A stretch of 64,000 nt of DNA, taken from NCBI GenBank assembly GCA_014382365.1, contig JACNJW010000040.1, positions 15,589 through 79,588 of the forward strand, written 5' to 3'. Under the pieces are notes generated by a model, which saw nothing but the letters and a program-made list of their open reading frames with translations, searched no databases and had not been told where the DNA came from. Positions 1 through 64,000 of the stretch are shown here, in pieces. The first letter of the stretch is position 1. Every line of letters starts with the position of its first letter. Origin of the DNA: SAR324 cluster bacterium. Lineage in GTDB: Bacteria > SAR324 > NAC60-12. The position numbers and the translations under genes are program-made.

Positions 1-211
1 GTATATTTCCTTCAAACCATGTCTCAGCAATTTCCTCCTGTAGCCATGGATGAAGCTTCCGTTCAACATTTGCAGTAAACACATAACGTACTGCAGTAGT
101 TTGCAGGCTCAGTGGTTTTTCTTCAGCAGCAATTCCAGCAGGCAATAATATTATTGTTATGCATGCATGCAAAAAAAGCACATTCAAAATTTTTGTGATT
201 AAATTAGTCAT
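1..211 (-). CDS. Partial CDS (N-terminal ~70 aa; the gene continues beyond the window start) encoding a secreted hypothetical protein. Translation is MTNLITKILNVLFLHACITIILLPAGIAAEE..., a signal-peptide-like N-terminus. It is the last visible member of the minus-strand array downstream of the 722-aa OMP gene.
   Basis: Manual reverse-complement translation of 1-211 gives an ATG at 209-211 (minus) and an open frame to the window edge with no stops. The start is 6 nt downstream of the upstream gene's stop, and the N-terminus is hydrophobic. The ORF track omits it because it is truncated. Confidence 0.4.
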   Translation of the reverse strand, partial: MTNLITKILNVLFLHACITIILLPAGIAAEEKPLSLQTTAVRYVFTANVERKLHPWLQEEIAETWFEGNI

Positions 212-217
212 AATGCT

Positions 218-2296
218 CTAAAAAAATATACCAAATCCTAATAATACTCGTGTAAGATTTTTTGCACTGGACCAGCGCTCATTAACTGTTGAACGCTGAT
301 TCGGATTTACGGGAATACTAGACTCCTGATAACTGTCTTTATAATAAAAATAAATTGTTGGCTGCAGTGCAAATTGAAAGTAGTAATTTTCCAGGCCCTG
401 CCAACCAGCATCAAGAACTGCAAACAGTCCGTATGCTTTTGCTGAATGCAGATAATCTGTAGCTGTTGAATTAAAGTCCTCCGACTCACCGGAAATGCTG
501 GCAGTTGCACTGGCATCTTTCCCCTGATACTTCAAAGTTGCATAACCGAGACCACCTCCTGCTCCGTAATAAAAACCCTCTGTAATTCCCCAGACAATCG
601 ACTCATCGACAAACCAGCGGTAAGTTGCTGATAATATTGACCGGTTGATTTCCAACGAGTTTCCGGATCCACTTTTTGCAATACTTTGCATTGCAGTACT
701 CTCTTCAGTCAAACGAAGTGCCTTAAAAGTATTGCCAATCTGCGGCCCTGTCAGTTCAAGAGCATAATGTAATTGCACATTATGATCTAGATTATAATCA
801 TAAAAAGTAACAAGACCATTCAATCCCGAAAATGATAGTCCTATTCCAAGTCCACGATACTCAGAAATACGCCAGTCGGAGGCCTTCCGGATTTTATCAG
901 CTTTTGATTCTGCCGTTTTCAGACTGATATCAAGATTGTCTGTTTTTTCTGCAGTGGATAAAACCTGTTTATTATATTGTTCAATAGAAAAATTTTCTAA
1001 GCCTGCTTTTATCTTACTTTTAATTATTTTCTTCTTCTTTTTCCCACCCGGATCCTGTATTGAAACACTTGCTATAGGCCCCTTTAATCTACGCTCTGCA
1101 TCATCCTGAAACCAGAATTTTTGTTGTGTGAAAACCAAAAAGTGACTTGCATCTGGAGGTATCACTGTACTTTCAGGAAACTTATAACTTAATTTCCGGC
1201 CTGCTTCACCTGCAGACTTTACCTGCAGGTCCTGATCCATTTTTGATAATGTTGAAACTTGAATTTCTTTTTCAGTCAATCCATCTCTAAATTTATTAAT
1301 TTCAAACTGAGTAATTGCTGCAACACTTTCCAAACGAGATAATTCATCTTTACCCCAAAAAAATAAATAATGACTGGAATCCGATTCTTCTTCAGGTCTG
1401 ATAAAAGAGATAGTACCAGCAATCATCCCTAAATCAGCAGGTTCTTTTTTAAAGAACATATTTTGTGTCTGCTCCTGTTCATGCTGTATTTCACTCTCAA
1501 GTTCTGTTGAAACTCCTTGACTCATTTGTCCTTCTGCATTTCTACTGAAGACAAGCAGATGAGTTGCTTCCGGAGGTAACAACATGTCTATTTCATGCTG
1601 CAATGGGGTTAACTGCCAGGGTGCTTGAAGTTGAGTACTCAGACTGCTGAACCAGTAACGCTTTTCAATCACTAATACCGGAGAATGTGCCCTTAAAACG
1701 GTGTCATTGCTACTGCCCCAGTATACAGTATAATGACTCACATCACGCTCATCCCAGGCACGTGTAATTTTAATTACACCCTTAACACGGTTGCCTTCTT
1801 TTGCAGTTTGTTCAAAAACAATAGCCTGGGGTTTACTCTGGGGTACTCCTTTATCAACCAGACTAAGACTGTATTTTTCCGTCTCTTCTCCATTTTGATA
1901 ACGGACATAAAGCAAAAAGTGAGTAGCACCTTGAGGAATTCTAGTATCTTTAAACTGAATTTTCATCCGGCTTCCAGACTCAGCTACAGGCAAAACTACA
2001 ATTGGCAGGAACATACCCAGGCGCTGATGGGGATTATTTCCCCAATACAAAACATATTTTTCTACTTGTTCAGATTTTTTTGCAGAAACAATCTCATCTG
2101 TAACTGTAAAAATCAAATCACCTCTGAGCCAACCTCCTCTTGAATCGTTGTCAGAAAATTCCAAAACTCCATTTACAGCTGCAGCTACAACTCCGTGAAA
2201 AAACACTAGCACAAACAGCAGGATTATTTTTATTTTCCAGGAAAGTACTGTTCTACGTTCCCGCTTTCTCCTATGATCAGGAGCAGTGAAAAACAT
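218..2296 (-). CDS. Outer-membrane beta-barrel protein (~693 aa from Met31; the ORF-track start at 2386 gives 722 aa). The signal peptide is MFFTAPDHRRKRERRTVLSWKIKIILLFVLVFFHGVVAAA. Three tandem ~95-aa beta-rich modules share the signature sHY-V-YWG ... P-ATHhLVF. A poly-Lys linker (GGKKKKKIIKSKIK) follows, then a ~270-aa C-terminal domain with alternating hydrophobic residues that ends ...LLGFGIFF (terminal Phe).
   Basis: ORF 218..2386 (-). The internal Met at 2294-2296 gives a canonical signal peptide and removes the 86-nt overlap with the giant-gene stop at 2301-2303. A C-terminal aromatic or Phe residue is the classical OMP beta-barrel signature. The repeated modules were seen by self-comparison of the translation. 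It is co-directional and contiguous with the giant gene. Confidence 0.7.
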   Translation of the reverse strand: MFFTAPDHRRKRERRTVLSWKIKIILLFVLVFFHGVVAAAVNGVLEFSDNDSRGGWLRGDLIFTVTDEIVSAKKSEQVEKYVLYWGNNPHQRLGMFLPIVVLPVAESGSRMKIQFKDTRIPQGATHFLLYVRYQNGEETEKYSLSLVDKGVPQSKPQAIVFEQTAKEGNRVKGVIKITRAWDERDVSHYTVYWGSSNDTVLRAHSPVLVIEKRYWFSSLSTQLQAPWQLTPLQHEIDMLLPPEATHLLVFSRNAEGQMSQGVSTELESEIQHEQEQTQNMFFKKEPADLGMIAGTISFIRPEEESDSSHYLFFWGKDELSRLESVAAITQFEINKFRDGLTEKEIQVSTLSKMDQDLQVKSAGEAGRKLSYKFPESTVIPPDASHFLVFTQQKFWFQDDAERRLKGPIASVSIQDPGGKKKKKIIKSKIKAGLENFSIEQYNKQVLSTAEKTDNLDISLKTAESKADKIRKASDWRISEYRGLGIGLSFSGLNGLVTFYDYNLDHNVQLHYALELTGPQIGNTFKALRLTEESTAMQSIAKSGSGNSLEINRSILSATYRWFVDESIVWGITEGFYYGAGGGLGYATLKYQGKDASATASISGESEDFNSTATDYLHSAKAYGLFAVLDAGWQGLENYYFQFALQPTIYFYYKDSYQESSIPVNPNQRSTVNERWSSAKNLTRVLLGFGIFF

Positions 2297-2300
2297 AGTT

Positions 2301-5300
2301 CTAAAATGCAGGAGGTTCTGCAAACGAAAGACTAGTCGGGACTCCGCTGATGCTGAGGCGCACCCAATAGCCCTGACCTTTCTCAACAGAACTGAACGTA
2401 CTGTAGCCTTTTGTAGTCAATTCCAGAGCAACTGATGTTTTTGGAGAATATGCCAGCCACTTGCTGCTCGCATCATCCCATTTCCAAATAGAGTGAACCC
2501 GGTCATACGATCCAGAATAGTCAAAAGTTGAAGATGTTGAATCACCCTGCGGCGGTGCACATGCTACAACCAGCGTTATCAATGCTGCAATTGGAATCAA
2601 TTGCCAGACAGGAATCCTATGCAGCTTATGTTGTGCAAGAGAGGTGCTTTTAAGCTGTACTTGTCTACGGTACACCATCAAACTAACCGAAGTTAACAGC
2701 AGCACAACCAGCAAAAGCATAGTTCTGGAATTTTGCCCGAGTTCATTTGCCGCAACTAGATAATCATTACCAACATAATTTAATCCGGACGGCGGCCCAT
2801 TTCCTCCGGAATTATCTAAAAGTCCCAAAGTATTGGATTCATCTTCTGACGTTTGATCAAAATTTGCGGCCTGTGTTATTTCTGCAACAGAAATCTTTTT
2901 TGCAGTTCCGGCCAAATTCCATTCTGAGTTCATGCTGCTCAATTGTGGTAAAGCAGTATAGCCTCCATAATTTGCAACTTCGAAATTTGCGGGATTGACC
3001 GGTGAATTCAGTTCAATCCAAAATCCTTCTCCGGCCTCAATCGTTGAGTTTAATTCAGTATAACCTTTGTCTGTATAAACAGTTTTGTTATCACTGCTGG
3101 TATAAAACTGCCATGCACCACTCCGGCGCACCCAGACAGCTTTGTAAGAACTGAATTGACTTTCAAAACTGGCAGGAGCTATTGATGTATAAGCCGGTAG
3201 CGAAACCAGATTACGGGAACCGCTCATTGTTATTGAAGCAGGAATGCTGCTGACAGATACAGTTCCGCTCAGAGCAGATGGAAGTGCATCACCAATCCTC
3301 AGTTCTGCAGTTCCTGAAGTTAAGCTCACATTAGTTGTATTGTCATAAGCGTTTTCCAGCACGAGAGTTGCTCCAGAAGATGCCGACTGGACATAAACCG
3401 GTTTTCCTGATGTTGTGTCAACACCAATCCACTGTCCGCTTGTCGCATATTCAGAAGATACACCACTACGTTGAGATGTCCGGAGTGAAAAACTACGTTT
3501 GGAGATATTTCGCGAACTGCCAGAAGTTGTCAACGGAATAGTTACAACCAGTTTTCCGGATTCCTGACTGACAGTTCCGCCGGCACCTACTCCAGGAAAA
3601 ATCTGCTTTGCATTCGTTGAAACAGTGGTAATTGTCGGTATCATCAAACCTTCACTATTCATACTCACACTGCTGCTCATACTGGAACTTGGTGCAAATG
3701 TAGAAGTTATATTACGGTTTTTGCTAAGTAAAATTGTCGAACCAGTTGCTGCCTGAAGGGTGCTCTCGGAAACACCTGTACCCTGCACTTGAATTGCATT
3801 ATTTGTACTGCTGGTGGTACTTATGATGGTACGGCTCACGCCGTCATTACCTGTTTCTGCAGAGGAAGTGCTGACAACTTTTCCGCTCTTGATCTGCAAA
3901 TCCATACTGGTTGAGGATGTGAATGTAGTTTTGCTTGCACCGCTGTCAAAACTTGTCGATGAGGTGCCGTCGTTCAAAAGACTGGCTGCAAGAGTTCCTT
4001 CCGTAACCGACATGCTGGCGGCAACTCCGCTGCTGGTATCAATTGCGACTGTCAAACCTGCATCTGTACTTATACTTGACTTACTAGACTCTGAACTGTC
4101 TGCATTTGTTGTCCTGCCAGTACCTCCGCTCAGTGTTATCTCAGTTAAAGTAGAACCGTCCGGACTGAGCGTACTGACAACCTGAGAAGTTACACCACTG
4201 GTAGCGTCAGTAGATGCAGGCAGAGAGATGCTTGAAGTACCGTCACTTCCGATACTAACTTCAGAGCCCTTGGGCGCTTTGACATTTGCACCTGTACTTC
4301 CGGAGCTAACACCGACTGTCATTTCTCCTTCTGTGCTGATGTTGGTTGACAAAGTCGCACCGCTGTTCAGAGTCATTGCAACACTAACTGATGCATCTTT
4401 ATTCATATTAACTTCTGCACCAAGCGGTACATTGACTTTAGATTCAGTACCGTCCTTAGTTTTAATTTTACTGACAACAGTACCGTCTGTATTCATATCT
4501 AGATTCAATTCAGTTGTTCCTGTGGCCAATTTAAGTGTTTTTGAACCATCTGAATTTGTGGTTTCTGCATCCAGTGTTATATCTTTTGGATATTTCGGTT
4601 TTATTGAACCCACAGCACTTCCTATTGCTGTAACTTCCTTGACCGGTACAATCGTAACTGAAGTTGAACCATAAGATGCGGTTTTATCATCATCGATCAC
4701 TTCCAGTCCAAATAAAATAACAGTTGTATCCTCAATATCCGGAGCAGAAAAATATGCAATACTCTCGTTTTCACGTTTTACTGTAACATCTGTACGCTGA
4801 CCTACATATTTCCACTTGTAAGAAACAATACGTCCGGTTGGATCAGGGTCATAAGAAGCAGAACCATCCAGAATTACTCTTGTCTGTTCATTAACTTTTT
4901 GATCAGCACCTATTTGCACTATTGGACTCAAACCTTTTTGCAGATCATCGTTGATGTTAGTAAAAGTATATTTGAAAGCATGCTGTCTACTATCTGAAGT
5001 TGAGGAATAATTCGTGTCCGTTGATTCCGTATAGCCTACTATTCGTACTCTGACGTCATCATCTACAACTGAATCATCTTCACCGGTAATTATCAGAGTT
5101 TGAGTCTTGTTCCATGTACTTGGACTAAAAGACATTGTGTATTTGTCAAGGGTAGCTTCTGATAAATCAGAACTGTTCAAAACAACCTGCACATCACTGA
5201 CAGGACGGCTGAGTAGTTTAACCGACATAGTCGCCGTTTTTCGTTCGCCTTCAGACTCGGAAAGCATCCAGTTGGCACTGACAACGTTTCTGTACAGACC

Positions 5301-8300
5301 ATGTGCATTAAATCCATATGCACCGGTTTCTGTGAATCCGCTACAATTATCTTCACAATCAACTCCGCCGGCAGTACTGATAGTGCCTACTGTTCCAGTG
5401 GTGGTGGATAATGTAATATAAGAAATTTTGCTGTTATCAGTCATACTCAAATTAGGTTCACCATCAATTTCAAGCAACGCGATTTCGTTTCCATCAACTG
5501 AAGTCAACAGTGTATTATCAAGCATCATCAAAGCATTTCCGCTGAATTTTGATGTTTGAGCATGTGCTAGTTTAAGCGTACCACCGGTGCTGGTCAGTAT
5601 TCCATCACTAATGCTTAAAGCACTCAACAGTATCAAGTCCGCATCAGCAGTAGAAATTCCTTCTAAACTTGAATCGATGATGACAGCATTTTCCACTGTA
5701 AGGTCACTGGTTGCACTTCCCAATGTCAAAGTGAAATCATTCAGATTTAAATTTACAAAATTTGAGGCTTCATCACTGGTCAAGGTACTGCTGGCTGCAA
5801 GTTTCAAATCAGTTTGTGAAATAGTAAGAACTCCACTCGATTTGATAAAATCAGCACCTAGAACCCAGGTGCTTCCACTAAGATCCAATTTACCTGTTCC
5901 TGAAAGCTGACCTCCACCCAATGTAGAAATGTCTCCTCCTGTAGATGTTATGCCACCATCACTGATGTTCAGTGCAGCAAGGAAACTTATGTCGGCATCT
6001 CCTGAAATCAACCACTCGTCGGCATTGTCGAAAGTCATTGCAGATGTTACAGACAAATCTGTACTTGCTGAACCTAGAGTCAATGTCAAATCATTCAGTT
6101 GCAGCTGGTTAAAAGCAAGTGCTGTATCACTGCTTAAAGCTATACTATTCAACAAATTCAGCATTGCAGATGAACCGTCAAAATTACCACCGCTTTTCGT
6201 ATAATCTGCACTGAGACTGAGAGTACTTGCTCCTAAGTCAAATTCAAATGTTCCGGACTGAGTACCTCCATTGCGGAAAAGCAGTGTGCCTCCAGTTGAG
6301 CTTAATTTCCCATCTGCAAGTGTCACATTACCCTCAACAGTCAAATCTGCATCTCCTGTCTTCAATAATCCATTTGCTGTTGTTAAAGCCAAGTTTCCAC
6401 TGAGAGTTAAATCACTTGATTCCGAACCCAGTGTGAGCGTATTTGCACCTAACTCAATTGTATTAACGGAAAGTAAGTTGTTGTTGGTTATTTTTAAACT
6501 ACTGAGTACTGTTAAAGATGAATCTGAGGTTTCCAGAGTTCCACCTGTTTTAAACAAATCTGCATTTAAATTCAGCAAACTATTGCTGATATTCAACAAC
6601 CCTCCAGTTTGAGATACTCCACCATTAAATATTAAGGTGCCCCCTGTTGAGTCAAGCCCTCCGTTAGCTACACTCAGTAATCCTTGAAGCTTCAAATCTG
6701 CTGAATTTGTACGTATTTGCTCATCTGCAGAATCCAATGTTGTTGGATCACTAACCGTCAAATCAGTTGTCTCAGAGCCGAGTGTAAGTGTTTTATCATT
6801 CAAAGTAAGTGTTTTCACTGAAAGAGATGTATTGCTCGTAAACGTAAGTCTCTCAGTTAATTCCAGCGTTGTTCCAGCTTCAGTTGCAGTCAGAGTTCCG
6901 GCTGATTTAAGAAAATCTGCACCCAGTTTAAATGTACTGTCTGTCAGATCCAGACTTCCTCCGGATTGCTCTCCACCTTTTGCAAATGAAATAATTCCTT
7001 TAGTTGAAGAAATAAGTCCATCCTGCATGACAAAACCACCCTGCAGGTTTAAATCTGCAGGACCTGTTACGAGTTGTGCATTTGAATCATCAAACGTAAT
7101 GTTATCTGAAACAGTCAAATCACTACTTTCAGTCAGCAAAGTTAGGAGCTTGTTATTTAATACAAGCGATTGTGTCTCAACTGCTGTATCGCTTGAATAA
7201 TTTGTATTTTCACTCAAACTCCAGGAAACATTGTCGAGTGACATTGCACCACCTGTTTTTGTCAAAGCCCCTTGAGTTTCCCATTGATTATTCTCAAATA
7301 CCAGAGTAGCACCTGCATCAACTTTTATTTGCGCATTATTCCATTTGCTACTGGAGGACTGAAATGTTACAGATTCTTGTGCATCCAGCAAATTGTTTTC
7401 AGAATAATCAAAATTTCCGCTGACTTTTGTTCCTGCAGAATTTAATACAAATTGACTTTCATCTTCAAATGTTACAGTTCCGCCAAAAGTCAACTGACCG
7501 CTGTCTCCGGATACTGTCAGCACTTTTTGGCTGGGTACTGAAAAAGAGTTCGGCGTATTTAGCTCAGTCAATACAGACAATTCAAGATTTATATTACCTT
7601 TTTGATCAAGTTGCTCTACTACTATTTTTGCAGAGCTTTGCAATATACTGTCGTCTCCTTCACAGCTAGAATCTGCACTCACATCAACAACCAACACTTT
7701 GTCGTTTTCTACAAGGCCATCACTTGGATCAATGCCAAGATGTGAGAGTGTAGTTGCATCATCTGCAAGTTTTAGAATTCCGCCATCCTTATTCAGGCGG
7801 ATTGAATTATTATCCCAACTCGAAAAACGTCCTCCACCCTGCAAGGCGAGACTCAGGTCATTAACTTCGAGTGGGATACTACCCTCATAAGTCAAAACTT
7901 TATCCGGTGCAATAAAAATTGTGGAATTAGTAAGATGTTGAATTTTGCCGTTAATTGTAACGTTTTCAGTGACGCACATTACTCCGCCGTTTAAATTAAT
8001 GTTGGCAGTCATTGACCTGTTGAAATTCATGGTCCCGCTTACATTAAAAGTCAGTCCTCCTCCAACATCGAAAACGGTGCTGCCAGTCATTACTATTTGA
8101 TCTTTAAAATTGATATCTATCTCGTTCTCAACCTTCACATTTACATCCTGCAGCGTTAAAATGACGTCGTTCGGCTGAGTCACTTCTGTTACCAAGAGCC
8201 AGCCTCCGTTGCCGTCACCCATTATTTTTGCAGTAGAATAGACGTTTAAATTTTCAACATTCAGTTCAAACGACTCGTTAGTGAAGCTCAAACCCACGTC

Positions 8301-11300
8301 TGCCAATAAGTTCAGATTGGTAATTTTTGCATTAGCACTTTCAACACGTATTCCCTTTCCAGCCGTACTGTTTGCAGTTACTTCAATGAGAGCGATTGTA
8401 ATGTCATCTGCAAAAACCAGCAAACTGTCTGTACTACTGAGCAGAATCGAATTCGAATTCAATAAAGTTCCGCTTCCCAGCAATGTCAGTTGAAAAGTTG
8501 TGATGTCAATACTGAGACCTGAGTACTCCAGATTCACTCCCTGTGCTACATCTACAGAAGAATTACCGGAAATTAGAATGTCTGAAGCAATTTTAGTTTT
8601 GTAGTCCACATCCAGTAAACTTCCTTCTATCAATTCAAGTTTGCCATTTATCATGTTGTGATACGGCGTACCGGAACTGATAGTAGGAGCACTGAATTGA
8701 AGTGTGCCTGCCAGTTTCAGCGTGTCAGTTATACTGAGAGTACCGCCGTCTGAACCAAGAATTTCCAGTTTGTGGTCCTGCGGGATTTCAAATGTTTTTG
8801 TCAGACTTAATTGTTTGCCGTTGGCCAAATCCATGCTTGCATTGTCGGCAAGTGAAAGTTGAGTTGAAATCGTTACGTTTTCATCTACATCCAACAGACC
8901 ATTGTTGAAAATCAGTGTGCCGTTATTAAGCGTATTGTTGGTTGCATTCAGTTTCAGTGTCCCAGAAAGTGTCAGCTTATCGCTGATGTTAAGAATTCCA
9001 CCACCGGAACCTTGTAATTCCAACACCTTATTCATTGGAACTTCTACGCTGTCTGTCAGCGTTAAACTAATTGAGTTAGCAATATCTATTCTTGTTGATT
9101 TTACTGGCGATATTGTATTGATGGTAACGTTTTGTATCACATCAATAGATCCTTCAATCAAGTCTTCCGCAACAGCAACTTTTTCAACTTTCGCTATTCC
9201 ATCAAGTTTCAAGACACTTGCTGCATTATTAAGAGACAGCTCAGTTGAATTATTGAAACTCCCTCCTCCTGACATTGTCAAAGTGAGTGCACCGATTTCT
9301 AAATCACTTCCGAAATAACTCAGTATTTTGTCCGCGGAAACATCTATCGTGGAATTTAATAGATGTGTAATGTCTGAAGAAACTGTTGTGTTTTCAGAAC
9401 TTGTCAATGTACCTCCGTTCAGGGCCAGAGTTCCGTTATCTAGAGAAGAATCAGGTGCGTTAAACTTAATTTCACCTGACAAAGTCAACGTATCGCTTAT
9501 GCCCAGCGAGCCACTGCCGGAACCAATCAGTTCCATGGTTGTTGCTTCCGGAATCTCAAAAGTATTCTCTAAGGTCAAGCGGACTCCAGAAGCAATGTCC
9601 AGACGGGAGGAAACGTTTTGCGTTAAAGTCTCGATAAGTGAGTCACCAGTCACACTCAATTTTCCAGTTGACAATTCTTCAGGAAAAGAGACCCTGGAGA
9701 CTTCAACTCCATTCAACACCAGAACGCTGAGAGGGTCATCAAGAGCAATATCTTTTATGTTTTCGATCTTACCTTCTCCGGATAGAGTTAAGGCTAATGC
9801 GCCCACATTTGGAGAGTCTCCGGTATATTTCAGAGTTTTGTCAGCAAACACACTAATCGCTGAATCCATCAAATGAGTAATCTTAGAGTTGATAATTGCA
9901 TTCTCAGAAATTGACAGAGTTCCACCGTTGAGCGCTAATGTACCGTCAGACAAAGTATCTGGAGCACTGAATTTAAGTATTCCGGAAAGAGTCAGTTGAT
10001 CTCCCAAAACCAGGGTTCCATTATCAGCACCAACAAGCTCCATTGATTTATTTTGTGGTACTTCAAACAAATTCTGCACAGTCAGCGTGGTATCATTTGA
10101 GATATCAAAGCGTGAAGAACCTGTGTGCGACAGAGTCTGAATGAGAGTGTCATTGTCAACACTGAGCATTCCACTGGTTAATTCTCCGGTCACTGCAACT
10201 TTTGAAATTTGATTGATTCCTTTCAAGACCAATTGACTCGATGCATCATTCAAAGTGATTGCATTTTCATTTGTTATGGTTCCGCTTCCGGAAAGTGTCA
10301 GTGTAAAGGCACCTATTTTAGGTGTGTTTCCGGAATATGTTAATGTTTTGTCTGCAGCCACTGCAATGCTGCTGCTGCTCAACTGAGTTATTGTTGCTGC
10401 GATATTTGTATTCTCTAACACATCTAGCAGACCACCGTTAAGTCCAAGAACTCCGCTGGTGAGCGAATAACCGGCTGAACTTATTTTAAGATTTCCGGAA
10501 AGTTTAAGTGCATCAGGCAAATATATTGTCCTTCCTGCTCCGGAACCCAATAGTTCCATGAATTTTCCTGCTGGAATTTCAAACGGATTTGTCAGAGTCA
10601 GGTTATTTCCTTCATCAAGCTCAATACTGAACGATGCAGATTGTGTCAGTGAATCGATTGTAGAGTTTTCAGCAACATTTATCACCCCATCACTCAACTC
10701 AGTTTTAACAGCAACTTTTGAAATTTTGATTCCATCCAACTGGAGTTTGCTTTGAGCATGATTGAGACTGAGATTATTTGTATTATTGAAAGTCCCGCCG
10801 CCTGAAAATATTAATTTAAAGGCTTCAAGATTAAATTCCTGACCTGTGTAATTTATCGATTTACCCGTAGCAATTTCAATTGTAGCATTTGCACTATGAA
10901 CCATATTTGATTCGATTGTCAGATTTTCATCTACATCAAATTTTCCCCCACTCAGGAAAACCGTGCCGCCGCTTAAGACTCCGGATACGGGAAACTTAAG
11001 CGTGCCGCTGAGAGTCAAATTATCACCAATAGCAAGGGTTCCACCTGCACCGACAAACTGCATGACCTTTGTTTGAGGGATTTCAAAACCATTGGAAATA
11101 CTCAGGGTTTTTCCTGATAAAATATCTACAACTGATGATCCTGAATGCAGCAGGTTTTGGACTCCTGCATTATTTACAACCTCAAGTTTTCCCGTAGTGA
11201 GTGTAAGCGGAACCGAAACATTTGCGACAGCAGATATTCCATCCAACTTCAGGATGCTTACCGGATCATCTAAAACCAGCTGATCCTGATTGGCAAAAGT

Positions 11301-14300
11301 ACCTCCGCCGGAAAGAGTCAAAGTTTTTGCTCCAATTTTAAAATCACCACCGGAATGCGTTAAGGTTGCACCGGAAGAAATATTAACTGTAGAATCTGCA
11401 TTGTGAGTAATTATGGCTGAGATTGCAACGTCATCATTCACGCTTAATTTACCACCGTTGAGAACAATTGTCCCGTTGTCAAGTGTCTGTGGGACTGCAA
11501 ATTCCATGGTTCCGGAAACAGTTAGTGTATCCTCCAATTCCAGCACACCATTACTACCGGTTAAATTCATCTTTCTCTCAGCCGGCACTGACAAATCACC
11601 CTGAAGAGTCAAACGTTTACCGGAGGCAATCTCAAACGTTGATGCTGCAGGATGTGTGATTGAAGAGGAGATTGTTGAATCTTTTTTGACAGAAACAATT
11701 CCACTATCAAAGGCCAGTGTTCCGCCTTCAAGCCTACTCTCTTCATCCATTTGCAGTGTCCCGTTCAGAGTAAGTGTATTTTCCAGCTTCAAGCTGCCAC
11801 CAGAACCATTGAGCAGCATTGTTTTGTTACTGCTCACACTGAAATCTTCCTTGATGCTTAGGGTCTTTCCGGATGAAATATTAATTATCGATTCACCTGT
11901 ATGCGTGAGACTTTGAATTAACGTATTTTCTGAAACATTCAATTTGCCCGTCTGCAGTGACACAGGAAAAGAAACTTTGCTGACTTCTGTAATTCCAGCC
12001 AGGTTCAAAACACTGGCTACGTCATTGAATTTCAAATCTGCGCTATTGGCGAATTTACCTCCGCCGGATAGTGTAAGTGCAAACCCGCCGATATCCATTG
12101 CGCTGCCGGAATAAGTCAGAACTTTCCCGCTGGAGACATTAACTTCGGAACTAGCTTTGTGCAGCAATGTCGATAAAATGCCTGCATTTTCAACAACCTC
12201 TAGAGTACCTCCGCTGAGTGACAACGTACCGTCCTTGACAGTATCGGCTGCACTCACTTTCAGAGTGCCTTTAAGCGTCAACTTTTCATTCAAACTCAAA
12301 GTTCCGCCTCCGGATCCAGATAATTCCAGCGACTTCGCTTGTGGAATTTCTAAAGCATTTTTTAGCATCAATGTCTTTGCATTGGCAATCTCAATCATTG
12401 AAGAACCGGAATGAGACAAGGATTCTATAATCGAGTCCTGAACAATTTCCAGTTTGCCTGATGTTAAAACTGCTGAGACTGAAACTTTATTAACTTTTGC
12501 AATTCCATTAAATTTCAAAGAACTTGAAGGATCATTGAGTGTTATATTTGTTGTATTCGCAAAATTTCCACTGCCGGAAAGTATCAGCGTTTGTGCTCCA
12601 AGATTAAATTCATTTCCGGAATAATTTAGTGTTTTTCCGTCTGCCACTACAATGCTGGAATCCGCTTGCTGAGCCAGATCAGAGATAAAGTTTATGTCTT
12701 CATAAACTTGCAATGTCCCACCATTGAGAGTCACGGTTCCGCCAGACAAAGTCGTGTTTGCTATTGGTAAATTAAGCGTACCGGAAAGTGTCATGTTATC
12801 ACCCAGCGTCAGAGTCCCGGCTGCACCTGAAATCTTCAGTTCTTTTTCAGTCGGAACTTCAAAAGCCTCAGTAATACTCAATGTTTTGCCACTCACATAA
12901 TTTATTTCTGAAAATCCTGTGTGTGCTAAATTGTTGATGACACCACTACCAGTCATTTTTAAAACTGGTGCATTTAAGTTGTCTCCTGAGCTTGTTTTCA
13001 CGTGGCTGACAGTAGAGGCTCCTGCACCGGAAAACTCAAGTCCTCCATCGGCGTTATTTAAGGTTAATGGGTTGCTGCCGTCAGTGTTTAACAGCAGAGA
13101 CCCGCCGCCGGATATGGACAATATGCTGTCATTTAAGTTAAGTGCCGCTCCTTCATATGTTAAGCTGGCTCCATCAACTATCTTAAGATTGGATGACGCA
13201 TTTAATGAGATCGAAGAAGAACTGCTGATTGTCATATCACCGTCAATCCGTAAAGTTCCACCGTTCAAGACAATATTACCTTCAAGCCAACCGTCAATAC
13301 AGAACTCACCGCCTGTATTTATACTTACACCGCCGGGAAGTTTTAATTGTCCTTTAGGTTCAACCGGTAGAGATTGTGGACAGGAAATTCCGACAGAAAT
13401 AAGTTCATCAACCTTGAGTTTTGTTGTACTGCCCAATGTCAGCATTGGTTGAACATTTTCCGCAATCGTTACATTTGCTATCAACTGTTCTGCATTGGTG
13501 GTCAAAGTGGAGTCCCTAAGCAAATGGAAATTAGTAGTTACATCTGTCTGCAATACTCCTCCAGTTAAATTGAAATCTCCCCCTAAATTCAACAAAACCC
13601 CTTTTGCGTCAACCGTCAAACTTCCCGAAGTAAGTATCACATCTCCATTTAGAGTGAAGTTTTCATTTAGTTCCAGCATTCCTGAGCCTGACAATTCCAT
13701 ACCCTGTGTTGGTACAGTCAGGGACTCGGTGATACTAAAAGTTTTTTCGGAAGCAACAGAAAGTCTAAGCTTTTCTGTCAAATTCAAATTGCTCAGAGTA
13801 GCATCTGAAATCACGTCCAACCCTTTGTTTGAGCCACTGGCTGCTGAAACTGAGACATAACCGACAACCACATTATCCAGCACCAAATGGCTGTTTGAGT
13901 TATTCAGGCTCAAGGCAGAGGCAGCAGTATTAATGAAATTTCCGCCACCCTGAATATTCAGTTTTGAAGTGCTGAGATCAACGGTTGTTCCCGAGTAAGT
14001 CAGGGTTTGTGATGAATTGATATTTATTGTTGAATCTGCACTTTGTACCAGATTATCAACTAGAACTGTACTTTGTTCTATCGACAAATTACCGCCGTTC
14101 AAGGCAATATCACCCGAAATTTGCTGACCTTGCCCAACCAACGCACTGCCGGGTTCCAGGTTTAATCCTCCTGCAAAATCAAAAGATCCACCACCGTTAC
14201 TGAGTTTTTGTGTGTTGTCGACTGTTACAGGACTCGTTACTCGAACAGTAACATTTTCTGTTCCCAGACTTAATTCAGCTCCGCCTGTCAAAGCAAGAGT

Positions 14301-17300
14301 TCCGCTGTTGACATCCTTATTACTCGAAAAAGTCAGTGCTGCTGCTGCCGTAATATTTCCAAGTGCTACAGGTGTATCTGAGGTTACGGAAAAGCTGTCA
14401 CTGAGGTAGAGGTTCTCCACAATGTTTCCTGTAGCGGAAACATCACTGTCAGTAATGTTCAATCCGACTGCTGTAGCAGCCGTACTGACTGAGAGGAGAG
14501 AAATTATAGTACTATCACTTATCGAGAGCTTACTGCCTGAATCATCCAGTTCCAGCTTGCTCGTGTTGGCAAAAGTACCTCCGCCTGAAAGCTTAAACTC
14601 ATGATCACCAACACCAATTTCACTACCGGAATATGTAAGTGTTTTTCCAGATGCAATTGTTAATTCAATACCTTTATGATCTACAGCCTGCAGCAAAGAT
14701 CCTGAAAAAGTCAGGGATTGTTGCACATCCAACTTGCCTCCAACAGTTCCGGCACCGAATGCATCACCCTTCATTGTGACATTTGCGGCCAAAGTTCCAC
14801 TGTTATTGAGTTGAAGATTTCCATTTGAAAATACTTCAATTTCGCCGCTAAGACTCTGATTTTCTGAAATTGAAACCGGAATGAGATGACCAACTGTTAA
14901 TTCATTCACTGTTGATTCGTTTTCTACAACAAGACCAAGGCTGTCAGCGCTCGTTCTGACATAGTTTGCGGTAACTGCTGATAATTTAAGTTGACTTGCT
15001 GCATTGTCTAATTCAAGCGGATTGGTGTTACTGTAACTTCCTCCGCCACCAATACTTAAGGCAAAAGGGCCTACCTTGATAGTTGCACCTTCGTAGGTCA
15101 GCGTTTTCGTTTCTGCAATTTCGATAGTAGATGCAGCCAGATGTTCGATTGATGAATTAAGTGTCGTGCTGCTTTCAATGGCCAGCAAACCACCGTTAAG
15201 TTTTATTTTGGCTGTTCCAGTATCGAGATCTTTAGTCAGCCGTAAAACTGCACCGGAATCAATACTGACTCCGCCAGTCAGTATCAGGGACGTTGAGTCC
15301 TGCACAATACGTCCGTTGGGATTATTAAGAGTTAATTCCTCACTCAACGTAAATGAACTCGACTGACCAGCAAGCGATAGCACATTATTATTCAGCGTGA
15401 CCGCTTTAAAAGAAAGTGCTGAATCGCTGGAGAAGGTCACATCGTCAGTCAACTCCAGGGAGGAATTACTGCTTGTTAAGCTACCTCCTGTTTTAGTTAA
15501 GTTTCCACCAGTTTGAATTGCAGCAGCATCAACTGTTAACTCACCTCCGGACTGACCGAATGTACCAACCAAAATTAGTGTAGATCCGCTACTCAGTGAA
15601 ATTAACCCATTTGCTGAAAGTGAACTTCCGCCGCTAAGAGTTAGTGTCCCACCGGACGCATAGACTTTTGCAGTGCTGAATTCTGCAGCACCCGTCCATG
15701 TCAAATCAGCCTCCTGAATTTTAAAAGTTCCTGCGGATTCGCCTTCAGTCGGAGCTGAGTTATTGATGGTTAAGTCTGTCGTAGCAGAACCTAGAGTCAG
15801 TGAATTTCCTGCCAAATTTACTGAACCAAGCGTAAACAGCGAATCTCTACTGATAGTTGTATCTGCAGTTAATTTCAGCACAGTACCATTGCTTGTTGCT
15901 ACATCATCCAGCGTCAAACTACCTGCCGTTTCCAATCTTCCATTTGACAGGTTTAACCAGTTTGCACCACTCAAGCCAGTACTGCCGTTGGTTTGCAGTA
16001 AACCGCTAAACACCAGATTTGCAGTTTGCAAAGCAAGTGTTGAGTTTTTGCTGTTCACAGTTCCGGAAACTGAACCGCCTTTTTGAAAAGTCAGCCTTCC
16101 GCCGGAAGGTTCAAGGATTCCAGCAATAGTCGCAGTTTCAGCAAAGCTCAAATCTGCGCCACTCATTTGCAGAGTCGAACCATTGTTTAAAGTGAATGCT
16201 TTTTTAAGTGTGAGATCTGCGCCTTCTGTTGCTGTGACTGTCAGGTTCCGGTTATTCATTTCCAGAGTTCCAAAACTTAACGCCCTGTTACTGCTAATAG
16301 TCACGTCGTTGATTAGATTCAACTCAGAAGTTTCTGCAAGAGTTAATGTTCCGCCAGTAATGCTGATGTTATCACTTAATTTGAGCTCCCCGCCTTGAAT
16401 ATCAATTGTACCTGCTGAACCCAAGTTAACTGTTGAGCCGAAAGAGATGACGCCGCTTTGTGAGGACAGCTTTCCTGCAACAAGTTCCAGCTGGTTGTTC
16501 AGCGTTAAGTCTGATGCTCCAGTCAGTAGTTGTTCTCCGGAAGCATCGAGAGTAAATGGATCATTGATGGTTGTTGCCATTGTAATGCTCAACGCAGAAC
16601 CGTTGAGGTCAAGTGTGCCAAATTTAGTGGCAAGTGAGTTGCCAAGAGTCGAATCTGTCTGCAAAGTCAAAGAGGTGGCATCATCTGTAACTGTACCACC
16701 GAGATCCAAATCTCCACCTAAAATTAGTTTTCCGCCGGAAAGATTAAGTTCACGTGTGTTACGCGAAATCGTGCTTCCTGCGTCTGTGGACAATGTTCCG
16801 GCAATTGCTAAATTACTCCGCAGCGCCAGTTCCGTTCCAGGAAGTGAAATTTCAGAAGTGCTGTCAACTGAACCACCCAGTTTCAGCGTACCACCAGTAG
16901 AATCAAGTACAGAGTTCGCAGCAAGTGTGAGTGTTCCCTGCAGATTTAAATCTGCATCACCGGTATGTAAAGTTACAGCACTGAGGTTGAGTGGATCAAG
17001 CAGCTTCAAGTCTGAGGTTGAGCTGCCGAGGCTAAGTATTTTCCCGTTGTGCTCTAAAGCCTTAAACGTTTTTTCTCCATTGAAAGTCAGAATCACATCA
17101 TCCAACAAATCCAGTATAGAAGTATCATTTGTGGTCAGTGTTCCACTATCAGCAGCAAGATCCGCATTCAATTTCAGTGTGGTTCCACTTACATCAAGTG
17201 TTGCGTTTGTTCCCAGTGTACCACCTTGTGTAAGTGTGAAAGTTCCTCCGCTTGAAGTTATTTTTCCGGCATTCAGCTCCAAAGGATAGGGCAGACTTAA

Positions 17301-20300
17301 ATCCGCCTGATTTGTAGTTAGTTTTGAACCTGAATTGTCCAGCTTCAGAATAGACTGAATCGTCAGGTCAGTGGTCTCTGAACCAAGCGTAAGTTCGAAG
17401 TTGTTCAGATCCAGTCCACCAATTATCATTGCAGATGAAGTGGAGATATTTGTATCTGCATTTAGTTTCAATGCAGTATTGCTGTCAGTCTGTATTTTAC
17501 TGAAATCACTATAAGTACCACCGAATTCAAGGGTGCCGCCTGTCAAAGTAATTTTTGAGGAGCCGACACTAAAGGCAGTGTCTTTCAATCGCAATGTACT
17601 ACTGTTTGACATTGCAACATCTGCCGCAAGAGTCAAAGTCGAGTTAAACAGTTTCAATTCACCCCCGCTAATTTGTGCTGCGGAATTGAAAGCAACTGAG
17701 CCTCCTGTCATAAGTATACCGGCATCGTCCAAAGCCACACTTCCATTGAATATGAGTGCTCCTGCACTCGATTCGAGTTTCCCGTTATTGTTTAGACTAA
17801 GCGCATCATTAAGCGTCATACTGCCGGATTGAGTGTTGATGGATTCGTCGGATCCGACTGTAAGCAGATTACTCAACGTTAGATGGGTTGAAGAAGTATT
17901 CAGGGTCAGCCCTTGTCCGTTCAAGTCCAGCGTCGGAATAGTAAATACAGCATTGCTGGAAAAACTTGATGCGGTTTGGAGTTCGAGTTTGGAGGAATTG
18001 TTTGTGTTTAGGGTGCCGTCGGCAACATCCAGAGTTCCAGACAATTTCACTGTGCTGCCTGAAAAATCAAAAACAGCACCGTTTCCAAATACTGCGCCCT
18101 GCTGTAGTGTCAAAATCCCTGAGGTGGAACTCAGTTTCCCGTCTGCCAGTGCCAGTGCAGACTGAAGCGTGATGTCTGCTCCTCCGGTTAACATTTGTGA
18201 AGCAGTGGTATCAAAAGTTAATGCTCCAGTAACTGTCATGTCACTGGTCTCTGAAGCGAGGGAAAGTGCTTTATTTTGCAAATCGATACTGCCCAGAGTA
18301 AACGGAGAACCACGTGAGAGAGTTGCATCCGCGGAAAGTAGTAGAGCTGTGTTTGTACCGGTGATGACTCCATCCAGCGACAAACCTGTCCCTAATTCCA
18401 ATTTAACATTCGTTCCGGATAAATCGACGCTGCTGCCGTTTAACTGCAGAGTTGGATCATTTCCGCTGGTTGTCAGTTTGTCGCCAATTGTTAAATCTCC
18501 ACCCAAAACCAGTGTCGCGCTTTCAAGCGTTAATTCATCTACTGAACCACCGTCTGCAAAATCCAGGGTTCCGTTGCTGACCTTAAGTTCACCGTCTTGA
18601 ACATTTATCGAGTTTTGAAACTTCAAACTTCCGTTACCTCTCAATGACAATATCTTTTCGTTCAACGAAAAATCACCGCCCTGCTGAATTATTAAAGTAG
18701 AGTTTGGAGCGACGTTCATTTCTGAATCTGCCGAAAGACTTAGCGTGCCAGTCAAATTCTTATCATTGGCAACACTGAATTTCCCTCCGGCAAGTTCCAT
18801 TCCGCCTGTATATTCTCCACTTCCCGAAATTTTAAGTTCGCTATTATTGTTTAATTTTATCTGACCGTCGATCGTTTTATTTGCTGCGATGTCAAGAATG
18901 GTGGTTGCGGTCATTTCGAAGTTACCCAAAGTCACGGACTCTGTAACCTGAACTCCTTTTCCGGAATTTGCAACAGATGTTGACTTCACATTTCCAACTG
19001 TGTTGATTCCAGCCAAGACAAGCAGACTATCCGCATGATCCAGTTCAAGCACATTTGAATTGTTGAAAATCCCTCCGCCGCTCATAGTCAGTTTGTTTGC
19101 ACCAAGCTTCAAGGATGCTCCGGAATAATTCAGTGTTTTTCCGGAAACGACTTCAATGTTAGCATCATCAAATATGCCTATATCACCCGATATTGTCGGA
19201 GAACCACTTGCTTTTAGCGTGCAACCTTCCAGTCTGATTGCTCCGGAAATTATTCCATTTCCTGTTAAATCCAGCACACTTTCCTCAACAACCAATACTA
19301 TTGGGCTGTTTACAGCATTACTGAACGTACCTGCGCCTCCAATCGTCAGGGTGTAGTCCTGAACAGTCAGGTTCCCTCCTGAATAGCTCAGCGTTGTACC
19401 TGCATCCGGAATTAAAACTGTGACATTGTCTGCAACATTTATTGTTCCGGAAACCATGAGACTCGTTCCTGCTTCCAGCGTTCCTTCAAGATTCAGTGTG
19501 CTGCCAAAAGTGCCTGCACCGCTGAGTTTGAGACTAGTGTTTTGCGCAACATCTGTTGATCCGGAGAGAGTTTTTCCGGCTGCAATATTCAATTCTGTAT
19601 CTGCCGCAATATTCAGCTTACTGATTGTTCCGGAATCATCTATCAGAATACCTTTGCCCTCATTACTCGCCGTAGAAACTTTCGCAGACTGTAATGTACC
19701 GGTTCCATTCAGTTTTAGTAGACCGTCCGAGTTATTTAAAACGATGCCGGACGCATTTTCTGGAAAAGCAACAATTCCGGCGCCTTCAAGCGTCAACTGA
19801 TAACTTCCTGTCTTTATCTCACCGGAACCAAAAGTAAGAGTTTTTCCGGAGTCCACATCAATTGAGATGTCTCCGGATTGTGTCAATGCACCTGAAATTG
19901 TTAGCGATTCATTTGCATCCAGCGTTCCGCCGCTCATCAAAACATTTGCTGCTAAAGTACCGCTATTGCTAAACTGCAATGTTCCTCCGGTATTCACGAC
20001 AATGTTTCCGGAGAGGCTTTTGCTTGAAGTAATAGAAACAGGAAGGAGATTACTGACTGTAAGACTTGAAACCGTTGAGTTATTTTCTATTTCCATTCCA
20101 AGACTGTCTGCGGAAGAAATTACATTTGCGATACTGATTCCGGAAAGTTTTAATTTGCCGTTTGTGCCAAGATTGAGCGCATTCGTGTTCTGCAGTTGTC
20201 CAATACCTGAAAATGAAAGCTCATTTCCAAGCATAATTTCTGCGCCAGAATAATTTAGAATGCTTCCGCTGTTGAATTTAATTGCTGAATCTGCTGTCAG

Positions 20301-23300
20301 CGTAAGATTGGATGCAAGTGCGAAAGTTTGGGAAACATTTTCACCAAGTTCTAAAACACCACCGTTGAGAGAAATGTCGCCTATTGTTAAATTAACAGGA
20401 TCTTTCCACGCAAATTCTCCATTTGGATCAAGCTTCAGTCCGCCATTCAAGGCAACTGCAGAATTTTCATCCCAAATAATTCTCTCATTTGCATTGTCCA
20501 GCACAAGCTCATTTGCGACTGTAAACGAAGATACAGAATTTAGAGTCAGTATTTTATTTTCCAGACGCAATTCATTGACAGCAAACGTGGCATCACTGGT
20601 GAGACTGAGGTTACTCAGCAACTCTAAATCTGTGGCGCTGAGTGTTAAGGTACCTCCACTTTTAGTAAAATTATCTGCTACTGCCAGCGTACTGTCCTGT
20701 ATTACTAATGTTCCTCCATTGACAGCACCACCTTTTTCAAAAGTTATTTTGCCTCCACTTGAAGTCAAAGTTGTTCCGGATGTGAGATCTGCAATCCCTC
20801 CAGTGAAAGTCAGATCTGCCAGGTCCGTTGCCATTGTTCCTGCTGGAGTACCTGTGTTTGTTCCACTATTACTTGAAGCACTGAGGTCAAGTGTCAAATC
20901 TGTTGTTTCTGAGGCAAGTGTAAAAGTGAAACCTTCTAAATTCAACTCGCCTAAAATGAAACCCTGACTGCGATTCACTGTTGTATCTTCACCAAGTTTG
21001 AATGTTGTCTGGTTATTGGTCAGTACATTATCTAGAGTTACGTTGCCGCCAAGTTTCAGCGTGCCTCCGGAGAGATCAAGATTGGACCCGAGGTTCCAGC
21101 TTGTGGTACTGTTTGTTTTGAGGGTTCCGGAAACCGCATAGTCAGTTCCAATCTTCAATTCAGCACCCGCCGCATTGATTTCTCCAGCATTGGTTCCGCC
21201 CTGCTGAAATTCGAGCTTTCCCCCTGTGCCGGTAATGACACTTGCATCAATAGACGCTCCGGTTGAAATATCCGCCCTGCCAACAAAAACAAGATCGGCA
21301 CCCTGAGTGCTTAGTGTACCGGATGCAAGTGTAAAAGCATTTCCGAGTGTAAGGTCAGAGGTTACGGAGGCTAGTTTAAAATTAAAACCATTGGTATCTA
21401 AAGTTGCTGCTTCAACTGCCACCGTGCTTGCAAGCTCTGCATTGGCAGTCAGTGAAAGATTGGTATTTGTACTTGTCCAAGAATCCGCAACATTTAAATT
21501 TCCACCAAGTTGAATCGTTGTTCCGGAAGTGCTGAAAGTTGCTCCGCTGACTGCAGTAGCACCGCCGGGCAGACTTAAGGTTCCGCCTTCGATATTAATT
21601 ATTCCGGTAGTATCTGCGCTCAGACTTGAGGCAGAAAGAGTTCCGCCACTGGATGAAAGCGTTCCGGAGCTCACTGTAATTCCACCGTTGAGTGACAAAT
21701 CAGCCGCGCCGCTTATAATCTGTTCTGTGGCTGCGTCAAGTGTCACTGCCTGCGAAACACTCAGTCCCGCCATTGCGTCATCCAGCGTCAAGGCAAATTC
21801 TTCCAGTTCAAGTGTGCCGATTGACAAGGTGTCGCTGTCATTGAGCGTCGTATCTCCTGACAAACGAAGTATGCTTGTATTATCCGGAGTCACTCCGCTT
21901 AAATCCTGTGTACCCTCAATCTCCAGATTACTGCCTGATAATGTCAACGCGTTTGAGTTTGTAGTAAAAGTTGTGTTCTTGGTCTTCAGTGTTGAAGAGG
22001 AAATTGTCAACGGACTTTGCAGAACCAACGTTGACTCAGGAAGTGAGAGAGTTGAACCTTCAGCAAGACTGCCTCCGGAGTTGAGGGTGATTGTGCCTCC
22101 GCTTGAATTGAGTTTCGCAAGATTGCTCAAGTTCAACGCTCCGGCAAGTGACAAACTTCCTGCACCGGTTTCCAAAGTGATGCCGGACAAACTAAGCGTT
22201 GTATTAGCGTCAGTTAAGTTCAGCTGAGTTGTTGCTGAACCAAGAGTCAGTACCTGACCCTCCAAATTAACACTACCGAAAGAAACAGCATTACTCGATG
22301 AAAGCGTGGTTGCAGACTGCAGTTTCAGAATTGAAGTATTACTGCTGCTGAATGTTCCGGCGTTCAGATCAAGAGTCTGGCTGACACTCAAGGTACTGTC
22401 TGTTACATCAAGTATTCCTGCTTCGCCCAGAGTCAGTCCGCCTGCAAATGAAAGCGTTCCGCCTGTGGAAGTAATTGAGCCTGAATCAAGTTGCAAAGCG
22501 CTGGAAAGCGTCAGATTAGCAGATTTGGTTTCAATTGCTGAGCCGGTCGCAGTCATTGCCAGAGGGTTCGGCAGAGTCAGGCCTGCACTGTCTTCTGCAA
22601 GTGTAAGTTTGTTTCCACTTAATTCCAGTGTACCGAAACTCAGTGGGGTATTGCTCGTTACCTCTGTATCACCACTTAATTTAAAAGTTGTATTTGTGCC
22701 GGTTGTAAAATCATTTAAGTTGATTGAACCCCCGCTAGACTCAAGGGTTCCGGAACTAAGATCAAGCGTACCCTGCCAACCACTCCAGTTCGAACCGGAG
22801 TTTGCCGTTAAAGTTCCTGTTATGTTTAAGGCTCCTCCAAGTTTAAGCTCAGAGTCGCTCATGTCTAACTTACCGGTGGCTCCGACAGTTCCACCTTCGA
22901 TCAGATTCAAAATACCGCCGCCTTGTACAAATTCGCCGTTCAGAGTCAAACCATCCATTAGGCTGATATTACCTGTGCCGGATGCTAATTTGCCACCCTC
23001 AGCAATACTCAAACTATCATTGAATGACAGCTCACTCGATCCACTGTTGAACGTTTCATAGCTGCCGATATTCTGTGCACCGTCAATTGTCATAGAGGTC
23101 ACACTGCTGTCCAGTGTCAGTTCGTTGCCGTTCAAATCGAAATCTGGCCATGTTGCATTTCCACTATGAGAAAGAGTGGTGGCTCCTTCCAGCTTCACTG
23201 TGGAAGTTGAATCGTAATCAACAACACTGTTGTTGACCAGTGATAGCGATCCTGACATTTTGAAAGACGCATCAGGAAAAGACAAATTACTACTGTCAAA

Positions 23301-26300
23301 TGCTCCTCCATCTTCTAATATTAATCCGGCACTACCTACATCCAGTAAGCTACCGTTTTTGAATGTTGGAGATTTTTGAAATGTAAGATTTCCATTAGAG
23401 TAACCAAAATATGCAGCGTCAAATTGTGATGCTTTTGAAACCGTAAGGTTCATATCACTGATAGTTAAAAAGCCGCCGCTGGTTCCACCAGACTGCCAAA
23501 ATATTAATTCGCCAATTATACTTGTGCCGGAATCTGTACGTGAAATATCTGCTGAAGTGTTTATTTGAAGTGTTGTGTCTGCGTCCGTTGTGAAACCGTC
23601 CAAACTGTGAGTTCCAGCAAGTACAAGCTTTCCGCCTGAAAGATCAAGAGTATTGGCTGCCAGGCTGATATTTGCACCACTGTTTAAATTCAACATACCT
23701 GCAACGGAAAAATCTCCTATTAGATTAAATCCAGCTGAGTTTCCGACTTCAAGTTCTCCATTCGCTCCTACATTACCCCCGGAAAGCACCAATGTTCCGC
23801 CTTTGACTTCTATTTTACTTTGAGTTAAAGCCAGACTTCCAAATGAAACAATACTGGTTGAAATACCGTTTAGAACTAAATCGAAGCCTTTTGGATCAAA
23901 AGTATCAAAACCTACAGCAGAATCGAGTATGAGACTTACATCGCTCTGTAACTCTAAAGCTGTACCGCTTAGTGTTAAGGTACCTCCGCTTTTAGTAAAA
24001 TTATCTGCTACTGCCAGCGTACTGTCCTGTATTACTAATGTTCCTCCATTGACAGCACCACCTTTTTCAAAAGTTATTTTGCCTCCACTTGAAGTCAAAG
24101 TTGTTCCGGATGTGAGATCTGCAATCCCTCCAGTGAAAGTCAGATCTGCCAGGTCCGTTGCCATTGTTCCTGCTGGAGTACCTGTGTTTGTTCCACTATT
24201 ACTTGAAGCACTGAGGTCAAGTGTCAAATCTGTTGTTTCTGAGGCAAGTGTAAAAGTGAAACCTTCTAAATTCAACTCGCCTAAAATGAAACCCTGACTG
24301 CGATTCACTGTTGTATCTTCACCAAGTTTGAATGTTGTCTGGTTATTGGTCAGTACATTATCTAGAGTTACGTTGCCGCCAAGTTTCAGCGTGCCTCCGG
24401 AGAGATCAAGATTGGACCCGAGGTTCCAGCTTGTGGTACTGTTTGTTTTGAGGGTTCCGGAAACCGCATAGTCAGTTCCAATCTTCAATTCAGCACCCGC
24501 CGCATTGATTTCTCCAGCATTGGTTCCGCCCTGCTGAAATTCGAGCTTTCCCCCTGTGCCGGTAATGACACTTGCATCAATAGACGCTCCGGTTGAAATA
24601 TCCGCCCTGCCAACAAAAACAAGATCGGCACCCTGAGTGCTTAGTGTACCGGATGCAAGTGTAAAAGCATTTCCGAGTGTAAGGTCAGAGGTTACGGAGG
24701 CTAGTTTAAAATTAAAACCATTGGTATCTAAAGTTGCTGCTTCAACTGCCACCGTGCTTGCAAGCTCTGCATTGGCAGTCAGTGAAAGATTGGTATTTGT
24801 ACTTGTCCAAGAATCCGCAACATTTAAATTTCCACCAAGTTGAATCGTTGTTCCGGAAGTGCTGAAAGTTGCTCCGCTGACTGCAGTAGCACCGCCGGGC
24901 AGACTTAAGGTTCCGCCTTCGATATTAATTATTCCGGTAGTATCTGCGCTCAGACTTGAGGCAGAAAGAGTTCCGCCACTGGATGAAAGCGTTCCGGAGC
25001 TCACTGTAATTCCACCGTTGAGTGACAAATCAGCCGCGCCGCTTATAATCTGTTCTGTGGCTGCGTCAAGTGTCACTGCCTGCGAAACACTCAGTCCCGC
25101 CATTGCGTCATCCAGCGTCAAGGCAAATTCTTCCAGTTCAAGTGTGCCGATTGACAAGGTGTCGCTGTCATTGAGCGTCGTATCTCCTGACAAACGAAGT
25201 ATGCTTGTATTATCCGGAGTCACTCCGCTTAAATCCTGTGTACCCTCAATCTCCAGATTACTGCCTGATAATGTCAACGCGTTTGAGTTTGTAGTAAAAG
25301 TTGTGTTCTTGGTCTTCAGTGTTGAAGAGGAAATTGTCAACGGACTTTGCAGAACCAACGTTGACTCAGGAAGTGAGAGAGTTGAACCTTCAGCAAGACT
25401 GCCTCCGGAGTTGAGGGTGATTGTGCCTCCGCTTGAATTGAGTTTCGCAAGATTGCTCAAGTTCAACGCTCCGGCAAGTGACAAACTTCCTGCACCGGTT
25501 TCCAAAGTGATGCCGGACAAACTAAGCGTTGTATTAGCGTCAGTTAAGTTCAGCTGAGTTGTTGCTGAACCAAGAGTCAGTACCTGACCCTCCAAATTAA
25601 CACTACCGAAAGAAACAGCATTACTCGATGAAAGCGTGGTTGCAGACTGCAGTTTCAGAATTGAAGTATTACTGCTGCTGAATGTTCCGGCGTTCAGATC
25701 AAGAGTCTGGCTGACACTCAAGGTACTGTCTGTTACATCAAGTATTCCTGCTTCGCCCAGAGTCAGTCCGCCTGCAAATGAAAGCGTTCCGCCTGTGGAA
25801 GTAATTGAGCCTGAATCAAGTTGCAAAGCGCTGGAAAGCGTCAGATTAGCAGATTTGGTTTCAATTGCTGAGCCGGTCGCAGTCATTGCCAGAGGGTTCG
25901 GCAGAGTCAGGCCTGCACTGTCTTCTGCAAGTGTAAGTTTGTTTCCACTTAATTCCAGTGTACCGAAACTCAGTGGGGTATTGCTCGTTACCTCTGTATC
26001 ACCACTTAATTTAAAAGTTGTATTTGTGCCGGTTGTAAAATCATTTAAGTTGATTGAACCCCCGCTAGACTCAAGGGTTCCGGAACTAAGATCAAGCGTA
26101 CCCTGCCAACCACTCCAGTTCGAACCGGAGTTTGCCGTTAAAGTTCCTGTTATGTTTAAGGCTCCTCCAAGTTTAAGCTCAGAGTCGCTCATGTCTAACT
26201 TACCGGTGGCTCCGACAGTTCCACCTTCGATCAGATTCAGAATACCGCCGCCCTGCACAAGCTCTCCATTCAGCGTCAAGGCTCCACTCAGTTGAACTGA

Positions 26301-29300
26301 ACCATTGTCTGAAGTAAGTAAACCTCCACTTTCGATTATTAAGGAATTGTTCAGTGAAGTATCTATTTGGCCCAAATTCAACGAGTCACCATTGTCTATA
26401 TTTAATGTTGAATTGAACATCACTTCTGTTACATTACTTCCCAGTGTTAAGGCATTTCCGTTCAGGTCCAAGGTGGTGAAATCAAGACGCCCATTACTTG
26501 AGAGGGTTGTATCTCCATTCAATACTACAGAACTATTATTCAAACCATACCAACTGTCAGCCAGAGAAACTGTACCCTTTGGTTTAAAAACTGAATTCTC
26601 TAAATACAAATTACCATTGCTGAAAGTTAGTCCATCCTGCAAAATCAACTCACCGTCAAGCACTCGAATGGAAGCATTATCTGCTGAAACAGTTTTTTGT
26701 AATGTGAGCGTACCTTTATTGAAATTGATATTTCCTTGTTCGATTTGGACATCTCCGACAATGTTGAGGCTCATATTATCAACCTCTAAATAAGTACCAT
26801 TATTGCTGGAGTTGTCGTTTTCATATTGTACAGAGAGCATTTCCAGATTTCCGATGGTGTTACTACCGTAGTCGGTCCTAAAAATATGTCCGTAAGAATT
26901 AATTTGGAGCGTAGTTGCTGAAGAGGTGGTGATGCCATCCAGATTATGTTTGCTGCTCAATTCCAGACGACCGCCGGAAAGGTCTATTAGATTATCCGAA
27001 GGAGTAACATTTGCATCATGATCCAGAACCAAAGTTCCAGCAACCGCCACATTGCCCTGCAAATTCAGATTGCCGTTCCAGCCAATTTTAATTTTTCCGT
27101 TTTGGGTGACATTTCCTCCCGAAAGATTGAGTGCACCGTTTTGTATTTCTACTGTTCCATCATCAAGCGTCAAATTTCCGTTGAAACTCACATCTCCCTG
27201 ATAACTATGGATGGTCGCATTATCTTTCAGTGTTACATCACCGGAGAGAGTTAGATTTGCATCGTCAGTTTGGATACCTATGTAATGAGAGTTATTGTCC
27301 AGGTGTGTCTCAGTTAGAATATCGTTTTGATACTCATACCATTTAACAAAACCACTCGACAAAGCGGCAGAACTAGGTTGAAGCAAAATGTCTCCACCCA
27401 GAGTTAGAGTGGATGCATTATCATGCATCAGCAATCCCCAACCGTTAGGTTCATAGCTGTCAAATGTGACTGCAGATCCCGGCTCAAAAATAGTATTAGC
27501 ATTTAATCTAAGTGTGCTGGCAGAGGTAGTAAACGTACCGCCATCGTAATTCCCAAACGGTCCACCAAGTTCTAAAATACTGTTGCTCAAATCCAATTCA
27601 CTGTTTGCCCCTAAACCTCCACCTTTTTCCAGCTTAAGAGTTCCCCCTCCCATCTCCAGTTTGCCGTGTTCAAGGTAGAAAGATCGTGTCATAGTTACGT
27701 CAACCCCTTGAGCAATCAAAGCACCCACATTACTATTATTGAGAGTACCATTATCACCATAATTTGGAGCCCAAAAGCTACCTGTTGTTAAACTGGTAAT
27801 TGCTGAATTCAAAGTTAAAGTGTTGCCTTTCGCGCTTATTCCTTTAAACAAAAGGACACCGGTTTTTGTGATACCTGCGTCGCCAACCAAACCTAAGTAT
27901 GTCTCACTGTCTGTAACCACATCTGTAAAATCAAATTCCGGCCCTCCTCCAAGATCAATACCGTCTGCTAGTGTTAAAGTGTTACCATTGGTTTTCAAAA
28001 GAGAAGAGGCTCCTGTAAATTCCATCCATGAGACTGTGAGATTTGTCCTTAAATCTAAGGTTGTGTTTTCCAGCAACATTCCTGTTTCATTATCCGCGAA
28101 AGTAGTCCCTGCTGATCCTGCTTCATAAGTTACAGTTCCACCACTGGACATTATTCCTCCTGCCAGCACATTGACTGGACCATTCAGAGTCAAATCTGCA
28201 AGCCCTGTATCAAGTCCATTCTCTCCGGGATAATTAATGGTGAGTCCTTCATTAATAGTCAAATCAGTAGTTTCCGAACCCAGCTTCAACCAATGCTGGC
28301 CCAGCTCGACAGTCTTTAGTGATATTGGATTAGCACTGCTGAGTGTTGTATCAGCAGTTAGTTTAATTGTGCTTTTGTCGTCAAAAGCCATTCCGTCAAG
28401 GGACAGCGTTCCGCTCGTCTCCAAAACCCCTCCGGATGCCGCAGTTCCACCAGAAAAATCAAGAATATTGTTGTTTAGTGTAATTGTCGAAGTGTCTTTC
28501 AATTTCAAAGTTCCGGCAACACTTAAACCTGCATTCAGCACCAAGGAACCACTACTGATTTCCAGCTTGGCATCCGAAGCAATTGTGCTGACATTTCCCA
28601 AAGAAATACTACCGTCATCTACTTCAATTTCTCCTGCTGACAATGTTAAGCCACCGGATAAAGTCAGATCCGCGCTACCGACTTTGATTTTTTCGTTTTC
28701 ATTACTCAGGCTTAAAATATTACTTATAGTTAAATCAGTTGATGCCGATCCCAAAGTCAAATCATTTCCATTCAAGGCCAGTGATTGAAAACTAAGCGGA
28801 CTGTAACTAAATATACTAACATCATTAAGGAGTTTAAATTCTGTAGTCGATGAGGCCATGTTGCCGCTCAGTATATTGCTCAGATGACTGCTGAGATTTA
28901 CTTTTGAATCCGAGAGATCCATATTTCCATCTTCCAGCGTTACTCCTCCTGAAAGCGTCAGTTCAACATTTTGCAGACTTACTGTTCCTTGATTGTGCAG
29001 CAAACCGCCGACTGTAACTTGCGGGTTATCCGGAAAGTCATCATCGAGATTTTTCAATGCAACATCCGCTCTCGAATCCAGATAGAGATGCTTAACTTCA
29101 GTCTCAGTCAGTGCACGGTTATATAGGCGAAATTCGTCCAGGTTTCCACCAAAATAATTACAAAAGCATTCACCCTGTTCACCAATGTAAAGGGGTGCTG
29201 ACGTTCCACCGTTATCTATGGCAGTGATATTACTATAGTAGGGACCGTCTTCAACTCCATTAAGATAAAAATAAATGCGCAACTGTTCGCCGATATCCTC

Positions 29301-30740
29301 TACCGTGACCGCGACATGCTGCCAGGTATTGAGAGCATAAGTCGTTATTGAAAAAACACTTGAACCACAGACAGCCTGATCCCAAAAAACAAGGCTGTTA
29401 GGTGTTCCACAACTACCGTCTCCTGACAAGGCAAAACCATAACCATAATTACCACGCATGGCAATACTACTCCAATCGTTATCTGTCGGATAAACCCAGG
29501 CTGACATTGTTAGCTTTTCACCCATGTTAAGACTAGTGCTGGTAGGAATTGTCAAGTAATCATCAGTACCGTTTAAAGCCAGTGACTTGTCTGCGTCTCC
29601 TTTACGGTCGGCGGCATAACTCGAACCATCCACGGAAGGGGCGTGATTAGCATTTGTGGTTTCATCGTTGGCATTTCCATTGAATTTATAGTGAGCAACC
29701 AAGCCATTTTCAGCCATTGCATTTAGTACAACTTCATACTCCTGATGTCCGTCCGAAATTTCGTCATTGACTCCGGTTACTGTCACGGTTTGCGGCGTGT
29801 TCCAGTTTTGCTCAGTGAAGCTTAAAGTGGCAGGATTGACATATGCTTCGCTGGTGTTACTACTGGATAAACTAACTGTAAGATCCAAATCATCATCTAG
29901 GTTGTGCAGGACCACTTCTACAGATTCTGGTGCTGAAATACTCACACCGCTTGCTGACAAGCTGATTTGATATTCCTGGTGTCCATCTGAATCTGTATCA
30001 TCAATTCCTGTCACGGTTACAGTTTGCGCAGTGTCCCAATTTCCCGTTGTAAAAGTTAAGATCGCCGGATTTACTGTTGCTTCTTCGGTATTACTGCTGG
30101 AGACATTGACAACAACATCCTCAGTTGGAGCAATTTTCAGCGTAACATCAAAGGTTGCGGCTGTTCCGTCTTCTGATGTATGTCCGGAAATGTTGCTGAT
30201 CGTGTAAAAAGTGCTTTCTGGTGCTACCGGAGCTTCAGGAGTTGCGGGAACAGGAGGAGCGGCATTAAGTACAACATCAAAAGTAGAAGCTGTTCCGACT
30301 TCTGAAGTATGTCCTGAAATGTTAGTGATGCTGTAGAAATCACTGATCGGTATGCTGGGATCTGCAGGGGTTTGTGGTGCCTGCAGATTTATGTTTCCTG
30401 AATTAGTTAGTTTGTTGCCGAAATTTGCATTCCCTGTGAGATTTAAGGTTCCACCATTTTCAACTTCCACTGTACCTGAAATGCTGTTGACTGAATCACT
30501 CCAATTCACAGACGTTCCGGAACCAATTTTGTAATTCAGGGAATAATTTGAACCACACTCCGAACTTTGTGAACTACCATCGCTGAGTGTCCCAAAAGTG
30601 GAGCTAGAAGTGAGGGCACCATCAGTTGTCGAAACACATTGATTCGATGTGGCCTGCAACATTGTGAACAAAGCTCCGCCGCCCAGTACCAGAAGCACAA
30701 GTAAGTAACGCGGCTGCAGAATTTTGTTGAGTTTAAGCAT
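2301..30740 (-). CDS. Giant secreted surface fibre/adhesin: 9479 aa, a single uninterrupted 28,440-nt ORF. From N to C it has a Sec signal peptide and two Ig/cadherin-like modules. Next come a LamG (concanavalin-A-like) domain and roughly 8000 aa of Gly/Thr/Ser/Asn/Leu-rich beta-helix-type repeats in at least three families. The C-terminal part has a Cys-containing segment, another Ig/cadherin-like module, a PKD-like module and a ~370-aa Ser/Thr-rich stalk. A duplicated Trp-rich ~50-aa domain flanks a C-terminal hydrophobic anchor region.
   Basis: The six-frame track shows one minus-strand ORF of 9479 aa with N-terminal MLKLNKILQPRYLLVLLVLGGGALFTMLQA. The repetitive low-complexity composition is typical of beta-helical adhesins and haemagglutinin-like fibres. 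A LamG motif run is present (AHYKFNGNANDE...SAWVYP...WQHVAVT...LDEFRLYNRALTETEVKHLYL). A PKD-like motif LDGSASYDPDPTGRIVSYKWKY was confirmed on the nucleotide sequence near 4805-4860. The many plus-strand ORFs inside this span are antisense artefacts of the repeats. Confidence 0.9.
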   Translation of the reverse strand: MLKLNKILQPRYLLVLLVLGGGALFTMLQATSNQCVSTTDGALTSSSTFGTLSDGSSQSSECGSNYSLNYKIGSGTSVNWSDSVNSISGTVEVENGGTLNLTGNANFGNKLTNSGNINLQAPQTPADPSIPISDFYSITNISGHTSEVGTASTFDVVLNAAPPVPATPEAPVAPESTFYTISNISGHTSEDGTAATFDVTLKIAPTEDVVVNVSSSNTEEATVNPAILTFTTGNWDTAQTVTVTGIDDTDSDGHQEYQISLSASGVSISAPESVEVVLHNLDDDLDLTVSLSSSNTSEAYVNPATLSFTEQNWNTPQTVTVTGVNDEISDGHQEYEVVLNAMAENGLVAHYKFNGNANDETTNANHAPSVDGSSYAADRKGDADKSLALNGTDDYLTIPTSTSLNMGEKLTMSAWVYPTDNDWSSIAMRGNYGYGFALSGDGSCGTPNSLVFWDQAVCGSSVFSITTYALNTWQHVAVTVEDIGEQLRIYFYLNGVEDGPYYSNITAIDNGGTSAPLYIGEQGECFCNYFGGNLDEFRLYNRALTETEVKHLYLDSRADVALKNLDDDFPDNPQVTVGGLLHNQGTVSLQNVELTLSGGVTLEDGNMDLSDSKVNLSSHLSNILSGNMASSTTEFKLLNDVSIFSYSPLSFQSLALNGNDLTLGSASTDLTISNILSLSNENEKIKVGSADLTLSGGLTLSAGEIEVDDGSISLGNVSTIASDAKLEISSGSLVLNAGLSVAGTLKLKDTSTITLNNNILDFSGGTAASGGVLETSGTLSLDGMAFDDKSTIKLTADTTLSSANPISLKTVELGQHWLKLGSETTDLTINEGLTINYPGENGLDTGLADLTLNGPVNVLAGGIMSSGGTVTYEAGSAGTTFADNETGMLLENTTLDLRTNLTVSWMEFTGASSLLKTNGNTLTLADGIDLGGGPEFDFTDVVTDSETYLGLVGDAGITKTGVLLFKGISAKGNTLTLNSAITSLTTGSFWAPNYGDNGTLNNSNVGALIAQGVDVTMTRSFYLEHGKLEMGGGTLKLEKGGGLGANSELDLSNSILELGGPFGNYDGGTFTTSASTLRLNANTIFEPGSAVTFDSYEPNGWGLLMHDNASTLTLGGDILLQPSSAALSSGFVKWYEYQNDILTETHLDNNSHYIGIQTDDANLTLSGDVTLKDNATIHSYQGDVSFNGNLTLDDGTVEIQNGALNLSGGNVTQNGKIKIGWNGNLNLQGNVAVAGTLVLDHDANVTPSDNLIDLSGGRLELSSKHNLDGITTSSATTLQINSYGHIFRTDYGSNTIGNLEMLSVQYENDNSSNNGTYLEVDNMSLNIVGDVQIEQGNINFNKGTLTLQKTVSADNASIRVLDGELILQDGLTFSNGNLYLENSVFKPKGTVSLADSWYGLNNSSVVLNGDTTLSSNGRLDFTTLDLNGNALTLGSNVTEVMFNSTLNIDNGDSLNLGQIDTSLNNSLIIESGGLLTSDNGSVQLSGALTLNGELVQGGGILNLIEGGTVGATGKLDMSDSELKLGGALNITGTLTANSGSNWSGWQGTLDLSSGTLESSGGSINLNDFTTGTNTTFKLSGDTEVTSNTPLSFGTLELSGNKLTLAEDSAGLTLPNPLAMTATGSAIETKSANLTLSSALQLDSGSITSTGGTLSFAGGLTLGEAGILDVTDSTLSVSQTLDLNAGTFSSSNTSILKLQSATTLSSSNAVSFGSVNLEGQVLTLGSATTQLNLTDANTTLSLSGITLETGAGSLSLAGALNLSNLAKLNSSGGTITLNSGGSLAEGSTLSLPESTLVLQSPLTISSSTLKTKNTTFTTNSNALTLSGSNLEIEGTQDLSGVTPDNTSILRLSGDTTLNDSDTLSIGTLELEEFALTLDDAMAGLSVSQAVTLDAATEQIISGAADLSLNGGITVSSGTLSSSGGTLSASSLSADTTGIINIEGGTLSLPGGATAVSGATFSTSGTTIQLGGNLNVADSWTSTNTNLSLTANAELASTVAVEAATLDTNGFNFKLASVTSDLTLGNAFTLASGTLSTQGADLVFVGRADISTGASIDASVITGTGGKLEFQQGGTNAGEINAAGAELKIGTDYAVSGTLKTNSTTSWNLGSNLDLSGGTLKLGGNVTLDNVLTNNQTTFKLGEDTTVNRSQGFILGELNLEGFTFTLASETTDLTLDLSASSNSGTNTGTPAGTMATDLADLTFTGGIADLTSGTTLTSSGGKITFEKGGAVNGGTLVIQDSTLAVADNFTKSGGTLTLSGTALELQSDVSLILDSAVGFDTFDPKGFDLVLNGISTSIVSFGSLALTQSKIEVKGGTLVLSGGNVGANGELEVGNSAGFNLIGDFSVAGMLNLNSGANISLAANTLDLSGGKLVLAGTHSLDGFTTDADTTLQINTSADISRTDSGTSIIGELIFWQSGGTSGGFLTISDMNLTVSKASQFDAAYFGYSNGNLTFQKSPTFKNGSLLDVGSAGLILEDGGAFDSSNLSFPDASFKMSGSLSLVNNSVVDYDSTSTVKLEGATTLSHSGNATWPDFDLNGNELTLDSSVTSMTIDGAQNIGSYETFNSGSSELSFNDSLSIAEGGKLASGTGNISLMDGLTLNGEFVQGGGILNLIEGGTVGATGKLDMSDSELKLGGALNITGTLTANSGSNWSGWQGTLDLSSGTLESSGGSINLNDFTTGTNTTFKLSGDTEVTSNTPLSFGTLELSGNKLTLAEDSAGLTLPNPLAMTATGSAIETKSANLTLSSALQLDSGSITSTGGTLSFAGGLTLGEAGILDVTDSTLSVSQTLDLNAGTFSSSNTSILKLQSATTLSSSNAVSFGSVNLEGQVLTLGSATTQLNLTDANTTLSLSGITLETGAGSLSLAGALNLSNLAKLNSSGGTITLNSGGSLAEGSTLSLPESTLVLQSPLTISSSTLKTKNTTFTTNSNALTLSGSNLEIEGTQDLSGVTPDNTSILRLSGDTTLNDSDTLSIGTLELEEFALTLDDAMAGLSVSQAVTLDAATEQIISGAADLSLNGGITVSSGTLSSSGGTLSASSLSADTTGIINIEGGTLSLPGGATAVSGATFSTSGTTIQLGGNLNVADSWTSTNTNLSLTANAELASTVAVEAATLDTNGFNFKLASVTSDLTLGNAFTLASGTLSTQGADLVFVGRADISTGASIDASVITGTGGKLEFQQGGTNAGEINAAGAELKIGTDYAVSGTLKTNSTTSWNLGSNLDLSGGTLKLGGNVTLDNVLTNNQTTFKLGEDTTVNRSQGFILGELNLEGFTFTLASETTDLTLDLSASSNSGTNTGTPAGTMATDLADLTFTGGIADLTSGTTLTSSGGKITFEKGGAVNGGTLVIQDSTLAVADNFTKSGGTLTLSATDLELLSNLSLTSDATFAVNELRLENKILTLNSVSSFTVANELVLDNANERIIWDENSAVALNGGLKLDPNGEFAWKDPVNLTIGDISLNGGVLELGENVSQTFALASNLTLTADSAIKFNSGSILNYSGAEIMLGNELSFSGIGQLQNTNALNLGTNGKLKLSGISIANVISSADSLGMEIENNSTVSSLTVSNLLPVSITSSKSLSGNIVVNTGGTLQFSNSGTLAANVLMSGGTLDANESLTISGALTQSGDISIDVDSGKTLTFGSGEIKTGSYQLTLEGAGIVAFPENASGIVLNNSDGLLKLNGTGTLQSAKVSTASNEGKGILIDDSGTISKLNIAADTELNIAAGKTLSGSTDVAQNTSLKLSGAGTFGSTLNLEGTLEAGTSLMVSGTINVADNVTVLIPDAGTTLSYSGGNLTVQDYTLTIGGAGTFSNAVNSPIVLVVEESVLDLTGNGIISGAIRLEGCTLKASGSPTISGDIGIFDDANIEVVSGKTLNYSGASLKLGANKLTMSGGGIFNNSNVLELDHADSLLVLAGINTVGNVKSTSVANSGKGVQVTESVTLGNFEMTATTILDIAANKTIDGQIKLNNNSELKISGSGEYTGGMELAGGKFSVANDKNLTGTLSLSADSEMNVAPNSTLIIQQGGDFSLNEKILSLRGNGSLKFQNSINVQDGELKVSNGTLDFADGGSVDELTLESATLVLGGDLTIGDKLTTSGNDPTLQLNGSSVDLSGTNVKLELGTGLSLDGVITGTNTALLLSADATLSRGSPFTLGSIDLQNKALSLASETSDMTVTGALTFDTTASQMLTGGADITLQSALALADGKLSSTSGILTLQQGAVFGNGAVFDFSGSTVKLSGTLDVADGTLNTNNSSKLELQTASSFSSNAVFTIPTLDLNGQGLTLNTSSTHLTLSNLLTVGSDESINTQSGSMTLNDALSLNNNGKLESSAGALIFNGSVALDDAGILMTGGSVAFNSAAQISGGELKLFNSTLTLAADVAMSNSSTLRLKDTAFSVGSSKITLTGGTLEFGGTYSDFSKIQTDSNTALKLNADTNISTSSAMIIGGLDLNNFELTLGSETTDLTIQSILKLDNSGSKLTTNQADLSLPYPLELNAGKITSSGGTFTLTQGGTLGTNATLDVSGTTLKLNADLAADSGTLTTNDTSILDLLDDVILTFNGEKTFKALEHNGKILSLGSSTSDLKLLDPLNLSAVTLHTGDADLNLQGTLTLAANSVLDSTGGTLKLGGSVDSTSEISLPGTELALRSNLAIAGTLSTDAGSTISRNTRELNLSGGKLILGGDLDLGGTVTDDATSLTLQTDSTLGNSLATKFGTLDLNGSALSITMATTINDPFTLDASGEQLLTGASDLTLNNQLELVAGKLSSQSGVISFGSTVNLGSAGTIDIQGGELKLSDNISITGGTLTLAETSELNLINDVTISSNRALSFGTLEMNNRNLTVTATEGADLTLKKAFTLNNGSTLQMSGADLSFAETATIAGILEPSGGRLTFQKGGSVSGTVNSKNSTLALQTANLVFSGLLQTNGSTGLSGANWLNLSNGRLETAGSLTLDDVATSNGTVLKLTADTTISRDSLFTLGSVNLAGNSLTLGSATTDLTINNSAPTEGESAGTFKIQEADLTWTGAAEFSTAKVYASGGTLTLSGGSSLSANGLISLSSGSTLILVGTFGQSGGELTVDAAAIQTGGNLTKTGGSLTSSNSSLELTDDVTFSSDSALSFKAVTLNNNVLSLAGQSSSFTLSEELTLNNPNGRIVQDSTSLILTGGVSIDSGAVLRLTKDLDTGTAKIKLNGGLLAIESSTTLNSSIEHLAASTIEIAETKTLTYEGATIKVGPFALSIGGGGSYSNTNPLELDNAASQLKLSAVTANYVRTSADSLGLVVENESTVNELTVGHLIPVSISENQSLSGEIEVFSNGNLQLNNSGTLAANVTMKGDAFGAGTVGGKLDVQQSLTFSGSLLQAVDHKGIELTIASGKTLTYSGSEIGVGDHEFKLSGGGTFANTSKLELDDSGSKLSISDSTIISLLSVSTAATAVGLNITDSDVSATGNIVENLYLSDSFSVTSDTPVALGNITAAAALTFSSNKDVNSGTLALTGGAELSLGTENVTVRVTSPVTVDNTQKLSNGGGSFDFAGGLNLEPGSALVGQGQQISGDIALNGGNLSIEQSTVLVDNLVQSADSTININSSQTLTYSGTTVDLSTSKLNIQGGGNFINTAASALSLNNSNSHLVLDNVVVGYVSVSAASGSNKGLDVISDATLSNLNLTEKLRLSVASEKTFSITESLTVPTQGMELSGSGMLELNENFTLNGDVILTSGSLTVDAKGVLLNLGGDFNLTGGVLQTDVTTNFHLLRDSTLTTNAEQLIANVTIAENVQPMLTLGSTTKLKVDELISVGISCPQSLPVEPKGQLKLPGGVSINTGGEFCIDGWLEGNIVLNGGTLRIDGDMTISSSSSISLNASSNLKIVDGASLTYEGAALNLNDSILSISGGGSLLLNTDGSNPLTLNNADGGLEFSGAGASTVSHVKTSSGDNLNAPVLKMTGSGVINNLAHTGFSEINYVSGKTLSITEAFEVPTEKELKISGAAGTLTLGDNMTLSGTLNLPIANTTLSGGTVTLNGGTLQVYEDINFISDLAQQADSSIVVADGKTLNYSGNEFNLGAQTLILSGSGNFANTTNITLNDPSSSLKFNGIAKVNKVSVSAVLTSGKLEIVQDSIIESLSHSGSSMIEIANAKTLMLKNALEIPQAKSLELSGSGGGTLSLNEKLTLKGTLKVSAADTVKDGTLSLSGGTLEVVENAGILSTLLHKASSEVNVSSGKVLTYSGSAMDIGGFALTLSGGGKFANSADLKFNDVASVLNLAGITEVSKVSFPVSLQTGKLNVSENTLIQSLTHTGESIINISSGKTLSIKEDFSVSSNKTMLLNGSGGSLKLENTLTLNGTLQMDEESRLEGGTLAFDSGIVSVKKDSTISSSITHPAASTFEIASGKRLTLQGDLSVPAERKMNLTGSNGVLELEDTLTVSGTMEFAVPQTLDNGTIVLNGGKLSVNDDVAISAIITHNADSTVNISSGATLTHSGGDFKIGAKTLTLSGGGTFANQDQLVLDDPVSILKLDGISAVANVSVPLTLTTGKLEVVNNAGVQNLLHSGSSVVDILSGKTLSISNGFEIPQTKVMQFVGAGGTLAIGDNLTLSGTLKFPVSGVLSGGTVFLSGGKFDVDENLTIESNMVHSANATIEIATGKSINYTGQEFNLEAFKLIFSGGGTFNNTNNLSLNHAQSKLQLDGIKISKVAVKTELSDGVINVAENSTIDSLTQSASFSIELDEGNNLTLTNPFEIPAGKFMELLGSGAGRTIYLPDALKLSGNLKISSAGYSLTSGVLGLNGGLLDVLENTNIAATITQLSSSSIAVAADKTLTYSGNTPKIGAFTLTLSGSGTITNENAITLNDASSQLVLKGINQISKVAVTGELTSGMLSVDNDTLIQTLSHTGSSRFDISNDTTLTVQNLFEVPQNKSMELVGADNGTLVLGDQLTLSGILKFSAPDTLSDGTLALNGGTLSISENAIINSKITHLMDSAISVFADKTLKYTGDSPNVGALALTLSGEGKIENIKDIALDDPLSVLVLNGVEVSRVSFPEELSTGKLSVTGDSLIETLTQNVSSRLDIASGVRLTLENTFEIPEATTMELIGSGSGSLGISDTLTLSGEIKFNAPDSSLDNGTLALNGGTLTSSENTTVSSDITHLLNSTIDVSADKILSYFGSDLEIGALTLTMSGGGSFNNSTELSLNNAASVLKLDGIAKVEKVAVAEDLIEGSIDVIQNVTINTISPVKSTRIDIANSISLTLTDSVEVPMNKVLELQGSGGGILNISDKLTLSGTLKLNATNNTLNNGTLIFNNGLLDVDENVTISTQLSLADNASMDLANGKQLSLTKTFEIPQDHKLEILGSDGGTLSITDTLKLAGTLQFSAPTISSGTPYHNMINGKLELIEGSLLDVDYKTKIASDILISGNSSVDVAQGVNLEYSGLSIDITTFQLTLLGSGTLLNSNSILLSSTDSLLVFADDITIALIEVTANSTAGKGIRVESANAKITNLNLLADVGLSFTNESFELNVENLNVYSTAKIMGDGNGGWLLVTEVTQPNDVILTLQDVNVKVENEIDINFKDQIVMTGSTVFDVGGGLTFNVSGTMNFNRSMTANINLNGGVMCVTENVTINGKIQHLTNSTIFIAPDKVLTYEGSIPLEVNDLSLALQGGGRFSSWDNNSIRLNKDGGILKLADDATTLSHLGIDPSDGLVENDKVLVVDVSADSSCEGDDSILQSSAKIVVEQLDQKGNINLELSVLTELNTPNSFSVPSQKVLTVSGDSGQLTFGGTVTFEDESQFVLNSAGTKVSGNFDYSENNLLDAQESVTFQSSSSKWNNAQIKVDAGATLVFENNQWETQGALTKTGGAMSLDNVSWSLSENTNYSSDTAVETQSLVLNNKLLTLLTESSDLTVSDNITFDDSNAQLVTGPADLNLQGGFVMQDGLISSTKGIISFAKGGEQSGGSLDLTDSTFKLGADFLKSAGTLTATEAGTTLELTERLTFTSNTSLSVKTLTLNDKTLTLGSETTDLTVSDPTTLDSADEQIRTNSADLKLQGLLSVANGGLDSTGGTLIFNGGVSQTGGLLNISNSLLNLNADLFKTGGTLETSDSSLTVLSSLKITNNNLLSVNTIELGANTLTLGSESSDLTLSGNLALTTANGLLKTGDADLTVEGNVTLADGKLSSTGGTLLFRNGGTQSGTFEFDLGASTLSLSADYTKSGGNFDGSSAMLNLLNSIALSSDTALAFNQLQLNDLTLTLGSASTDLSVTSAMTFDNADEWLISGDADISFLAALNISDGGITSTGGDISTLGGGQLSGTGKLDLSGSTWVLGADFIKSSGVLTISQTDLKLAASSTLTSDEASNFVNLNLNDFTLTLGSATSDLTVENAVIIDSSLEGISTADADLILLSALSISDGILTSTGGTLKLAHAQTSKFSGNALMMLDNTLLTSVDGNEIALLEIDGEPNLSMTDNSKISYITLSTTTGTVGTISTAGGVDCEDNCSGFTETGAYGFNAHGLYRNVVSANWMLSESEGERKTATMSVKLLSRPVSDVQVVLNSSDLSEATLDKYTMSFSPSTWNKTQTLIITGEDDSVVDDDVRVRIVGYTESTDTNYSSTSDSRQHAFKYTFTNINDDLQKGLSPIVQIGADQKVNEQTRVILDGSASYDPDPTGRIVSYKWKYVGQRTDVTVKRENESIAYFSAPDIEDTTVILFGLEVIDDDKTASYGSTSVTIVPVKEVTAIGSAVGSIKPKYPKDITLDAETTNSDGSKTLKLATGTTELNLDMNTDGTVVSKIKTKDGTESKVNVPLGAEVNMNKDASVSVAMTLNSGATLSTNISTEGEMTVGVSSGSTGANVKAPKGSEVSIGSDGTSSISLPASTDATSGVTSQVVSTLSPDGSTLTEITLSGGTGRTTNADSSESSKSSISTDAGLTVAIDTSSGVAASMSVTEGTLAASLLNDGTSSTSFDSGASKTTFTSSTSMDLQIKSGKVVSTSSAETGNDGVSRTIISTTSSTNNAIQVQGTGVSESTLQAATGSTILLSKNRNITSTFAPSSSMSSSVSMNSEGLMIPTITTVSTNAKQIFPGVGAGGTVSQESGKLVVTIPLTTSGSSRNISKRSFSLRTSQRSGVSSEYATSGQWIGVDTTSGKPVYVQSASSGATLVLENAYDNTTNVSLTSGTAELRIGDALPSALSGTVSVSSIPASITMSGSRNLVSLPAYTSIAPASFESQFSSYKAVWVRRSGAWQFYTSSDNKTVYTDKGYTELNSTIEAGEGFWIELNSPVNPANFEVANYGGYTALPQLSSMNSEWNLAGTAKKISVAEITQAANFDQTSEDESNTLGLLDNSGGNGPPSGLNYVGNDYLVAANELGQNSRTMLLLVVLLLTSVSLMVYRRQVQLKSTSLAQHKLHRIPVWQLIPIAALITLVVACAPPQGDSTSSTFDYSGSYDRVHSIWKWDDASSKWLAYSPKTSVALELTTKGYSTFSSVEKGQGYWVRLSISGVPTSLSFAEPPAF
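2304..3152 (-). other. C-terminal anchor region of the giant protein. It begins with Trp-rich domain copy A (SSYKAVWVRRSGAWQFYTSS...GEGFWIELNS; 3003-3152). A hydrophobic helix MLLLVVLLLTSVSLMVY follows (about 2679-2720), then a basic patch YRRQVQLKS...HKLHR. A second signal-peptide-like hydrophobic segment WQLIPIAALITLVVAC carries a lipobox-like VVAC (Cys codon 2559-2561). Trp-rich domain copy B (YDRVHSIWKWDDASSKWLAY...GQGYWVRLSIS; about 2343-2507) closes the region.
   Basis: Coordinates were checked by reverse-complementing 2551-2570 (VVACAP) and 2671-2720 (MVYRRQ / MLLLVV). No stop codon separates the two hydrophobic segments, and I saw no Shine-Dalgarno sequence before either internal Met. 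Confidence 0.6.
3150..4250 (-). other. Ser/Thr/Gly-rich low-complexity stalk (~370 aa) between the PKD-like module and the C-terminal Trp-rich domains. It is a possible flexible or glycosylated spacer.
   Basis: The translation is dominated by S/T/G/A with few hydrophobic residues (for example ...SSESSKSSISTDAGLTVAIDTSSGVAASMSV...STTSSTNNAIQVQGTGVSESTLQ...). Confidence 0.6.
4680..4930 (-). other. PKD-like domain in the giant protein (IGADQKVNEQTRVILDGSASYDPDPTGRIVSYKWKYVGQRT...).
   Basis: The PKD-like signature DGSxSxDPDG.I.SY.W was verified on the reverse complement of about 4805-4860. Confidence 0.5.
6100..12700 (-). repeat. Second repeat family of the giant protein: about 10 or more diverged tandem ~220-230-aa units. 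The consensus is roughly ...GKTLTYSG...LSGGG.F.N...L.LD...S.LKL.GI..V..VSV......GKL.V......I..L.HSG.S...I..GKTL.I...FE.P..K.MEL.GSG.G.L.L.D.LTLSG.LKF....
   Basis: Recurring blocks in the translation, for example SGKVLTYSGSAMDIGGFALTLSGGGKFANS... versus SGATLTHSGGDFKIGAKTLTLSGGGTFANQ... versus ADKTLTYSGNTPKIGAFTLTLSGSGTITNE.... Coordinates are approximate. Confidence 0.5.
20630..22909 (-). repeat. Copy 1 of a 2.28-kb near-100%-identical intragenic direct repeat (about 760 aa of beta-helix repeats).
   Basis: Nucleotide-level comparison of 20641-22909 with 23971-26239 (offset exactly 3330 bp) shows identity apart from one mismatch seen at 20658 vs 23988. Boundaries are sharp: sequence diverges upstream of 20630/23960 and decays after 22909/26239. 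Identical plus-strand antisense ORFs in the track (21307-21513=24637-24843; 21529-22227=24859-25557) corroborate it. Confidence 0.9.
23960..26239 (-). repeat. Copy 2 of the 2.28-kb near-identical intragenic direct repeat.
   Basis: Same comparison as copy 1. The 1050-bp segments between and flanking the copies (19580-20629, 22910-23959, 26240-27289) are homologous but clearly diverged. The underlying period is therefore 3330 bp (1110 aa). Confidence 0.9.
29070..29700 (-). other. LamG / concanavalin A-like lectin domain (Laminin_G_3-type) inside the giant protein.
   Basis: Hallmarks are NGLVAHYKFNGNANDET..., LALNGTDDYLTIP..., LTMSAWVYP..., WQHVAVTVEDIGEQLRIYFYLNG..., and LDEFRLYNRALTETEVKHLYL. 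The C-terminal motif was checked on the reverse complement of 29075-29110. Confidence 0.75.
29740..30200 (-). other. Two tandem Ig/cadherin-like extracellular modules (~95 aa each) separated by Pro-rich linkers. They share the motif SSSNTxEAxVNPAxLxFTxxNWxTxQTVTVTGxDDxxSDGHQEY. A third related copy lies near the C-terminus (VQVVLNSSDLSEATLDKYTMSFSPSTWNKTQTLIITGEDD...).
   Basis: Direct repeat comparison in the translated N-terminal region. Pro/Ala-rich linkers (APPVPATPEAPVAPE) separate the copies. Confidence 0.5.
30650..30740 (-). other. Sec-type signal peptide of the giant protein (about the first 30 aa).
   Basis: N-terminal MLKLNKILQPRYLLVLLVLGGGALFTMLQA-TSNQ has a positive n-region, a hydrophobic core and A-x-A-like cleavage context. 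A weak RBS (AAAGG) lies about 5 nt upstream of the ATG on the minus strand. Confidence 0.7.
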
Positions 30741-30925
30741 GATGCCTTTGTAATATTACTAAAACATTTTCATTGCTTATGTTGCCAAAAATCATAAAAT
30801 ATTGAATTCATTAATCCCAATAAGATCTCGCTCTTCGTTCAAGATGACAAAATTCACATACGAAACAGCTATTTGCCATGAGTTTTTCTAAGTTATAATT
30901 CACAAGTTACCGCCCATTTAACCAG

Positions 30926-32608
30926 TTATTCAACCACAGAGTTTTGTAATGAACCAGTCCATTGCATCAAGTTTGAAGACAGATTATCTCCAACTGAAAC
31001 GTTGTCTGACCTCACAATTGAATTATTTTCAACCTGAATAAAAAATACTGCCTGCGGATTATTTGCTTCAGTGGTTGCAGGATTACTGTCATTTTTAAAA
31101 TTATAAGGACCATAAGTTATATTGTCGGTTATTCCAGGACCAGTCAAAACTAGTTTAAAATTCTGTACATCTGTCTCGCTGACATCTTCTACATAAACCA
31201 GATAAGTTCCATTGCCGACTTTTTGACTGTCTGTAGCCCAGACTTGAACCTCAGTATCAGAGGAACTGCTGCCGTCCTGCAACTGAACTACATCTCCAGT
31301 TTCAGAATATTTTTTGTTGGCTGCATTACTGTAAACCCAGTAACGCGAACCCCTGGTAGTATTATCAAAACTTCCATTTGTAGTTTCTTCATTGTATGTC
31401 CAATCCGGAAAATAGTATGAGTGCAGATCCGGATCCAGTCCATCTGTCCAACTGAGTGTAAAACACATGGTACTGTTGTCAACACAGGCATCATAGTTAA
31501 CTGTGCCAATTGTCTGTGTTTTTGAAACTTCATTAACCGTAAGAATCACTTGAAGTTCATTTGAACCGTGAACTAAAGGCAGGGATGAGGCTGTTGTAAA
31601 TTGAGTTGTGTAAGTCACATTATCCGAACCTTCAGTATTAGACCAACTGGAAAGAGCAATTGGTGGTGTAACATCTACAAGTGTACTGGCTCCAACCCGT
31701 TTTACCTGCATTAAGGATAATATCTGGGTTACATTGTCTTTTTGGGCAATCGGTACATTTAACACAAGTGTCCCGCTTGCAGTCGCATATGCAGATGTTC
31801 CCACTTGAGAAATGCTCATACTTTCAAAACTCAACCAATCAATATCTACATAATTCGGTGTTAATTTTACATCCAGAGTCTCTGTGGAACTGCTGACCAG
31901 AAACGTCTGATTTAAGGGAATAAATCCCTGCAAATCAACATCATAACTATATGAGTTATAAACAACATTTGAAAACACTATCGACTTACTGGCATTGTCC
32001 TCAGAACTAATCGTGAATGAACTGTTGTCAATGAGAATACCTGCAGTAGAATTAAGCTTGGCAGTACCTGTACTTCCGGGCAGCATTCCGGCACTGCTTG
32101 TGCTGCTGATTTTGAATGTAACAGTTGAATATTTTGTAGTCCAAAATTCAACAGCAACTGTTTTGGAGATAGTTTCCGAATCAATCGTAAAAATACCTGA
32201 TTCACCATATCCTCCAGGTGTAATAGTACCTGCACCCAATTCGTTCAAAGCATAAGTTTCACTAAAAAAGTAGAGGCAGAGTTTAATTTTTGTATCCAGC
32301 GGCACAACAAATTGAGCATCATAAGTATTAATGTCAACCAACGACCTGCTGTATTCAACTCCGGAATTTGCAGTAGTAGACTCACATTGAACTGCCGGTA
32401 TCAAAACTGCTAAAATTGTTTTGGCATCGCTGCTGGTCAAACTTTCTGCATACTGCGAACGACTCATTTTTCTATCTGATACGTCATCCATCCGAATCTG
32501 CAACGAAGCATAGCCGTTCGTCTCTGTTTCTACTTCTGCACAGGACACTGCAAGTACAAAAAGCAACAGCATAATAACAAAGATGTTAAGGTTGGTAGTC
32601 CGCATCAT
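30926..32608 (-). CDS. Secreted (probable lipo)protein, 560 aa, hypothetical. The signal peptide plus lipobox-like segment is LAVSC-AEVETE. A C-terminal PPC-like beta-sandwich module is present (DPDLHSYYFPDW...GNGTYLVYVEDVSETDVQNFKLVLTG). It lies immediately upstream of the giant gene.
   Basis: ORF 30926..32608 (-). N-terminal MMRTTNLNIFVIMLLLFVLAVSCAEV fits the Prosite lipobox pattern. The PPC-like motifs were recognised by eye. There is no enzymatic signature. Confidence 0.65.
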   Translation of the reverse strand: MMRTTNLNIFVIMLLLFVLAVSCAEVETETNGYASLQIRMDDVSDRKMSRSQYAESLTSSDAKTILAVLIPAVQCESTTANSGVEYSRSLVDINTYDAQFVVPLDTKIKLCLYFFSETYALNELGAGTITPGGYGESGIFTIDSETISKTVAVEFWTTKYSTVTFKISSTSSAGMLPGSTGTAKLNSTAGILIDNSSFTISSEDNASKSIVFSNVVYNSYSYDVDLQGFIPLNQTFLVSSSTETLDVKLTPNYVDIDWLSFESMSISQVGTSAYATASGTLVLNVPIAQKDNVTQILSLMQVKRVGASTLVDVTPPIALSSWSNTEGSDNVTYTTQFTTASSLPLVHGSNELQVILTVNEVSKTQTIGTVNYDACVDNSTMCFTLSWTDGLDPDLHSYYFPDWTYNEETTNGSFDNTTRGSRYWVYSNAANKKYSETGDVVQLQDGSSSSDTEVQVWATDSQKVGNGTYLVYVEDVSETDVQNFKLVLTGPGITDNITYGPYNFKNDSNPATTEANNPQAVFFIQVENNSIVRSDNVSVGDNLSSNLMQWTGSLQNSVVE

Positions 32609-32713
32609 CTTAACTAGTGCAGGATTGTGGTATCATCATTCACACTCATATTAACTTAAAACTAAACTTGTAAAACTTTTTTCATTTAATTATTGCCATC
32701 AATTGCAGAAATG

Positions 32714-33739
32714 CTAACGGTTCGTGAATGTCATTCCTATAATGATGGTTTTACTTGTTGCGGCATCAATAGCATTTTCCGCATTATTAACCATGGTTTC
32801 TAATTCCTCAAGACGATCCAGTTGTTCCAGTAATTCGCCTTCTGCGTCTGCTTCTTCTTCAAAGACTGGTGCTGCATCAGTATTGTTCAGTCGCTTCTGA
32901 ATAGACCCTACAGGTTCAGACTGACCAAACTGCACCTCTTGAAAACTAGCAGTACCATCTGCTTGGGCAATTTTATCTCTTTCCTCAGGTGAAACAGTAA
33001 CAGGAGCAGACGGACCTGAACCTTCACGCACATGTGAAACCTCGTTTGCAACAACTGCAATTTCATAATCCGGAACTTCTGGAGATGCAAGCGAGACCTC
33101 ACCGGATAAAGCCAGCAAATTTGTTGAATCTCCACTTGTGGCAACCACGAAATCAGTTCCTTTAACTCCTATAATTGCTGTGACTGTCCGGACATTAAAT
33201 CTCTTTTTTTTACGCTTCAGTTTAGTTTTTGTAAGTTTTGCCAGGTTACCCTTTAATTTTTCGCCAAAATTTACATTCGCTTTGTTTTCCACAGCTTGTT
33301 CTTTTTTAGTCTTTTGCTTTACTTCTCCACTGCCTGATGTTTCTGCAAGAGGTTTGACACTGAAGTTTCCTTTGCCTGTCAAAAGGGCCATGTTGTTTTG
33401 TTCTGCAGAAATATCATCCAGTTTAAAAAAACTGTGAGAAAATAATTTTACTGTGTTATCTCTGTTTTTTAAATAAAGTGAAATCTGGGTGCCCTTACCG
33501 GTTTGTAAGCGGTCATTAGCCTGCAGCAGATATGTTTCACCAACTTTTTGTAAAAAAACACTTTTTCCATTACGAATCAACTTAACTCTGCCGGCATGCA
33601 ACTCCAGAGAATTCTGAACTGCACCTGCAGAAGACTGAAATAACAACAGGCAAAAGCAGGTAATTGCCAGCGAAAGTAAAATTATCTGTTTTTTGATTTG
33701 GTAAAACATTTTTATTCTCAACAATTTTAGAACATCCAA
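32714..33739 (-). CDS. FecR-domain periplasmic or membrane-anchored protein, 341 aa. It has an N-terminal signal or TM anchor, a central FecR-like beta domain (...TVTAIIGVKGTDFVVATSGDSTNLLALSGEVSL...), a Lys-rich linker and a C-terminal coiled coil (LEQLDRLEELETMVNNAENAIDAA).
   Basis: ORF 32714..33739 (-). The GxxGTxFxV motif is typical of the FecR/PF04773 fold. It overlaps the upstream 416-aa gene by 13 nt, which implies translational coupling. Confidence 0.65.
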   Translation of the reverse strand: MDVLKLLRIKMFYQIKKQIILLSLAITCFCLLLFQSSAGAVQNSLELHAGRVKLIRNGKSVFLQKVGETYLLQANDRLQTGKGTQISLYLKNRDNTVKLFSHSFFKLDDISAEQNNMALLTGKGNFSVKPLAETSGSGEVKQKTKKEQAVENKANVNFGEKLKGNLAKLTKTKLKRKKKRFNVRTVTAIIGVKGTDFVVATSGDSTNLLALSGEVSLASPEVPDYEIAVVANEVSHVREGSGPSAPVTVSPEERDKIAQADGTASFQEVQFGQSEPVGSIQKRLNNTDAAPVFEEEADAEGELLEQLDRLEELETMVNNAENAIDAATSKTIIIGMTFTNR

Positions 33740-34977
33740 ATATATTGCAGTATCAGTTGATTCTCCTGAAAGGCCCGTGTTGCATCATTTGAAGCCTGTT
33801 TTAATTGTTTCAAGTCTATACCTACTATAGTCGCTTGACTGTATGCATATTTACAATTTAATGTCATTTCATCCTTTTTATTCTGTAAAACAACATTAGT
33901 TGCCGGATCAGCACTTTTATATTGCTGATTATTATTTTGAATATTCAGACCAAAGACCCAGGGAGTCCAGGAATAAGAAGCTCCGGCGTCAATCAGTGTC
34001 GACTGATAATCTTTGCTGGCAGTCTTAAATTTTGTCGTTTGTGAATCCCAGCGTAATTTAAATCTAAAATCCTGCCAGCGCATCTTTGCTCCTAAAGAAA
34101 TCAGAGTTAGTATTCCGTCTTCGGAGTTAGTTTTTACTTTGTTCTGACTGTCTAACTGCAGTTTAAAAGAAGCATCCACGAACTTTGCCCAGCGTTTTTT
34201 TGCTGCAATAAACAGAAATAGAGACTGTACATCTTCCCTGAATTCTCCAGCTTTTTTAGGATCAGTCGGATTAGCATCTTTGACACTAATCACACTCTGT
34301 CCCAAAGCGGAACTAAAATCCATTCCCAGCAGTTGTTTGTTCCTGTATTCTGTACTGAACTGCCGGAACAGGACTTCTTCAGCAACTAAGCTGCGGTTTT
34401 GCTGACGATCAAATTTTAAGACAGCTTTCAACGAAACTGCTGAATCCTTTTGCAGTTGAAAAGCGTATGCTCCAGACACAAGCAAATCATTTTTAGCAGC
34501 ACTGGTTTTTGAGCTGCCTTCCTGCACACGAAGCATGTTACTGCTGTTTGTCTGCCCCAGCATAATGACACCATTCAGCGGTGGAGGTATTTTCTTTTTT
34601 TTCTGCTTTGGTTCATAAGTTACAATAAATTCCTGTTCCTGCTGTCCTGTTTTTGTCTGCACAAAAATAGTAAAACTATTCTTGCCGGGCTTTAAATAAT
34701 ATGGTATTTCATATTCCGCCCAATCTGAATCCTCTCTCACCATTTGCGCAAAGCCGTTAACTTTGACTACCAGCAACGGACTGAAAGTACTGACTTGAAA
34801 ACGAAACCAACCTTCGGCCTGCTCTTCCTTTCCGGGCGAAGTCCGAAAAACAAGTATCTCTTCCGGAAGTTCCAGTCCCTGCTTGTTATCTTCAGTCTGA
34901 GCCTGTACAACACTAATTCCCTGTAGAAAAACTATAATCCAGATTAAGACACAGACCCTCATGCTAAAATGAAACAT
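33727..34977 (-). CDS. Secreted protein, 416 aa, probably an outer-membrane protein. It has a signal peptide, an N-terminal Ig-like beta-sandwich region, a poly-Lys/Pro linker (KQKKKKIPPP) and a ~280-aa C-terminal domain ending ...LILQYIWMF (C-terminal Phe, a beta-barrel-type signature).
   Basis: ORF 33727..34977 (-). The N-terminus is MFHFSMRVCVLIWIIVFLQGISVVQAQ. The terminal aromatic residue and alternating pattern suggest an OMP. The gene is 8 nt downstream of the MotB-like gene. Confidence 0.6.
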   Translation of the reverse strand: MFHFSMRVCVLIWIIVFLQGISVVQAQTEDNKQGLELPEEILVFRTSPGKEEQAEGWFRFQVSTFSPLLVVKVNGFAQMVREDSDWAEYEIPYYLKPGKNSFTIFVQTKTGQQEQEFIVTYEPKQKKKKIPPPLNGVIMLGQTNSSNMLRVQEGSSKTSAAKNDLLVSGAYAFQLQKDSAVSLKAVLKFDRQQNRSLVAEEVLFRQFSTEYRNKQLLGMDFSSALGQSVISVKDANPTDPKKAGEFREDVQSLFLFIAAKKRWAKFVDASFKLQLDSQNKVKTNSEDGILTLISLGAKMRWQDFRFKLRWDSQTTKFKTASKDYQSTLIDAGASYSWTPWVFGLNIQNNNQQYKSADPATNVVLQNKKDEMTLNCKYAYSQATIVGIDLKQLKQASNDATRAFQENQLILQYIWMF

Positions 34978-34985
34978 AGTTTGCC

Positions 34986-36557
34986 TTAGCCTTCATCAGG
35001 ATCCGGAAAAAATTTTCTGGTTCGTTCTTTTTTTACAGGCCTCGTAAATATTAGATCTACCCGCCGATTTGCTTTGCGTGCAGCTTTTAACTCTTTCCCG
35101 CTTTTCCGCTTACCATCCTCAGATAGATATGACTTTTTAGGTCTGGTTTCCGCATAGCCGGAAATTGCAATTCTTTCCGGATTAAAGCCGACTTTTTCCA
35201 TCATTAGTGTGGCGACTACAGTGGCCCGCACCGTACTCAGTTCCCAATTATTCCTGAATTTACTTTTTTTTCTGAGAGGGACATCATCCGTATGTCCATC
35301 CACCCTGATTGCATCTCCTTCCAATTCATAACGATCACGGATTTCACTCAGAAATTGCTGTAATTGCACTTCTACTTCCTGCACAATTGCTGCTCCTCCG
35401 CTGGGAAACAGGAAGCTGGACGGTAGAGAAAGGATACAACGTGATTTACTTGCATTGAGTTCGAAGGAGGCAAAATCTTCATTTTCACGTAAAAAACGAT
35501 TAATTCCACTACAGTCCTTCATTTCCTGTGCACCAATGATGGTATTGACTTGTTTTGAGATACGACCTGTTTCTGCATTTTTAATGGCGAGAGCATCCAT
35601 TTGAACAACCAATGTGCGCGTAGCATATAAAGGAACCTCGTCTTGCAAGACTTCCATTTCCACCGTACCTTTTTCAGTATAGGGATAGATCTTAATCGTA
35701 GCACCATCCATGAAACGAAAGTCTTTTTTCTCCTTGGCAGTTCCAGCAAATTTAATTGGAATTTCTGTTATTACACCACTGACTGGTGAAATTTTAGCAG
35801 TGATATTTGAGATACCTTTGTAAAGATCCCTGCGTGAAACTTCAAAGCTAACGCTGGGAAGCGGTTCATCATCCTGGATAAAAATGCTCCTACTGACAAA
35901 GTTTCCACGCTCCACATCTCCACGTAGTTTTCCGATTTGTACCAGAATTTCTTCCGAATCCTCATAAAGTTCATCGTTGATGATACATAATGGGAAAAAA
36001 GTTTCATATTCTCCCTGTGGAATAACTGCCACTTCTGATCCCAGAATATAATCAAACTCCTGAATTTCAGTCGGATTTGCAGTTAAACCTTCACTTGTGC
36101 AAAGCTCAGCATCAACCGGCCCTCTGCGTGCGCTGCCTGAAAAGAAAAGGGGAATCCTCAAATCTTCTTCTACTTTTTCATTGAGCAGGACCACTACTTT
36201 CAACACTCCTGCAGATTCATCAACCTGACCTTTGGCCATGCTTTCAATCAGAATCTGCGTTTTGTAGAGAGATGTCTGTTTTTTACCAATCAGTGTTTCC
36301 AGTTTTTCTTCAAAATTTTCTTTGTTATCAAAGAAAACTCCCATCATCGATCCTAAACTATTGACAGTATTATCCGGAAGACGGTTTTTCAAAGTATCAA
36401 TTGTTGCAGCATTGACTACAAATCCGGTTTTCAGATCTACTTGTGGTTTGTTAAACAACGACAAATACACAAAAAAACAAAACAGCAATGTAATCAAATC
36501 AGCGAATGTCAACATCCACCTTACTTCATTAGCCTTTTTTTTCTTTCCTCCAAGCAT
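34986..36557 (-). CDS. MotB-like stator protein with an OmpA-type peptidoglycan-binding C-terminal domain, 523 aa. This is about 200 aa longer than canonical MotB because of a long periplasmic linker.
   Basis: The N-terminal TM helix with the conserved MotB Asp reads VRWMLTFADLITLLFCFFVYL (compare MotB ...YADLMTLL...). The C-terminal OmpA/MotB motif is VDGHTDDVPL...NWELSTVRATVV. It is adjacent to the MotA-like gene with an 88-bp gap. Confidence 0.85.
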   Translation of the reverse strand: MLGGKKKKANEVRWMLTFADLITLLFCFFVYLSLFNKPQVDLKTGFVVNAATIDTLKNRLPDNTVNSLGSMMGVFFDNKENFEEKLETLIGKKQTSLYKTQILIESMAKGQVDESAGVLKVVVLLNEKVEEDLRIPLFFSGSARRGPVDAELCTSEGLTANPTEIQEFDYILGSEVAVIPQGEYETFFPLCIINDELYEDSEEILVQIGKLRGDVERGNFVSRSIFIQDDEPLPSVSFEVSRRDLYKGISNITAKISPVSGVITEIPIKFAGTAKEKKDFRFMDGATIKIYPYTEKGTVEMEVLQDEVPLYATRTLVVQMDALAIKNAETGRISKQVNTIIGAQEMKDCSGINRFLRENEDFASFELNASKSRCILSLPSSFLFPSGGAAIVQEVEVQLQQFLSEIRDRYELEGDAIRVDGHTDDVPLRKKSKFRNNWELSTVRATVVATLMMEKVGFNPERIAISGYAETRPKKSYLSEDGKRKSGKELKAARKANRRVDLIFTRPVKKERTRKFFPDPDEG

Positions 36558-36645
36558 CTTTTCTTCTTCAACGAGTCACGGTTTTCTATAAATTATTTAT
36601 GTCAACAGTTAGCAAATTATACTGAGTACCATAAACTTTAATACA

Positions 36646-37512
36646 TCACCCATACTGTTTATCAAATTCGTCCCGCTTGTGAGGGAGAAACATTCGTAGT
36701 TCCTGAAGAATTGTGTATGGTGCCTCACGACGTGCTATGCGATGCACACTTTCACGAATCATTTCCAGCAAAATTAGATTTGATTCTTTGAGTTGCTTCC
36801 GCTTCGAAGCTATCGGCAGTAAAATCATGTTTGAAAAAATTACTCCATAAAGTGTGGTCAACATGGCAATTGACATGGCCTGCATAACTGCACGAATACT
36901 TCCGGTTTCCGCCAGCATCAGTACCAGCCCAACAATCGTTCCAACCATACCAAATGCAGGAGCTGCGGTTGCCATAAAATCCATAATCTCAATTTCTTCA
37001 TCTGCACGCTGCTCATACATGGCCACCTCAGACTTTATGATCTGGTGCAGCGACTCTTCCTCTACTTGCTCTCTGACAATCAGCCCCTCTATCCAGCGTC
37101 GCATAAATGGATTTTGCAGATTGTTGAGATCATCGTTGGTGATTCGCTTTCCACTATAGCGTTTTTCTGCGATTAGCTTGGATTGATCATATATTTCCTG
37201 AGTTGCTTCTTCAGCAATATCTGAAGAAAACACTTTAGGGATGCTGCCAAAACTTCGTAAAGCCTTTCGGTAGGGAAAGGCAATGAAAGTTGCAGAAACA
37301 GTTCCGCCCAACACGATGAAGGTAGATTTCAGGTCAAAAAATCTTAAGATTTGAATTAAATATTTGTTATATGAATCCGCTTCTCCGGAACTCTCCAGCC
37401 AAAGTGCCAGATTAGAAAATTCTGCCGGCCACAGAATTCCAGAAAGAATAAAAATTGCTCCTGATAAAAAACCGAGTGATGTTCCTAATTTATCTGCACT
37501 TGTTTGTTTCAT
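36646..37512 (-). CDS. MotA/PomA-like proton-channel stator subunit (MotA/TolQ/ExbB superfamily; closest in pattern to flagellar MotA/PomA), 288 aa.
   Basis: There are four predicted TM helices. The TM3 signature MATAAPAFGMVGTIVGLVLML closely matches PomA/MotA ...AAPAMGMIGTLVGLV.... TM4 reads SIAMLTTLYGVIFSNMILLPI, and the MotA-like cytoplasmic tail is ...MIRESVHRIARREAPY.... Its stop overlaps the start of the upstream 543-aa gene by 4 nt (ATGA-type coupling). Confidence 0.85.
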   Translation of the reverse strand: MKQTSADKLGTSLGFLSGAIFILSGILWPAEFSNLALWLESSGEADSYNKYLIQILRFFDLKSTFIVLGGTVSATFIAFPYRKALRSFGSIPKVFSSDIAEEATQEIYDQSKLIAEKRYSGKRITNDDLNNLQNPFMRRWIEGLIVREQVEEESLHQIIKSEVAMYEQRADEEIEIMDFMATAAPAFGMVGTIVGLVLMLAETGSIRAVMQAMSIAMLTTLYGVIFSNMILLPIASKRKQLKESNLILLEMIRESVHRIARREAPYTILQELRMFLPHKRDEFDKQYG

Positions 37513-39140
37513 GAATCCTTTTTATTCCAAATTTTAGCCAGTTCCTGATGCACATGACGCATAAAAACGTTGCGGTGCAGATCTCGGAGTTGATTTATCC
37601 GCTCCTTATCTGCATCATCTTCTTCACGTTGTTTTTCAAAACCCTGCTGTTGTTCTTGATAATATTGCCGTGTTTCTTCTGTATATTCCTTCATAATTTT
37701 TTCAGTCACCGATGACTCAGCATCGAGTAACAGATAAGGTACTGAGACCCTGGCTCCAGTGCTTAACCGTGAACGCTCAAAACGTTCCATCACTCTGGCT
37801 ACAAGTGCTTCCTCAATCTCTGAACTGCTTTGCAGTTCATCAAAAGACAGACTTCGTTCGCGGATTTGAGACATGGAACTGTCTGCAGTTTTTGCCAGAT
37901 CTGGATTTTTCTTCTTCAGTTCTCCTGTACTGTCAAGTATCATGTTCCATTGTTCAGCACTCACCTGTCCTGAAAGTTCTCCAATTCGGCCTAGTCCGTC
38001 AAAAGAAACCGGTAATTTTTTTGCAGTTTCAGCTAATTCCTCCGCCAGCTTTTCCAGTTCACTTGGCGAAACACTGACATCTTTCATGGCCAGCACAGCC
38101 GCCAGTGCATCCTCTGCAGGAAACTCCTTGAGGATTACAGCCATTTCACCAGGATCCATTTGACTGAAAACTGCAGCCTGTTGAGCTGGTTTTATTTTCT
38201 GCAGCAGATTAACTCGAATTCCTGCAGGCATCCTGCGAACAAAACCGAAATAATCTATTTTGCCTTCATCATCATCTGCCCCATCTTCTTCATCAGGAAG
38301 ATCCAGTTCCTCTTCTTCCTCCTCTGTTTCCGGTGCCATGCTTTCAATAGCAGTTGCAACTTTTCCAAGTGTAGACTGTAAAGGATGTTCTTTTTCCTCT
38401 TTCTCACGAGTACTGCGGGAGACAAAAAAGAAGAGGGCAAGGGTCAACAACAACAGAACTCCAAGTGTGCCAATTATGGCCCATTGAGCAGGTGTAATTG
38501 CTTCAGTACCTTCAGGCACATATTCAGGAATTAACTGCTCCACTCCCAGCATTTCATAACCTGCTGGAAATTCTGCACTTATTGCTGCTGCCTGTTTCAG
38601 CATTTCCTGTGCTGCAACCGGTTCATCAAGATTTAAATTTGCACGTGCACCAACCAGTAAATTTACATATTCAACCAGTTTTGCAGAAAAATCCGGCCGC
38701 TCGATTTGTAGTTTTTCTATAACAACTGACTGTTCAAAACGGTCCTGAGATTTTAATTCAGTAATTTCTGAACGTATCCGCATTTCCACTTGATCTAAAT
38801 TTACTGCATCGTTGACCGTTAAAATTATACTGCGGTAATTGAAGACTACTTTCACGTCATTTTCACTAGTAATAATTTTCACTCCAGGAAGCAGATCACT
38901 GTCTTTTTTTACAGGTGTATTATCCAAAACTGAATGCATTACTACTGAAACGTCAATATATTTTTCAGCTAGAGTTTTACGCAGAATTTTATGAATCCGT
39001 TCACGCATCTCCGGTTCCGGCCGGCTGCGACTTAAAATTTCCGCCTGACAGTAACTAATACTGAGGAAAATGAAAACCAGGCTGCAGCTTATAATGCTTA
39101 GAATTTTTTTGTTCATAATGTGGTATGTGTTCATGGACAA
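37509..39140 (-). CDS. Bitopic inner-membrane protein with a cytoplasmic FliG/MgtE_N-like helical repeat, 543 aa. It has an N-terminal signal or TM1, a ~190-aa periplasmic domain and TM2 (WAIIGTLGVLLLLTLALFFFV) followed by positive charges. The cytoplasmic part starts with an acidic stretch (EEEEEELDLPDEEDGADDDEG). A FliG-like ARM-type segment follows: LQKIKPAQQAAVFSQMDPGEMAVILKEFPAEDALAAVLAMKDVSVSPSELEKLAEELAE. The C-terminus is coiled-coil and charged.
   Basis: ORF 37509..39140 (-); an alternative start at Met9 (39116) is possible. The FliG-like assignment comes from my pattern match to the FliG middle/C-domain repeat (...L..EHPQTIALvLSyLdP.kAAeVLs.LPeELradVayRIAtl.rVSPEvleEVE..LE...). It needs HHpred or structure prediction. 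The gene is translationally coupled to the MotA-like gene. Confidence 0.6.
   Translation of the reverse strand: MSMNTYHIMNKKILSIISCSLVFIFLSISYCQAEILSRSRPEPEMRERIHKILRKTLAEKYIDVSVVMHSVLDNTPVKKDSDLLPGVKIITSENDVKVVFNYRSIILTVNDAVNLDQVEMRIRSEITELKSQDRFEQSVVIEKLQIERPDFSAKLVEYVNLLVGARANLNLDEPVAAQEMLKQAAAISAEFPAGYEMLGVEQLIPEYVPEGTEAITPAQWAIIGTLGVLLLLTLALFFFVSRSTREKEEKEHPLQSTLGKVATAIESMAPETEEEEEELDLPDEEDGADDDEGKIDYFGFVRRMPAGIRVNLLQKIKPAQQAAVFSQMDPGEMAVILKEFPAEDALAAVLAMKDVSVSPSELEKLAEELAETAKKLPVSFDGLGRIGELSGQVSAEQWNMILDSTGELKKKNPDLAKTADSSMSQIRERSLSFDELQSSSEIEEALVARVMERFERSRLSTGARVSVPYLLLDAESSVTEKIMKEYTEETRQYYQEQQQGFEKQREEDDADKERINQLRDLHRNVFMRHVHQELAKIWNKKDS
37990..38250 (-). other. FliG/MgtE_N-like helical repeat segment within the 543-aa protein (approximate coordinates).
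   Basis: Residues about 300-380, with the motif IKPAQQAAVFSQMDPGEMAVILKEFPAEDALAAVLAMKDVSVSPSELEKLAEEL. Confidence 0.5.
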
Positions 39141-39485
39141 GCAATATTTTGGTGGTGAAAATATTTGTTTTCAGTATATTTTCAGCTAATTTAATCTCTC
39201 ATTAACCCTCTTTATTACGCTTTGACGGAAGATTTGTCAAGCATAATTACATGCCATTGTTAGTAAAATTTGTCAGGCAGATCAATTTTTTTACAGATTT
39301 TAATTATATCCCTTTCATCTGCCAACAATAATATTATTTTTTTATTTTCTGTTAGATATTCGTTGCAAATTAAAGACATCTCAGTTAGTCTTGGTCTTTA
39401 GTCATCTTGCATAATTTGCCAATCTGCGTAAAAGATTGTATTCCTCAAATAAAAAATGTCTGGAACAATCTTAAAAGGTACTCAC
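39141..39485. promoter_or_regulatory. AT-rich 345-bp divergent intergenic region. It lies between the minus-strand motor/adhesin array (starting at 39140) and the plus-strand pal-like/tolQ/tolR/lpxB/tldD array. Divergent promoters are likely. It contains a 9-bp direct repeat ATTTGTCAR (39232-39240 and 39268-39276).
   Basis: The position between divergently oriented first genes, the AT richness and a direct repeat seen by eye. No consensus sigma70 boxes were confidently identified. Confidence 0.3.
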
Positions 39486-40685
39486 ATGCTAAAATATTTT
39501 ACTATTTCGTTAGTTCTTTTGTCTCTCCTTTTTGCCGGATGCAGTTCAAAAAGTCCGGAACCTCAAGTAGTAGAAGAAGAACCTGTTGTTGAAGAAGAAA
39601 AAACTGCTGTTGTTGAAGAAGAAACTGCTGTTGAAATAAGTCCTGAGGAGGAAAACAAACTAGACTTAGAACATCAAATAAACATAGAAGAGCAGGAAAA
39701 ACTTCAGGAAGAAAAAATTACTGAACTACTGACCCAGGAAAGTGTTGCAGAAACAGAAGATTCTGCGCCTGCATCAACAGAAAGTTTGTTAGTGGCCGAA
39801 GCCGAGCAGGAAACTCAGGAAGTAATTCAACCTGAATTACAAAATGATGAATCCGACTCTTCCGCAGAGATTTTACCTGCAACAGAACCAAAATCACAGG
39901 AACCACCCGTAGAGGAAACTCAGACAGATGGAACTCCGGCAGAAGAAACTCAGACAGAGGAAGCTGTTCAGGAAATAATAGAGGAAACGGTGCAGGTTGT
40001 AGTAACGGAGGCAACCGAGGAAACTGTAGTCGAAGCCGCACAATCTCGAGCAGAGAAAGTGCAAACTCAGGAAACTCAGTCAGAAACAGTTGAAGATTCA
40101 GTAGCAGAAGAAACTAAAAAAACTACTCCGGATGTAGTCGCTATCATAGTATCACCACAGGTCGAACCAAAGCCTGATCTTTTTATTCCGGAAGCACCGT
40201 TGGCACTTTCCTCTGCCAATAGACTTGTATCCTGTAGCAAGGTACCGGAACTGATGGCAGCAATTCATCAACGCCTGCTTAAAACAAAAGAATTAGATAT
40301 TGCAGACAGGAGACTTCGTGACAAAACAAATGATCGACTGATGCCTGTCATACACTTTGATTTTGATAAAATAGTTATCAAAACTGACTATATAAAACTA
40401 TTACGCCAGCAAAGTTCCTGTGTGCTGAAAAATGTGGAGTCACGTGGTGACATGATTATTCAGATTGAAGGTCATGCAGATGAACGGGGTAGCGACGAAT
40501 ACAACATGGCTTTAGGACATCGCCGGGCTAACTCAGTTTCAAATGCGATTTTGGCCTATCTCACCGACTCTTCACTTGCACAAATCTTCAGTTTTGGTGA
40601 AGAATATCCGCTGGTTTCTGAATCCAACAAAAATGCCTGGGCCCAAAACAGGAGAGTGGAATTCACTTTATTGCTTAAACCATAA
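39486..40685 (+). CDS. OmpA-family / Pal-like peptidoglycan-associated lipoprotein, about 399 aa from Met11. The lipobox is LLFAGC. A ~200-aa acidic Glu/Gln/Thr-rich low-complexity region follows. The C-terminus is an OmpA/Pal domain (GHADERGSDEYNMALGHRRANSVSNAIL).
   Basis: The ORF track start is 39456. The signal peptide begins at the internal Met (MLKYFTISLVLLSLLFAGCSS), so 39486 is preferred. OmpA/Pal C-terminal motifs are present. Confidence 0.75.
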   Translation: MLKYFTISLVLLSLLFAGCSSKSPEPQVVEEEPVVEEEKTAVVEEETAVEISPEEENKLDLEHQINIEEQEKLQEEKITELLTQESVAETEDSAPASTESLLVAEAEQETQEVIQPELQNDESDSSAEILPATEPKSQEPPVEETQTDGTPAEETQTEEAVQEIIEETVQVVVTEATEETVVEAAQSRAEKVQTQETQSETVEDSVAEETKKTTPDVVAIIVSPQVEPKPDLFIPEAPLALSSANRLVSCSKVPELMAAIHQRLLKTKELDIADRRLRDKTNDRLMPVIHFDFDKIVIKTDYIKLLRQQSSCVLKNVESRGDMIIQIEGHADERGSDEYNMALGHRRANSVSNAILAYLTDSSLAQIFSFGEEYPLVSESNKNAWAQNRRVEFTLLLKP

Positions 40686-40693
40686 ATACATAA

Positions 40694-41374
40694 ATGGATT
40701 TTTTATCTCTCCCGTTTACTACTGATTTCAGTAGTATTGCCTTTAGTGTTCTTGCAGTGCTTTTTGCCTGTTCTGTGATTGTCTGGATCACGTTGTTCAT
40801 GAAGTTTTTCAGCCTTATCCGGGCAAAGTTTCTTCAGTCACGTGCCCTAAAACTACTGGAAAACACAAAACGTGTTGATGAACTACGCTTGCGGTTCGCA
40901 AAGATGCCCAATAATCCGCTCCAGGAAATGTTCACACTTGGAGATCGGGAACTTAAGAGGTTCCTTAAATCAAATCCTGCATCAGATTATGGCCACCGCC
41001 GGGAATTAATGGACCGACTGGAAAGGATGCTGGAAGCTCGAATTTTGCTGGCAGAGAAAGATCTAAATGCCGGCCAGGCTCTGCTGGCAACCATCGCTGT
41101 CACATCTCCGTTTATTGGTTTATTTGGCACTGTGATTGGTGTAATTAACACTTTCATGAGTATTTCTGAGTTCAATTCAGTTGATCTGTCTGTGATCAGT
41201 CCAGGCATTGCTGAGGCGCTTGTAGCTACTGCGGCCGGTTTGTTTGCGGCAATTCCTGCTACTTTAGGCTACAACCTCTTTCGTGCAACGATCCGGGGAA
41301 TGACTGAGACAATGGATTATTTTGCACTGCAACTTCTGCATCACCTTCAACAGCATTTGCTGCCAAAAAAATGA
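40694..41374 (+). CDS. TolQ/ExbB-family proton channel (MotA/TolQ/ExbB family), 226 aa.
   Basis: It has three TM helices with the signature TIAVTSPFIGLFGTVIGVINTF. It is adjacent to an ExbD/TolR-like gene and a Pal-like gene. Confidence 0.85.
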   Translation: MDFLSLPFTTDFSSIAFSVLAVLFACSVIVWITLFMKFFSLIRAKFLQSRALKLLENTKRVDELRLRFAKMPNNPLQEMFTLGDRELKRFLKSNPASDYGHRRELMDRLERMLEARILLAEKDLNAGQALLATIAVTSPFIGLFGTVIGVINTFMSISEFNSVDLSVISPGIAEALVATAAGLFAAIPATLGYNLFRATIRGMTETMDYFALQLLHHLQQHLLPKK

Positions 41375-41793
41375 GAAAATTTCGACATGCCCGGCGACTC
41401 CGTGGGGAACTGATGTCTGAAATCAACATCACTCCCTTTGTAGATGTCTTATTGGTACTTCTGGTGGCCTTTTTGATTTCTGCACCTTTATTGACTCTTG
41501 CACTGCCTGTTCAGTTACCTAAAGGAAATATAAAAGAACGTCTTCCTGCTTACGAAAAATCAATCCTGGCAGTCGTCAACAACCAACAGCAAATTCTAAT
41601 TCTAGACAAGATTTATTCACTTAAAAGCCTTTCATTATCATTGACTGATGATGTTAATTTGTGGCAGAGTAAACTACCAATCTATGTGGAAATGGATAAA
41701 AATGTTCCTTACGGAACTCTAATGGAACTAATGCTGCTTTTTAAGAATGCCGGCTTTCCGCAAGTAGGACTTGTATTCAAAAAAGACTCCTGA
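41371..41793 (+). CDS. TolR/ExbD-family biopolymer transport protein, 140 aa.
   Basis: The N-terminal motif MSEINITPFVDVLLVLLVAFLI is typical of ExbD/TolR. It overlaps tolQ-like by 4 nt. Confidence 0.8.
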   Translation: MRKFRHARRLRGELMSEINITPFVDVLLVLLVAFLISAPLLTLALPVQLPKGNIKERLPAYEKSILAVVNNQQQILILDKIYSLKSLSLSLTDDVNLWQSKLPIYVEMDKNVPYGTLMELMLLFKNAGFPQVGLVFKKDS

Positions 41794-41837
41794 TTCAACA
41801 CCTGCCATAGTCTAAAACCACCTTCCTGAAATACTCG

Positions 41838-42971
41838 ATGAAACTTATGATGGTTGCCGGAGAAGCATCCGGAGATGCTCATGGAGCAGGTCTGATTAGT
41901 AGTTTGAGACAAAATCTAAAGTCTGCAGAGATATTTGGTATCGGCGGTGAAAAAATGCTGAGAGCTGGTTTCCGTCCATATTACCTGCTGGATTCTTTGC
42001 AGACACATGGTTTAGTCGAGGTAATACGGCATCTTCCACGTCTCTACCGGATTCTCTGGAGGATGCGGGACGCCTTGTTAGAAGAACGCCCGGATGCACT
42101 AATCCTGATTGATTATCCGGGTTTTAATCTCAAATTGGCTGCTTATGCTAAAGCTGCAGGAATTCCGGTAATATTTTTCAACAGTCCACAAATTTGGGCC
42201 TGGCGTAAAGGCAGATTAGCAACCATCAAACGTGTGGTTGATAAGATGATTGTACTCTTTCCCTTCGAAGAAATAATTTATCAACAGGCTGGAGTAGATG
42301 TCAGTTGGGTTAGTCACCCTCTATTGGATGAAATTCAGGAAAATACAGACTCCAATGCATTTCTAAAACGAAACGGACTGCAGGAAGATCTTCCGCTGCT
42401 GTTGCTTGCCCCAGGCAGCCGACCAAGCGAAATGAGAAGGCACCTGCCAGTTATGCTTGAGTCGCTACCGGAAATTCAGAAAATAACGGGAAATATCCAG
42501 TGCATTCTGCCTGTTGCTGAGTCACTCAATTTACAGCTGGTAAAACAGGCAGTTCAATCATCAATGGTTCCAGTAACTCTCGTTACAGAACATTTTGTTG
42601 AAGCATTGCAGGCTTGTGATGCAGCAATTGTTGCTTCTGGAACTGCTTCACTGCAAACTGGACTTGCACTCAAACCGTTCGTAATAGTTTATCGGGTTTC
42701 AGCACTAACATACTGGCTTGCACGTAGACTGGCGGATACTAAATATATTGGTCTGGTTAATGTGCTGGCCGAAAAAGAAATCGTTCCAGAATTACTGCAA
42801 AATGATTTTAACGTCAGTAAGATAACAACTGCAACTGTTCGCCTCTTGCAGGATGAAGACTATCGTGAAACAATGATCAGCCAACTGCAAACAACACGCA
42901 GCAAGCTTGGTGAGCCTGGAGCCTATAACAAGGCTGCAGACTGTATTGAATCCTTTCTAGCTGCAGACTGA
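41838..42971 (+). CDS. lpxB: Lipid-A-disaccharide synthase (LpxB), 377 aa.
   Basis: The N-terminus MKLMMVAGEASGDAHGAGLI matches the LpxB consensus (...VAGETSGDxLGAxLI...). The length is typical. Confidence 0.88.
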   Translation: MKLMMVAGEASGDAHGAGLISSLRQNLKSAEIFGIGGEKMLRAGFRPYYLLDSLQTHGLVEVIRHLPRLYRILWRMRDALLEERPDALILIDYPGFNLKLAAYAKAAGIPVIFFNSPQIWAWRKGRLATIKRVVDKMIVLFPFEEIIYQQAGVDVSWVSHPLLDEIQENTDSNAFLKRNGLQEDLPLLLLAPGSRPSEMRRHLPVMLESLPEIQKITGNIQCILPVAESLNLQLVKQAVQSSMVPVTLVTEHFVEALQACDAAIVASGTASLQTGLALKPFVIVYRVSALTYWLARRLADTKYIGLVNVLAEKEIVPELLQNDFNVSKITTATVRLLQDEDYRETMISQLQTTRSKLGEPGAYNKAADCIESFLAAD

Positions 42972-43025
42972 ACTCAACTTGTCTTCCAATCATAATTTTT
43001 AACAAACAAATAGTCTTAATACTAA

Positions 43026-44525
43026 ATGAATTCTTCCCAAATATCACTTGAAACCAGCAATATAGCCCAGCACCTGACACACACTTTGTCTGCAGAGGAA
43101 GCAGTAAAGCAGCTGTTTGAGGTACAGATGGGTATTGACCAGCAGGTACTTCGTCAATTATTGAATACTGCACTTCACCGGGGAGGTGATTTTGCAGACA
43201 TTTATTTTGAGTACAGCACAAGAAATTCAGTAGTAATGGAGGACGGCATCATCAAAAACTCTGCTGTAGCAGTAGTTTCCGGAGTGGGAATACGTGTAGT
43301 ACAGGGTGATCAGACAGGCTATGCATACAGTGAAGATTTTGCCTTAAAACCAATGCTGCATGCAGCTCGTTCAGCAGCAGCGATTGCTTCCAGCGGAGAG
43401 GTCTTGCTGGAAGATGGTTTTCGATTTAACGAACTGCTTCCCCCCAATTATTACCCTGTTCTGGAAACAGTAACAGATTTGGAGCTTTTGCAAAAAATAG
43501 AGCTGGTCAAACGTACAGAAGCCGCCGCCAAAGCCTTCGATGAAAAAATTGTTCGTGTAACCGTTGCCGTGATGGATGCACTCAACCTGACTCAGGTCAT
43601 CACTTCAGAAGGTTCAATTTTACGTGACACTCGACCAATGTTCCGCATGAATGTACATTGCGTTTCGCAAGAAGGCAAGAACATTCAAAACGGTAGTTCA
43701 GGAATAGGTGGACGTGTAGGTCTGGAATATTTAAAAAATGCCGATCATGCAGTAATTTTAGGTGAACAGGCAGCATCAGAAGCAATTTTGCTGCTAAGTG
43801 CTGTACAGGCTCCATCAGGATTAATGCCGGTTGTTTTAGGTCCGGCTCAATCAGGAATTTTGCTGCATGAAGCCGTTGGCCATCCACTGGAAGCTGATTT
43901 TAACCGTAAAGGAAGTTCTGCCTACAGTGGTCGTATCGGCGAAAAAGTTGCTTCTGAACTCTGTACTATTTTTGATTCCGGTACCATTCCACATGAACGC
44001 GGTGCATTAAATTTTGATGATGAAGGAGTGCCATCTGCAGAAAACTTATTAATCGAAAAAGGGGTTTTACGCAATTACATGCATGACCGGATTAGTGCCA
44101 GACATTTTCGTACTAATCCCTCAGGAAACGGACGCCGCGAATCCTATGCCCATTATCCAATACCACGGATGACATCCACTTTTTTAGCTCAGGGAGAATC
44201 TGAACCTGAGGAGATAATCGGTTCCATAAAAAAAGGGGTTTATTGTCAGGAGTTCAGTGGCGGACAAGTAGATATTTCAAATGGTGATTTTGTCTTTGTG
44301 CCAACAGTTGCCTGGTTGATTGAAGATGGCAAGAAAATTGTTCCTATAAAAAATTTCACGCTGATCGGCAATGGTCCAGATTCAATGTCAAAAGTCAGTA
44401 TGGTAGGCAATGATTTTGCTATGAGTGAAGGTATCTGGACTTGCGGTAAAGAAGGCCAGAATGTGCCGGTAGGAGTTGGGCTGCCGACTGTCTTGATTTC
44501 AGAAATGACTGTTGGCGGGATGTAA
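43026..44525 (+). CDS. tldD: TldD/PmbA-family metalloprotease (TldD-like), 499 aa.
   Basis: The HExxxH motif HEAVGHPLEADF is present. The length and overall pattern match TldD. Confidence 0.8.
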   Translation: MNSSQISLETSNIAQHLTHTLSAEEAVKQLFEVQMGIDQQVLRQLLNTALHRGGDFADIYFEYSTRNSVVMEDGIIKNSAVAVVSGVGIRVVQGDQTGYAYSEDFALKPMLHAARSAAAIASSGEVLLEDGFRFNELLPPNYYPVLETVTDLELLQKIELVKRTEAAAKAFDEKIVRVTVAVMDALNLTQVITSEGSILRDTRPMFRMNVHCVSQEGKNIQNGSSGIGGRVGLEYLKNADHAVILGEQAASEAILLLSAVQAPSGLMPVVLGPAQSGILLHEAVGHPLEADFNRKGSSAYSGRIGEKVASELCTIFDSGTIPHERGALNFDDEGVPSAENLLIEKGVLRNYMHDRISARHFRTNPSGNGRRESYAHYPIPRMTSTFLAQGESEPEEIIGSIKKGVYCQEFSGGQVDISNGDFVFVPTVAWLIEDGKKIVPIKNFTLIGNGPDSMSKVSMVGNDFAMSEGIWTCGKEGQNVPVGVGLPTVLISEMTVGGM

Positions 44526-44607
44526 CTAATTTGCAGACTGCAATGCTTAAATATTCACACTTAGTGCAACAAAATATTTCGACAAAATCTAATTCTTTCT
44601 ACTACTA

Positions 44608-46179
44608 TTATAACTGCTGTTGTTCTTCAGACAAATTGGATATTTCACAACTCAGTATTGCAAGTTCCAGACAGTCAAGCATGTGTTCATCCAAAAGCGG
44701 CTGGTAGTTCACAGTGTCTTTGGCAACTGCAGTTTTAACTTTAGCCAACATTTCATTTTTTTTAACAAACTGATCTAACTGTTCTGCTAAATGAGTGGTT
44801 TGTGCTGTGATTTTATTTAACCGCCCGGATGCTTTGATCCATTCTTTTGCAAAATTAGCCATTTCTGTCAGCTTGGTAAAACTGTGGCGTTCATCAGTTT
44901 CCACGTGATCACCCCAAAACTCGCCCATTCCCAGAGAAACTGCTTTGTCTCCCATCCGCTCCAAAAATGACTGCTTGCTTTTAAATATCTCAAACAGGTC
45001 AAAAGTAATGATTTTTTCCTCATCTCCGGCCTTTACCGGTCTCTTCAGTTCTTTGAGCCGCAACTCATGACGCTTGATATCCTTTATTATTCTCTTTCTT
45101 GAATTATTCAGCTGTTGATATTCATCTTCATCCTCTAAGTGTGACTTTTCTATGATGCTGATGGAGTGAATTACCTCTTTTAATTTCTCTTTAACATTTT
45201 TAATGCTTTCCTCTTCAGCCTCAATTTTAACTGCAAGCTGATCTTCCTGTTTAACCTTTCGTTCCTCCTGTTTGCTGATAATTGTTTTTTTACGCAGGGC
45301 AACTCTGACTGGAAAAGTGTCTTTAGTAAATTTCCAGGAATTAAAAAAAACAATATCCACTTTTTCAAAATCTGCTGAATTAAAGACATAATCTGCAATA
45401 TTTGCCTTTGACAATTCGTCTTCAGCATGATCATTCCTGAATTTTTCAATCTTGTTTGCCAGTTCATTGGAAGGCATAAAAGAAAGAAATTTTCGGCTGA
45501 AATCTATTTTCACCAGCCCATCCTGTGTACGCTGACCAAGATCATCTATAATCATCACATTGATCAAACCTTTCATCAGACCGTCTAAAATTGCAACTCC
45601 AGTAATCTTCTCAATTGCAGTACTGAGAATGTAACCGATACCCTGATAGTATGGCTTTTCTACTTCAGTAATTTCTTGTTCCAGCTTGCTAACCAGTTCC
45701 TGAAATTGTAGTAGTATTTTTTGTTTGTTGCGCAAAACAGCATCAGTCACTGCCAACTTGAAGAATTTCGGGTCTTTTTCACGTTCTTCACAAATCTGCA
45801 GAATTTCCTTGTAACGACTTGTCAGCTTTGTCAATTGTTCCGTGTCACTTGAAGCTGTTTTTTCCTGCAATAGATCTGGGCTACCTGGCACACGGAATAC
45901 CTGTTTGACACTGTCTGCATCCGGAGTTATTCCCAGTGGGAGATCTCCGGGAAAACTTAAAATCCATTTGTATTTTTTCTGCTTTTCTTCCGGATAATTC
46001 GTTTCATCAATTGCAACCGTGACATCCGTTTTTAGTAAACGATCTACTAAAGTTTTCATGTAACTTTTACGTAAATCTTTACTGAGAAGCAATAATATCA
46101 GTTTGTTTTTTTCCGCTTCACCTGCCTGGAGATCTGTGTCTTGAACCTGATCAACCATATTTGCCTCATTCGTCGTCAA
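44608..46179 (-). CDS. Hypothetical cytoplasmic protein, 523 aa, charged and coiled-coil rich, with no recognisable motif. It overlaps the upstream gene by 14 nt.
   Basis: ORF 44608..46179 (-). It is convergent with tldD and co-operonic with 46166..47722. Confidence 0.55.
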   Translation of the reverse strand: MTTNEANMVDQVQDTDLQAGEAEKNKLILLLLSKDLRKSYMKTLVDRLLKTDVTVAIDETNYPEEKQKKYKWILSFPGDLPLGITPDADSVKQVFRVPGSPDLLQEKTASSDTEQLTKLTSRYKEILQICEEREKDPKFFKLAVTDAVLRNKQKILLQFQELVSKLEQEITEVEKPYYQGIGYILSTAIEKITGVAILDGLMKGLINVMIIDDLGQRTQDGLVKIDFSRKFLSFMPSNELANKIEKFRNDHAEDELSKANIADYVFNSADFEKVDIVFFNSWKFTKDTFPVRVALRKKTIISKQEERKVKQEDQLAVKIEAEEESIKNVKEKLKEVIHSISIIEKSHLEDEDEYQQLNNSRKRIIKDIKRHELRLKELKRPVKAGDEEKIITFDLFEIFKSKQSFLERMGDKAVSLGMGEFWGDHVETDERHSFTKLTEMANFAKEWIKASGRLNKITAQTTHLAEQLDQFVKKNEMLAKVKTAVAKDTVNYQPLLDEHMLDCLELAILSCEISNLSEEQQQL

Positions 46180-47722
46180 GATGAAAACGAGTTAATTTTT
46201 CTTTTGTTAAAATTTCCCGGTCATCAAATGTTGCCTTTAGCTTTGCTGAGCCTACTTTCAGTTCTTTATATTCTTCTGTGCCTTCTTCAAGCTTATTTTC
46301 AGGATCATAATTGTCCATAAATTTCATGTATTGTGCAGCAGACTGTAATTCATTAAGATATATTTTAATCTGAAATAATAACAAGCATACATGAATCATC
46401 TCAGGTCCCTTTAATCTTTCAAAAATAGGTTCCAGTTTCTCAACCACCTTTTTCAGGTTTGCTTCTGCTGCCTCTCTGTCCTTGTTTTCCATCAAGAGTT
46501 CCGCCTGTGTCATCAACATCGATGCTTCTTTACGAAGTGCCATACCCTTTTGCTGATCATCTGAAACAATACTGGACATCTGTTCAAAAGTTGCAATTGC
46601 CAGATCATAAGCCAGGATTCCCTGCTTGGTGTTTCGTTCTTCAGAATAGAATTCTTCGCCTGCCGCCTGAGATTTTTTGAGCAGAGGTGCAATTTTTTCT
46701 TCCCAACCTGTTGAAAACTTGGTTACATCAAAAACTGCTTTATCTGTTTTCAAACGTTTAAAATGTTCTTTATGGTTACTGGAGAAGCCGCATTTTGCAC
46801 AAGAGGCAACTTGAATGAGATTATAATCACAAAAATCCAATTTTCCTGCCGATCTGATATATGCAGGAATTCCAAAAATATTTGGTTCAGTAATCATACT
46901 TTTTGAATGCAGTTCAAAAAAAGCAACTTCGGGATTATCACAGACATAACAACGTAAGTTACTACCCAAAAGTGAGTTCTTCTTGGTTTTGATAAACCCT
47001 CCATCAGAAAATTTAGCAAATTTTTCTGGATGCATTATCTGCATTATCCCATGTTCTTCTGCTATTTTTTGTACAAAAACTGCTCGCACCAGATAGCAAC
47101 TTTCTTCAAATTTCAACTGACGTTGTTTAAACATTTTACAGGAGATAACATCCCAGTATTTTTCTTCTTCTTCGCTACCTTGATTTTCCGGAATTTCTTT
47201 ACGTACCTTGAGCATGATACTAACTTTTGGCATCAGTGCTTTTCCCAGCCGAAATGTGAAACCGTCTCCATCTACTTTAGTTAATCTGACTTTTGCAGTT
47301 ATTTTTCCTGTTTCTATTATTCCTAGTGGCAAATCCCTATCCAGCATTGCACGGGCACTCTTCCAGAGCTTTGTCAATATTTCGTTATTAAAACCTAAAT
47401 AGCGTCCGGCTAAGAGAAAATAAGCAATTTCTTTTGAATGCAGATGAGAATCTGCAACCATTAACTGTGCCAGAAATTTCAGCATCAGAAACGCCTGCTT
47501 GGGTTCGATTTCCAGAAGGCTCATCTCGGGTGATTTACCCTCCTTGATAATATCCATAATTGCCTGTATATCATCTTTATTTTCTAAAAAATTAATTGCC
47601 TCCCGCAAAAAGTTCATTTCCTGCTGGTCTGCACGTCCATCGGCAACAACCATTCCTGCAATTGATTTGGCAAACCAAATCTTTTCTGCCGCTGACATCG
47701 CTTCTACATCTGGTAACTGCAT
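46166..47722 (-). CDS. Hypothetical protein, 518 aa. It has an N-terminal TerB-like domain (...SIAGMVVADGRADQQEMNFLREAINFLE...KFLAQLMVADSHLHSKEIAYF...). A central Cys-pair zinc-ribbon-like segment follows (CYVCDNPE...CAKCGFSS), then a C-terminal helical region.
   Basis: ORF 46166..47722 (-). The TerB-like repeat (ADG..D..E...L) and the two CxxC motifs were seen in the translation. Confidence 0.55.
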   Translation of the reverse strand: MQLPDVEAMSAAEKIWFAKSIAGMVVADGRADQQEMNFLREAINFLENKDDIQAIMDIIKEGKSPEMSLLEIEPKQAFLMLKFLAQLMVADSHLHSKEIAYFLLAGRYLGFNNEILTKLWKSARAMLDRDLPLGIIETGKITAKVRLTKVDGDGFTFRLGKALMPKVSIMLKVRKEIPENQGSEEEEKYWDVISCKMFKQRQLKFEESCYLVRAVFVQKIAEEHGIMQIMHPEKFAKFSDGGFIKTKKNSLLGSNLRCYVCDNPEVAFFELHSKSMITEPNIFGIPAYIRSAGKLDFCDYNLIQVASCAKCGFSSNHKEHFKRLKTDKAVFDVTKFSTGWEEKIAPLLKKSQAAGEEFYSEERNTKQGILAYDLAIATFEQMSSIVSDDQQKGMALRKEASMLMTQAELLMENKDREAAEANLKKVVEKLEPIFERLKGPEMIHVCLLLFQIKIYLNELQSAAQYMKFMDNYDPENKLEEGTEEYKELKVGSAKLKATFDDREILTKEKLTRFHLDDE

Positions 47723-47754
47723 AATTTTTTACTAAATTAAGATGAATTAATTAA

Positions 47755-48411
47755 TTAGAAGCCGTAGCTTAAGCCCAACAAATAACCCGTAGATCCCAGT
47801 CGCTGATCTCCGGTGCCACTCCCGCTGGCACTGTCCATGGTTAAAATACCAGCATCAGACCAAAAGTCCTCAGACAATTCCATCCCGATCCGAAATTCAC
47901 TAACCAGAGAGTTGCCAAGTTTTCGCTGACTACCAAGACTGAAAACTGTTCTTGCCAATCCGAGTGCAGCACTTATCTTCCAGCCTTCTGTCAGCAAATG
48001 CTGTGTCTTTGCTAAAACACCCAGGTAAGTTGTACTTGATTCTGCCTGGTTCTCACTTGAAGCAAACATCTTAAAGCGTTGTTCAGCAAGCAAACCTTTT
48101 ATACCCCAGCGGTCACTAAACCACCATTCTCCCCAATAAACATGACTTCTCAGTTCTAGAGTGTTTCGGAAAGCACTGTAATGCGGATTGCTCAGAACAA
48201 AAAAGTCCATTCCAGCCTGCCAGACGGGCATCTTTCTACCAACACCGCCAAAAACAGTAGTCGGCTGAGCAACCTGATTTTCAGCAAGAGCAGGGGCAGA
48301 TTCTAGCGGAGTCTGACCTATTGTTTCAACAGCCTGAATGCTGCCAGCCAGAAAAATAATCCCGCCCGCAAATAAAAGTCTTAAACATATTTTAGTTACT
48401 GTAGAAATCAT
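47755..48411 (-). CDS. Small outer-membrane beta-barrel protein, 218 aa, with a signal peptide. It ends ...LGLSYGF.
   Basis: N-terminal MISTVTKICLRLLFAGGIIFLAGSIQA, the C-terminal Phe and the alternating pattern. Confidence 0.55.
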   Translation of the reverse strand: MISTVTKICLRLLFAGGIIFLAGSIQAVETIGQTPLESAPALAENQVAQPTTVFGGVGRKMPVWQAGMDFFVLSNPHYSAFRNTLELRSHVYWGEWWFSDRWGIKGLLAEQRFKMFASSENQAESSTTYLGVLAKTQHLLTEGWKISAALGLARTVFSLGSQRKLGNSLVSEFRIGMELSEDFWSDAGILTMDSASGSGTGDQRLGSTGYLLGLSYGF

Positions 48412-48425
48412 CTAAATCTTAATAT

Positions 48426-49217
48426 TTAAGCTTCAGGATTCCAAGCTGGTTTGCGTTTGCTGAAGAAGGCATCGATACCTTCTTTAATTGAATCCGACTC
48501 CCAGGCATTTGCCAGTTTTTCAATTGTTGCACTGCGTACATCATCCGGTTCTTTTCCTCTGACCTCTGCAATAAGACGCTTGGCAGCCGAAACTGCTTCC
48601 GGTGCACAGCACAGCAGTTCCTTGATTTCCTGCCCAATTGCTTCATCCAGTTTGTTAGCAGGAACTGTCTTGGCAATTAGATTTAACTGAACAGCTTCCT
48701 CTGCAGAAAAACGATGTGCGTTTAACATCACCCGCCTTGCATTCGGTGCCCCGATTCGACGCAGCACATAGGGGGAGATCGTCGCCGGCAGTAGACCCAA
48801 CAATACTTCAGTCAGTGAAAACAAGGCCTCTTCAACTGCAACTGCAATGTCGCAACAGGCAATCAGGCCCACTGCACCTCCAAAAGAGAGGCCGTTAATC
48901 CGTCCAATCAGCGGCACCTTGAGCTGGTCCAGTTCGCCAAGCATTTCGGATAACTCCGTTGCTTCCGCAATTCTGTCTTCACGTTTTTGCTCTCTAATTT
49001 CCTGCATCCAGCGCAGGTCTGCACCGGCACAGAAAGATTTCCCGCTGCCTGTCAGAATCACTCCTCTGACTACTGAATTTGCGTTTATTTCTGCCACCAC
49101 TTGACGCAGTTCACGAATCATTTCCAGACTTAATGCATTGTGTACATCCGGACGGTTCAGGGTCAGGGTAGCTATTTTACGCTCATTAATTTCTAAAATT
49201 ATGGTCTTAAAACTCAT
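48426..49217 (-). CDS. Enoyl-CoA hydratase/isomerase (crotonase family), 263 aa.
   Basis: Crotonase motifs ...GVILTGSGKSFCAGADLRWM... and the typical fold length. Confidence 0.85.
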   Translation of the reverse strand: MSFKTIILEINERKIATLTLNRPDVHNALSLEMIRELRQVVAEINANSVVRGVILTGSGKSFCAGADLRWMQEIREQKREDRIAEATELSEMLGELDQLKVPLIGRINGLSFGGAVGLIACCDIAVAVEEALFSLTEVLLGLLPATISPYVLRRIGAPNARRVMLNAHRFSAEEAVQLNLIAKTVPANKLDEAIGQEIKELLCCAPEAVSAAKRLIAEVRGKEPDDVRSATIEKLANAWESDSIKEGIDAFFSKRKPAWNPEA

Positions 49218-49379
49218 CTTAGCTTATCTTAAAATAGTTTAACTTGAAAAGTGCTATTATCCACTTTTCAGCAATAACGGCAAGTTTTTGCTTGCAACAG
49301 TTTTTCAGTAGGAATTAAATGAGGATTCGAGACATCTCCCTGCTCAGAAAGAACAGGGAAATGCTCGCAAAAGGTGATG

Positions 49380-50948
49380 CTATTCTAAAGTTGGTTCCGG
49401 TTTTGTCGGCTGAGAACCAAAATTGGTGTTGTAGTTTGAGATACTCTCCAAATTATTAGTGATACTTGCTCCGTACCCGCCAAAAGTGGTTGTGGAGTAA
49501 GAAGAATTATCAAAATTACAATCATTTGTGGGTGCAAAAGTAATATTGTCAGTAGCTGACTTCCAAACATTAGCTGTACTATCAAAGCTCAATTGCTGTC
49601 GTTGTACTTTTGAAACACCTGTACGGCTATTGTTTGGACCAGCCCAGTTGCAAATCATCCTGTCAATTTTAGTTGAACGATATTTATTCGTTCCGCTGCT
49701 GTTGTCAGGATGTGGATTGAAGCCGAAATAGGCATCTCCGCTCAAAGTTCCGGAAGTATTGTCCGTTTTGATATTAAACGTCCTGGTATATCCATCACCT
49801 TTACCTGCCTGCCAGGCATAGCCTATTTTACCAAAACCGCTGGAATCCAGATTTGCTCTTACAACATTTAAGTCAGCACACCAGCCCGCACTTGAATTAT
49901 CAGTAATTGAAGTTCCGCGAACTTCTCCGCCTGAACCGAAAAATTCACTGCTGGTCATGTTATCAGAAAAATTAGCTTTAACTGCCCTGATGCTGACATT
50001 ATCAGAGGTATTTTTGTAGGCTACTGACATTGCAGTATCAAGTGTAGAACCACCACAATTCCCATCAGTTCTGTTGAGACCTTCCTGCCACATTTGAATC
50101 AGGCCTTCTCCACCTGTTCCCAGCGTAGAGGATTCAGTATCCGGAACATGCTGAAATTTGATGGTGAAGTTTTGATTGTCTGTATTGTTACTGCTGTCGG
50201 TGTATGAAAAACTACCTACCAGTTTTGATAAGTATTTGATTTTTCCACTGGCAAGTGTACTGCGCTTAAGAGTAGCAGATGTGATTTCCATCCCACCGCG
50301 TTTTGCCGACATTTGTGTCTTGGCAACCGAGGCGGTTACATCTAGTGCGTCGCCGTCAACTGTCGGCCTGCTTAGACTGTCATTCTTGGCGGCACAAATC
50401 ATCATCGCTGTAATACCCACTGCCAGGTCAACTTTCCTGCCGATCTTATCCATCAACAGATTCATTTGTCCTACTGAACAAGCCTCCTGCGTTGAATTGT
50501 CATTGTAGGCAGACCATATTCCCAGATCACCCGTTGGGAGGGTACCATCTGATGAGTTATCAGCTGGATGATTTACATAAGCAAGTTGAGGTCCGTAACA
50601 ACTGACATATTTGCTGCTGTCACCTTTCATTTTCTTGGGAATTGCCTTATGGCACTGACTGATATCAGTTGTATTCAAAACTGCCTGCAGTCTGGCAACT
50701 TTATCTGCATGTTTTTTGGGATCGCTGTCGTCATTGATCTTGGCTGAAGTACGACCTGCAGTTCTGCTGCTGACACTTGAGCCTGATTCGGTATTTGAGG
50801 AAACTGACAGATTACTCGGCATGGCTGAGACCATACTTGAATCTGAGACTCCACTGCTACTACTGCTGCTACTGCTGTCATCTTTCTCGGAACAGGCTAC
50901 AAACAGCAGTACTGATGATATTAACACTAAATATTGGTAAGTTTTCAT
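49380..50948 (-). CDS. Lipoprotein, 522 aa, hypothetical. The lipobox is LLFVAC, followed by a poly-Ser run.
   Basis: N-terminal MKTYQYLVLISSVLLFVACSEKDDSSSSSSSSG. No catalytic motif was recognised. Confidence 0.6.
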   Translation of the reverse strand: MKTYQYLVLISSVLLFVACSEKDDSSSSSSSSGVSDSSMVSAMPSNLSVSSNTESGSSVSSRTAGRTSAKINDDSDPKKHADKVARLQAVLNTTDISQCHKAIPKKMKGDSSKYVSCYGPQLAYVNHPADNSSDGTLPTGDLGIWSAYNDNSTQEACSVGQMNLLMDKIGRKVDLAVGITAMMICAAKNDSLSRPTVDGDALDVTASVAKTQMSAKRGGMEITSATLKRSTLASGKIKYLSKLVGSFSYTDSSNNTDNQNFTIKFQHVPDTESSTLGTGGEGLIQMWQEGLNRTDGNCGGSTLDTAMSVAYKNTSDNVSIRAVKANFSDNMTSSEFFGSGGEVRGTSITDNSSAGWCADLNVVRANLDSSGFGKIGYAWQAGKGDGYTRTFNIKTDNTSGTLSGDAYFGFNPHPDNSSGTNKYRSTKIDRMICNWAGPNNSRTGVSKVQRQQLSFDSTANVWKSATDNITFAPTNDCNFDNSSYSTTTFGGYGASITNNLESISNYNTNFGSQPTKPEPTLE

Positions 50949-51300
50949 CTTTACCTATTTAGTTAAGATTAATAATTACGGCTGAATACTACTCATAACC
51001 AATATCAGCCGGACTTATGTTACACAATACCTCCTCAAAAACCGCGGTGAACCTGCACACTGCAGCAATTCTCCTCAATTTATCAAATAGTGCAGAAGAA
51101 TTAAAGATTGCTTTTACGCACAAATCCCACCATTTAAAGCAGATTATAATTGTTTTAACACAGAAATCAACTAAAAAATATTTTGCGGATGTCATGGTTT
51201 AAAACTGTGCTACTTCGAACCCAACGATAAATCTTTTTCAATCATTCATTTTTTCATATCTGTCAAGTTGTGTTAAACTTACAATGCAATTAAAAACAAC

Positions 51301-51879
51301 TTGATGCTACCCCTTTATAATCAAATGATTACTCAATATTCTGCCCAACATAAAACAAGACTTTTGCAGGTCGCAAGAAAAGCACTGCAGAATTATCTGG
51401 AAAATAAAACCCGAACCAAGTTTGTGGAAGAATCTGCTGAAATGCTCTGCAAACGTGCTGTGTTTGTAACTTTGAGAAAAAAGGACTCCGGTGAATTGCG
51501 CGGTTGTATAGGACAAACCGAGGCTCGCTGCTCGCTGATTGAGGCCGTCGCCAGAACAGCAGTTTCCAGTGCAGTTGATGACTCACGTTTTCCAGCGGTC
51601 ACGCTTCATGAATTGCCGAATCTCTTGATTGAAATAAATGTACTCACACCAATGTATGCCATAACTGCTGAAAATGTGGTGGTTGGAAAACACGGGTTAC
51701 TACTCATTAAAGGATGCTCTAGAGGATTATTTTTACCGGAAGTAGCAGTTTCACAAGGCTGGGATCGCCTTACACTGCTGGATGAACTGTGCCGTAAAGC
51801 AGAGTTACCAAAAGGCAGTTGGCGTGATGCTGATGCTGAACTTCTGGCCTTTGAATCTGAAGCATGGGAAGAAAAATGA
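51301..51879 (+). CDS. AMMECR1-domain protein, 192 aa.
   Basis: The conserved LRGCIG motif (SGELRGCIGQTEA). It overlaps pyrD by 16 nt. Confidence 0.8.
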   Translation: MMLPLYNQMITQYSAQHKTRLLQVARKALQNYLENKTRTKFVEESAEMLCKRAVFVTLRKKDSGELRGCIGQTEARCSLIEAVARTAVSSAVDDSRFPAVTLHELPNLLIEINVLTPMYAITAENVVVGKHGLLLIKGCSRGLFLPEVAVSQGWDRLTLLDELCRKAELPKGSWRDADAELLAFESEAWEEK

Positions 51880-53039
51880 GGTTGCCCATTGATTTTATTT
51901 TCCAACAACTGCGTCCATTTTTATTTGCAGTAGATCCTGAAAACGCCCATGAAAGAATGCTTTCTGCAGTTGAACTTGTTTCAAAGTTTCCCGGACTGCT
52001 TCAGTTCTTGTGCTGGCAGTTCCGTGAGGAATCTCCTCGGTTAACAACTGAACTCTTTGGATATACTTTGCAAAACCCAATTGGTCTGGCTGCAGGTTTT
52101 GACAAAGACGGTCGCATTCATCCTGCATTATTTGCACTTGGTTTTGGTTTTGTAGAAATCGGAACCGTTACCCCAAAGCCCCAAAGCGGAAATTCGCGTC
52201 CCAGACTTTTCCGGCTGGTTCAAGATCTGGCACTGATAAACCGCATGGGGTTCAATAATCAGGGTGCCTGGAAAATGGCGGAAAGACTTGTCTCCAGGAC
52301 AGCAACTATCAGTGCTGATGAGGTGGAAATATTCAATCAATCCACAAACTATCCTGCAAATATAAACTCAGGACTGCTGGGCATTAATATTGGCAAGAAT
52401 AAGGACACAGATCTGGATAATGCTGAAGATGATTATGTCTCTGCACTGAGTACACTCCACCCCTTTGCAGATTATTTCACACTCAATATCAGCTCACCAA
52501 ACACAGATAATTTACGCAATTTACAGGAAAAAGAGGCTCTGCGCAGTCTTCTCGTTGCTGTCTGTGCACGGCGCGATACGCTGGAGCGGAATCATCTCCG
52601 GAAGACTCCGCTGATGGTTAAACTTGCTCCGGATCTTAGCCAAGAGGCTTTGGAAAACACCATTCAAGTCATTCAGGAATTTTCCATCCAGGGTGTGATT
52701 GCTACCAACACTACCGTTGAGCGTCCTCAACTTAATAGTAAAAATCATCACGAAACCGGAGGTCTGAGTGGTAAACCACTACAGAAACGAAGTACGGAAA
52801 TGATCCGGAGTTTGTTTCAGGAACTTGGTCCGGAAATACCGATCATTGGAGTTGGTGGGATTTTAAGCGGTGCTGATGCTTATGAAAAAATCAGAGCCGG
52901 TGCATCTGCAGTACAGATTTACACCGGATTAATTTATCAGGGTCCCGGAATGGTGCGTAAAGTAAAGCGTGAACTGTCGGAGTTGTTGAAAAAAGATGCT
53001 TTCGAATCTGTTGCCTCTGCAGTTGGTGTGGACTGTTAA
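51864..53039 (+). CDS. pyrD: Dihydroorotate dehydrogenase (quinone), class 2, 391 aa.
   Basis: An N-terminal membrane-association helix is present. The motif GFGFVEIGTVTPKPQSGNSRPRLFRL matches class-2 PyrD (GFGFVEVGTVTP.PQ.GN..PR.FRL). The C-terminus is a TIM barrel. Confidence 0.9.
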   Translation: MGRKMRLPIDFIFQQLRPFLFAVDPENAHERMLSAVELVSKFPGLLQFLCWQFREESPRLTTELFGYTLQNPIGLAAGFDKDGRIHPALFALGFGFVEIGTVTPKPQSGNSRPRLFRLVQDLALINRMGFNNQGAWKMAERLVSRTATISADEVEIFNQSTNYPANINSGLLGINIGKNKDTDLDNAEDDYVSALSTLHPFADYFTLNISSPNTDNLRNLQEKEALRSLLVAVCARRDTLERNHLRKTPLMVKLAPDLSQEALENTIQVIQEFSIQGVIATNTTVERPQLNSKNHHETGGLSGKPLQKRSTEMIRSLFQELGPEIPIIGVGGILSGADAYEKIRAGASAVQIYTGLIYQGPGMVRKVKRELSELLKKDAFESVASAVGVDC

Positions 53040-53047
53040 TACTTTTT

Positions 53048-54436
53048 TTAGCTCTTGTTTCGAATTACTGCCAACATTTCTGTAACCGAAGTTACTTTTC
53101 GCCGGGGTCGCCCCTCTGCCTGACCTGCTTCAATCTCGTGAGTATCCAGCAGTTTCCAGTCTGAAAACGAAATAAAATCCACTTTACGTTTTTCCAGCAA
53201 AGCAGTGATATCCTGAGATTTCACATCTTGGCCAGCCTCCATTTTTTCTACCATGAAAGTTTCCAGCATTCGATGCACCGTTTCAACTGCATCCTGTTTA
53301 TTGGTACCGATTACACCACTGGGACCTCGCTTTATCCAACCGGCAACATATTCACGCATTCTTAAAGTATTTCCATTTTCAGGATCTTTGACTTGCCCGC
53401 ATTCATTTGGAATTGTGCCTGATTTTTTATCAAAAGGCAGATCCGGTAGCGGTTTCCCAAGATAACCGATTGAACGGAAAATCAAACCAGCCTCTTCTAC
53501 AATTTTATTCTCAGTTGCCTGTGGACGCAAACTGCCATCAGCCTGCTTCACCAATTGATTACGGATCAGACTTATCTTTTCAACTCTGCCTTTTCCGGAT
53601 ATTTCAACAGGTGATGCCAGAAAAAGAAAATGAACATGTTTCTTTTTATTAGTGGATGTATCTCTTTCAGAAATCTGTTTGAGAATTTCGATGTTTTTCT
53701 TTGTGTCTTTGCTGGCTTCAGTTTCCAGTAAATGCTGACTTTCCGGATCCAGTTCCAGCAATCCTCCTTCGAGAACTACATCAGACTCCTGCAGCTCCAG
53801 AAATTCTCTGGCTTCAGACGGTGTAAAAGCTGCCTGCAGCGGCCCCCTGCGGCCTACCAGCCAGATATTTTCCAGTTGACTCTCTGCTAGAGCCTTGAGA
53901 GCATAATCCGCAATATCCGTTTCTGCGAGTTCATCCGGAGTTTTTGCCAAAATCCTTGCTACATCAAGTGCCACATTACCCATGCCAATTACAAAAGCCT
54001 GCTTTGCTGACAAATCAAACTTGAGTTCAGCAAAATCAGGATGTCCGTTATACCAGGCAACAAACTCTGTTGCAGAGTGGCTTCCGGATAATTCCTCACC
54101 CGGAATTCCTAAAGCACGATCTGCAGGACTACCGACTGCATAAATCACTGCATCATAGCGTTCCATTAAATCAGACTGTTGTATGTCCCTGCCAAATTCT
54201 ACATTGCCAAAAAATCTGAAATTCTCATTTTCTGCAATTCGTGTATAGATTTTAGTGACAGATTTTATTTTCTGATGATCCGGTGCTACTCCTCCGCGGA
54301 CAAGTCCAAACGGTGTCGGCAAGCACTCAAACATATCAACTTTGATCGACCATGATTCTTGTCTAAACAACTCTCCAGCAGCATAAAATCCTGCAGGACC
54401 TGAACCGATAATTGCAATATTCCAGTATTTTTCCAT
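53048..54436 (-). CDS. FAD/NAD(P)-binding oxidoreductase, adrenodoxin-reductase/FprA-like NADPH:ferredoxin reductase, about 462 aa from MEKYWNIAIIGSGPAGFY.
   Basis: A Rossmann GxGxxG at the N-terminus and a second NADP-binding motif (VIGMGNVALDVARIL). The start is trimmed from the ORF-track 54502 to the internal Met (54434-54436), which lies 11 nt downstream of the hemC stop. Confidence 0.75.
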   Translation of the reverse strand: MEKYWNIAIIGSGPAGFYAAGELFRQESWSIKVDMFECLPTPFGLVRGGVAPDHQKIKSVTKIYTRIAENENFRFFGNVEFGRDIQQSDLMERYDAVIYAVGSPADRALGIPGEELSGSHSATEFVAWYNGHPDFAELKFDLSAKQAFVIGMGNVALDVARILAKTPDELAETDIADYALKALAESQLENIWLVGRRGPLQAAFTPSEAREFLELQESDVVLEGGLLELDPESQHLLETEASKDTKKNIEILKQISERDTSTNKKKHVHFLFLASPVEISGKGRVEKISLIRNQLVKQADGSLRPQATENKIVEEAGLIFRSIGYLGKPLPDLPFDKKSGTIPNECGQVKDPENGNTLRMREYVAGWIKRGPSGVIGTNKQDAVETVHRMLETFMVEKMEAGQDVKSQDITALLEKRKVDFISFSDWKLLDTHEIEAGQAEGRPRRKVTSVTEMLAVIRNKS

Positions 54437-54447
54437 GACAATGTTGA

Positions 54448-55401
54448 TTAAATGTTTTTTAATTTTCGCAACAGATCCTCTGCACCATTGTCCAGTAACC
54501 ACTCTGCGACATCCTGACCAAGTTTGTTTGCATTTTTACGGGATGCACGTGCTTCATAAGCTAACATTAAACCAATTCCACTGTCACAAATTGCGGCTCT
54601 CAAAAACAATTCTTCTCCGTCTAAAATACAATATCCGGCTAAAGGCAGTTGACAGTTCCCCTCCAGCACTGCCAACAAAGTCCTCTCTGCCTGTAAACAA
54701 TCCCATGTAAGTGGATGATTAAGATGTTCAATCCGGCTCAGTGTCGCCTGATCTCCTATCCGTGTTTCAATCCCAATTGCACCCTGACCAATTGCCGGAA
54801 GCATCAATTTCAGCGGCAATATTTCAGTAATTCGTGCTTCAAGTTTGAGTCGCTTCAATCCTGCAACTGCTAAAATTGCTGCATCTACCTCACCTTCATC
54901 CAGTTTCCTGAGCCGTGTTTGTACATTTCCACGCAAACTCTTAATCTTCAAATCCGGACGATGATGATTCAGTTGAGATGCCCTGCGTAAAGAACTTGTA
55001 CCGACAACTGCACCATTTGGGAAATTATTCAGAGTACCATATTTTTGACAAATCCAGGCGTCTCCTGCTTCTTCTCGCTCAGTAATCACTGATATTTCCA
55101 AGCCCTCAGGAAATTCACTTGTCACATCTTTCATACTGTGAACAGCCATATCTGCACGACCGTCAAGCAGTGCGCTTTCCAATTCCTTGATGAATAAACC
55201 CTTACCGCCGACTTCAGACAGTGGGCGATCCTGTATTCTATCTCCGGTTGTCTTAAGGATTAACAATTCAACAGAGGTTTCAGGATATTCATCCAGAATC
55301 CTTTGCTGCACCCATTCTGCCTGCCAGAGAGCAAGTAGACTACCGCGGGTTGCAATTACTAAACTGGATTTACTCCCGCTTGTCGAAAAAGCGTTGGACA
55401 T
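54448..55401 (-). CDS. hemC: Hydroxymethylbilane synthase (porphobilinogen deaminase), 317 aa.
   Basis: N-terminal ...LVIATRGSLLALWQAEWV... and ...GGKGLFIKELE..ADMAVHSMKDV match HemC. Confidence 0.9.
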   Translation of the reverse strand: MSNAFSTSGSKSSLVIATRGSLLALWQAEWVQQRILDEYPETSVELLILKTTGDRIQDRPLSEVGGKGLFIKELESALLDGRADMAVHSMKDVTSEFPEGLEISVITEREEAGDAWICQKYGTLNNFPNGAVVGTSSLRRASQLNHHRPDLKIKSLRGNVQTRLRKLDEGEVDAAILAVAGLKRLKLEARITEILPLKLMLPAIGQGAIGIETRIGDQATLSRIEHLNHPLTWDCLQAERTLLAVLEGNCQLPLAGYCILDGEELFLRAAICDSGIGLMLAYEARASRKNANKLGQDVAEWLLDNGAEDLLRKLKNI

Positions 55402-55404
55402 ATG

Positions 55405-56718
55405 TCAGGAATTCACGATTTTGAGTCTGGAATATTTTTTTGGATTCTCTTCCAAATTAAGCTGTTGTGGTTTCAAGTCAAATATCTTTTTTACAGATTC
55501 CAGATAAAGGTGGGCATCTTCAGAATGTGCAATTTGCTTAAGGTTATGTGAAGGATCGTGCAACAGCTTGTGAATCAGCCTGTGTACAAACTGCTCTATT
55601 TCCTTTTGTTCTGATGCCGGAAGATTTTTCATTCGCCGAAATGCTTTCTCCATTTCCTCTTCTGCTTTGGAATGGAATGCTCTGCGCAGACTTCTAATTG
55701 TTGGTACTGCAGAAAGAGACTTAAACCAGAGTTCCACCTCCAAAATTTCCTCTTCAATTATTTCTTCTGCAACAAATGACTGTTTCTTTCGTTCCTGCTG
55801 GTTTTGAGAAACATGAGCCTGCAGATCATCAATATCATAGCAATAGGTTCCATTCAGTTCATTGATTTCAGGATCAACATCACGCGGTACTGCAATGTCG
55901 ATGAAAAACATAGAATTGCCTTTGCGTTGTCTCAGACTTTGTTTAACCATTTCTGAAGTGATAATAAAGTCACGCGCACCGGTAGAGCTGATGATAATAT
56001 CTGCTTGATGTAAATGACGTTTGAGATGTTCAAAAGGTACTGCCAGGCCCTGAAATTTTTCTGCAAGTTTTGCTGCACTTAAAAAAGTTCTGTTGGTCAC
56101 AAAAAGTTGTGAAATACCATTGCGCATGAGGTGTCGGACGGCTAATTCGGCCATTTCTCCAGCTCCAATTACCATCACTGTCTGTTTGGATAGATCTTCA
56201 AAAATATGCTTAGCAAGTTCCACTGCTGCATAACTGATGGAAACTGCATTACTGGCAAGAGTGGTTTCTGTCCTGACGCGCTTAGCAGTTGAAAATGAAC
56301 GTGTAAAAAGAGGATGAAGCAATTTTCCTGTCAAACCTGCTTCATTAAATGTATGGAAAGTGTCCTTTAGTTGACCAAGTATTTGAGGTTCTCCAAGGAC
56401 CATTGAATCTAAACTGGAGGCAACTCGAAAAAGGTGCTTTACTCCTGCTAAATTATGAATCGTATAAACACTTTCCCGCAGTTTATAAAGTTTCCAGTAA
56501 CTTTCCAACTGCTCGATAATTTGTTCAAGCTGCTCCTCTGCATTGACCAGATATAATTCCGTACGGTTGCAGGTACTTAGAATTGCGACTCCACCCAAGT
56601 CAAAGCGACCTTTCAACTGATGCCCAAGTTCTACCTGCTGCTCAGGAGTTAAAGCGAGACTATCACGAATTTCAACAGGTGTGTTTCTAAAATTCCATCC
56701 AATTACTGAAAAATGCAT
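55405..56718 (-). CDS. hemA: Glutamyl-tRNA reductase, 437 aa.
   Basis: ...VILSTCNRTELY... and the NADP-binding VIGAGEMAEL. It is directly upstream of hemC, 3 nt away. Confidence 0.9.
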   Translation of the reverse strand: MHFSVIGWNFRNTPVEIRDSLALTPEQQVELGHQLKGRFDLGGVAILSTCNRTELYLVNAEEQLEQIIEQLESYWKLYKLRESVYTIHNLAGVKHLFRVASSLDSMVLGEPQILGQLKDTFHTFNEAGLTGKLLHPLFTRSFSTAKRVRTETTLASNAVSISYAAVELAKHIFEDLSKQTVMVIGAGEMAELAVRHLMRNGISQLFVTNRTFLSAAKLAEKFQGLAVPFEHLKRHLHQADIIISSTGARDFIITSEMVKQSLRQRKGNSMFFIDIAVPRDVDPEINELNGTYCYDIDDLQAHVSQNQQERKKQSFVAEEIIEEEILEVELWFKSLSAVPTIRSLRRAFHSKAEEEMEKAFRRMKNLPASEQKEIEQFVHRLIHKLLHDPSHNLKQIAHSEDAHLYLESVKKIFDLKPQQLNLEENPKKYSRLKIVNS

Positions 56719-56870
56719 CTCTTGAAGTGTTTTTTGCTACAATGTTATTATCTTCAAATTCAAATCTAAGCAGAAAAATTTCATCCAATTTGAAAGGTAA
56801 ATTGCTTTTTTTGCTGAATCAGCGGATTATATTAGCTGACCAAAATAACTTTAAGACAGTAAATATTTAC

Positions 56871-57437
56871 ATGGTTGCATTTTTTTCAAAATGGCTGACT
56901 GCCAATCATTTAACCACATTACGGGTGGCATTGGTACCATTTATTTATGCCGGTATACTTATCGGTAAAGACGACCACTTGATATTATTCAGTACCTGGA
57001 CGATTTTTGCCTTCGCCTGCATGACAGATTATTGGGATGGTGTACTGGCACGCCATCAGGGTCAAACTACCAAACTTGGTAAATTATTGGATCCTGTAGC
57101 AGACAAAATATTAATTGGTTCTCTGCTGATTTTATTAGTTGCTCTCGGAAGAGCACCTGCACTTCTAACGGTTATACTCATCTCAAGAGAGTTCATAATC
57201 AATGCTTTACGTTCCATCGCCGCAACTGAAGGAATTATTATTTCAGCGAGTTCTGGAGGAAAATTAAAAACAATATCCCAGATGTTTGCAGTTGGTTTCC
57301 TCATCATTCATTTTCAGACCATTGGTATTCCCACCCATGATGTTGGCATAATACTACTCTGGGTTTCAGCTGCCATTTCGCTTTGGAGCGGATATAATTA
57401 TGTGGCAGGATATTTTCAGGCTCTTTCAGACAAATAA
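56871..57437 (+). CDS. pgsA: CDP-diacylglycerol--glycerol-3-phosphate 3-phosphatidyltransferase (CDP-alcohol phosphatidyltransferase family), about 188 aa.
   Basis: The CDP-OH P-transferase motif DYWDGVLARHQGQTTKLGKLLDPVADK. The start is moved to the internal Met (MVAFFSKWLTANHLTTLRVAL, typical PgsA N-terminus). The ORF-track start at 56727 would leave only 8 bp to the divergent hemA start. Confidence 0.7.
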   Translation: MVAFFSKWLTANHLTTLRVALVPFIYAGILIGKDDHLILFSTWTIFAFACMTDYWDGVLARHQGQTTKLGKLLDPVADKILIGSLLILLVALGRAPALLTVILISREFIINALRSIAATEGIIISASSGGKLKTISQMFAVGFLIIHFQTIGIPTHDVGIILLWVSAAISLWSGYNYVAGYFQALSDK

Positions 57438-57488
57438 TAGTCTGTGTATTTGCTGCTGACAGGAAGCTATTTATCTCTCGTCTGGACA

Positions 57489-57510
57489 ATAGTAGCTCAA
57501 CTGCTACTAT
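57489..57510. promoter_or_regulatory. Perfect 8-bp inverted repeat with a 6-bp spacer (ATAGTAGC-TCAACT-GCTACTAT), about 43 bp upstream of the hslV start. A TATAAT-like hexamer lies at 57526-57531. It is a candidate operator for hslVU.
   Basis: Palindrome verified base by base. Its position is in the 115-bp pgsA-hslV intergenic region. Confidence 0.3.
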
Positions 57511-57552
57511 ATACAGTCTGGTCACTATAATTATTTCTCAACAAATAAGTTT

Positions 57553-58074
57553 ATGACAACAATTCTCTGTGTTCGTAAGGACAACCGTGTTGTGATGGCA
57601 GGTGACGGACAGGTCTCCATGCAAAACACAATTATGAAACCTTCCGCTCGTAAACTACGCAACACATTTGACGGCAAAGTAATTGCCGGATTCGCGGGTT
57701 CTACTGCAGATGCTTTTACACTTTTTGAAAAATTTGACGAAAAACTGGAGCAATACAATGGAAAGCTGCTACGTTCTGCAGTTGAATTAGCAAAGGAGTG
57801 GCGTACTGACAAAATGCTGCGTAACCTTGAAGCACTGTTGGCTGTCTCCAGTGCGGAAGCTTCTTTAATCATTTCCGGAAACGGTGATGTGATTGAACCT
57901 GATGACGGATTAATCGGCATTGGTTCAGGCGGAATGTACGCACTTGCGGCGGCGCGCGCACTAATGGACTCTAAGCTCAGTCCACGAAAAATTGCAGAAA
58001 AATCTATGAAAATCGCCTCTGAAATCTGTATTTATACCAACGATAAAATCACATACGAAGAATTGAAAATTTAA
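57553..58074 (+). CDS. hslV: ATP-dependent protease subunit HslV, 173 aa.
   Basis: The N-terminal Thr protease [21 protein letters not shown] is near-identical in pattern to E. coli HslV. Confidence 0.93.
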
Positions 58075-58078
58075 ACAA

Positions 58079-59434
58079 ATGAAAGCAACCTCAGAACTTG
58101 ATATGACACCGCAGGAAACGGTGATTGCACTTGATAAATATATCATTGGTCAGACTGATGCAAAAAAAGCAGTGGCAGTAGCTTTGCGCAACCGCTGGAG
58201 ACGTCTGCAGTTGGATGATGATTTAAAAGATGAAATCCTGCCAAAAAACATCATCATGATTGGTGCAACCGGAATTGGTAAAACAGAAATTGCACGTCGT
58301 ATTTCGAAGTTGGTCAATGCACCTTTTGTAAAAGTGGAGGCTTCCAAATTTACTGAAGTCGGCTACGTGGGACGAGATGTTGAGTCTATGATTCGTGACT
58401 TAACTGATTACTCTGTTAAAATGGTGCGTGAAGAACATACAGAACAGAAAATTGAGGCTGCAATAATAATGGTTGAAGAACGTCTCCTTGATCTACTGCT
58501 ACCGCCTGTAGAAAGTGATAAAGATATTTCAACAGAAGAAGCACCTCCAAATCCGACCCGTGAGAAATTCCGTAAAAAACTGCGTTCAGGTGTACTGGAC
58601 GAAAGGATGATTGAATTGGATGTTTCAGAACGGCCATCAGGTGCTGTCATGGAGCTAATGCCGATTTCCATGAATGACAACATGGATATGAATATTAGGG
58701 ATATGCTCTCAAATATGATGCCCAAGCAATCAAAACGCCGTAGAGTCAGTATTGAGGATGCACGGAATATTTTACAACAGGAAGAGGTCAGTAAGTTAAT
58801 CGACATGGAAGAAGTGTCTCGAGAAGCTGTCTCACGGGTTGAGCAAAGTGGCATTGTTTTTTTGGATGAGATTGACAAGGTAGCTTCACGACGCAGTCAT
58901 TCTCAGGGACCAGATGTTTCCAGAGAAGGCGTGCAACGTGATTTACTACCGATTGTAGAAGGTTCAACTGTTAACACAAAACACGGACCAGTTCAAACAG
59001 ACCATATCCTCTTTATTGCTGCAGGTGCATTTCATCTTTCAAAACCTTCAGACATGATTCCAGAATTACAGGGACGTTTTCCAATTCGTGTAGAACTTCA
59101 GTCACTCAGCAAAGAAGATTTTGTCAGGATTCTTACAGAACCAAAAAATGCACTGATAGTCCAATACACAGCCTTGATGAAAACAGAAGGTGTTCTGTTG
59201 AAATTTACCAAAGCTGCCATTGAAACTATTGCAGAAATTGCCTGCCAAATTAATGAGGATTCGGAAAATATTGGTGCACGCAGACTACACACCGTAATGG
59301 AGCAACTGCTGGAAGAAGTCAGTTTTACTGCTCCGGATTTAAAGGGACAGACAATTTCTGTTACTCCGGAATATATTCAGAGTAGAATTTCAAACTTGTT
59401 AAAAAATCAGGACCTTAGTCGTTATATTTTATAA
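58079..59434 (+). CDS. hslU: ATP-dependent protease ATPase subunit HslU, 451 aa.
   Basis: ...[24 protein letters not shown]...[16 protein letters not shown]...[19 protein letters not shown]... is a strong HslU match. Confidence 0.93.
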
Positions 59435-59460
59435 GTTAAAATACCTACAGAGGAAAATCT

Positions 59461-60372
59461 TTGGACTATCCAACTTTGCTGTTGCAATTAGAAAATCAGT
59501 TGCAGTCCCTGCATAAAAAAGGGTTTGATTATATGAATATCGAAGCCATGCCCAAAGTAGAGTTGAGGCGTCTCCTTGAAGGATTAGGCATAATTGGTTC
59601 ATCTCATGCTGAACTGCAGAACAAAGTTGAGAAAAGCAGTTTTTCATTTTCAGAACAATCACAGTCTGCAGTTGAAACTAAAGAACATAATTCACACCCC
59701 AGCATTCTCCCTCCATCAACAGGAATCTCAGATTTTCAAGATAAATTATCCTCAGCAAAACAACAGACTATAACAGAAGCCTTTGCTCAAATGGCGACAC
59801 AAAAAACTCAACCAAAAGCAGCAGAAAATCTGTCGGAACTGGCACAACAAAATGCCTCATGTAAACGTTGTAATCTGGCAAAAACCAGAACGAACCTTGT
59901 TTTTGGTAGCGGACTTTCTAGTTCTCCAGTTCTTTTTATTGGAGAAGGCCCTGGAGCAGATGAAGATGCACAGGGAGAACCTTTTGTTGGACGCGCGGGC
60001 AGGTTATTGACAAAGATGATCAATACCATTGGAATTGAGCGTGAGGATGTTTATATCAGTAACATTGTAAAATGCCGACCACCGGAAAACAGGAATCCTA
60101 CTCCGGCTGAAATTTCCTGCTGCCTGCCGATCATCAGGCAGCAAATTGAAATTATCAATCCAAAATTGATCGTTACGCTTGGTAACGTACCAACAAAGAC
60201 ACTCATTCCCGAGCTTCCTGGAATTACCAAAGTTCGCGGCAGGATTTTACAGTATGCTAACTGGACCATGCTGCCGACCTTTCATCCTTCTTACCTGCTG
60301 CGGAACCGTTCTGCAATGCCCTTAGCCTGGGAAGATTTTAAAAAAATACCTGAACTGGCATTTATCTCATGA
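59461..60372 (+). CDS. Uracil-DNA glycosylase, family 4, with a ~150-aa N-terminal extension; 303 aa in total.
   Basis: Family-4 UDG motifs GEGPGADEDAQGEPFVGRAGRLL and FHPSYLLRN. The Cys residues (CKRCNLAK...C...C) are consistent with the 4Fe-4S family-4 enzymes. Confidence 0.8.
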   Translation: MDYPTLLLQLENQLQSLHKKGFDYMNIEAMPKVELRRLLEGLGIIGSSHAELQNKVEKSSFSFSEQSQSAVETKEHNSHPSILPPSTGISDFQDKLSSAKQQTITEAFAQMATQKTQPKAAENLSELAQQNASCKRCNLAKTRTNLVFGSGLSSSPVLFIGEGPGADEDAQGEPFVGRAGRLLTKMINTIGIEREDVYISNIVKCRPPENRNPTPAEISCCLPIIRQQIEIINPKLIVTLGNVPTKTLIPELPGITKVRGRILQYANWTMLPTFHPSYLLRNRSAMPLAWEDFKKIPELAFIS

Positions 60373-60432
60373 ACCAACTCGGGTTGCAAATTCCAATTAT
60401 TCAAAGACTGTCCATCTCAATTAAGAACCATT

Positions 60433-61707
60433 ATGATTGATTTACAACCTGTCAAGGGTACACGTGATTTCTTTCCGGATGAAATGCGTCTGCGTAACTG
60501 GTTATTTGAGACCTGGCGGAGTGTCTCAGAACAAGCTGGATTCGAAGAATATGATACTTGTGTGCTGGAACATGAAGAACTTTATATTCGTAAAGCAGGT
60601 GATGAAATAAGTAAACAACTCTACAGTTTTGAAGATAAAGGAGGAAGACGCTTAAGTCTACGTCCGGAGATGACACCATCACTTGCAAGACTGGTTCTGC
60701 AGCACAAAAAATCAATCTCATTTCCAATTAAGTGGTTTTCAATGCCGCAGTGTTTCCGCTATGAACGTATGACTAAAGGTCGGAGGCGTGAACATTTCCA
60801 GTGGAATGCAGACATTATAGGTCAACCTGGCATAGTTGCAGAAGCCGAAATCCTGCTGCTGCTGATTTCTGCTTGTGAATCAATGGGACTTTCTTCAAAT
60901 AAGATTCGCATTTTTATCAATGACAGACGTATCCTGAATTCGATTCTCAGTCAAATAAAAGTGCCGCAGGAACTGCACAGCGAAGTTCTGGTTATCATGG
61001 ATAAACGTGATAAAATTTCCAGCGAAGCTCTGACAACAATGCTGGCAGAATTGGGCATGTCCTCAAAGCAGGTAGAGCAGTTAAATAGATTCCTGTTAAA
61101 ATCTGAGCTACAGGAACTACGGGACAGTTTGAATGATACTGAAGGTATCGATGAGCTGCAGAACTTAATGCAACTGCTGGAAACTGCTGGATATGCAGAT
61201 TATCTGCAATTTGACATTTCCATTGTCAGAGGCCTGTCTTATTACACAGGAGCAGTTTTTGAAGTCAACAGTCCAGAAAAACAGCACCGTGCAATTTGCG
61301 GAGGAGGACGTTATGATTCACTTCTATCTGCATATGGTGGTGAAACAGTTCCTGCAGTTGGATTTGGATTTGGTGATGTCGTAATTTTAGATGTACTGAA
61401 AGAGTTGAATCGTTTTCCGGAACTAACCAAAAACATAGATTATACAATCATTCCTTTTGACAAAGAACAGTTGGGAACTGCTTTAAAAATTGCAGCAAAA
61501 CTTCGATTGCAGGGTTCAACAGTAGATTGTAACTTTAGTTTGAAAAAGATGAAAAAAATGATGCAGCAGGCAAATGAATCCGGTGCAGCAAAAGCAGTTC
61601 TTTTGTTTCCGGATGAATTGTCTGAAAACAAGGTGGTCATCCGAGATTTGACACTACGCGAACAAAAACCTGTCAAAATAGTAGATTTATTATCTTCTGC
61701 GGAGTAG
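60433..61707 (+). CDS. hisS: Histidine--tRNA ligase, 424 aa.
   Basis: Class II motifs (...RDFFPDEM..., ...SLRPEMTPSLARLV..., ...FRYERMTKGRRREHFQ...). The C-terminal anticodon-binding domain is present. Confidence 0.9.
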   Translation: MIDLQPVKGTRDFFPDEMRLRNWLFETWRSVSEQAGFEEYDTCVLEHEELYIRKAGDEISKQLYSFEDKGGRRLSLRPEMTPSLARLVLQHKKSISFPIKWFSMPQCFRYERMTKGRRREHFQWNADIIGQPGIVAEAEILLLLISACESMGLSSNKIRIFINDRRILNSILSQIKVPQELHSEVLVIMDKRDKISSEALTTMLAELGMSSKQVEQLNRFLLKSELQELRDSLNDTEGIDELQNLMQLLETAGYADYLQFDISIVRGLSYYTGAVFEVNSPEKQHRAICGGGRYDSLLSAYGGETVPAVGFGFGDVVILDVLKELNRFPELTKNIDYTIIPFDKEQLGTALKIAAKLRLQGSTVDCNFSLKKMKKMMQQANESGAAKAVLLFPDELSENKVVIRDLTLREQKPVKIVDLLSSAE

Positions 61708-61712
61708 ACTTC

Positions 61713-62237
61713 TTGAATATTTCTAAAACAGTATCAATGCCTGCTTTCAGGTTTAACTGGATTATCATGATCCTCCTGTTGGGCTTGGATCTAGGTTCAA
61801 AGATGTGGGTCAGGGCAAACGTTGCTTTGTATGAAACGACCGAACTCCTGGCTGATTTTATCGACTTGACCCATGTACAAAATCGTGGAGTTAGTTTTAG
61901 TTTTTTAGCAGATTTAGCTGACACATATAGAATCCCGTTGATAGTAGGAGTCTCCATCCTGGCAGTTGTTGGAATGCTCTATTACCAGACTCGCTACTGG
62001 AATGAGTTGGATTTTTACTCCCGCTCTGGTTTGGCCTGTGTAATACCTGGTGCAGGCGGTAATTTATTTGATCGTACAGTTTACGGACATGTTACCGATT
62101 TTTTGCATTTTCACTGGTATGAAACAAGTTTCTTTGTCAACAACCTGGCAGATTGCTTCATCAGTCTGGGTGTTGTTTTCTTTGTACTTCAGTTGTTTTT
62201 TACAAAAAATGACGATGTCACATCAAACTCGGATTGA
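61713..62237 (+). CDS. lspA: Lipoprotein signal peptidase (signal peptidase II), 174 aa.
   Basis: LspA motifs DLGSKMWV, NRGVSFSF and FDRTVYGHVTDFLHFHW...FNLADCFISLGVV. Confidence 0.85.
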   Translation: MNISKTVSMPAFRFNWIIMILLLGLDLGSKMWVRANVALYETTELLADFIDLTHVQNRGVSFSFLADLADTYRIPLIVGVSILAVVGMLYYQTRYWNELDFYSRSGLACVIPGAGGNLFDRTVYGHVTDFLHFHWYETSFFVNNLADCFISLGVVFFVLQLFFTKNDDVTSNSD

Positions 62238-62745
62238 CCACTTTTTGCTGAACAAAAAAAAAATCATTAGCCTTTTTGCCGTGCTTTTGTTTTCAGCTTC
62301 TTTGTTCAGTTCAACAAGTATCGCACAAAAAGAACTGCGCTACATCAAAGGACTGGGCGCAGTCTTACGTGCAGACTCCTCTATTCAGAGCAAAACGCTG
62401 ACAAAACTGATCCGTGGAACTAGGGTCATTCTCCTTGAAACAAAAGGAATCTGGCAAAAAGTTAAAGCTGGAGATAATCAAGGCTGGCTGATGCGCGGGC
62501 TGTTGACAAACCAACCGATCAATCTCAAAAAGTCTGTCCTTGGACAAAAAATCAGTCTCAATGCATCTTCCGGAAGGAGATTACGTTTACGTACTTTTTC
62601 TGCAGTAATCGGAGTGAAGGGTCTGGTAGACAGTAAGGGTAAAAAAATCAGCCCATACCAAACAGACTACCAGGCACTGGAGTGGCTGGAAAAACAACCT
62701 GCAGATGAAGAAGTTTCTGTTCAATATTTAACATTTTCAGAATGA
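62209..62745 (+). CDS. Secreted SH3b-domain protein, about 178 aa from MTMSHQ....
   Basis: The start is trimmed to the internal Met that gives a signal peptide (LFAVLLFSASLFSSTSIAQ). The bacterial SH3-like segment reads GAVLRADSSIQSKTLTKLIRGTRVILLETKGIWQKVKAGDNQGWLMRGLL. It overlaps the lspA 3' end by 29 nt in another frame. Confidence 0.6.
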   Translation: MTMSHQTRIDHFLLNKKKIISLFAVLLFSASLFSSTSIAQKELRYIKGLGAVLRADSSIQSKTLTKLIRGTRVILLETKGIWQKVKAGDNQGWLMRGLLTNQPINLKKSVLGQKISLNASSGRRLRLRTFSAVIGVKGLVDSKGKKISPYQTDYQALEWLEKQPADEEVSVQYLTFSE

Positions 62746-62752
62746 GTATTTA

Positions 62753-63592
62753 ATGCTTCTTTTACGAAAATATCTGTGGTTGAATTTCTTGTTTTTTTCA
62801 CTGTTCACTGCATCTTCCATTGTGGCAGAGGAGTTTCGTCTAAGGGCTCATCACGCTTTTTGGAAAAATCAGACCGCGGATACAGAAAAGGAAATAGATT
62901 TCGGCCGTGGTGTGTCCGCAAAAATTCTGGGGAAATATCCTATTCTGCGGGACGAGCGCTCCGTAAATTACATAACAAGAATTGGTACAGGTATCTCTGC
63001 ACAACTGGGAAGACCGGAGTTAAGATATTATTTTGGAGTCCTGGATACTGAAGAAATAAATGCATTTGCAGCGCCAGGAGGCTATATCTTTGTCACCAGA
63101 GGTGCCTTGAAACTGATGCACAACGAAGCACAACTGGCAGGAGTTCTGGCTCACGAACTGGCTCACATAGATCAAAAACATATTGTCCGCAAACTTAAGC
63201 TTCAAAGCATTGACCGCTCTTTGACTTCCGGTATTGCTCAGGTTCTTGGTGGAGCCTCACTTTCAGCAAAAATTGCTTTGGAACGTCTGAATGATCTTGC
63301 CTTTAAAATGTTGATGGAAGAAGGTCTCTCCAAGGATGACGAAGCAGATGCTGATCAAAAAGCTCTGGAAATGCTGCTGTCAACCGGTTACGATCTGCAA
63401 AGCTATCTTGATTATCTGCAATCCCTGAAACCATTTTTGGAAAAAGGACAGGCAAAAGTACTTTCAAAAACTCACCCTACAATTCAATTCCGCTACAACA
63501 ATTTACGTAATTTTATCATCAAAAATGAGTTGGAGAATTTTAATGGGAAGAAAAATGAAAAACGTTTTCAGCAGAATACCGTTCAGCTTTAG
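62753..63592 (+). CDS. M48-family Zn-metallopeptidase (BepA/YcaL-like), 279 aa, with a signal peptide.
   Basis: The HEXXH motif HELAHIDQKH, the downstream Glu, and the signal peptide MLLLRKYLWLNFLFFSLFTASSIVA. Confidence 0.75.
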   Translation: MLLLRKYLWLNFLFFSLFTASSIVAEEFRLRAHHAFWKNQTADTEKEIDFGRGVSAKILGKYPILRDERSVNYITRIGTGISAQLGRPELRYYFGVLDTEEINAFAAPGGYIFVTRGALKLMHNEAQLAGVLAHELAHIDQKHIVRKLKLQSIDRSLTSGIAQVLGGASLSAKIALERLNDLAFKMLMEEGLSKDDEADADQKALEMLLSTGYDLQSYLDYLQSLKPFLEKGQAKVLSKTHPTIQFRYNNLRNFIIKNELENFNGKKNEKRFQQNTVQL

Positions 63593-64000
63593 TTTAATTG
63601 TAATTATTTGTTTCACTGCAATTCCGCTGAAAGCAGATGATGCACACTACAAAAATATGCTGGTTGGCGAACGCGCTGCAACTATGGGGGGAACCTATGT
63701 AGCAATTTCTGATGACAGTACTGGTTGCTACTACAATCCTGCAGGAATAGCCTATGCAGTTGGTGACAGCCTTTCCGGTAGTGGTAACGTTCTGCACAAA
63801 ATGAAAACAGTCTACTCTGAAACCATTGGTACTAAAGATTGGGTCCGTGAAAGTGAAGCCTTGGTACCAAATTATTTTGGCGTACTTAAAAAATACAAAT
63901 CATATTCGTTCTGCTTTTCTTATGTGGTTCCGGAGGCTTTTATTGAGCATCAGGATCTGGTTTTTGATTATCCACTCAGTACTGTTAAAAAATATTACCA
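63555..64000 (+). CDS. Partial CDS (N-terminal ~148 aa; it continues past the window end) encoding a FadL/TodX-family outer-membrane transport protein.
   Basis: Manual translation from the ATG at 63555 gives MKNVFSRIPFSFSLIVIICFTAIPLKADDAHYKNMLVGERAATMGGTYVAISDDSTGCYYNPAGIAYAV.... That is a signal peptide followed by the FadL-family N-terminal motif (G.a.a..dDas..yYNPAGla). The ORF track misses it because there is no stop in the window. It overlaps the M48 gene's 3' end by 38 nt in a different frame. Confidence 0.55.
   Translation, partial: MKNVFSRIPFSFSLIVIICFTAIPLKADDAHYKNMLVGERAATMGGTYVAISDDSTGCYYNPAGIAYAVGDSLSGSGNVLHKMKTVYSETIGTKDWVRESEALVPNYFGVLKKYKSYSFCFSYVVPEAFIEHQDLVFDYPLSTVKKYY

Follow-up and report, generated by a model that had tools for sequence, protein, structure and literature searches.

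Within a single giant gene of an uncultured marine bacterium of the SAR324 clade, two almost identical blocks of 2.28 kb lie 3.33 kb apart, and this raises the question of whether they are a recent duplication, an old pair kept alike by recombination, or a product of assembly. The window, a 64,000-nt stretch of contig JACNJW010000040.1, was analyzed. In the ORF list, the gene is a minus-strand ORF at 2301..30740 that encodes 9479 aa. It comprises, in order, a signal peptide, a LamG-like domain (aa 390-550; Pfam Laminin_G_3, E=1e-24), a beta-solenoid rod, a K319L-like PKD domain (about aa 8611-8697; Pfam E=5e-12) and a C-terminal region. The rod is long and rich in L, S, T, G and N. Pfam detected no autotransporter beta-barrel or TPS domain on the ORF, and judging from its sequence the product appears to be a secreted adhesin-like surface fibre. 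The gene adjoins a conserved MotA/MotB-OmpA/porin/FecR-like cluster. A literature search found no specific report on SAR324 giant genes.

The repeated block, which we designated R, is present as copy A (20630..22909, minus strand, aa 2611-3371; perfect core 20659-22909) and copy B (23960..26239, minus strand, aa 1501-2261; perfect core 23989-26239). When aligned at an offset of 3330 nt, the two 2280-nt copies differ at four positions (20634, 20635, 20640 and 20658), all within 29 nt of one block edge; the near-perfect pair described in the earlier note was recovered, with four mismatches in place of the single one it had counted at 20658. The longest perfect run, formed by the paired cores, is 2251 nt, far above chance, and outside 20550-23250 gapless nucleotide identity at this offset is random everywhere (about 25%). 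The pair is the sole direct repeat family of at least 40 nt across the whole 29-kb gene region. Because the offset is 3 x 1110 nt, both copies are in frame in the ORF, and recombination would alter the length of the product rather than turn its expression on or off. Phase variation, which had been proposed for this locus, is thus not upheld, the period being in frame and simple-sequence repeats not being involved. We also considered R as copies of an insertion sequence or other mobile element and rejected this: no mobile-element features were found, the host ORF is uninterrupted, ORFs on the plus strand gave no Pfam match, and there are no meaningful inverted repeats. The strand opposite R lacks coding potential, and the antisense ORF inside it is spurious.

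R itself had no Pfam family match, and elsewhere in the ORF only the LamG and PKD domains were matched. An AlphaFold2 model of aa 1482-2300, which spans copy B, had a mean pLDDT of 91.7 and short beta strands throughout, and by this model R is confidently predicted to be a rod segment with a beta-solenoid fold. A Foldseek comparison of the R model with the PDB gave no significant match (best E=0.22, TM 0.3 or less); the top neighbours, all non-significant, were beta-helical passengers (Ag43, Hbp, VacA p55, EtpA and Fap2).

Three segments flank the R copies. S0 (26240..27289, minus strand, aa 1151-1500) precedes copy B and forms unit 1 with it, spacer S1 (22910..23959, minus strand, aa 2261-2610) lies between the copies, and S2 (19580..20629, minus strand, aa 3371-3720) lies downstream of copy A. 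S0 and S1 share 41% aa identity with a 4-aa register shift (alignment score 545, compared to 56 +/- 11 for shuffles), and the C-terminal ~300 aa of S1 are the old paralogue of S0. Within-protein paralogy was also searched by BLASTP of the protein cut into chunks, which aligned aa 1184-1480 with aa 2298-2590 at 39% identity. In contrast, S1 and S2 share 27% aa identity (score 115), no more than the background between arbitrary pairs of rod segments in this protein, and their likeness rises above background only in the ~30 residues that abut R. The 3.33-kb periodicity that had been read in the flanks therefore holds for S0 and S1, which are true diverged homologues, but not for S1 and S2, and in place of a longer diverged array there are two tandem units only. 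Since S0 and S1 are specifically paralogous and each lies directly N-terminal of R, an old duplication of an S+R unit is implied.

The R copies do not share this divergence. At the conserved residues of S0 and S1, 22 of 69 fourfold-degenerate sites are identical (32%, with 27.5% expected at random), so that their synonymous sites are saturated, whereas inside R 457 of 458 are identical. The N-terminal edge of the identical tract was located by codon-level alignment at 22910..22954 (minus strand; partner 26240-26284). There, the peptide LTLNGE(F/L)VQGGGI is conserved in both copies, the 45 nt that precede the edge differ at synonymous positions up to 22910, and from 22909 identity jumps abruptly to 100% inside the conserved motif LTLNGExVQGGGI. 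With so sharp a nucleotide edge inside a conserved peptide, constraint on the protein does not account for where the tract ends. The C-terminal edge (20600..20658, minus strand; partner 23930-23988) instead tapers, with mismatches at 20658, 20640, 20635 and 20634 followed by a gradual loss of identity; samples differ at position 20658, where one independent assembly, L002, has the copy-B allele. At the nucleotide level, the 1050-nt spacer S1 is unlike both neighbouring flanks. A simple fresh tandem duplication is excluded because identity spans only 2280 of the 3330 nt of the period and the spacers differ. Of the very recent duplication or gene conversion that the earlier note had offered together, the degenerate sites and the sharp edge favor conversion.

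The best reading, and in our judgment probably the correct one, is an ancient in-frame tandem duplication of S+R whose R parts were homogenised by recombination or gene conversion. The duplicated unit would have been ~1,110 aa of the rod (S of ~320 aa, R of ~760 aa and ~30 aa more), and the S parts would have diverged since then to their present identity, with saturation of synonymous sites. RecA-type homologous recombination would repeatedly copy one R onto the other by intragenic gene conversion, with occasional unequal crossing-over, and the 2.28-kb block would be the most recent conversion tract, sharp at its N-terminal end and tapering at its C-terminal end. Crossing-over between the R copies would gain or lose 1,110 residues in frame, a step that may correspond to ~25 nm of rod, assuming coils of about 3 strands with a rise of 4.8 A. 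The repeat and its reading frame, the old S0/S1 paralogy, the sharp edge, the four junctions in independent assemblies and the clustering of copies by genome are direct observations. We infer this recombination mechanism, the continuing homogenisation in the window genome and the length variation.

Relatives of the locus were searched with patterns from a trimmed alignment (A2), as an 11-sequence alignment (A1) was too diverged. No relative came up when genome contigs were scanned with the N-terminal 1,100 aa. Among metagenome contigs, A2 retrieved only fragments of 1.2-4.2 kb that all lacked a second copy, and a 32-mer taken from mid-R had no exact match in JGI metagenome contigs. In public metagenomes the homologues are almost only pieces of 1-4 kb, which have often been binned wrongly with other phyla. 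Contigs of homologues that measure 3332 and 3334 nt were considered as cyclic R+S units and rejected; they have no terminal overlap, and their lengths are coincidental.

One relative was SAR324 FRAM18_bin343 (L012), another species, in which an 862-kb contig carries an orthologous gene with three R-type copies spaced ~3358 and ~4362 nt apart. Over ~2.47 kb its second and third copies match at 98.7-100%, and the first is a mosaic relative to both, with blocks of 86-94% alternating with blocks of 98-100%; L012 is full of single-base indels and frame changes, so that assembly error limits how far these identities can be trusted. The spacers that precede its second and third copies are 99% identical to each other, and part of the triplication could have arisen by fresh duplication in that lineage instead of by conversion. 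A close relative of this genome, L009, has a single R, which in a short-read MAG could be a collapsed one. The order R-spacer-R is also found in fragments of further lineages (L008/P0002, L029/P0013 and P0003/P0004). Contig L008 ends exactly where its next R starts, with only ~9 nt in common with the start of the first; this is suggestive but is not evidence.

Across the R cores, the two window copies are 100% identical, the L012 copies are 98.3-99.0% identical, L009 and L012 share 91%, and the window copies share 67-75% with the others. Copies thus cluster by genome, a pattern that indicates concerted evolution and that lineage-specific duplication would also give. The window shows one tract whereas L012 shows mosaic tracts, and the two to three near-identical copies with differing tract boundaries in other SAR324 lineages point to a probable continuing process rather than a one-off event. 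Relatives with one, two or three copies of R also fit, in part, the earlier proposal of a recombination substrate prone to expansion and contraction, as change over evolutionary time.

Seven independent short-read assemblies of the same population (L001-L007) all break or gap inside R. Contigs end 55 nt inside it in L004 and 30 nt inside it in L005-L007. In scaffolds L001 and L002 copy B is complete and 100 N stand in for copy A, and in scaffold L003 copy A is complete and 100 N stand in for copy B; in these three the breaks fall exactly 55 nt (k=55) into each sample's own perfect run. The warning that this repeat is an assembly risk was therefore well founded. The junctions S0|R, R|S1, S1|R and R|S2 were all found in L001-L003, and all four are therefore real. 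The repeat pair is real, and its 100% interior identity and copy number are read from the window assembly alone. A look-up by way of the spurious antisense ORF for more contigs with the R interior returned just the two N-gapped scaffolds. At repeat position 22149/25479, the base in L002 (copy B) and L003 (copy A) differs from both window copies, which could be a hidden difference between copies or a strain SNP. For the clustered variants of L001 (25377-25460 and 20278-20290), no intragenic donor was found in the window or in L001.

These assemblies bear directly on the foremost rival, that both copies are real but their 100% interior identity was made by assembly, with R collapsed to one graph node and written twice, or one copy gap-filled from the other, so that the true copies differ at a few sites. 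A path that crosses a collapsed unitig twice gives 100% identity by construction; all seven assemblies leave the R interior unresolved, and the four window mismatches all lie no more than 29 nt from unique flank, where k-mers still phase. The variant at 22149/25479 occurs in whichever copy L002 and L003 assembled and in neither window copy, and the copies in the long-contig relative L012 differ by 0.3-1.7%. However, for the second copy the k=55 scaffolds have nothing but Ns, with no unique sequence, contigs that break exactly k nt into the perfect run indicate very few differences, if any, and the window may come from a long-read assembly. We regard this rival as possible but somewhat unlikely, and it would alter the percentage while leaving the biology unchanged.

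It is unlikely that R was duplicated just once and very recently into an existing rod, by a copy-and-paste or segmental event, with no homogenisation in the history of the copies. Such an event would account for the single, essentially substitution-free tract in the window genome and for the absence of other homogenised repeats from the gene. Yet a plain tandem duplication would leave all 3330 nt identical and not 2280, and the specific paralogy of S0 and S1 (41%, against a background of 27%), each beside its own R, speaks for the older event, as do other lineages, in which several near-identical copies of R with mosaic tracts are likewise kept. Copies as diverged as S0 and S1 would lack the homology for conversion to start; because conversion needs such initiating homology, R must have stayed similar throughout. 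A similarly doubtful proposal is that R, far from being an accident of one genome, is a lineage-wide and continually homogenised length cassette, in which SAR324 would keep two to three near-identical beta-solenoid modules of 2.3-2.5 kb to vary fibre length by RecA recombination. If so, each step in fibre length could measure ~1,110 aa, or about 25 nm, the locus would be of the contingency type in a free-living pelagic bacterium, and there might be a tie to the neighbouring gene cluster.

A true copy number above two (for example R-S1-R-S1-R), collapsed to two in the window, is quite improbable: identical units are not countable with short reads and L012 has three copies, but no data require more copies and the scaffolds place one S1 between two R positions. 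False duplication by the assembler of a genome with one R, a generic risk with perfect repeats of 2.3 kb, is very improbable indeed, because R adjoins S1 at either end, the junctions S0|R and R|S2 recur in assemblies made independently from different samples, S1 is a genuine paralogue of S0 that stays in frame and continues the beta-solenoid, and relatives, including the 862-kb contig, have the same R-spacer-R order.

An ancient duplication with homogenised R copies resembles two known kinds of system. Concerted evolution of large identical tandem repeats is known from genes for bacterial surface proteins and giant adhesins, such as alpha C/Rib of group B streptococci, the G5-E repeats of Aap/SasG, Bap/Esp, and the Marinomonas primoryensis ice-binding adhesin with its ~120 identical 104-aa repeats. 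The SAR324 gene shares with these in-frame, nucleotide-identical units in a secreted rod-like repetitive protein, an identity probably kept by recombination, a copy number that varies among relatives, and short-read assemblies wrecked by the repeats. It differs in that a 2.28-kb block is set in a 3.33-kb period where adhesin units measure 0.2-0.4 kb, only two copies are present in the window, and homogenisation reaches two-thirds of the unit, the other third having diverged to 41% aa identity; its fold is predicted to be an unclassified beta-solenoid rather than Ig-like beads, and its host is free-living and pelagic and not a pathogen. Intrachromosomal gene conversion between paralogues is known from tufA/tufB in Salmonella, rRNA operons and Helicobacter babA/babB. 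As in the tufA/tufB type, a sharp-edged identity tract lies in older paralogy with synonymous divergence reset to zero within it, but the SAR324 partners are modules of one ORF and not separate genes, and the tract exceeds the usual length of conversion tracts in bacteria. The predicted long solenoid of short beta strands is also like the beta-helix passengers of autotransporter and TPS adhesins named above, from which the SAR324 protein differs in having neither a significant Pfam or fold match nor a detected beta-barrel or TPS domain, and in its gene neighbourhood.

Recombination-kept identity in giant repetitive genes is an ordinary, known kind of phenomenon, and no new mechanism is revealed here. 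The locus is a clean natural case of partial-unit concerted evolution within a single giant ORF, with homogenisation behaviour common to several SAR324 lineages, and it hints that the rod length of a surface fibre of an abundant deep-ocean bacterium may change in large in-frame steps. It is also an assembly trap, as the short-read assemblies of the population all break or gap exactly at R, and gene length, copy number and within-repeat variants are untrustworthy at this locus without long reads. Repeat-rich regions are known to fragment giant genes in short-read assemblies, which then need curation (West-Roberts et al., bioRxiv 10.1101/2023.11.21.568195). The Omnitrophota proteins of >30,000 aa in that study have other domain content, and SAR324 and MotA-type neighbours are unmentioned there (bioRxiv 10.1101/2023.11.21.568195). 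The SAR324 gene is like those giant genes in its fragmentation at repeats, which at this locus is seen with exact k-mer resolution.

The repeat block lies within a giant minus-strand open reading frame (2301-30740) that encodes a 9479-aa protein with an N-terminal signal peptide and abundant L, S, T, G and N. Two copies of a module, designated R, are offset by exactly 3330 nt: copy A (20630-22909; aa 2611-3371 of the protein) and copy B (23960-26239; aa 1501-2261). Since this offset equals 1110 codons, both copies are in frame. The near-identity described in the earlier note was confirmed, but its count of a single mismatch (20658) was too low, as positions 20634, 20635 and 20640 also differ. 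The two copies match perfectly over at most 2251 consecutive nt (20659-22909 versus 23989-26239), and gapless identity at the 3330-nt offset is random (~25%) beyond ~20550-23250. A search of the gene region (2000-31000) identified no further direct repeat family of 40 nt or more, the block region contained neither inverted repeats nor other mobile-element features, and the plus strand held only antisense ORFs, none with a family match.

The N-terminal edge of the block is abrupt. The peptide LTLNGE(F/L)VQGGGI is kept in both units, with synonymous codon differences up to 22910/26240, and complete identity sets in at the following base. Judged by its sequence, this edge resembles a conversion-tract endpoint. 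The C-terminal edge is gradual, with four mismatches in 29 nt and increasing decay beyond. Relaxed versus strong protein constraint was also considered as the cause of the N-terminal edge, and was ruled out by the synonymous differences within the conserved peptide.

The segments flanking R were compared at the protein level. S0 (26240-27289; aa 1151-1500), which is N-terminal of copy B, and S1 (22910-23959; aa 2261-2610), which separates the copies, share 41% identity with a 4-residue register shift (score 545 versus 56 +/- 11 for shuffled sequences) and are clear yet old homologues. S1 and S2 (19580-20629; aa 3371-3720), the latter past copy A, share 27% identity (score 115), the level for any two rod segments, and their likeness above background is confined to ~30 residues adjoining the block. 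Because S0 and S1 are homologous but S1 and S2 are at background, the old structure is two tandem S+R units of ~1110 aa. Thus, of the diverged 3.33-kb periodicity proposed earlier, the S0/S1 homology holds but a longer array does not. At fourfold-degenerate sites of residues conserved between S0 and S1, 22 of 69 matched (0.275 expected from composition), whereas 457 of 458 matched in R; synonymous sites point to a contrast in age between these flanks and R.

The best-supported account, which we regard as probable, is an ancient S+R duplication combined with recurrent recombination of R. An ancient tandem, in-frame duplication of the S+R rod unit would have been followed by recurring homologous recombination between the R parts, leaving R nearly identical while the S parts drifted, and the present 2.28-kb block would be the latest conversion tract. 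Conversion between copies as diverged as S0 and S1 would lack homology, which argues that R stayed similar throughout, and this fits the pattern in relatives.

The most informative comparison was with L012, a locus on an 862-kb contig of the SAR324 MAG FRAM18_bin343 from another species; L012 runs collinear to the window protein over aa 912-5423. L012 carries three R-type copies, spaced ~3358 and ~4362 nt; identity between copies 2 and 3 is 98.7-100% across ~2.47 kb, and copy 1 has a mosaic structure, with some blocks at 86-94% and others at 98-100%. The identical tract starts ~300 aa nearer the N-terminus than that of the window, indicating that tract boundaries are lineage-specific. Over a 591-nt core of R, identity was 100% between the window copies, 98.3-99.0% among the L012 copies, 91% between L012 and its close relative L009, and 67-75% between the window and all others, so that R copies cluster by genome. 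Both L012 spacers resemble S1 and share 99% identity with one another; from this, part of the triplication may be a fresh duplication through unequal crossing-over. The R-spacer-R order also occurs in fragments of other lineages (L008/P0002, L029/P0013 and P0003/P0004), and in the P0003/P0004 pair shared stretches of 96-98% identity give way to divergence. L009 has one R, possibly collapsed, as it is a short-read MAG. Single-base indels split the L012 giant gene into many frames and occur even between repeat copies that are identical in all other respects; errors in the long-read consensus are the probable cause, though a pseudogene is possible.

The 560-aa neighbour protein (30926-32608) was found, exact, on 15 contigs from independent samples, and seven of these loci (L001-L007) were retrieved for comparison. 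With the repeat left out, they are 99.95-100% identical to the window. A SPAdes contig (L004) stops at 26185, 55 nt into copy B, and three Logan contigs (L005-L007; k=31) stop at 26210, 30 nt into copy B. The L001 and L002 scaffolds contain copy B and S1 complete, then 55 nt of copy A, 100 N, and a resumption exactly 55 nt within the perfect run, at 20713 in L001 and at 20695 in L002, the latter because the copy-B allele at 20658 starts its perfect run at 20641. L003 is the reverse case, with copy A complete and copy B as 100 N. All four junctions are therefore present in independent data, and at least two R copies are genuine; the assemblers' repeat boundaries are those of the window. The assembly risk flagged in the earlier note was borne out, as all seven assemblies break or gap inside the block, and in practice the locus is untrustworthy without long reads.

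The interior of the second copy was resolved in none of the seven assemblies, and the exact interior identity of the window copies could thus be by construction, a reading we consider rather unlikely. In its favor, at repeat position 22149/25479 L002 (copy B) and L003 (copy A) share an alternative base, while both window copies are alike; either a SNP between strains or a genuine difference between the copies, masked by repeat collapse, could account for this variant. More than two R copies at this locus are unlikely. A simple new tandem duplication was ruled out, since the spacers are not alike and identity extends over no more than 2280 nt of the 3330-nt period.

Under the ancient duplication with recurrent R recombination, crossing-over between copies would shorten or lengthen the protein in frame by exactly 1110 residues, or about 25 nm of rod, given the strand count of the model described below, if each coil is assumed to have three strands and to rise by 4.8 A. 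Such a change would be length variation, not the on/off phase variation also suggested earlier. The recombination is presumably RecA-dependent and may produce length polymorphism at the population level. Gene conversion among paralogues is textbook, and it is well established that surface and giant adhesin genes can contain identical in-frame repeats that recombination maintains. Compared with those repeats, the unit here is large and its homogenization partial, with two-thirds identical and one-third saturated, and this behavior recurs across SAR324 lineages.

L001 (sample ERZ24794642) differs from the window solely by two tight substitution clusters. The first comprises 10 substitutions in 84 nt within copy B (25377-25460; L001 17149-17232), and the second 5 substitutions in 13 nt downstream of copy A (20278-20290; L001 20282-20290). 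No donor for either was found in the window. The first changes LNLS to LNMS, LNSGG to LSSGG and LAEG to LASG, residues found in other-lineage homologues, at a site where P0003 and P0004 differ. Either micro-recombination or local hypervariability may lie behind this pattern.

Pfam identified a LamG-like domain (aa 390-550) and a PKD domain (near aa 8611-8697) in the giant protein, and no domain between them. For aa 1482-2300, an AlphaFold2 model based on an 11-sequence alignment had a mean pLDDT of 91.7 and consisted solely of regularly spaced 3-5-residue beta strands (118 in 819 aa); this region is predicted to be a beta-solenoid rod. A Foldseek search of the model against the PDB returned nothing significant (best E=0.22), with autotransporter and TPS beta-helices heading the list. 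A second repeat region (~8540-13040; aa ~5900-7400) contains tandem ~170-aa modules with 36-47% aa identity at offsets of 170, 340, 592, 760 and 932 aa, none homogenized at the nucleotide level. Between R copies 2 and 3, L012 carries an insertion (7687-8455), absent from the window, of seven beta-propeller-like repeats of ~39 aa (consensus GVTYGNGTFVAVGNSGTILTS.DG..WT.RTSGTTN). Different globular insertions occupy the equivalent place in other homologues: an F5/8 type C domain in P0014, a LamG domain in P0011, and in both P0004 and P0013 an unrelated insert of ~250 aa. Module borders of the rod seem to tolerate domain insertions.

The window LpxB is matched at 100% in public assemblies; the relatives after that reach 73-76% identity, and those named are SAR324 cluster bacterium. 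Homologues of R are fragments from marine metagenomes (Tara and SAR324 MAGs, with binning to other phyla in some cases), on contigs nearly all of 1.2-4.4 kb. Giant genes are fragmented by repeats in assemblies, and these short contigs fit such fragmentation (West-Roberts et al., 10.1101/2023.11.21.568195). Giant-gene fragments P0001, P0005, P0012, P0021, P0032, L010 and L013 sit in MAGs labeled Marinimicrobia, Anaerolineales, Dehalococcoidia, Pseudomonadales, Chloroflexi and Phycisphaerae. The other-phylum labels are most likely binning errors from short repeat-derived contigs.

The giant gene lies in a conserved minus-strand cluster (218-39140), partly matched by L009 (658-13232). In order, the cluster encodes a 543-aa protein with a weak MgtE_N match, a MotA/ExbB-type channel (288 aa), a MotB_plug+OmpA protein (523 aa), a porin-like protein (416 aa), a FecR-like protein (341 aa), the 560-aa protein, which has no assigned function, the giant fibre, and a 722-aa protein (218-2386), also without assigned function. 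The upstream order in L009 is the same, from MotB/OmpA through the porin-like, FecR-like and ~560-aa proteins to the giant gene. A proton-channel stator beside a giant surface rod might point to an undescribed surface machine. The 722-aa ORF, listed with a TTG start, overlaps the final 86 nt of the giant gene (2301-2386), and its true start is probably further downstream. Gene calls on L001 and L026 place a second, divergently oriented OmpA-like/MotA_ExbB/ExbD set (TolQR- or ExbBD-like) on the plus strand (39456-41800), immediately upstream of lpxB.

What the first reader, a model, noticed from the sequence alone, without database searches (positions are those of the whole stretch)
30926..34977. 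Three secreted accessory proteins between the motor genes and the giant gene: a candidate OM barrel, a FecR-domain protein and a PPC-module lipoprotein
All three carry signal peptides and none has a catalytic signature. The 416-aa and 341-aa genes overlap by 13 nt.

FecR-like beta domains are used as periplasmic signalling or bridging modules. PPC-like beta-sandwiches commonly mediate carbohydrate or protein binding. The 416-aa protein ends in ...IWMF, as beta-barrel OMPs do.

With the 693-722-aa OM barrel downstream, the locus encodes two putative OM channels or anchors for one giant substrate. That is reminiscent of dedicated export or anchoring modules such as SprF/PorP for SprB, though unrelated in sequence.
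Basis: partly seen in the sequence, partly recalled or inferred. Interest (0 to 1): 0.5.

Follow-up and report, generated by a model that had tools for sequence, protein, structure and literature searches.

The report
Envelope trio beside SAR324 motor genes
Three real, conserved, secreted proteins (an outer-membrane barrel, a FecR-domain periplasmic protein and a four-domain lipoprotein) follow flagellar-type motor genes in the uncultured ocean bacterium SAR324, and they track the motor genes rather than the giant surface-protein gene next to them, which suggests an undescribed ion-driven envelope machine.

Summary
The three ORFs are real genes of a SAR324 MAG, conserved in order in every related locus long enough to show them.

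**The three proteins**
- The second protein has a FecR domain (Pfam E 1.2e-8). Its real start is the ATG at 33709 (331 aa), so the reported 13-nt overlap is a longest-ORF artefact.
- The 560-aa protein is a lipoprotein with a conserved lipobox Cys and four beta-sandwich domains. A PPC module is not supported.

**Context**
- Upstream lie a membrane-anchored FliG-like protein, a PomA/MotP-like MotA, and a MotB carrying two inserted Calx-beta domains.
- A divergent lineage keeps these six genes but has other lipoproteins in place of the giant gene.
- Another locus keeps only MotA, MotB and the barrel.

So the trio belongs with the motor, not specifically with the giant beta-helix-like protein.

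**Reading**
- Best reading (about 0.45): these are the periplasmic and outer-membrane parts of a non-flagellar, ion-driven envelope machine acting on surface proteins.
- Main rival: a SAR324-specific flagellar stator scaffold.

The parts
37509..39134 (-). Membrane-anchored FliG-like protein (541 aa from the ATG; 543 aa from the TTG at 39140). It has a cleavable signal peptide, a periplasmic domain of about 190 aa, one TM helix (about residues 223-243), an acidic linker and a cytoplasmic FliG middle/C-like domain. Its stop overlaps the motA start by 4 nt (ATGA).
   Evidence: The sequence is. Pfam gives weak MgtE_N and FliG_M hits, and MgtE_N is above the gathering score in the L018 orthologue. 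A profile of 10 orthologues against PDB returns FliG as five of the six best hits, with 1lkv at E 3.5e-4 over residues 296-435.
36646..37512 (-). MotA/PomA/MotP-type stator A subunit (288 aa).
   Evidence: Pfam MotA_ExbB scores E 3e-18. NCBIfam MotP scores 5e-37 and PomA 8e-34, both below the equivalog cutoffs. The protein aligns over its full length to solved MotA/PomA structures at E 1e-23.
34986..36557 (-). MotB-type stator B subunit (523 aa). It has the plug and TM segment with the channel Asp (TFADLITLL), an insert of about 290 aa holding two Calx-beta-like domains, and a C-terminal OmpA-like peptidoglycan-binding domain.
   Evidence: MotB_plug and OmpA hits are. The alignment to MotB/PomB structures has a gap between residues about 41 and 329. 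Calx-beta is found in 8 of 9 orthologues, best E 1.8e-7, and NCX CBD12 structures match residues 167-287.
33727..34977 (-). 416-aa outer-membrane protein. It has a signal peptide, a periplasmic Ig-like beta-sandwich (about residues 40-121), a Lys/Pro linker and a beta-barrel of about 14 strands (about residues 136-416) ending in YIWMF. Its start lies 8 nt after the motB stop.
32714..33709 (-). 331-aa secreted FecR-domain protein. It has a signal peptide, an N-terminal beta region, a variable Lys-rich insert, the FecR core (about residues 160-215 in 341-aa numbering), and a conserved C-terminal helix plus amphipathic strand (...NAENAIDA.KSKT..L.MTFTNR).
   Evidence: Pfam FecR scores E 1.2e-8. 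NCBIfam gives weak Lsa33 and LipL45 hits.
30926..32608 (-). 560-aa lipoprotein (lipobox LAVSC, Cys23) made of four beta-sandwich domains: D1 33-156, D2 161-249, D3 259-372, D4 381-540.
2301..30740 (-). 9479-aa secreted giant protein. It has a Sec signal peptide, L/S/T/G/N-rich internal repeats over about residues 600-8400 (beta-solenoid-like by composition), one PKD domain (about 8611-8697), and a C-terminal region with a TM-plus-basic segment and a lipobox-like segment.
   Evidence: The ORF is. Pfam finds only PKD. It lies downstream of the trio in the main SAR324 clade only.
218..2296 (-). 692-aa secreted protein starting 4 nt after the giant gene's stop. It has repeated modules with a Y.(L/V)(Y/F)WG motif and a Gly/Tyr-rich C-terminal region of about 215 aa ending in GFGIFF (a possible small OM barrel, untested).
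   Evidence: The sequence is and the gene call and spacing. It has 64 SAR324-type relatives. No Pfam or PDB profile hit was found.
1..211 (-). 5' part of a 154-aa secreted-protein gene that follows the 692-aa gene by 7 nt and runs off the start of the window.
   Evidence: Gene calls on longer contigs are.

Best explanation
The three genes encode the periplasmic and outer-membrane parts of a SAR324-specific, envelope-spanning machine. Its inner-membrane engine is a self-contained rotor-stator pair.

**Shown by homology**
- MotA and MotB are flagellar-type stator subunits with the channel Asp, the plug and a peptidoglycan-binding domain.
- The protein encoded just upstream, translationally coupled to motA, has a cytoplasmic FliG-like domain. 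That domain is tethered by one TM helix to a periplasmic domain of about 190 aa.
- MotB carries two extra Calx-beta domains in the periplasm.
- The 416-aa protein is an OM beta-barrel with a periplasmic Ig-like domain.
- The 331-aa protein is a soluble periplasmic FecR-domain protein.
- The 560-aa protein is a lipoprotein of four beta-sandwich domains.

**Inferred**
- Ion flow through MotA5B2 acts on the FliG-like protein.
- Force or conformational change passes through the periplasm to the barrel in the outer membrane. The path would use the FliG-like protein's periplasmic domain, the lengthened MotB, the FecR protein and the lipoprotein.
- The output acts on surface proteins encoded downstream. 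In the main clade these are the 9479-aa beta-solenoid-like fibre with its 692-aa partner. In the divergent lineage they are other Ser/Thr-rich lipoproteins.
- The action could be energising their deployment, or holding and moving them. This would be analogous to ExbBD-TonB, AglRQS-Glt, GldLM-SprB or SiiAB-SiiE.
For: **Gene order and spacing**
- The genes are tightly spaced on one strand: a 4-nt overlap between the FliG-like gene and motA, 8 nt between motB and the barrel gene, and 17 nt between the barrel gene and the FecR gene.
- No convincing terminators lie between the genes.

**Conservation**
- The FliG-like, MotA, MotB, barrel, FecR and lipoprotein genes keep the same order in the SAR324 loci long enough to show them. 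L018 of the 36-37%-identity lineage has all six, and L017 has five before its contig ends.
- The barrel stays with MotA and MotB even in the three-gene locus L019.

**Component identities**
- MotA aligns over its full length to PomA/MotA structures.
- MotB has the Asp and plug plus a Calx-beta insert.
- The profile of the FliG-like family hits FliG structures.
- The barrel fold is supported.
- The FecR domain is present.
- The lipoprotein fold is supported.

**Context**
- No flagellar genes lie in the 64-kb window or within a further 6-10 kb on either side.
- There is a precedent for a MotAB-like proton channel serving a giant adhesin: SiiAB-SiiE (bioRxiv 10.1101/641415).
Against: - No physical link between any two components has been tested. 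Everything beyond domain identity is inference from gene order.
- There are gaps of 105 nt before the lipoprotein gene and 185 nt before the giant gene, which allow separate transcription.
- The giant gene is absent from two related locus types, so the 'output' is undefined.
- MotA is of the flagellar (PomA/MotP) type.
- SAR324 appears to have flagella. Flagellin spectra are reported in bioRxiv 10.1101/310524, and 'flagellar motility genes in all genomes' in PMC9031357. This could therefore simply be the flagellar stator.
- The N-terminal half of the barrel model has low confidence (pLDDT below 50 for residues 126-218).
Confidence: 0.45

Rival explanations
1. This is a flagellar stator with a lineage-specific scaffold. 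MotA and MotB would be the (Na+- or H+-driven) stator of the SAR324 flagellum. The barrel, FecR protein and lipoprotein would form periplasmic or OM rings that hold it, like the Vibrio T-ring and H-ring (MotX/MotY, FlgT/FlgO/FlgP) or the Campylobacter disks. The giant gene would be an unrelated neighbour.
For: - MotA is closest to MotP/PomA, and MotB closest to MotB/MotD/PomB.
- The barrel travels with MotAB alone in L019.
- SAR324 flagellin peptides have been reported (bioRxiv 10.1101/310524).
- Flagellar genes are reported as scattered in SAR324 bins (PMC4782131), so the lack of flagellar neighbours is not decisive.
Against: - A dedicated FliG-like protein that is membrane-anchored and translationally coupled to motA has no counterpart in known flagellar motors.
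- MotA and MotB score far below the NCBIfam equivalog cutoffs (127 against 394 bits; 103 against 259 bits).
- No flagellar gene lies within about 80 kb of sequence viewed.
- None of the three proteins matches a known flagellar accessory family.
- PMC4782131 notes that in the plume bins only motor-protein genes were recovered in numbers. Those bins include the genome of locus L007.
Confidence: 0.25
2. These are adjacent but independent units. One would be a motor-plus-barrel unit of unknown role. The other would be a separate adhesin operon (FecR protein, lipoprotein, giant protein, 692-aa and 154-aa proteins), in which the FecR protein and the lipoprotein help fold, anchor or display the giant fibre without any energy input from MotAB.
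For: - Gaps of 105 nt and 185 nt precede the lipoprotein and giant genes.
- L019 has MotA, MotB and the barrel only.
- The 692-aa and 154-aa genes are tightly coupled to the giant gene, at 4 and 7 nt.
Against: - The FecR and lipoprotein genes stay with the motor genes in the divergent lineage where the giant gene is missing.
- The FecR gene starts 2-40 nt after the barrel gene in most loci.
Confidence: 0.15
3. The 416-aa barrel and the 692-aa protein would be two dedicated OM export or anchoring channels for the giant protein, analogous to TpsB or SprF/PorP.
For: - The giant protein has a Sec signal and must cross the OM.
- The barrel fold of the 416-aa protein is supported.
- The 692-aa gene is coupled to the giant gene.
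- Both proteins end in an aromatic beta-signal-like motif.
Against: - The barrel occurs without any giant gene.
- There are no POTRA, ShlB, TPS-domain, PorP or T9SS C-terminal-domain signatures.
- The N-terminal domain of the barrel protein is all-beta, whereas POTRA domains contain helices (my knowledge).
- The C-terminal region of the 692-aa protein is only about 215 residues, which suits a small anchor barrel better than a channel for a 1-MDa substrate (inference).
Confidence: 0.1
4. The 416-aa protein is an ordinary diffusion porin that merely sits next to motB.
Against: - The Porin_4 score is below the Pfam gathering score (22.4 against 27).
- The protein has an extra, nearly invariant periplasmic Ig-like domain.
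- The 8-nt spacing to motB and strict co-occurrence with this MotAB type hold in all 13 genome loci.
Confidence: 0.05

Closest known systems
Flagellar rotor-stator pair (MotA5B2 or PomAB acting on FliG)
   Same: - MotA aligns over its full length to solved MotA/PomA structures.
- MotB has the plug, the channel Asp and an OmpA-like peptidoglycan-binding domain.
- The partner protein has a FliG middle/C-like domain.
   Different: - The FliG-like protein has a signal peptide, a periplasmic domain and a TM anchor, and no FliG N-domain.
- MotB has a two-domain Calx-beta insert.
- No flagellar genes are nearby.
- The downstream genes encode an OM barrel, a FecR protein and a lipoprotein.
Salmonella SPI-4 SiiA/SiiB with the T1SS SiiCDF and the giant adhesin SiiE (bioRxiv 10.1101/641415)
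   Same: A MotB-like, peptidoglycan-binding, proton-conducting pair is encoded with a giant repetitive surface protein. How the ion-motive force is used is also unknown there.
   Different: - No ABC transporter, membrane-fusion protein or TolC-like genes are present here.
- The giant protein has an N-terminal Sec signal.
- This MotA is of the flagellar (PomA/MotP) type according to NCBIfam and PDB matches. How close SiiB is to it was not tested here.
- A FliG-like partner, a barrel, a FecR protein and a lipoprotein are present.
Vibrio T-ring/H-ring and related flagellar stator scaffolds (MotX/MotY, FlgT/FlgO/FlgP). This comparison rests on my knowledge.
   Same: A periplasmic protein, an OM protein and a lipoprotein accompany a PomAB-like stator.
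   Different: No sequence match to these families was found. MotY appears only as a weak OmpA-domain hit to MotB. The flagellar context is unproven.
Myxococcus Agl-Glt gliding machinery and Bacteroidetes GldLM/T9SS with SprB and SprF. This comparison rests on my knowledge.
   Same: An ion-driven 5:2-type motor is coupled through periplasmic proteins to OM barrels and lipoproteins. The output is movement or deployment of a large surface adhesin.
   Different: - Those motors are of the TolQR/ExbBD or GldL type, not the flagellar type.
- There is no TonB-like, GldM-like, PorP/SprF or T9SS C-terminal-domain component here.
- The components are unrelated in sequence.
FecR/FecA/ExbBD-TonB signalling, and Leptospira FecR-domain proteins LipL45 and Lsa33
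   Same: The Pfam FecR domain is present. NCBIfam gives weak hits to Lsa33 (7e-6) and LipL45 (6e-5). It is a periplasmic FecR domain encoded beside an OM barrel and a MotA/ExbB-family motor.
   Different: - There is no cytoplasmic anti-sigma domain and no TM helix. The protein is a soluble secreted protein.
- No ECF sigma factor or TonB-dependent transducer is encoded in the operon.
- Scores are far below the LipL45/Lsa33 cutoffs (22-25 bits against 350-420 bits).

Membership tests
Outer-membrane beta-barrel protein (general) | Sec signal peptide and a C-terminal aromatic beta-signal | tested here: met
   The signal peptide reads ...VVQA|QTED. The terminus Y-I-W-M-F is conserved in its W-x-aromatic pattern across all 23 aligned relatives: W414 is invariant and the last residue is F in 22 and Y in 1.
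Outer-membrane beta-barrel protein (general) | Closed antiparallel beta-barrel fold | tested here: met
Pfam Porin_4 (PF13609) | Score above the Pfam gathering threshold | tested here: not met
   The score is 22.4 bits against a cutoff of 27. Some orthologues carry a precomputed PF13609 hit. The resemblance is porin-like, so I do not file the protein as a member.
FecR domain family (PF04773) | Score above the Pfam gathering threshold | tested here: met
   The score is 35.7 bits against a cutoff of 24, E 1.2e-8. The L018 orthologue also scores 1e-8.
FecR-type anti-sigma factor | Cytoplasmic anti-sigma domain plus a TM helix, with an adjacent ECF sigma factor and TonB-dependent transducer | tested here: not met
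   The protein begins with a cleavable signal peptide and has no other hydrophobic segment. No sigma factor or TonB-dependent receptor gene is in the operon.
PPC (bacterial pre-peptidase C-terminal) domain, PF04151 | Pfam match or a PPC-like fold match | tested here: not met
Bacterial lipoprotein | Lipobox with an invariant Cys at the end of a signal peptide | tested here: met
   The lipobox is LAVS-C23. The Cys is invariant and the lipobox is conserved as VSC or VGC in 20 aligned sequences and in all locus orthologues. Sorting to the OM is inferred from the non-Asp residue at +2 (the E. coli rule) and was not tested.
Flagellar stator MotA/MotB (PomAB, MotPS) | MotA_ExbB fold with a long cytoplasmic loop; MotB plug, channel Asp and OmpA-like domain | tested here: met
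   The alignment to PomA/MotA covers residues 55-277. MotB has TFAD(20)LITLL plus the plug and the OmpA domain.
Flagellar stator MotA/MotB (PomAB, MotPS) | NCBIfam equivalog score, and genomic or functional association with a flagellum | tested here: not met
   Best scores are 127 bits against a cutoff of 394 (MotP) and 103 bits against 259 (MotB family). No flagellar genes lie in the window or the viewed flanks. Whole-genome association could not be tested.
FliG | FliG_N, FliG_M and FliG_C domains in a soluble cytoplasmic protein | tested here: not met
   The match to the M and C regions is weak. Pfam FliG_M scores 18 bits against a cutoff of 25, and the profile against 1lkv gives E 3.5e-4. 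There is no FliG_N. The protein has a signal peptide and a TM anchor. It is FliG-like, not FliG.
Zorya anti-phage system | ZorA with a long C-terminal tail, ZorB, and ZorC/D or ZorE effectors | tested here: not met
   PADLOC gives ZorA at E 1e-3 only and ZorB hits confined to the OmpA part. Nothing was found for the other five proteins.
Two-partner secretion, T1SS adhesin or T9SS cargo systems | TpsB POTRA/ShlB plus a TPS domain; or ABC, MFP and TolC plus a C-terminal signal; or a Por_Secre_tail C-terminal domain plus PorP/SprF | tested here: not met
   No such Pfam or NCBIfam hits were found in any operon protein or in the giant protein. The giant protein has an N-terminal Sec signal.

The most novel reading that the evidence does not exclude
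SAR324 carries a self-contained, non-flagellar rotary unit in which flagellar-type MotA5B2 turns or pushes a ring or array of membrane-anchored FliG-like proteins. The motion would be carried across the periplasm to a dedicated outer-membrane barrel by the FliG-like protein's periplasmic domain, the Calx-beta-extended MotB, the FecR protein and the four-domain lipoprotein. It would deploy, tension or move a beta-solenoid surface fibre. Assuming 20-25 residues per 0.48-nm rung over about 7,800 repeat residues, that fibre would be about 150-190 nm long. This would be a new kind of ion-powered adhesion or surface-motility device in one of the most abundant deep-ocean bacterial lineages.
Probability: 0.25. 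Interest if true: 0.85.

Novelty: new variant of a known kind. Interest (0 to 1): 0.6.

Why it matters
- Ion-driven 5:2 motors are known to power flagella, TonB and Tol systems, gliding (Agl, GldLM), Zorya defence and the SiiE adhesin system.
- A flagellar-type MotAB pair with its own membrane-anchored FliG-like partner and a dedicated periplasmic and outer-membrane set would add a new output module. It would also offer a possible intermediate between flagellar and non-flagellar use of the stator-FliG interface.
- SAR324 is abundant in the dark ocean and thought to be particle-associated. A motor-linked 1-MDa surface fibre would bear on how it attaches to or moves on particles.
- If the module instead proves to be a flagellar stator scaffold, it would be a new, non-homologous solution to stator anchoring.

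Tried and rejected
**Searches that found nothing**
- Profile search of the 416-aa family against PDB sequences: no hit. The barrel assignment rests on fold only.
- phmmer of the FliG-like protein alone against PDB: nothing. A 10-sequence profile was needed.
- FecR protein against PDB: nothing meaningful.
- 692-aa protein: 64 homologues, but no Pfam or PDB profile hit. hhalign against the 416-aa family showed no relation.
- NCBIfam on the ends and middle of the giant protein: only a weak partial TafC hit.

**Tests that were uninformative**
- My crude amphipathic-strand count did not separate barrels from beta-sandwiches, so I do not use it as evidence.
- The promoter and terminator scan gave no more sites than shuffled sequence, so it says nothing on operon structure.
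- Literature on SAR324 flagellation is contradictory or vague (PMC9031357, PMC4782131, PMC8364033, PMC10359470, bioRxiv 10.1101/310524). The supplement of PMC4782131 held nothing searchable.

**Technical limits**
- The afdb50 fold library was unavailable.

**Readings rejected**
- Zorya.
- TPS, T1SS and T9SS readings.
- An anti-sigma FecR.
- A PPC domain.
- The 13-nt gene overlap.

Full report
**Source and layout**

The window is from a SAR324 cluster bacterium MAG. The 416-aa protein is encoded identically on contigs of GCA_016784405.1 and on several marine metagenome assemblies.

Nine genes follow one another on the minus strand:

| Gene | Coordinates |
|---|---|
| 541/543-aa protein | 37509-39134/39140 |
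| MotA | 36646-37512 |
| MotB | 34986-36557 |
| 416-aa protein | 33727-34977 |
| FecR-domain protein | 32714-33709/33739 |
| 560-aa protein | 30926-32608 |
| 9479-aa protein | 2301-30740 |
| 692-aa protein | 218-2296 |
| 154-aa gene (5' part) | 1-211 |

The spacings are:
- a 4-nt overlap between the first gene and motA
- 88 nt between motA and motB
- 8 nt between motB and the 416-aa gene
- 17 nt between the 416-aa gene and the FecR gene
- 105 nt between the FecR gene and the 560-aa gene
- 185 nt between the 560-aa gene and the giant gene
- 4 nt and 7 nt after the giant gene

The rest of the window and the viewed flanks hold housekeeping genes and a divergent OmpA-ExbB-ExbD-LpxB cluster. No flagellar genes are present.

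**Checking the observation**

- The 416-aa family has 81 members at 46-100% identity.
- The 560-aa family gives 834 hits.
- Orthologues of all three occur in GTDB species genomes.
- Each has a signal peptide by inspection. The 560-aa protein has a lipobox whose Cys is invariant.
- No catalytic family is hit.

Two details fail.

The first is the 13-nt overlap, which depends on a TTG at 33739 lying inside the last codons of the barrel gene.
- Gene callers on six assemblies use the ATG at 33709, giving 331 aa.
- That start gives a normal signal peptide.
- In orthologues the FecR gene starts 2 to about 280 nt after the barrel gene, and homology begins at the signal peptide.

The second is the PPC label.
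- There is no Pfam hit at E <= 0.1.

**The 416-aa protein**

I made an AlphaFold model from 23 sequences. Its mean pLDDT is 59.6, but residues 250-416 reach 80-91.
- The model shows an all-beta domain at residues 43-121.
- This is followed by about 14 long antiparallel strands.
- The C-terminus is W-x-aromatic in all 23 aligned relatives.
- Pfam Porin_4 is hit below threshold.

I accept an OM barrel with a periplasmic N-terminal Ig-like domain. Strand number and barrel closure are not settled, because residues 126-218 are modelled poorly.

**The FecR-domain protein**

- Pfam FecR scores above threshold.
- NCBIfam gives only distant hits to the Leptospira FecR-domain proteins Lsa33 and LipL45.
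- The protein is soluble and secreted. It has no anti-sigma domain and no TM helix, and no ECF sigma factor or TonB-dependent transducer is encoded nearby.
- The orthologue alignment shows a conserved N-terminal beta region, a variable Lys-rich insert, the FecR core, and a conserved C-terminal helix plus amphipathic strand.

**The 560-aa protein**

- The AlphaFold model (27-row alignment, mean pLDDT 75.3) has four beta-sandwich domains.
- An exhaustive HMMER search of 1.84 billion representatives found only 63 relatives, of which four clusters are full-length.
- The C-terminal half recurs at the end of two proteins of 2000-2400 aa.
- The N-terminal domain recurs in Ig/LamG-type proteins of 300-690 aa.

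**The neighbours**

- MotA aligns over its full length to solved MotA/PomA structures and is closest to MotP/PomA, though it scores far below the equivalog cutoffs.
- MotB has the plug, the channel Asp and an OmpA-like domain. It also has an insert of about 290 aa, which in 8 of 9 orthologues matches Calx-beta and aligns to the tandem CBD12 of Na/Ca exchangers.
- The first gene's product has a cleavable signal peptide, a periplasmic domain of about 190 aa, one TM helix and a cytoplasmic region.
- A profile of that family hits FliG middle/C-domain structures as five of its six best PDB matches (E 3.5e-4). MgtE_N passes Pfam's threshold in the L018 orthologue.
- PADLOC shows only generic MotA/MotB-domain similarity to Zorya.

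**The giant protein**

- It has a Sec signal.
- Residues 600-8400 are L/S/T/G/N-rich internal repeats.
- It has a single PKD domain.
- No T1SS, T5SS or T9SS signature was found.

**Synteny, the key result**

A scan of 185,579 species genomes with the barrel family found 13 loci, all SAR324-type MAGs.
- Every locus long enough shows FliG-like, MotA, MotB, barrel, FecR, lipoprotein and then the start of a giant gene.
- Two loci of a divergent lineage, L017 and L018, have 56% GC and a barrel 36-37% identical. L018 keeps the six genes but continues with 589-aa and 1415-aa lipoproteins, not a giant gene. L017 keeps five of the six before its contig ends.
- L019 keeps only MotA, the MotB with its insert, and a 473-aa barrel. 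These sit between an ABC transporter and NnrS.

The three proteins therefore belong with the motor genes, and the barrel belongs most tightly with MotAB. The giant gene is a clade-specific downstream neighbour.

**Interpretation**

I think the trio forms the periplasmic and OM end of an ion-driven, envelope-spanning machine whose engine is MotAB plus its own membrane-anchored FliG-like partner. The domain identities are shown. The contacts, the direction of energy flow and the target are inferred from gene order and from analogy with ExbBD-TonB, Agl-Glt, GldLM-SprB and SiiAB-SiiE (bioRxiv 10.1101/641415).

The main rival is that this is simply the SAR324 flagellar stator with a lineage-specific scaffold.
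- SAR324 flagellin peptides have been reported (bioRxiv 10.1101/310524).
- One survey reports flagellar motility genes in all SAR324 genomes (PMC9031357).
- Another notes that plume bins, including the genome of L007, yielded only motor-protein genes in numbers (PMC4782131).

I could not scan whole genomes, so this stays open.

**Verdict**

The locus is an uncharacterised variant of the ion-driven motor theme. It merits follow-up, starting with a genome census and complex predictions.

Noticed in passing
window 2301-2810 (last ~170 codons of the giant ORF): The C-terminus has an odd architecture. A hydrophobic segment followed by basic residues (TMLLLVVLLLTSVSLMVYRRQ) looks like a C-terminal sorting signal but is not at the end. 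About 25 residues later comes a lipobox-like segment (IAALITLVVAC), then about 90 more residues that repeat a W..W...KGY...G.G(F/Y)W motif also seen just upstream. This could be an in-frame fusion with a small lipoprotein gene, or an internal start.
   Followed up: no
window 34986-36557 (MotB), residues ~41-329: A flagellar-type MotB carries two Calx-beta-like domains between the plug and the peptidoglycan-binding domain. The insert is conserved in all nine orthologues examined.
   Followed up: partly
L019 7272-11137: This is a minimal three-gene version of the module (MotA, the MotB with its insert, and a 473-aa barrel) in a 55% GC MAG. It has no FliG-like, FecR, lipoprotein or giant genes and sits between an ABC transporter and NnrS.
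   Followed up: partly
L018 11634-17794: In the divergent lineage the six-gene module is followed by two Ser/Thr-rich lipoproteins (589 aa and 1415 aa). They have no Pfam domains and no similarity to the giant protein.
   Followed up: partly
window 39456-41793 (+ strand): A divergently transcribed cluster encodes an OmpA-domain protein (409 aa), ExbB/TolQ and ExbD/TolR. It lies directly upstream of the motor operon and is followed by lpxB and tldD. The ExbB and LpxB genes, with at least part of the OmpA-domain gene, keep this position in the main-clade loci long enough to show it (ExbD was not queried). No match to them was found in L017-L019.
   Followed up: no
window 1-211 and L020 8086-8550: A 154-aa secreted protein gene with no known domain follows the 692-aa gene by 7 nt. 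The operon therefore extends past the start of the window.
   Followed up: partly
window 218-2296 (692-aa protein): At least three N-terminal stretches share a Y.(L/V)(Y/F)WG motif. A distant relative is annotated as a fibronectin type III protein (P0325). Weak relatives of 900-1150 aa share about half of the protein.
   Followed up: partly
window 44608-50948 (- strand): There are three ORFs of about 520 aa (44608-46179, 46166-47722, 49380-50948). Two have no Pfam hit and one has weak DUF2225 and TerB hits. An enoyl-CoA hydratase gene lies among them.
   Followed up: no
window 32714-33709, residues ~120-170 of the FecR protein: A Lys-rich, poorly conserved insert splits the FecR beta region. 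It is about 30 residues longer in the L017/L018 lineage.
   Followed up: no

Follow-up and report, generated by a model that had tools for sequence, protein, structure and literature searches.

A marine SAR324 cluster bacterium carries, on the minus strand at positions 34986-39140 of the 64-kb stretch of DNA analysed here (the window), three genes for a FliG-like protein of 543 aa, MotA and MotB. In its cytoplasmic half, the 543-aa protein is a genuine homologue of FliG that includes both the middle domain and the C-terminal domain that generates torque. FliG_N is missing; instead, a TM helix joins these domains covalently to a periplasmic alpha/beta domain of ~180 aa. MotA and MotB are the subunits of a PomAB/MotAB-type 5:2 stator. 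Tentatively, we favour the view that the trio is a stand-alone stator-rotor module derived from the flagellar motor, re-used outside the flagellum and serving a giant surface protein.

The three ORFs predicted in the first-pass annotation are present, and they look co-transcribed, as the stop codon of the FliG-like gene and the start codon of motA share 4 nt (ATGA) and only 88 nt separate motA from motB. Homologues indicate that the real start of the FliG-like gene is the ATG at 39134, which gives the 541 aa of P0001. The trio is co-conserved with the genes of two barrels, a FecR-domain protein, a lipoprotein and the giant protein (Table 1); the earlier annotation had left out six more genes that continue the operon. 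The 416-aa barrel gene begins 8 nt after motB and is syntenic in 14 loci, while that of the 692-aa outer-membrane protein, whose exact product has been called on 18 contigs, begins 4 nt after the giant gene. The giant protein matches Laminin_G_3 (2.7e-24) and PKD (9e-12), and its N-terminus is syntenic across SAR324 loci. Pfam and NCBIfam searches gave no family match for the 560-aa putative lipoprotein.

Table 1. Genes and protein features of the SAR324 cluster (positions in the window)
Feature	Position	Strand	Evidence
FliG-like protein gene, membrane-anchored, 543 aa (probably 541 aa)	37509..39140	-	ORF; 100% identity to P0001 (541 aa, SAR324 cluster bacterium)
FliG-like: N-terminal signal peptide or first TM helix (residues 11-33)	39042..39110	-	hydrophobic stretch after MNKK, ending ...CQA/E; helix in model
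FliG-like: periplasmic domain (residues 35-215)	38496..39038	-	alpha-beta-beta-alpha-beta core, helical hairpin, conserved motif GYEMLGV(E/D)QLIPEY
FliG-like: TM helix (residues 217-241), then SRSTREK (positive-inside)	38418..38492	-	sequence; helix in model
FliG-like: disordered acidic cytoplasmic linker (residues 242-294), with EEEEEELDLPDEEDGADDDEG	38259..38417	-	pLDDT 30-38
FliG-like: FliG middle-domain (ARM_M) homologue (residues 296-375)	38016..38255	-	
FliG-like: FliG C-terminal-region homologue (residues 376-543)	37512..38015	-	ARM_C; hinge RSLSFDEL at MFxF position; torque-helix equivalent EYTEETRQYYQEQQQGFEKQR (485-505)
MotA/PomA-type stator A subunit, 288 aa	36646..37512	-	Pfam, NCBIfam, PDB matches
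MotA: cytoplasmic-loop motif EKRYSGKRITNDDL (residues 116-129)	37126..37167	-	position of rotor-contacting Arg/Glu in PomA/MotA
MotB/PomB-type stator B subunit, 523 aa	34986..36557	-	Pfam MotB_plug and OmpA
MotB: plug and TM with Asp20	36450-36539	-	
MotB: ~300-aa Calx-beta-containing periplasmic insert	35523-36440	-	Calx-beta in 7/8 family members, best E 8.9e-8
MotB: OmpA-like peptidoglycan-binding domain	35106-35411	-	
Putative outer-membrane beta-barrel, 416 aa	33727..34977	-	signal peptide; C-terminal ...YIWMF; weak Porin_4 match 1e-4
FecR-domain (LipL45-like) protein, 341 aa	32714..33739	-	Pfam FecR 1.2e-8; NCBIfam Lsa33/LipL45 weak; syntenic
Putative lipoprotein, 560 aa	30926..32608	-	signal with Cys (…LAVSC); syntenic down to 32% identity
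Giant secreted/surface protein, 9479 aa	2301..30740	-	Sec signal; LamG; beta-helix-like repeats; PKD
Outer-membrane protein, 692 aa	218..2296	-	N-terminal repeats, C-terminal beta-barrel; ends ...LLGFGIFF

When aligned with real FliGs by hhalign, residues 296-501 of the 543-aa protein correspond to residues 105-293 of E. coli FliG (97.4% probability, E=1.5e-11). A profile search of the PDB that matched FliG of T. maritima (E=8.8e-5) and the best single Pfam match, to the MgtE N-terminal domain (E=3.7e-4), which has the same FliG-type armadillo-like helical fold, agree with this; in NCBIfam and Pfam the scores lie well under the curated cut-offs. Additionally, FliG structures take all of ranks 1-12 when the predicted model, whose FliG C-terminal part is of moderate confidence (pLDDT 55-70), is compared with the PDB by Foldseek. 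The first-pass annotation had recognised an acidic patch (residues 273-293) and a FliG/MgtE_N-like segment (‘IKPAQQ...AEEL’, residues 316-369); profile and fold searches assign the cytoplasmic half to FliG itself and not to an unrelated helical fold, and the similarity extends further than proposed, to the C-terminal (torque) domain that had been omitted. In the torque-helix equivalent, E496 and R505, at the positions of E. coli D288 and R297, are invariant. By contrast, only 2/5 of the E. coli torque-helix charges are conserved in kind, with R281 replaced by Glu and K264 by Leu, and the protein lacks both FliG_N and the FliM-binding EHPQR motif. In the predicted model, the alpha-beta-beta-alpha-beta fold of the periplasmic domain is compatible with the ring-building motifs of FliF/SctJ (FliF/PrgK/EscJ), a relationship that is unproven: the fold matches are weak and no better than those to generic KH/OsmC-like folds, and sequence comparison detected no similarity.

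The MotA protein had been judged closer to flagellar MotA/PomA than to TolQ/ExbB, and NCBIfam bears this out, as the flagellar MotP/PomA/MotA models give E values of 5e-37 to 4e-29 (MotP, 5e-37; PomA, 8e-34) and those of ExbB/TolQ 0.003-0.009 (TolQ, 0.009); the Pfam MotA_ExbB model gives 3e-18. Its closest solved structures are likewise MotA/PomA, with E values from 1e-23 to 7e-22 (MotA 8gqy, 1.2e-23; PomA, 7e-22), and the signature on which the assignment had been based, AAPAFGMVGTIVGLV, lies at residues 183-197. In an alignment with Aquifex MotA, R118 of the cytoplasmic-loop motif falls on the conserved Arg, and N126/D127/D128 are found at the Glu position; every SAR324 locus has this motif unchanged, whereas a distant deltaproteobacterium (TL4) lacks it. 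MotB has the plug, catalytic Asp and OmpA domain attributed to it (MotB_plug, 2e-10; OmpA, 8e-13), its closest PDB matches are MotB/PomB (2.6e-16), and FADLITLL, at residues 18-25, contains the catalytic Asp20. The ~300-aa Calx-beta insert of MotB, which had gone unmentioned, is unusual and conserved in the whole family.

The FliG-like protein family comprises ~325 clusters, almost all of them from SAR324. Of the SAR324-lineage loci, 16 reach beyond the FliG-like gene, and in 15 of these MotA is encoded directly downstream of it; one locus (L012) has the FliG-like gene with no adjoining MotAB. Longer loci continue with MotB, the barrel, the FecR-domain protein, the lipoprotein and the giant protein, and the whole order, up to the second barrel, is kept across SAR324 species. 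In TL4, the trio adjoins a giant-protein homologue and is accompanied by barrel homologues (23-44% identity; 29% over ~600 aa for the 692-aa protein). In 17 related species and one distant lineage, the company that the trio keeps is that of outer-membrane proteins and a giant surface protein, not of flagellar genes. Among clades with an overall identity of only ~46%, the torque-helix equivalent and the MotA loop segment hardly vary, while in the distant TL4 homologues the two segments differ together.

In the model that we propose, ions passing through MotA5B2, which the OmpA domain at the tip of the long Calx-beta arm probably fixes to peptidoglycan, would turn the MotA pentamer, and the basic MotA cytoplasmic loop would push on the FliG-like domain at its acidic torque-helix equivalent. 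As this domain belongs to an integral membrane protein, its movement could be carried directly across the inner membrane to the periplasmic domain. The FliG-like protein would most plausibly form a homo-oligomeric ring, as a one-polypeptide analogue of FliF+FliG, a linear track being less likely. The motion would then reach the partners in the periplasm and outer membrane that keep the giant protein in place or move it, this protein being linked to the trio by gene order, and might result in adhesin movement, tensioning or display, with a logic analogous to that of the GldLM/SprB or Agl-Glt gliding machines. A FliG without FliG_N is not without precedent, as FliG can do without this domain once it is joined to FliF, both in engineered Salmonella FliF-FliG fusions and in the natural chlamydial one (bioRxiv 10.1101/023564).

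The first-pass annotation named no described trio of this kind, and a literature search found none either, although two partial precedents had been overlooked. One is SiiAB of Salmonella SPI-4, a MotAB-like channel pair encoded with, and controlling, the giant non-fimbrial surface protein SiiE (bioRxiv 10.1101/641415; 10.1101/2021.05.14.443827); SiiAB has no FliG-like partner and uses a type 1 secretion system (T1SS), whereas ORF, Pfam and NCBIfam analyses found no T1SS genes in the SAR324 cluster, whose giant protein has a Sec signal and whose outer-membrane components are beta-barrels. The other is the Chlamydiaceae FliF-FliG fusion, which likewise combines in one polypeptide a signal/TM segment, a short periplasmic region of the RBM type, a further TM and a FliG domain in the cytoplasm, and which occurs where a complete flagellum is lacking. 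However, that protein (~330 aa) is a recognisable FliF with the FliG middle domain only and is unpaired with MotAB, while FliG_M and FliG_C are both present in the SAR324 protein, which shows no detectable similarity to FliF in sequence and whose gene is translationally coupled to the adjacent stator. GldLM/T9SS-SprB and AglRQS-Glt-CglB share the general logic of an inner-membrane ion-driven motor that is encoded with periplasmic/outer-membrane components and a very large adhesin and whose movement is passed across the envelope, but they belong to a non-flagellar (GIT/ExbBD-like) branch and exert force via the B subunit or TonB-like periplasmic proteins rather than via a FliG domain in the cytoplasm; Pfam and NCBIfam gave no match to Gld or Glt families at the SAR324 cluster. 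The flagellar pair of MotAB/PomAB and FliG, a sequence relative of the trio, likewise has an A subunit of four TMs whose cytoplasmic domain is full, the same B-subunit elements and the same FliG folds, MFxF-like hinge and charged torque helix; the trio differs in its membrane fusion, the Calx-beta insert, the partly rewired torque-helix charges and the lack of FliG_N, of EHPQR and of nearby FliM/FliN/FliF and export genes.

The main rival, unlikely overall but with an appreciable chance of being right, is that MotAB generates force for, or regulates, an envelope process without any rotating FliG ring, as SiiAB, TolQR-TolA or ExbBD-TonB do. The stator would energise or gate secretion, retention or a conformational change of the giant protein via the MotB Calx-beta/OmpA arm, the FliG-like protein being no more than a partner, tethered to the membrane, that docks, brakes or activates the stator, comparable to the stator-binding YcgR/MotI/FlgX. 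The control of SiiE by SiiAB, a MotAB-like proton channel, the family-wide Calx-beta insert and the partial loss of the torque-helix charge pattern all fit this view, and ring formation by the FliG-like protein is unproven; however, the FliG_M and FliG_C folds are both kept under strong purifying selection, torque-helix segment included, which exceeds the needs of a simple docking peptide, MotA is of the flagellar type with a full-length cytoplasmic domain and not of the ExbB/TolQ type, and T1SS genes are lacking in the cluster. The least credible explanation, a decaying and functionless remnant of a lost flagellar system, would accord with the many non-motile species that have rotor or stator genes without filament genes (PMC12199754), but it is effectively refuted by conservation: the ORFs are intact in 17 species-level genomes (46-94% identity) with conserved order and in hundreds of metagenomic copies, and the architecture (TM fusion, Calx-beta insert) is novel rather than degraded.

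By analogy with bacteria that have several stator sets or two FliGs, the trio might be an accessory module, with an extra stator set and a specialised FliG paralogue, of a true flagellum encoded elsewhere, which we consider rather improbable. The flagellar type of MotA/MotB and the name ‘flagellar motor switch protein FliG’ given by public pipelines point this way, as do the flagellin peptides detected from SAR324 (bioRxiv 10.1101/310524) and one survey that reports genes for flagellar motility in every SAR324 genome (PMC9031357); other surveys, by contrast, found them in few genomes, or only ‘motor proteins’ (PMC4782131; bioRxiv 10.1101/2024.01.20.576437). As some SAR324 express flagellin, the non-flagellar status that we infer for the trio rests on architecture and synteny, and a flagellum may coexist. 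Yet without FliG_N (which binds FliF) and EHPQR, and as an integral membrane protein, the FliG-like protein cannot take the normal place in the C-ring, and in every lineage examined the synteny is with outer-membrane proteins and the giant protein, never with flagellar genes. Indeed, the absence of such genes noted for the window also holds for 10 kb past either end (about 84 kb in total). Even less probable is that the protein is the MS-ring and C-ring base, fused into one, of a reduced apparatus of flagellar or T3SS-like type with its remaining genes dispersed in the genome, as has been suggested for the chlamydial FliF-FliG fusion. In SAR324 bins, flagellar-related genes are reported to be scattered (PMC4782131). 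The chlamydial-type topology and the weak FliF/PrgK/EscJ matches would suit it, but no export-gate, ATPase or rod genes lie in the window or its 10-kb flanks, the periplasmic domain does not resemble FliF in sequence, the partners conserved with it are MotAB and barrels of the outer membrane, and the giant protein, having a Sec signal, is not a T3SS substrate.

To judge by the literature search, this membrane-spanning relative of FliG is previously undescribed. Although torque transmission across the membrane and service to the giant protein are functions that we infer, the finding suggests that, together with MotAB, this protein may form a new kind of rotary envelope machine.

The cytoplasmic half of the 543-aa protein carries the middle and C-terminal domains of FliG, including the hinge and the torque helix. 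The first-pass annotation had proposed by eye a FliG-like segment in this half, and that call is correct because several lines of evidence build up (recurring Pfam matches, a profile search of the PDB, profile alignment, and structure prediction followed by fold comparison); the homology is, in fact, wider than was claimed. When the protein is searched alone against Pfam, it gives matches to MgtE_N (3.7e-4; 21.4 bits vs a gathering threshold of 25.9) and FliG_M (3.5e-3; 18.0 bits vs 25), both sub-threshold, and a single-sequence phmmer search of PDB sequences returned nothing relevant. These two sub-threshold matches recur in all 15 homologues tested, and FliG_N-type matches are observed in 11 of the 15. 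With a family profile, the middle and C-terminal parts of T. maritima FliG were the sole significant matches in the PDB (E=8.8e-5 and 7.6e-4). Additionally, when the cytoplasmic region of the family was compared by hhalign with a profile of 10 genuine FliGs (that of E. coli and nine from plasmid or chromid records), a probability of 97.4% was obtained (E=1.5e-11), residues 296-501 being aligned with E. coli FliG 105-293. This span comprises ARM_M, the M-C helix, ARM_C, the hinge at the MFxF position (RSLSFDEL in this protein) and the C-terminal bundle up to and including the torque helix.

Structure prediction depended on the depth of the alignment. An AF2 model built with 15 close homologues had a pLDDT of 48 and was too poor for use, and an alignment of 69 sequences, including a clade of ~46% identity and Deltaproteobacteria bacterium TL4 (a distant lineage with homologues of the trio), raised the pLDDT to 66, with good domain cores; the values were 75-84 in the FliG_M part and 55-70 in the C-terminal part. 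In a Foldseek search of the PDB with the FliG-like model, ranks 1-12 were all FliG chains. The comparison with Pfam MgtE_N and FliG families and with PDB FliG structures that had been suggested earlier thus favours FliG. MgtE was considered as a better assignment and dropped on the hhalign result and the fold comparison with FliG; the MgtE N-domain normally belongs to an architecture with a CBS pair and a channel, and no CBS or MgtE match was found in the Pfam search.

The protein departs from FliG in several respects. It begins with a signal or first TM segment (residues 11-33), followed by a periplasmic domain (35-215), a TM helix (217-241) with basic residues after it, an acidic disordered linker of ~50 residues and, finally, the helical cytoplasmic half. 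FliG_N is absent, the alignment beginning at E. coli residue 105 and the N-terminal half being occupied by the signal/TM, periplasmic domain and TM helix. The role of FliG_N is to bind FliF, and a covalent membrane tether would make it unnecessary here. Functional Salmonella FliF-FliG fusions and a natural chlamydial FliF-FliG(M) fusion provide precedents (bioRxiv 10.1101/023564). The FliM-binding motif EHPQR is not kept either, the aligned positions reading KIKPAQQA and being variable within the family.

The putative interface with the stator also differs in part. The E. coli torque-helix charges K264, R281, D288, D289 and R297 correspond to L472, E489, E496, Q497 and R505, so that the kind of charge is retained at two of the five positions and reversed at that of R281. 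A segment of the FliG-like protein, EYTE(E/D)TR.(Y/F)YQEQ...KQR, is net acidic (charge -5 to -9) and nearly invariant between SAR324 clades that are ~46% identical overall, and the MotA-like loop at the rotor-contact position, EKR(Y/F)(S/N)GKR(I/L)TN(D/E)DL, is net basic and invariant among these clades. In TL4, both the acidic segment and the basic loop differ from those of SAR324. This pattern, seen in two lineages only, is compatible with a retuned electrostatic interface. As hhalign to E. coli MotA covered only the C-terminal half, the mapping of the MotA Arg/Glu positions rests on the alignments with Aquifex MotA and PomA.

Judged by sequence, the MotA/MotB pair is a flagellar-type stator, as had been read from the unannotated DNA. 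The MotA-like protein matches Pfam MotA_ExbB (3e-18) and, among NCBIfam models, scores far better with MotP (5e-37), PomA (8e-34) and MotA (4e-29) than with ExbB (0.003) or TolQ (0.009). Its nearest solved structures are Aquifex MotA and Vibrio PomA (1e-23 to 7e-22, residues 55-277), and between TM2 and TM3 it has the long cytoplasmic domain that generates torque in flagellar stators. The MotB-like protein contains the expected plug (MotB_plug, 2e-10), the TM aspartate (Asp20, within FADLITLL) and the C-terminal OmpA domain (8e-13), and its nearest solved structures are flagellar MotB and PomB. Unlike those characterised chains, it carries between the TM and OmpA domains an insert of ~300 aa (35523-36440, minus strand), in which Calx-beta is detected in 7 of 8 family members (best E 8.9e-8). 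Both proteins miss the curated NCBIfam equivalog thresholds (best score 127 bits vs 394 for the MotA-like and 103 vs 259 for the MotB-like protein).

The trio heads a closely spaced row of minus-strand genes that spans window positions 39140 to 218. The motor operon probably has at least nine genes, since the 154-aa gene lies 6 nt past the 692-aa gene and is cut by the window edge. A sigma-70-like promoter match, by consensus only, is found at 39325-39297, in the divergent intergenic region upstream of the FliG-like gene. An NCBI protein labelled SAR324 cluster bacterium (P0001) is 100% identical to the FliG-like protein.

Genes of the minus-strand row, in order of transcription
Gene product	Window coordinates	Strand	Spacing and start
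FliG-like protein, 543 aa	37509-39140	-	heads the row; likely start ATG 39134, giving 541 aa
MotA-like, 288 aa	36646-37512	-	4-nt ATGA overlap with FliG-like gene
MotB-like, 523 aa	34986-36557	-	88-nt gap from MotA-like gene
Putative outer-membrane barrel, 416 aa	33727-34977	-	8-nt gap from MotB-like gene
FecR-domain protein, 341 aa	32714-33739	-	as called, TTG start 33739, 13-nt overlap with barrel gene
Putative lipoprotein, 560 aa	30926-32608	-	105-nt gap from FecR-domain gene
Giant protein, 9479 aa	2301-30740	-	185-nt gap from lipoprotein gene
Repeat-plus-beta-barrel outer-membrane protein, 692 aa	218-2296	-	4 nt past giant gene
154-aa gene	cut by left edge of window	-	starts 6 nt past 692-aa gene

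Some features of this region deserve description in their own right. The giant ORF contains a near-identical internal tandem duplication of ~3.3 kb (e.g., 20600-20899 vs 23930-24229, 96% identity, spacing 3330 nt), and a homologous gene on another contig has been called at a different length (6106+ aa), which could reflect genuine variation in the number of repeats or come from assembly. Its N-terminal repeats are, by eye only, possibly Calx-beta-like. Within its last ~150 aa (window ~2304-2750, minus strand), a TM-plus-Arg stretch, TMLLLVVLLLTSVSLMVYRR, resembles a C-terminal sorting signal, and after it, in the same frame, come a lipoprotein-like signal (LITLVVAC) and a small domain repeating the preceding one; two genes may have been fused in frame, or this may be an unusual C-terminal anchor. 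Several repeats, in which an H-Y-x-x-Y-W-G motif recurs, lie at the N-terminus of the 692-aa protein. Elsewhere, two adjoining large proteins of 523 and 518 aa (44608-47722, minus strand) are kept in related contigs and gave no confident family assignment, just a weak DUF2225 match.

On the opposite strand lie the true TolQ and TolR of the cell (40694-41793), within an unusual Tol-Pal layout (39456-42971, plus strand) in which a Pal-like lipoprotein of 409 aa, whose N-terminal half is long, acidic and of low complexity, is followed directly by TolQ, TolR and LpxB; no TolA or TolB is found between these genes. Divergence of the Tol-Pal genes from the motor operon is common to the closer SAR324 clade only and, consequently, the adjacency of Pal-TolQR-LpxB is incidental.

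The FliG-like family comprises ~325 clusters at 90% identity. It is narrow, since an exhaustive phmmer search of 1.84 billion representatives recovered 41 clusters, mostly fragments, with canonical FliG not among the matches. Scanning one genome per GTDB species yielded 17 loci, all in SAR324 or "Lambdaproteobacteria"-type MAGs. Among the 16 loci that continue beyond the FliG-like gene, 15 have MotA directly after it, and MotB comes after MotA wherever the contig continues; in longer loci, the barrel, FecR protein, lipoprotein and start of the giant gene then follow, down to 46% identity. The exception is L012, a locus in a SAR324-related MAG (9890-13457), where the FliG-like gene (51% identity) precedes an ABC permease fragment and a nucleoside phosphorylase, without MotAB, and which may reflect a rearrangement or a chimeric MAG contig. 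The sole distant relative is a singleton, TL4 protein P0144 (24% identity), followed by MotA (44% identity) and by MotB with plug, Calx-beta and OmpA (35%) and preceded by homologues of the giant and 692-aa barrel proteins. Because synteny holds within SAR324 down to 46% identity and these homologues occur in TL4, the trio has an ancient and conserved association with outer-membrane barrels and a giant surface protein.

Gene order in the TL4 locus (L018; GCA_051382335.1, 1-19668) differs, running giant homologue, 819 aa, barrel homologue, 346 aa, 401 aa, FliG-like, MotA, MotB and a 1713-aa protein that has repeats in common with the 692-aa barrel protein. The TL4 FliG-like protein (658 aa) has an insert of ~70 residues within its FliG_M region.

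The core of the modelled periplasmic domain is confident (pLDDT ~87), with the order alpha, beta, beta, alpha, beta and then a helical hairpin, the same topology as the ring-building motif of FliF, SctJ and SpoIIIAG. In Foldseek, EscJ was matched with probability 1.0 and E=0.12, and KH-like and OsmC-like folds scored equally. Kinship with FliF/SctJ was unsupported by sequence methods (no YscJ_FliF match in Pfam, 0.1% hhalign probability with E. coli FliF and 0 PDB matches to the domain profile at E<=10), and the fold support is weak and non-specific. Formation of a FliF-like ring is, on the model, plausible but unproven.

We tentatively propose, at less than even confidence, that a previously unrecognised rotary machine is present in SAR324 and in at least one distant lineage of deltaproteobacteria. 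In it, a minimal, single-chain FliF+FliG rotor, spun by a PomAB-like stator, would be linked by partners in the periplasm and outer membrane to a surface protein of ~1 MDa. In this model, MotA5B2 would turn, driven by ion flow, and the MotA cytoplasmic loops would engage the FliG_C-like domain. The TM helix would pass the motion on to the periplasmic domain, the simplest arrangement being a homo-oligomeric ring that rotates, and from there it would reach the partners by which the giant protein is held or moved. The strongest competing explanation is a non-rotary one, in which MotAB, as SiiAB does for SiiE, would energise or gate the adhesin system, with the FliG-like protein as a docking or regulatory partner. 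A SiiAB-type T1SS accessory channel proper is encoded with ABC, MFP and TolC-like genes, none of which is in the operon, and with an adhesin secreted C-terminally, whereas the giant protein carries a Sec signal at its N-terminus. Lesser alternatives are the base of a reduced T3SS-like apparatus and a genomic relic, the relic being contradicted by conservation of the locus. Zorya was rejected: ZorA has a long C-terminal tail and ZorC/D or ZorE/F/G partners, whereas here PADLOC gave ZorA only at E~1e-3 and no other Zor proteins, and the MotA-like protein, of 288 aa, lacks the tail.

A flagellar accessory is also a lesser alternative. As the first-pass annotation had stated, no other flagellar gene is present in the window, and this holds for a further 10 kb past either end. 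Published statements on SAR324 flagellation conflict: flagellar motility genes have been reported "in all genomes" (PMC9031357), SMAR bins, including the source of the homologous locus L005, have scattered genes, only "flagellar motor proteins" (PMC4782131), in another set just one SAR324 genome had MCP and flagellar genes (bioRxiv 10.1101/2024.01.20.576437), and SAR324 flagellin peptides were found in a metaproteome (bioRxiv 10.1101/310524). Consequently, a flagellum may coexist in some or all carriers, and it is the architecture of the FliG-like protein, together with synteny, that suggests a non-flagellar role. The name given to this protein by public pipelines, "flagellar motor switch protein FliG", is misleading.

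FliG is regarded as a flagellum-specific rotor protein. Here, a conserved operon pairs a flagellar-type stator with a membrane-embedded FliG that lacks every flagellum-docking feature. All parts are of known kinds (a 5:2 stator, FliG domains, possibly an RBM), and the combination of FliG_MC and a periplasmic domain with a flagellar-type stator bearing a Calx-beta arm, in a giant-protein operon, was not found in the literature searched, in agreement with the earlier remark that no described system was known to join MotAB, a membrane-tethered FliG-like protein and a giant adhesin. FIT stators have been described as one clade tied to flagella (PMC12505986). The system is a concrete example to consider for "rotor proteins without a filament", an open question raised in PMC12199754, and, if the proposal is true, it would be the first motor built on FliG to be found outside flagella. 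If it works as inferred, the stator-FliG torque interface would have been exported to another machine; torque generation could then be studied in a natural rotor reduced to a minimum, with the functions of FliF and FliG in a single chain, and the system would be relevant to the origin of the flagellar motor from simpler components. The puzzle of SAR324 bins with "flagellar motor genes only" (PMC4782131) may be explained by it as well, and the current FliG labels will inflate motility predictions for SAR324 genomes carrying this gene. If true, the machine might be a novel means of moving over surfaces or of actively handling adhesins, in one of the most abundant groups of ocean bacteria. SAR324 is abundant throughout the deep ocean, and a giant adhesin driven by a motor could be important for attachment to particles.
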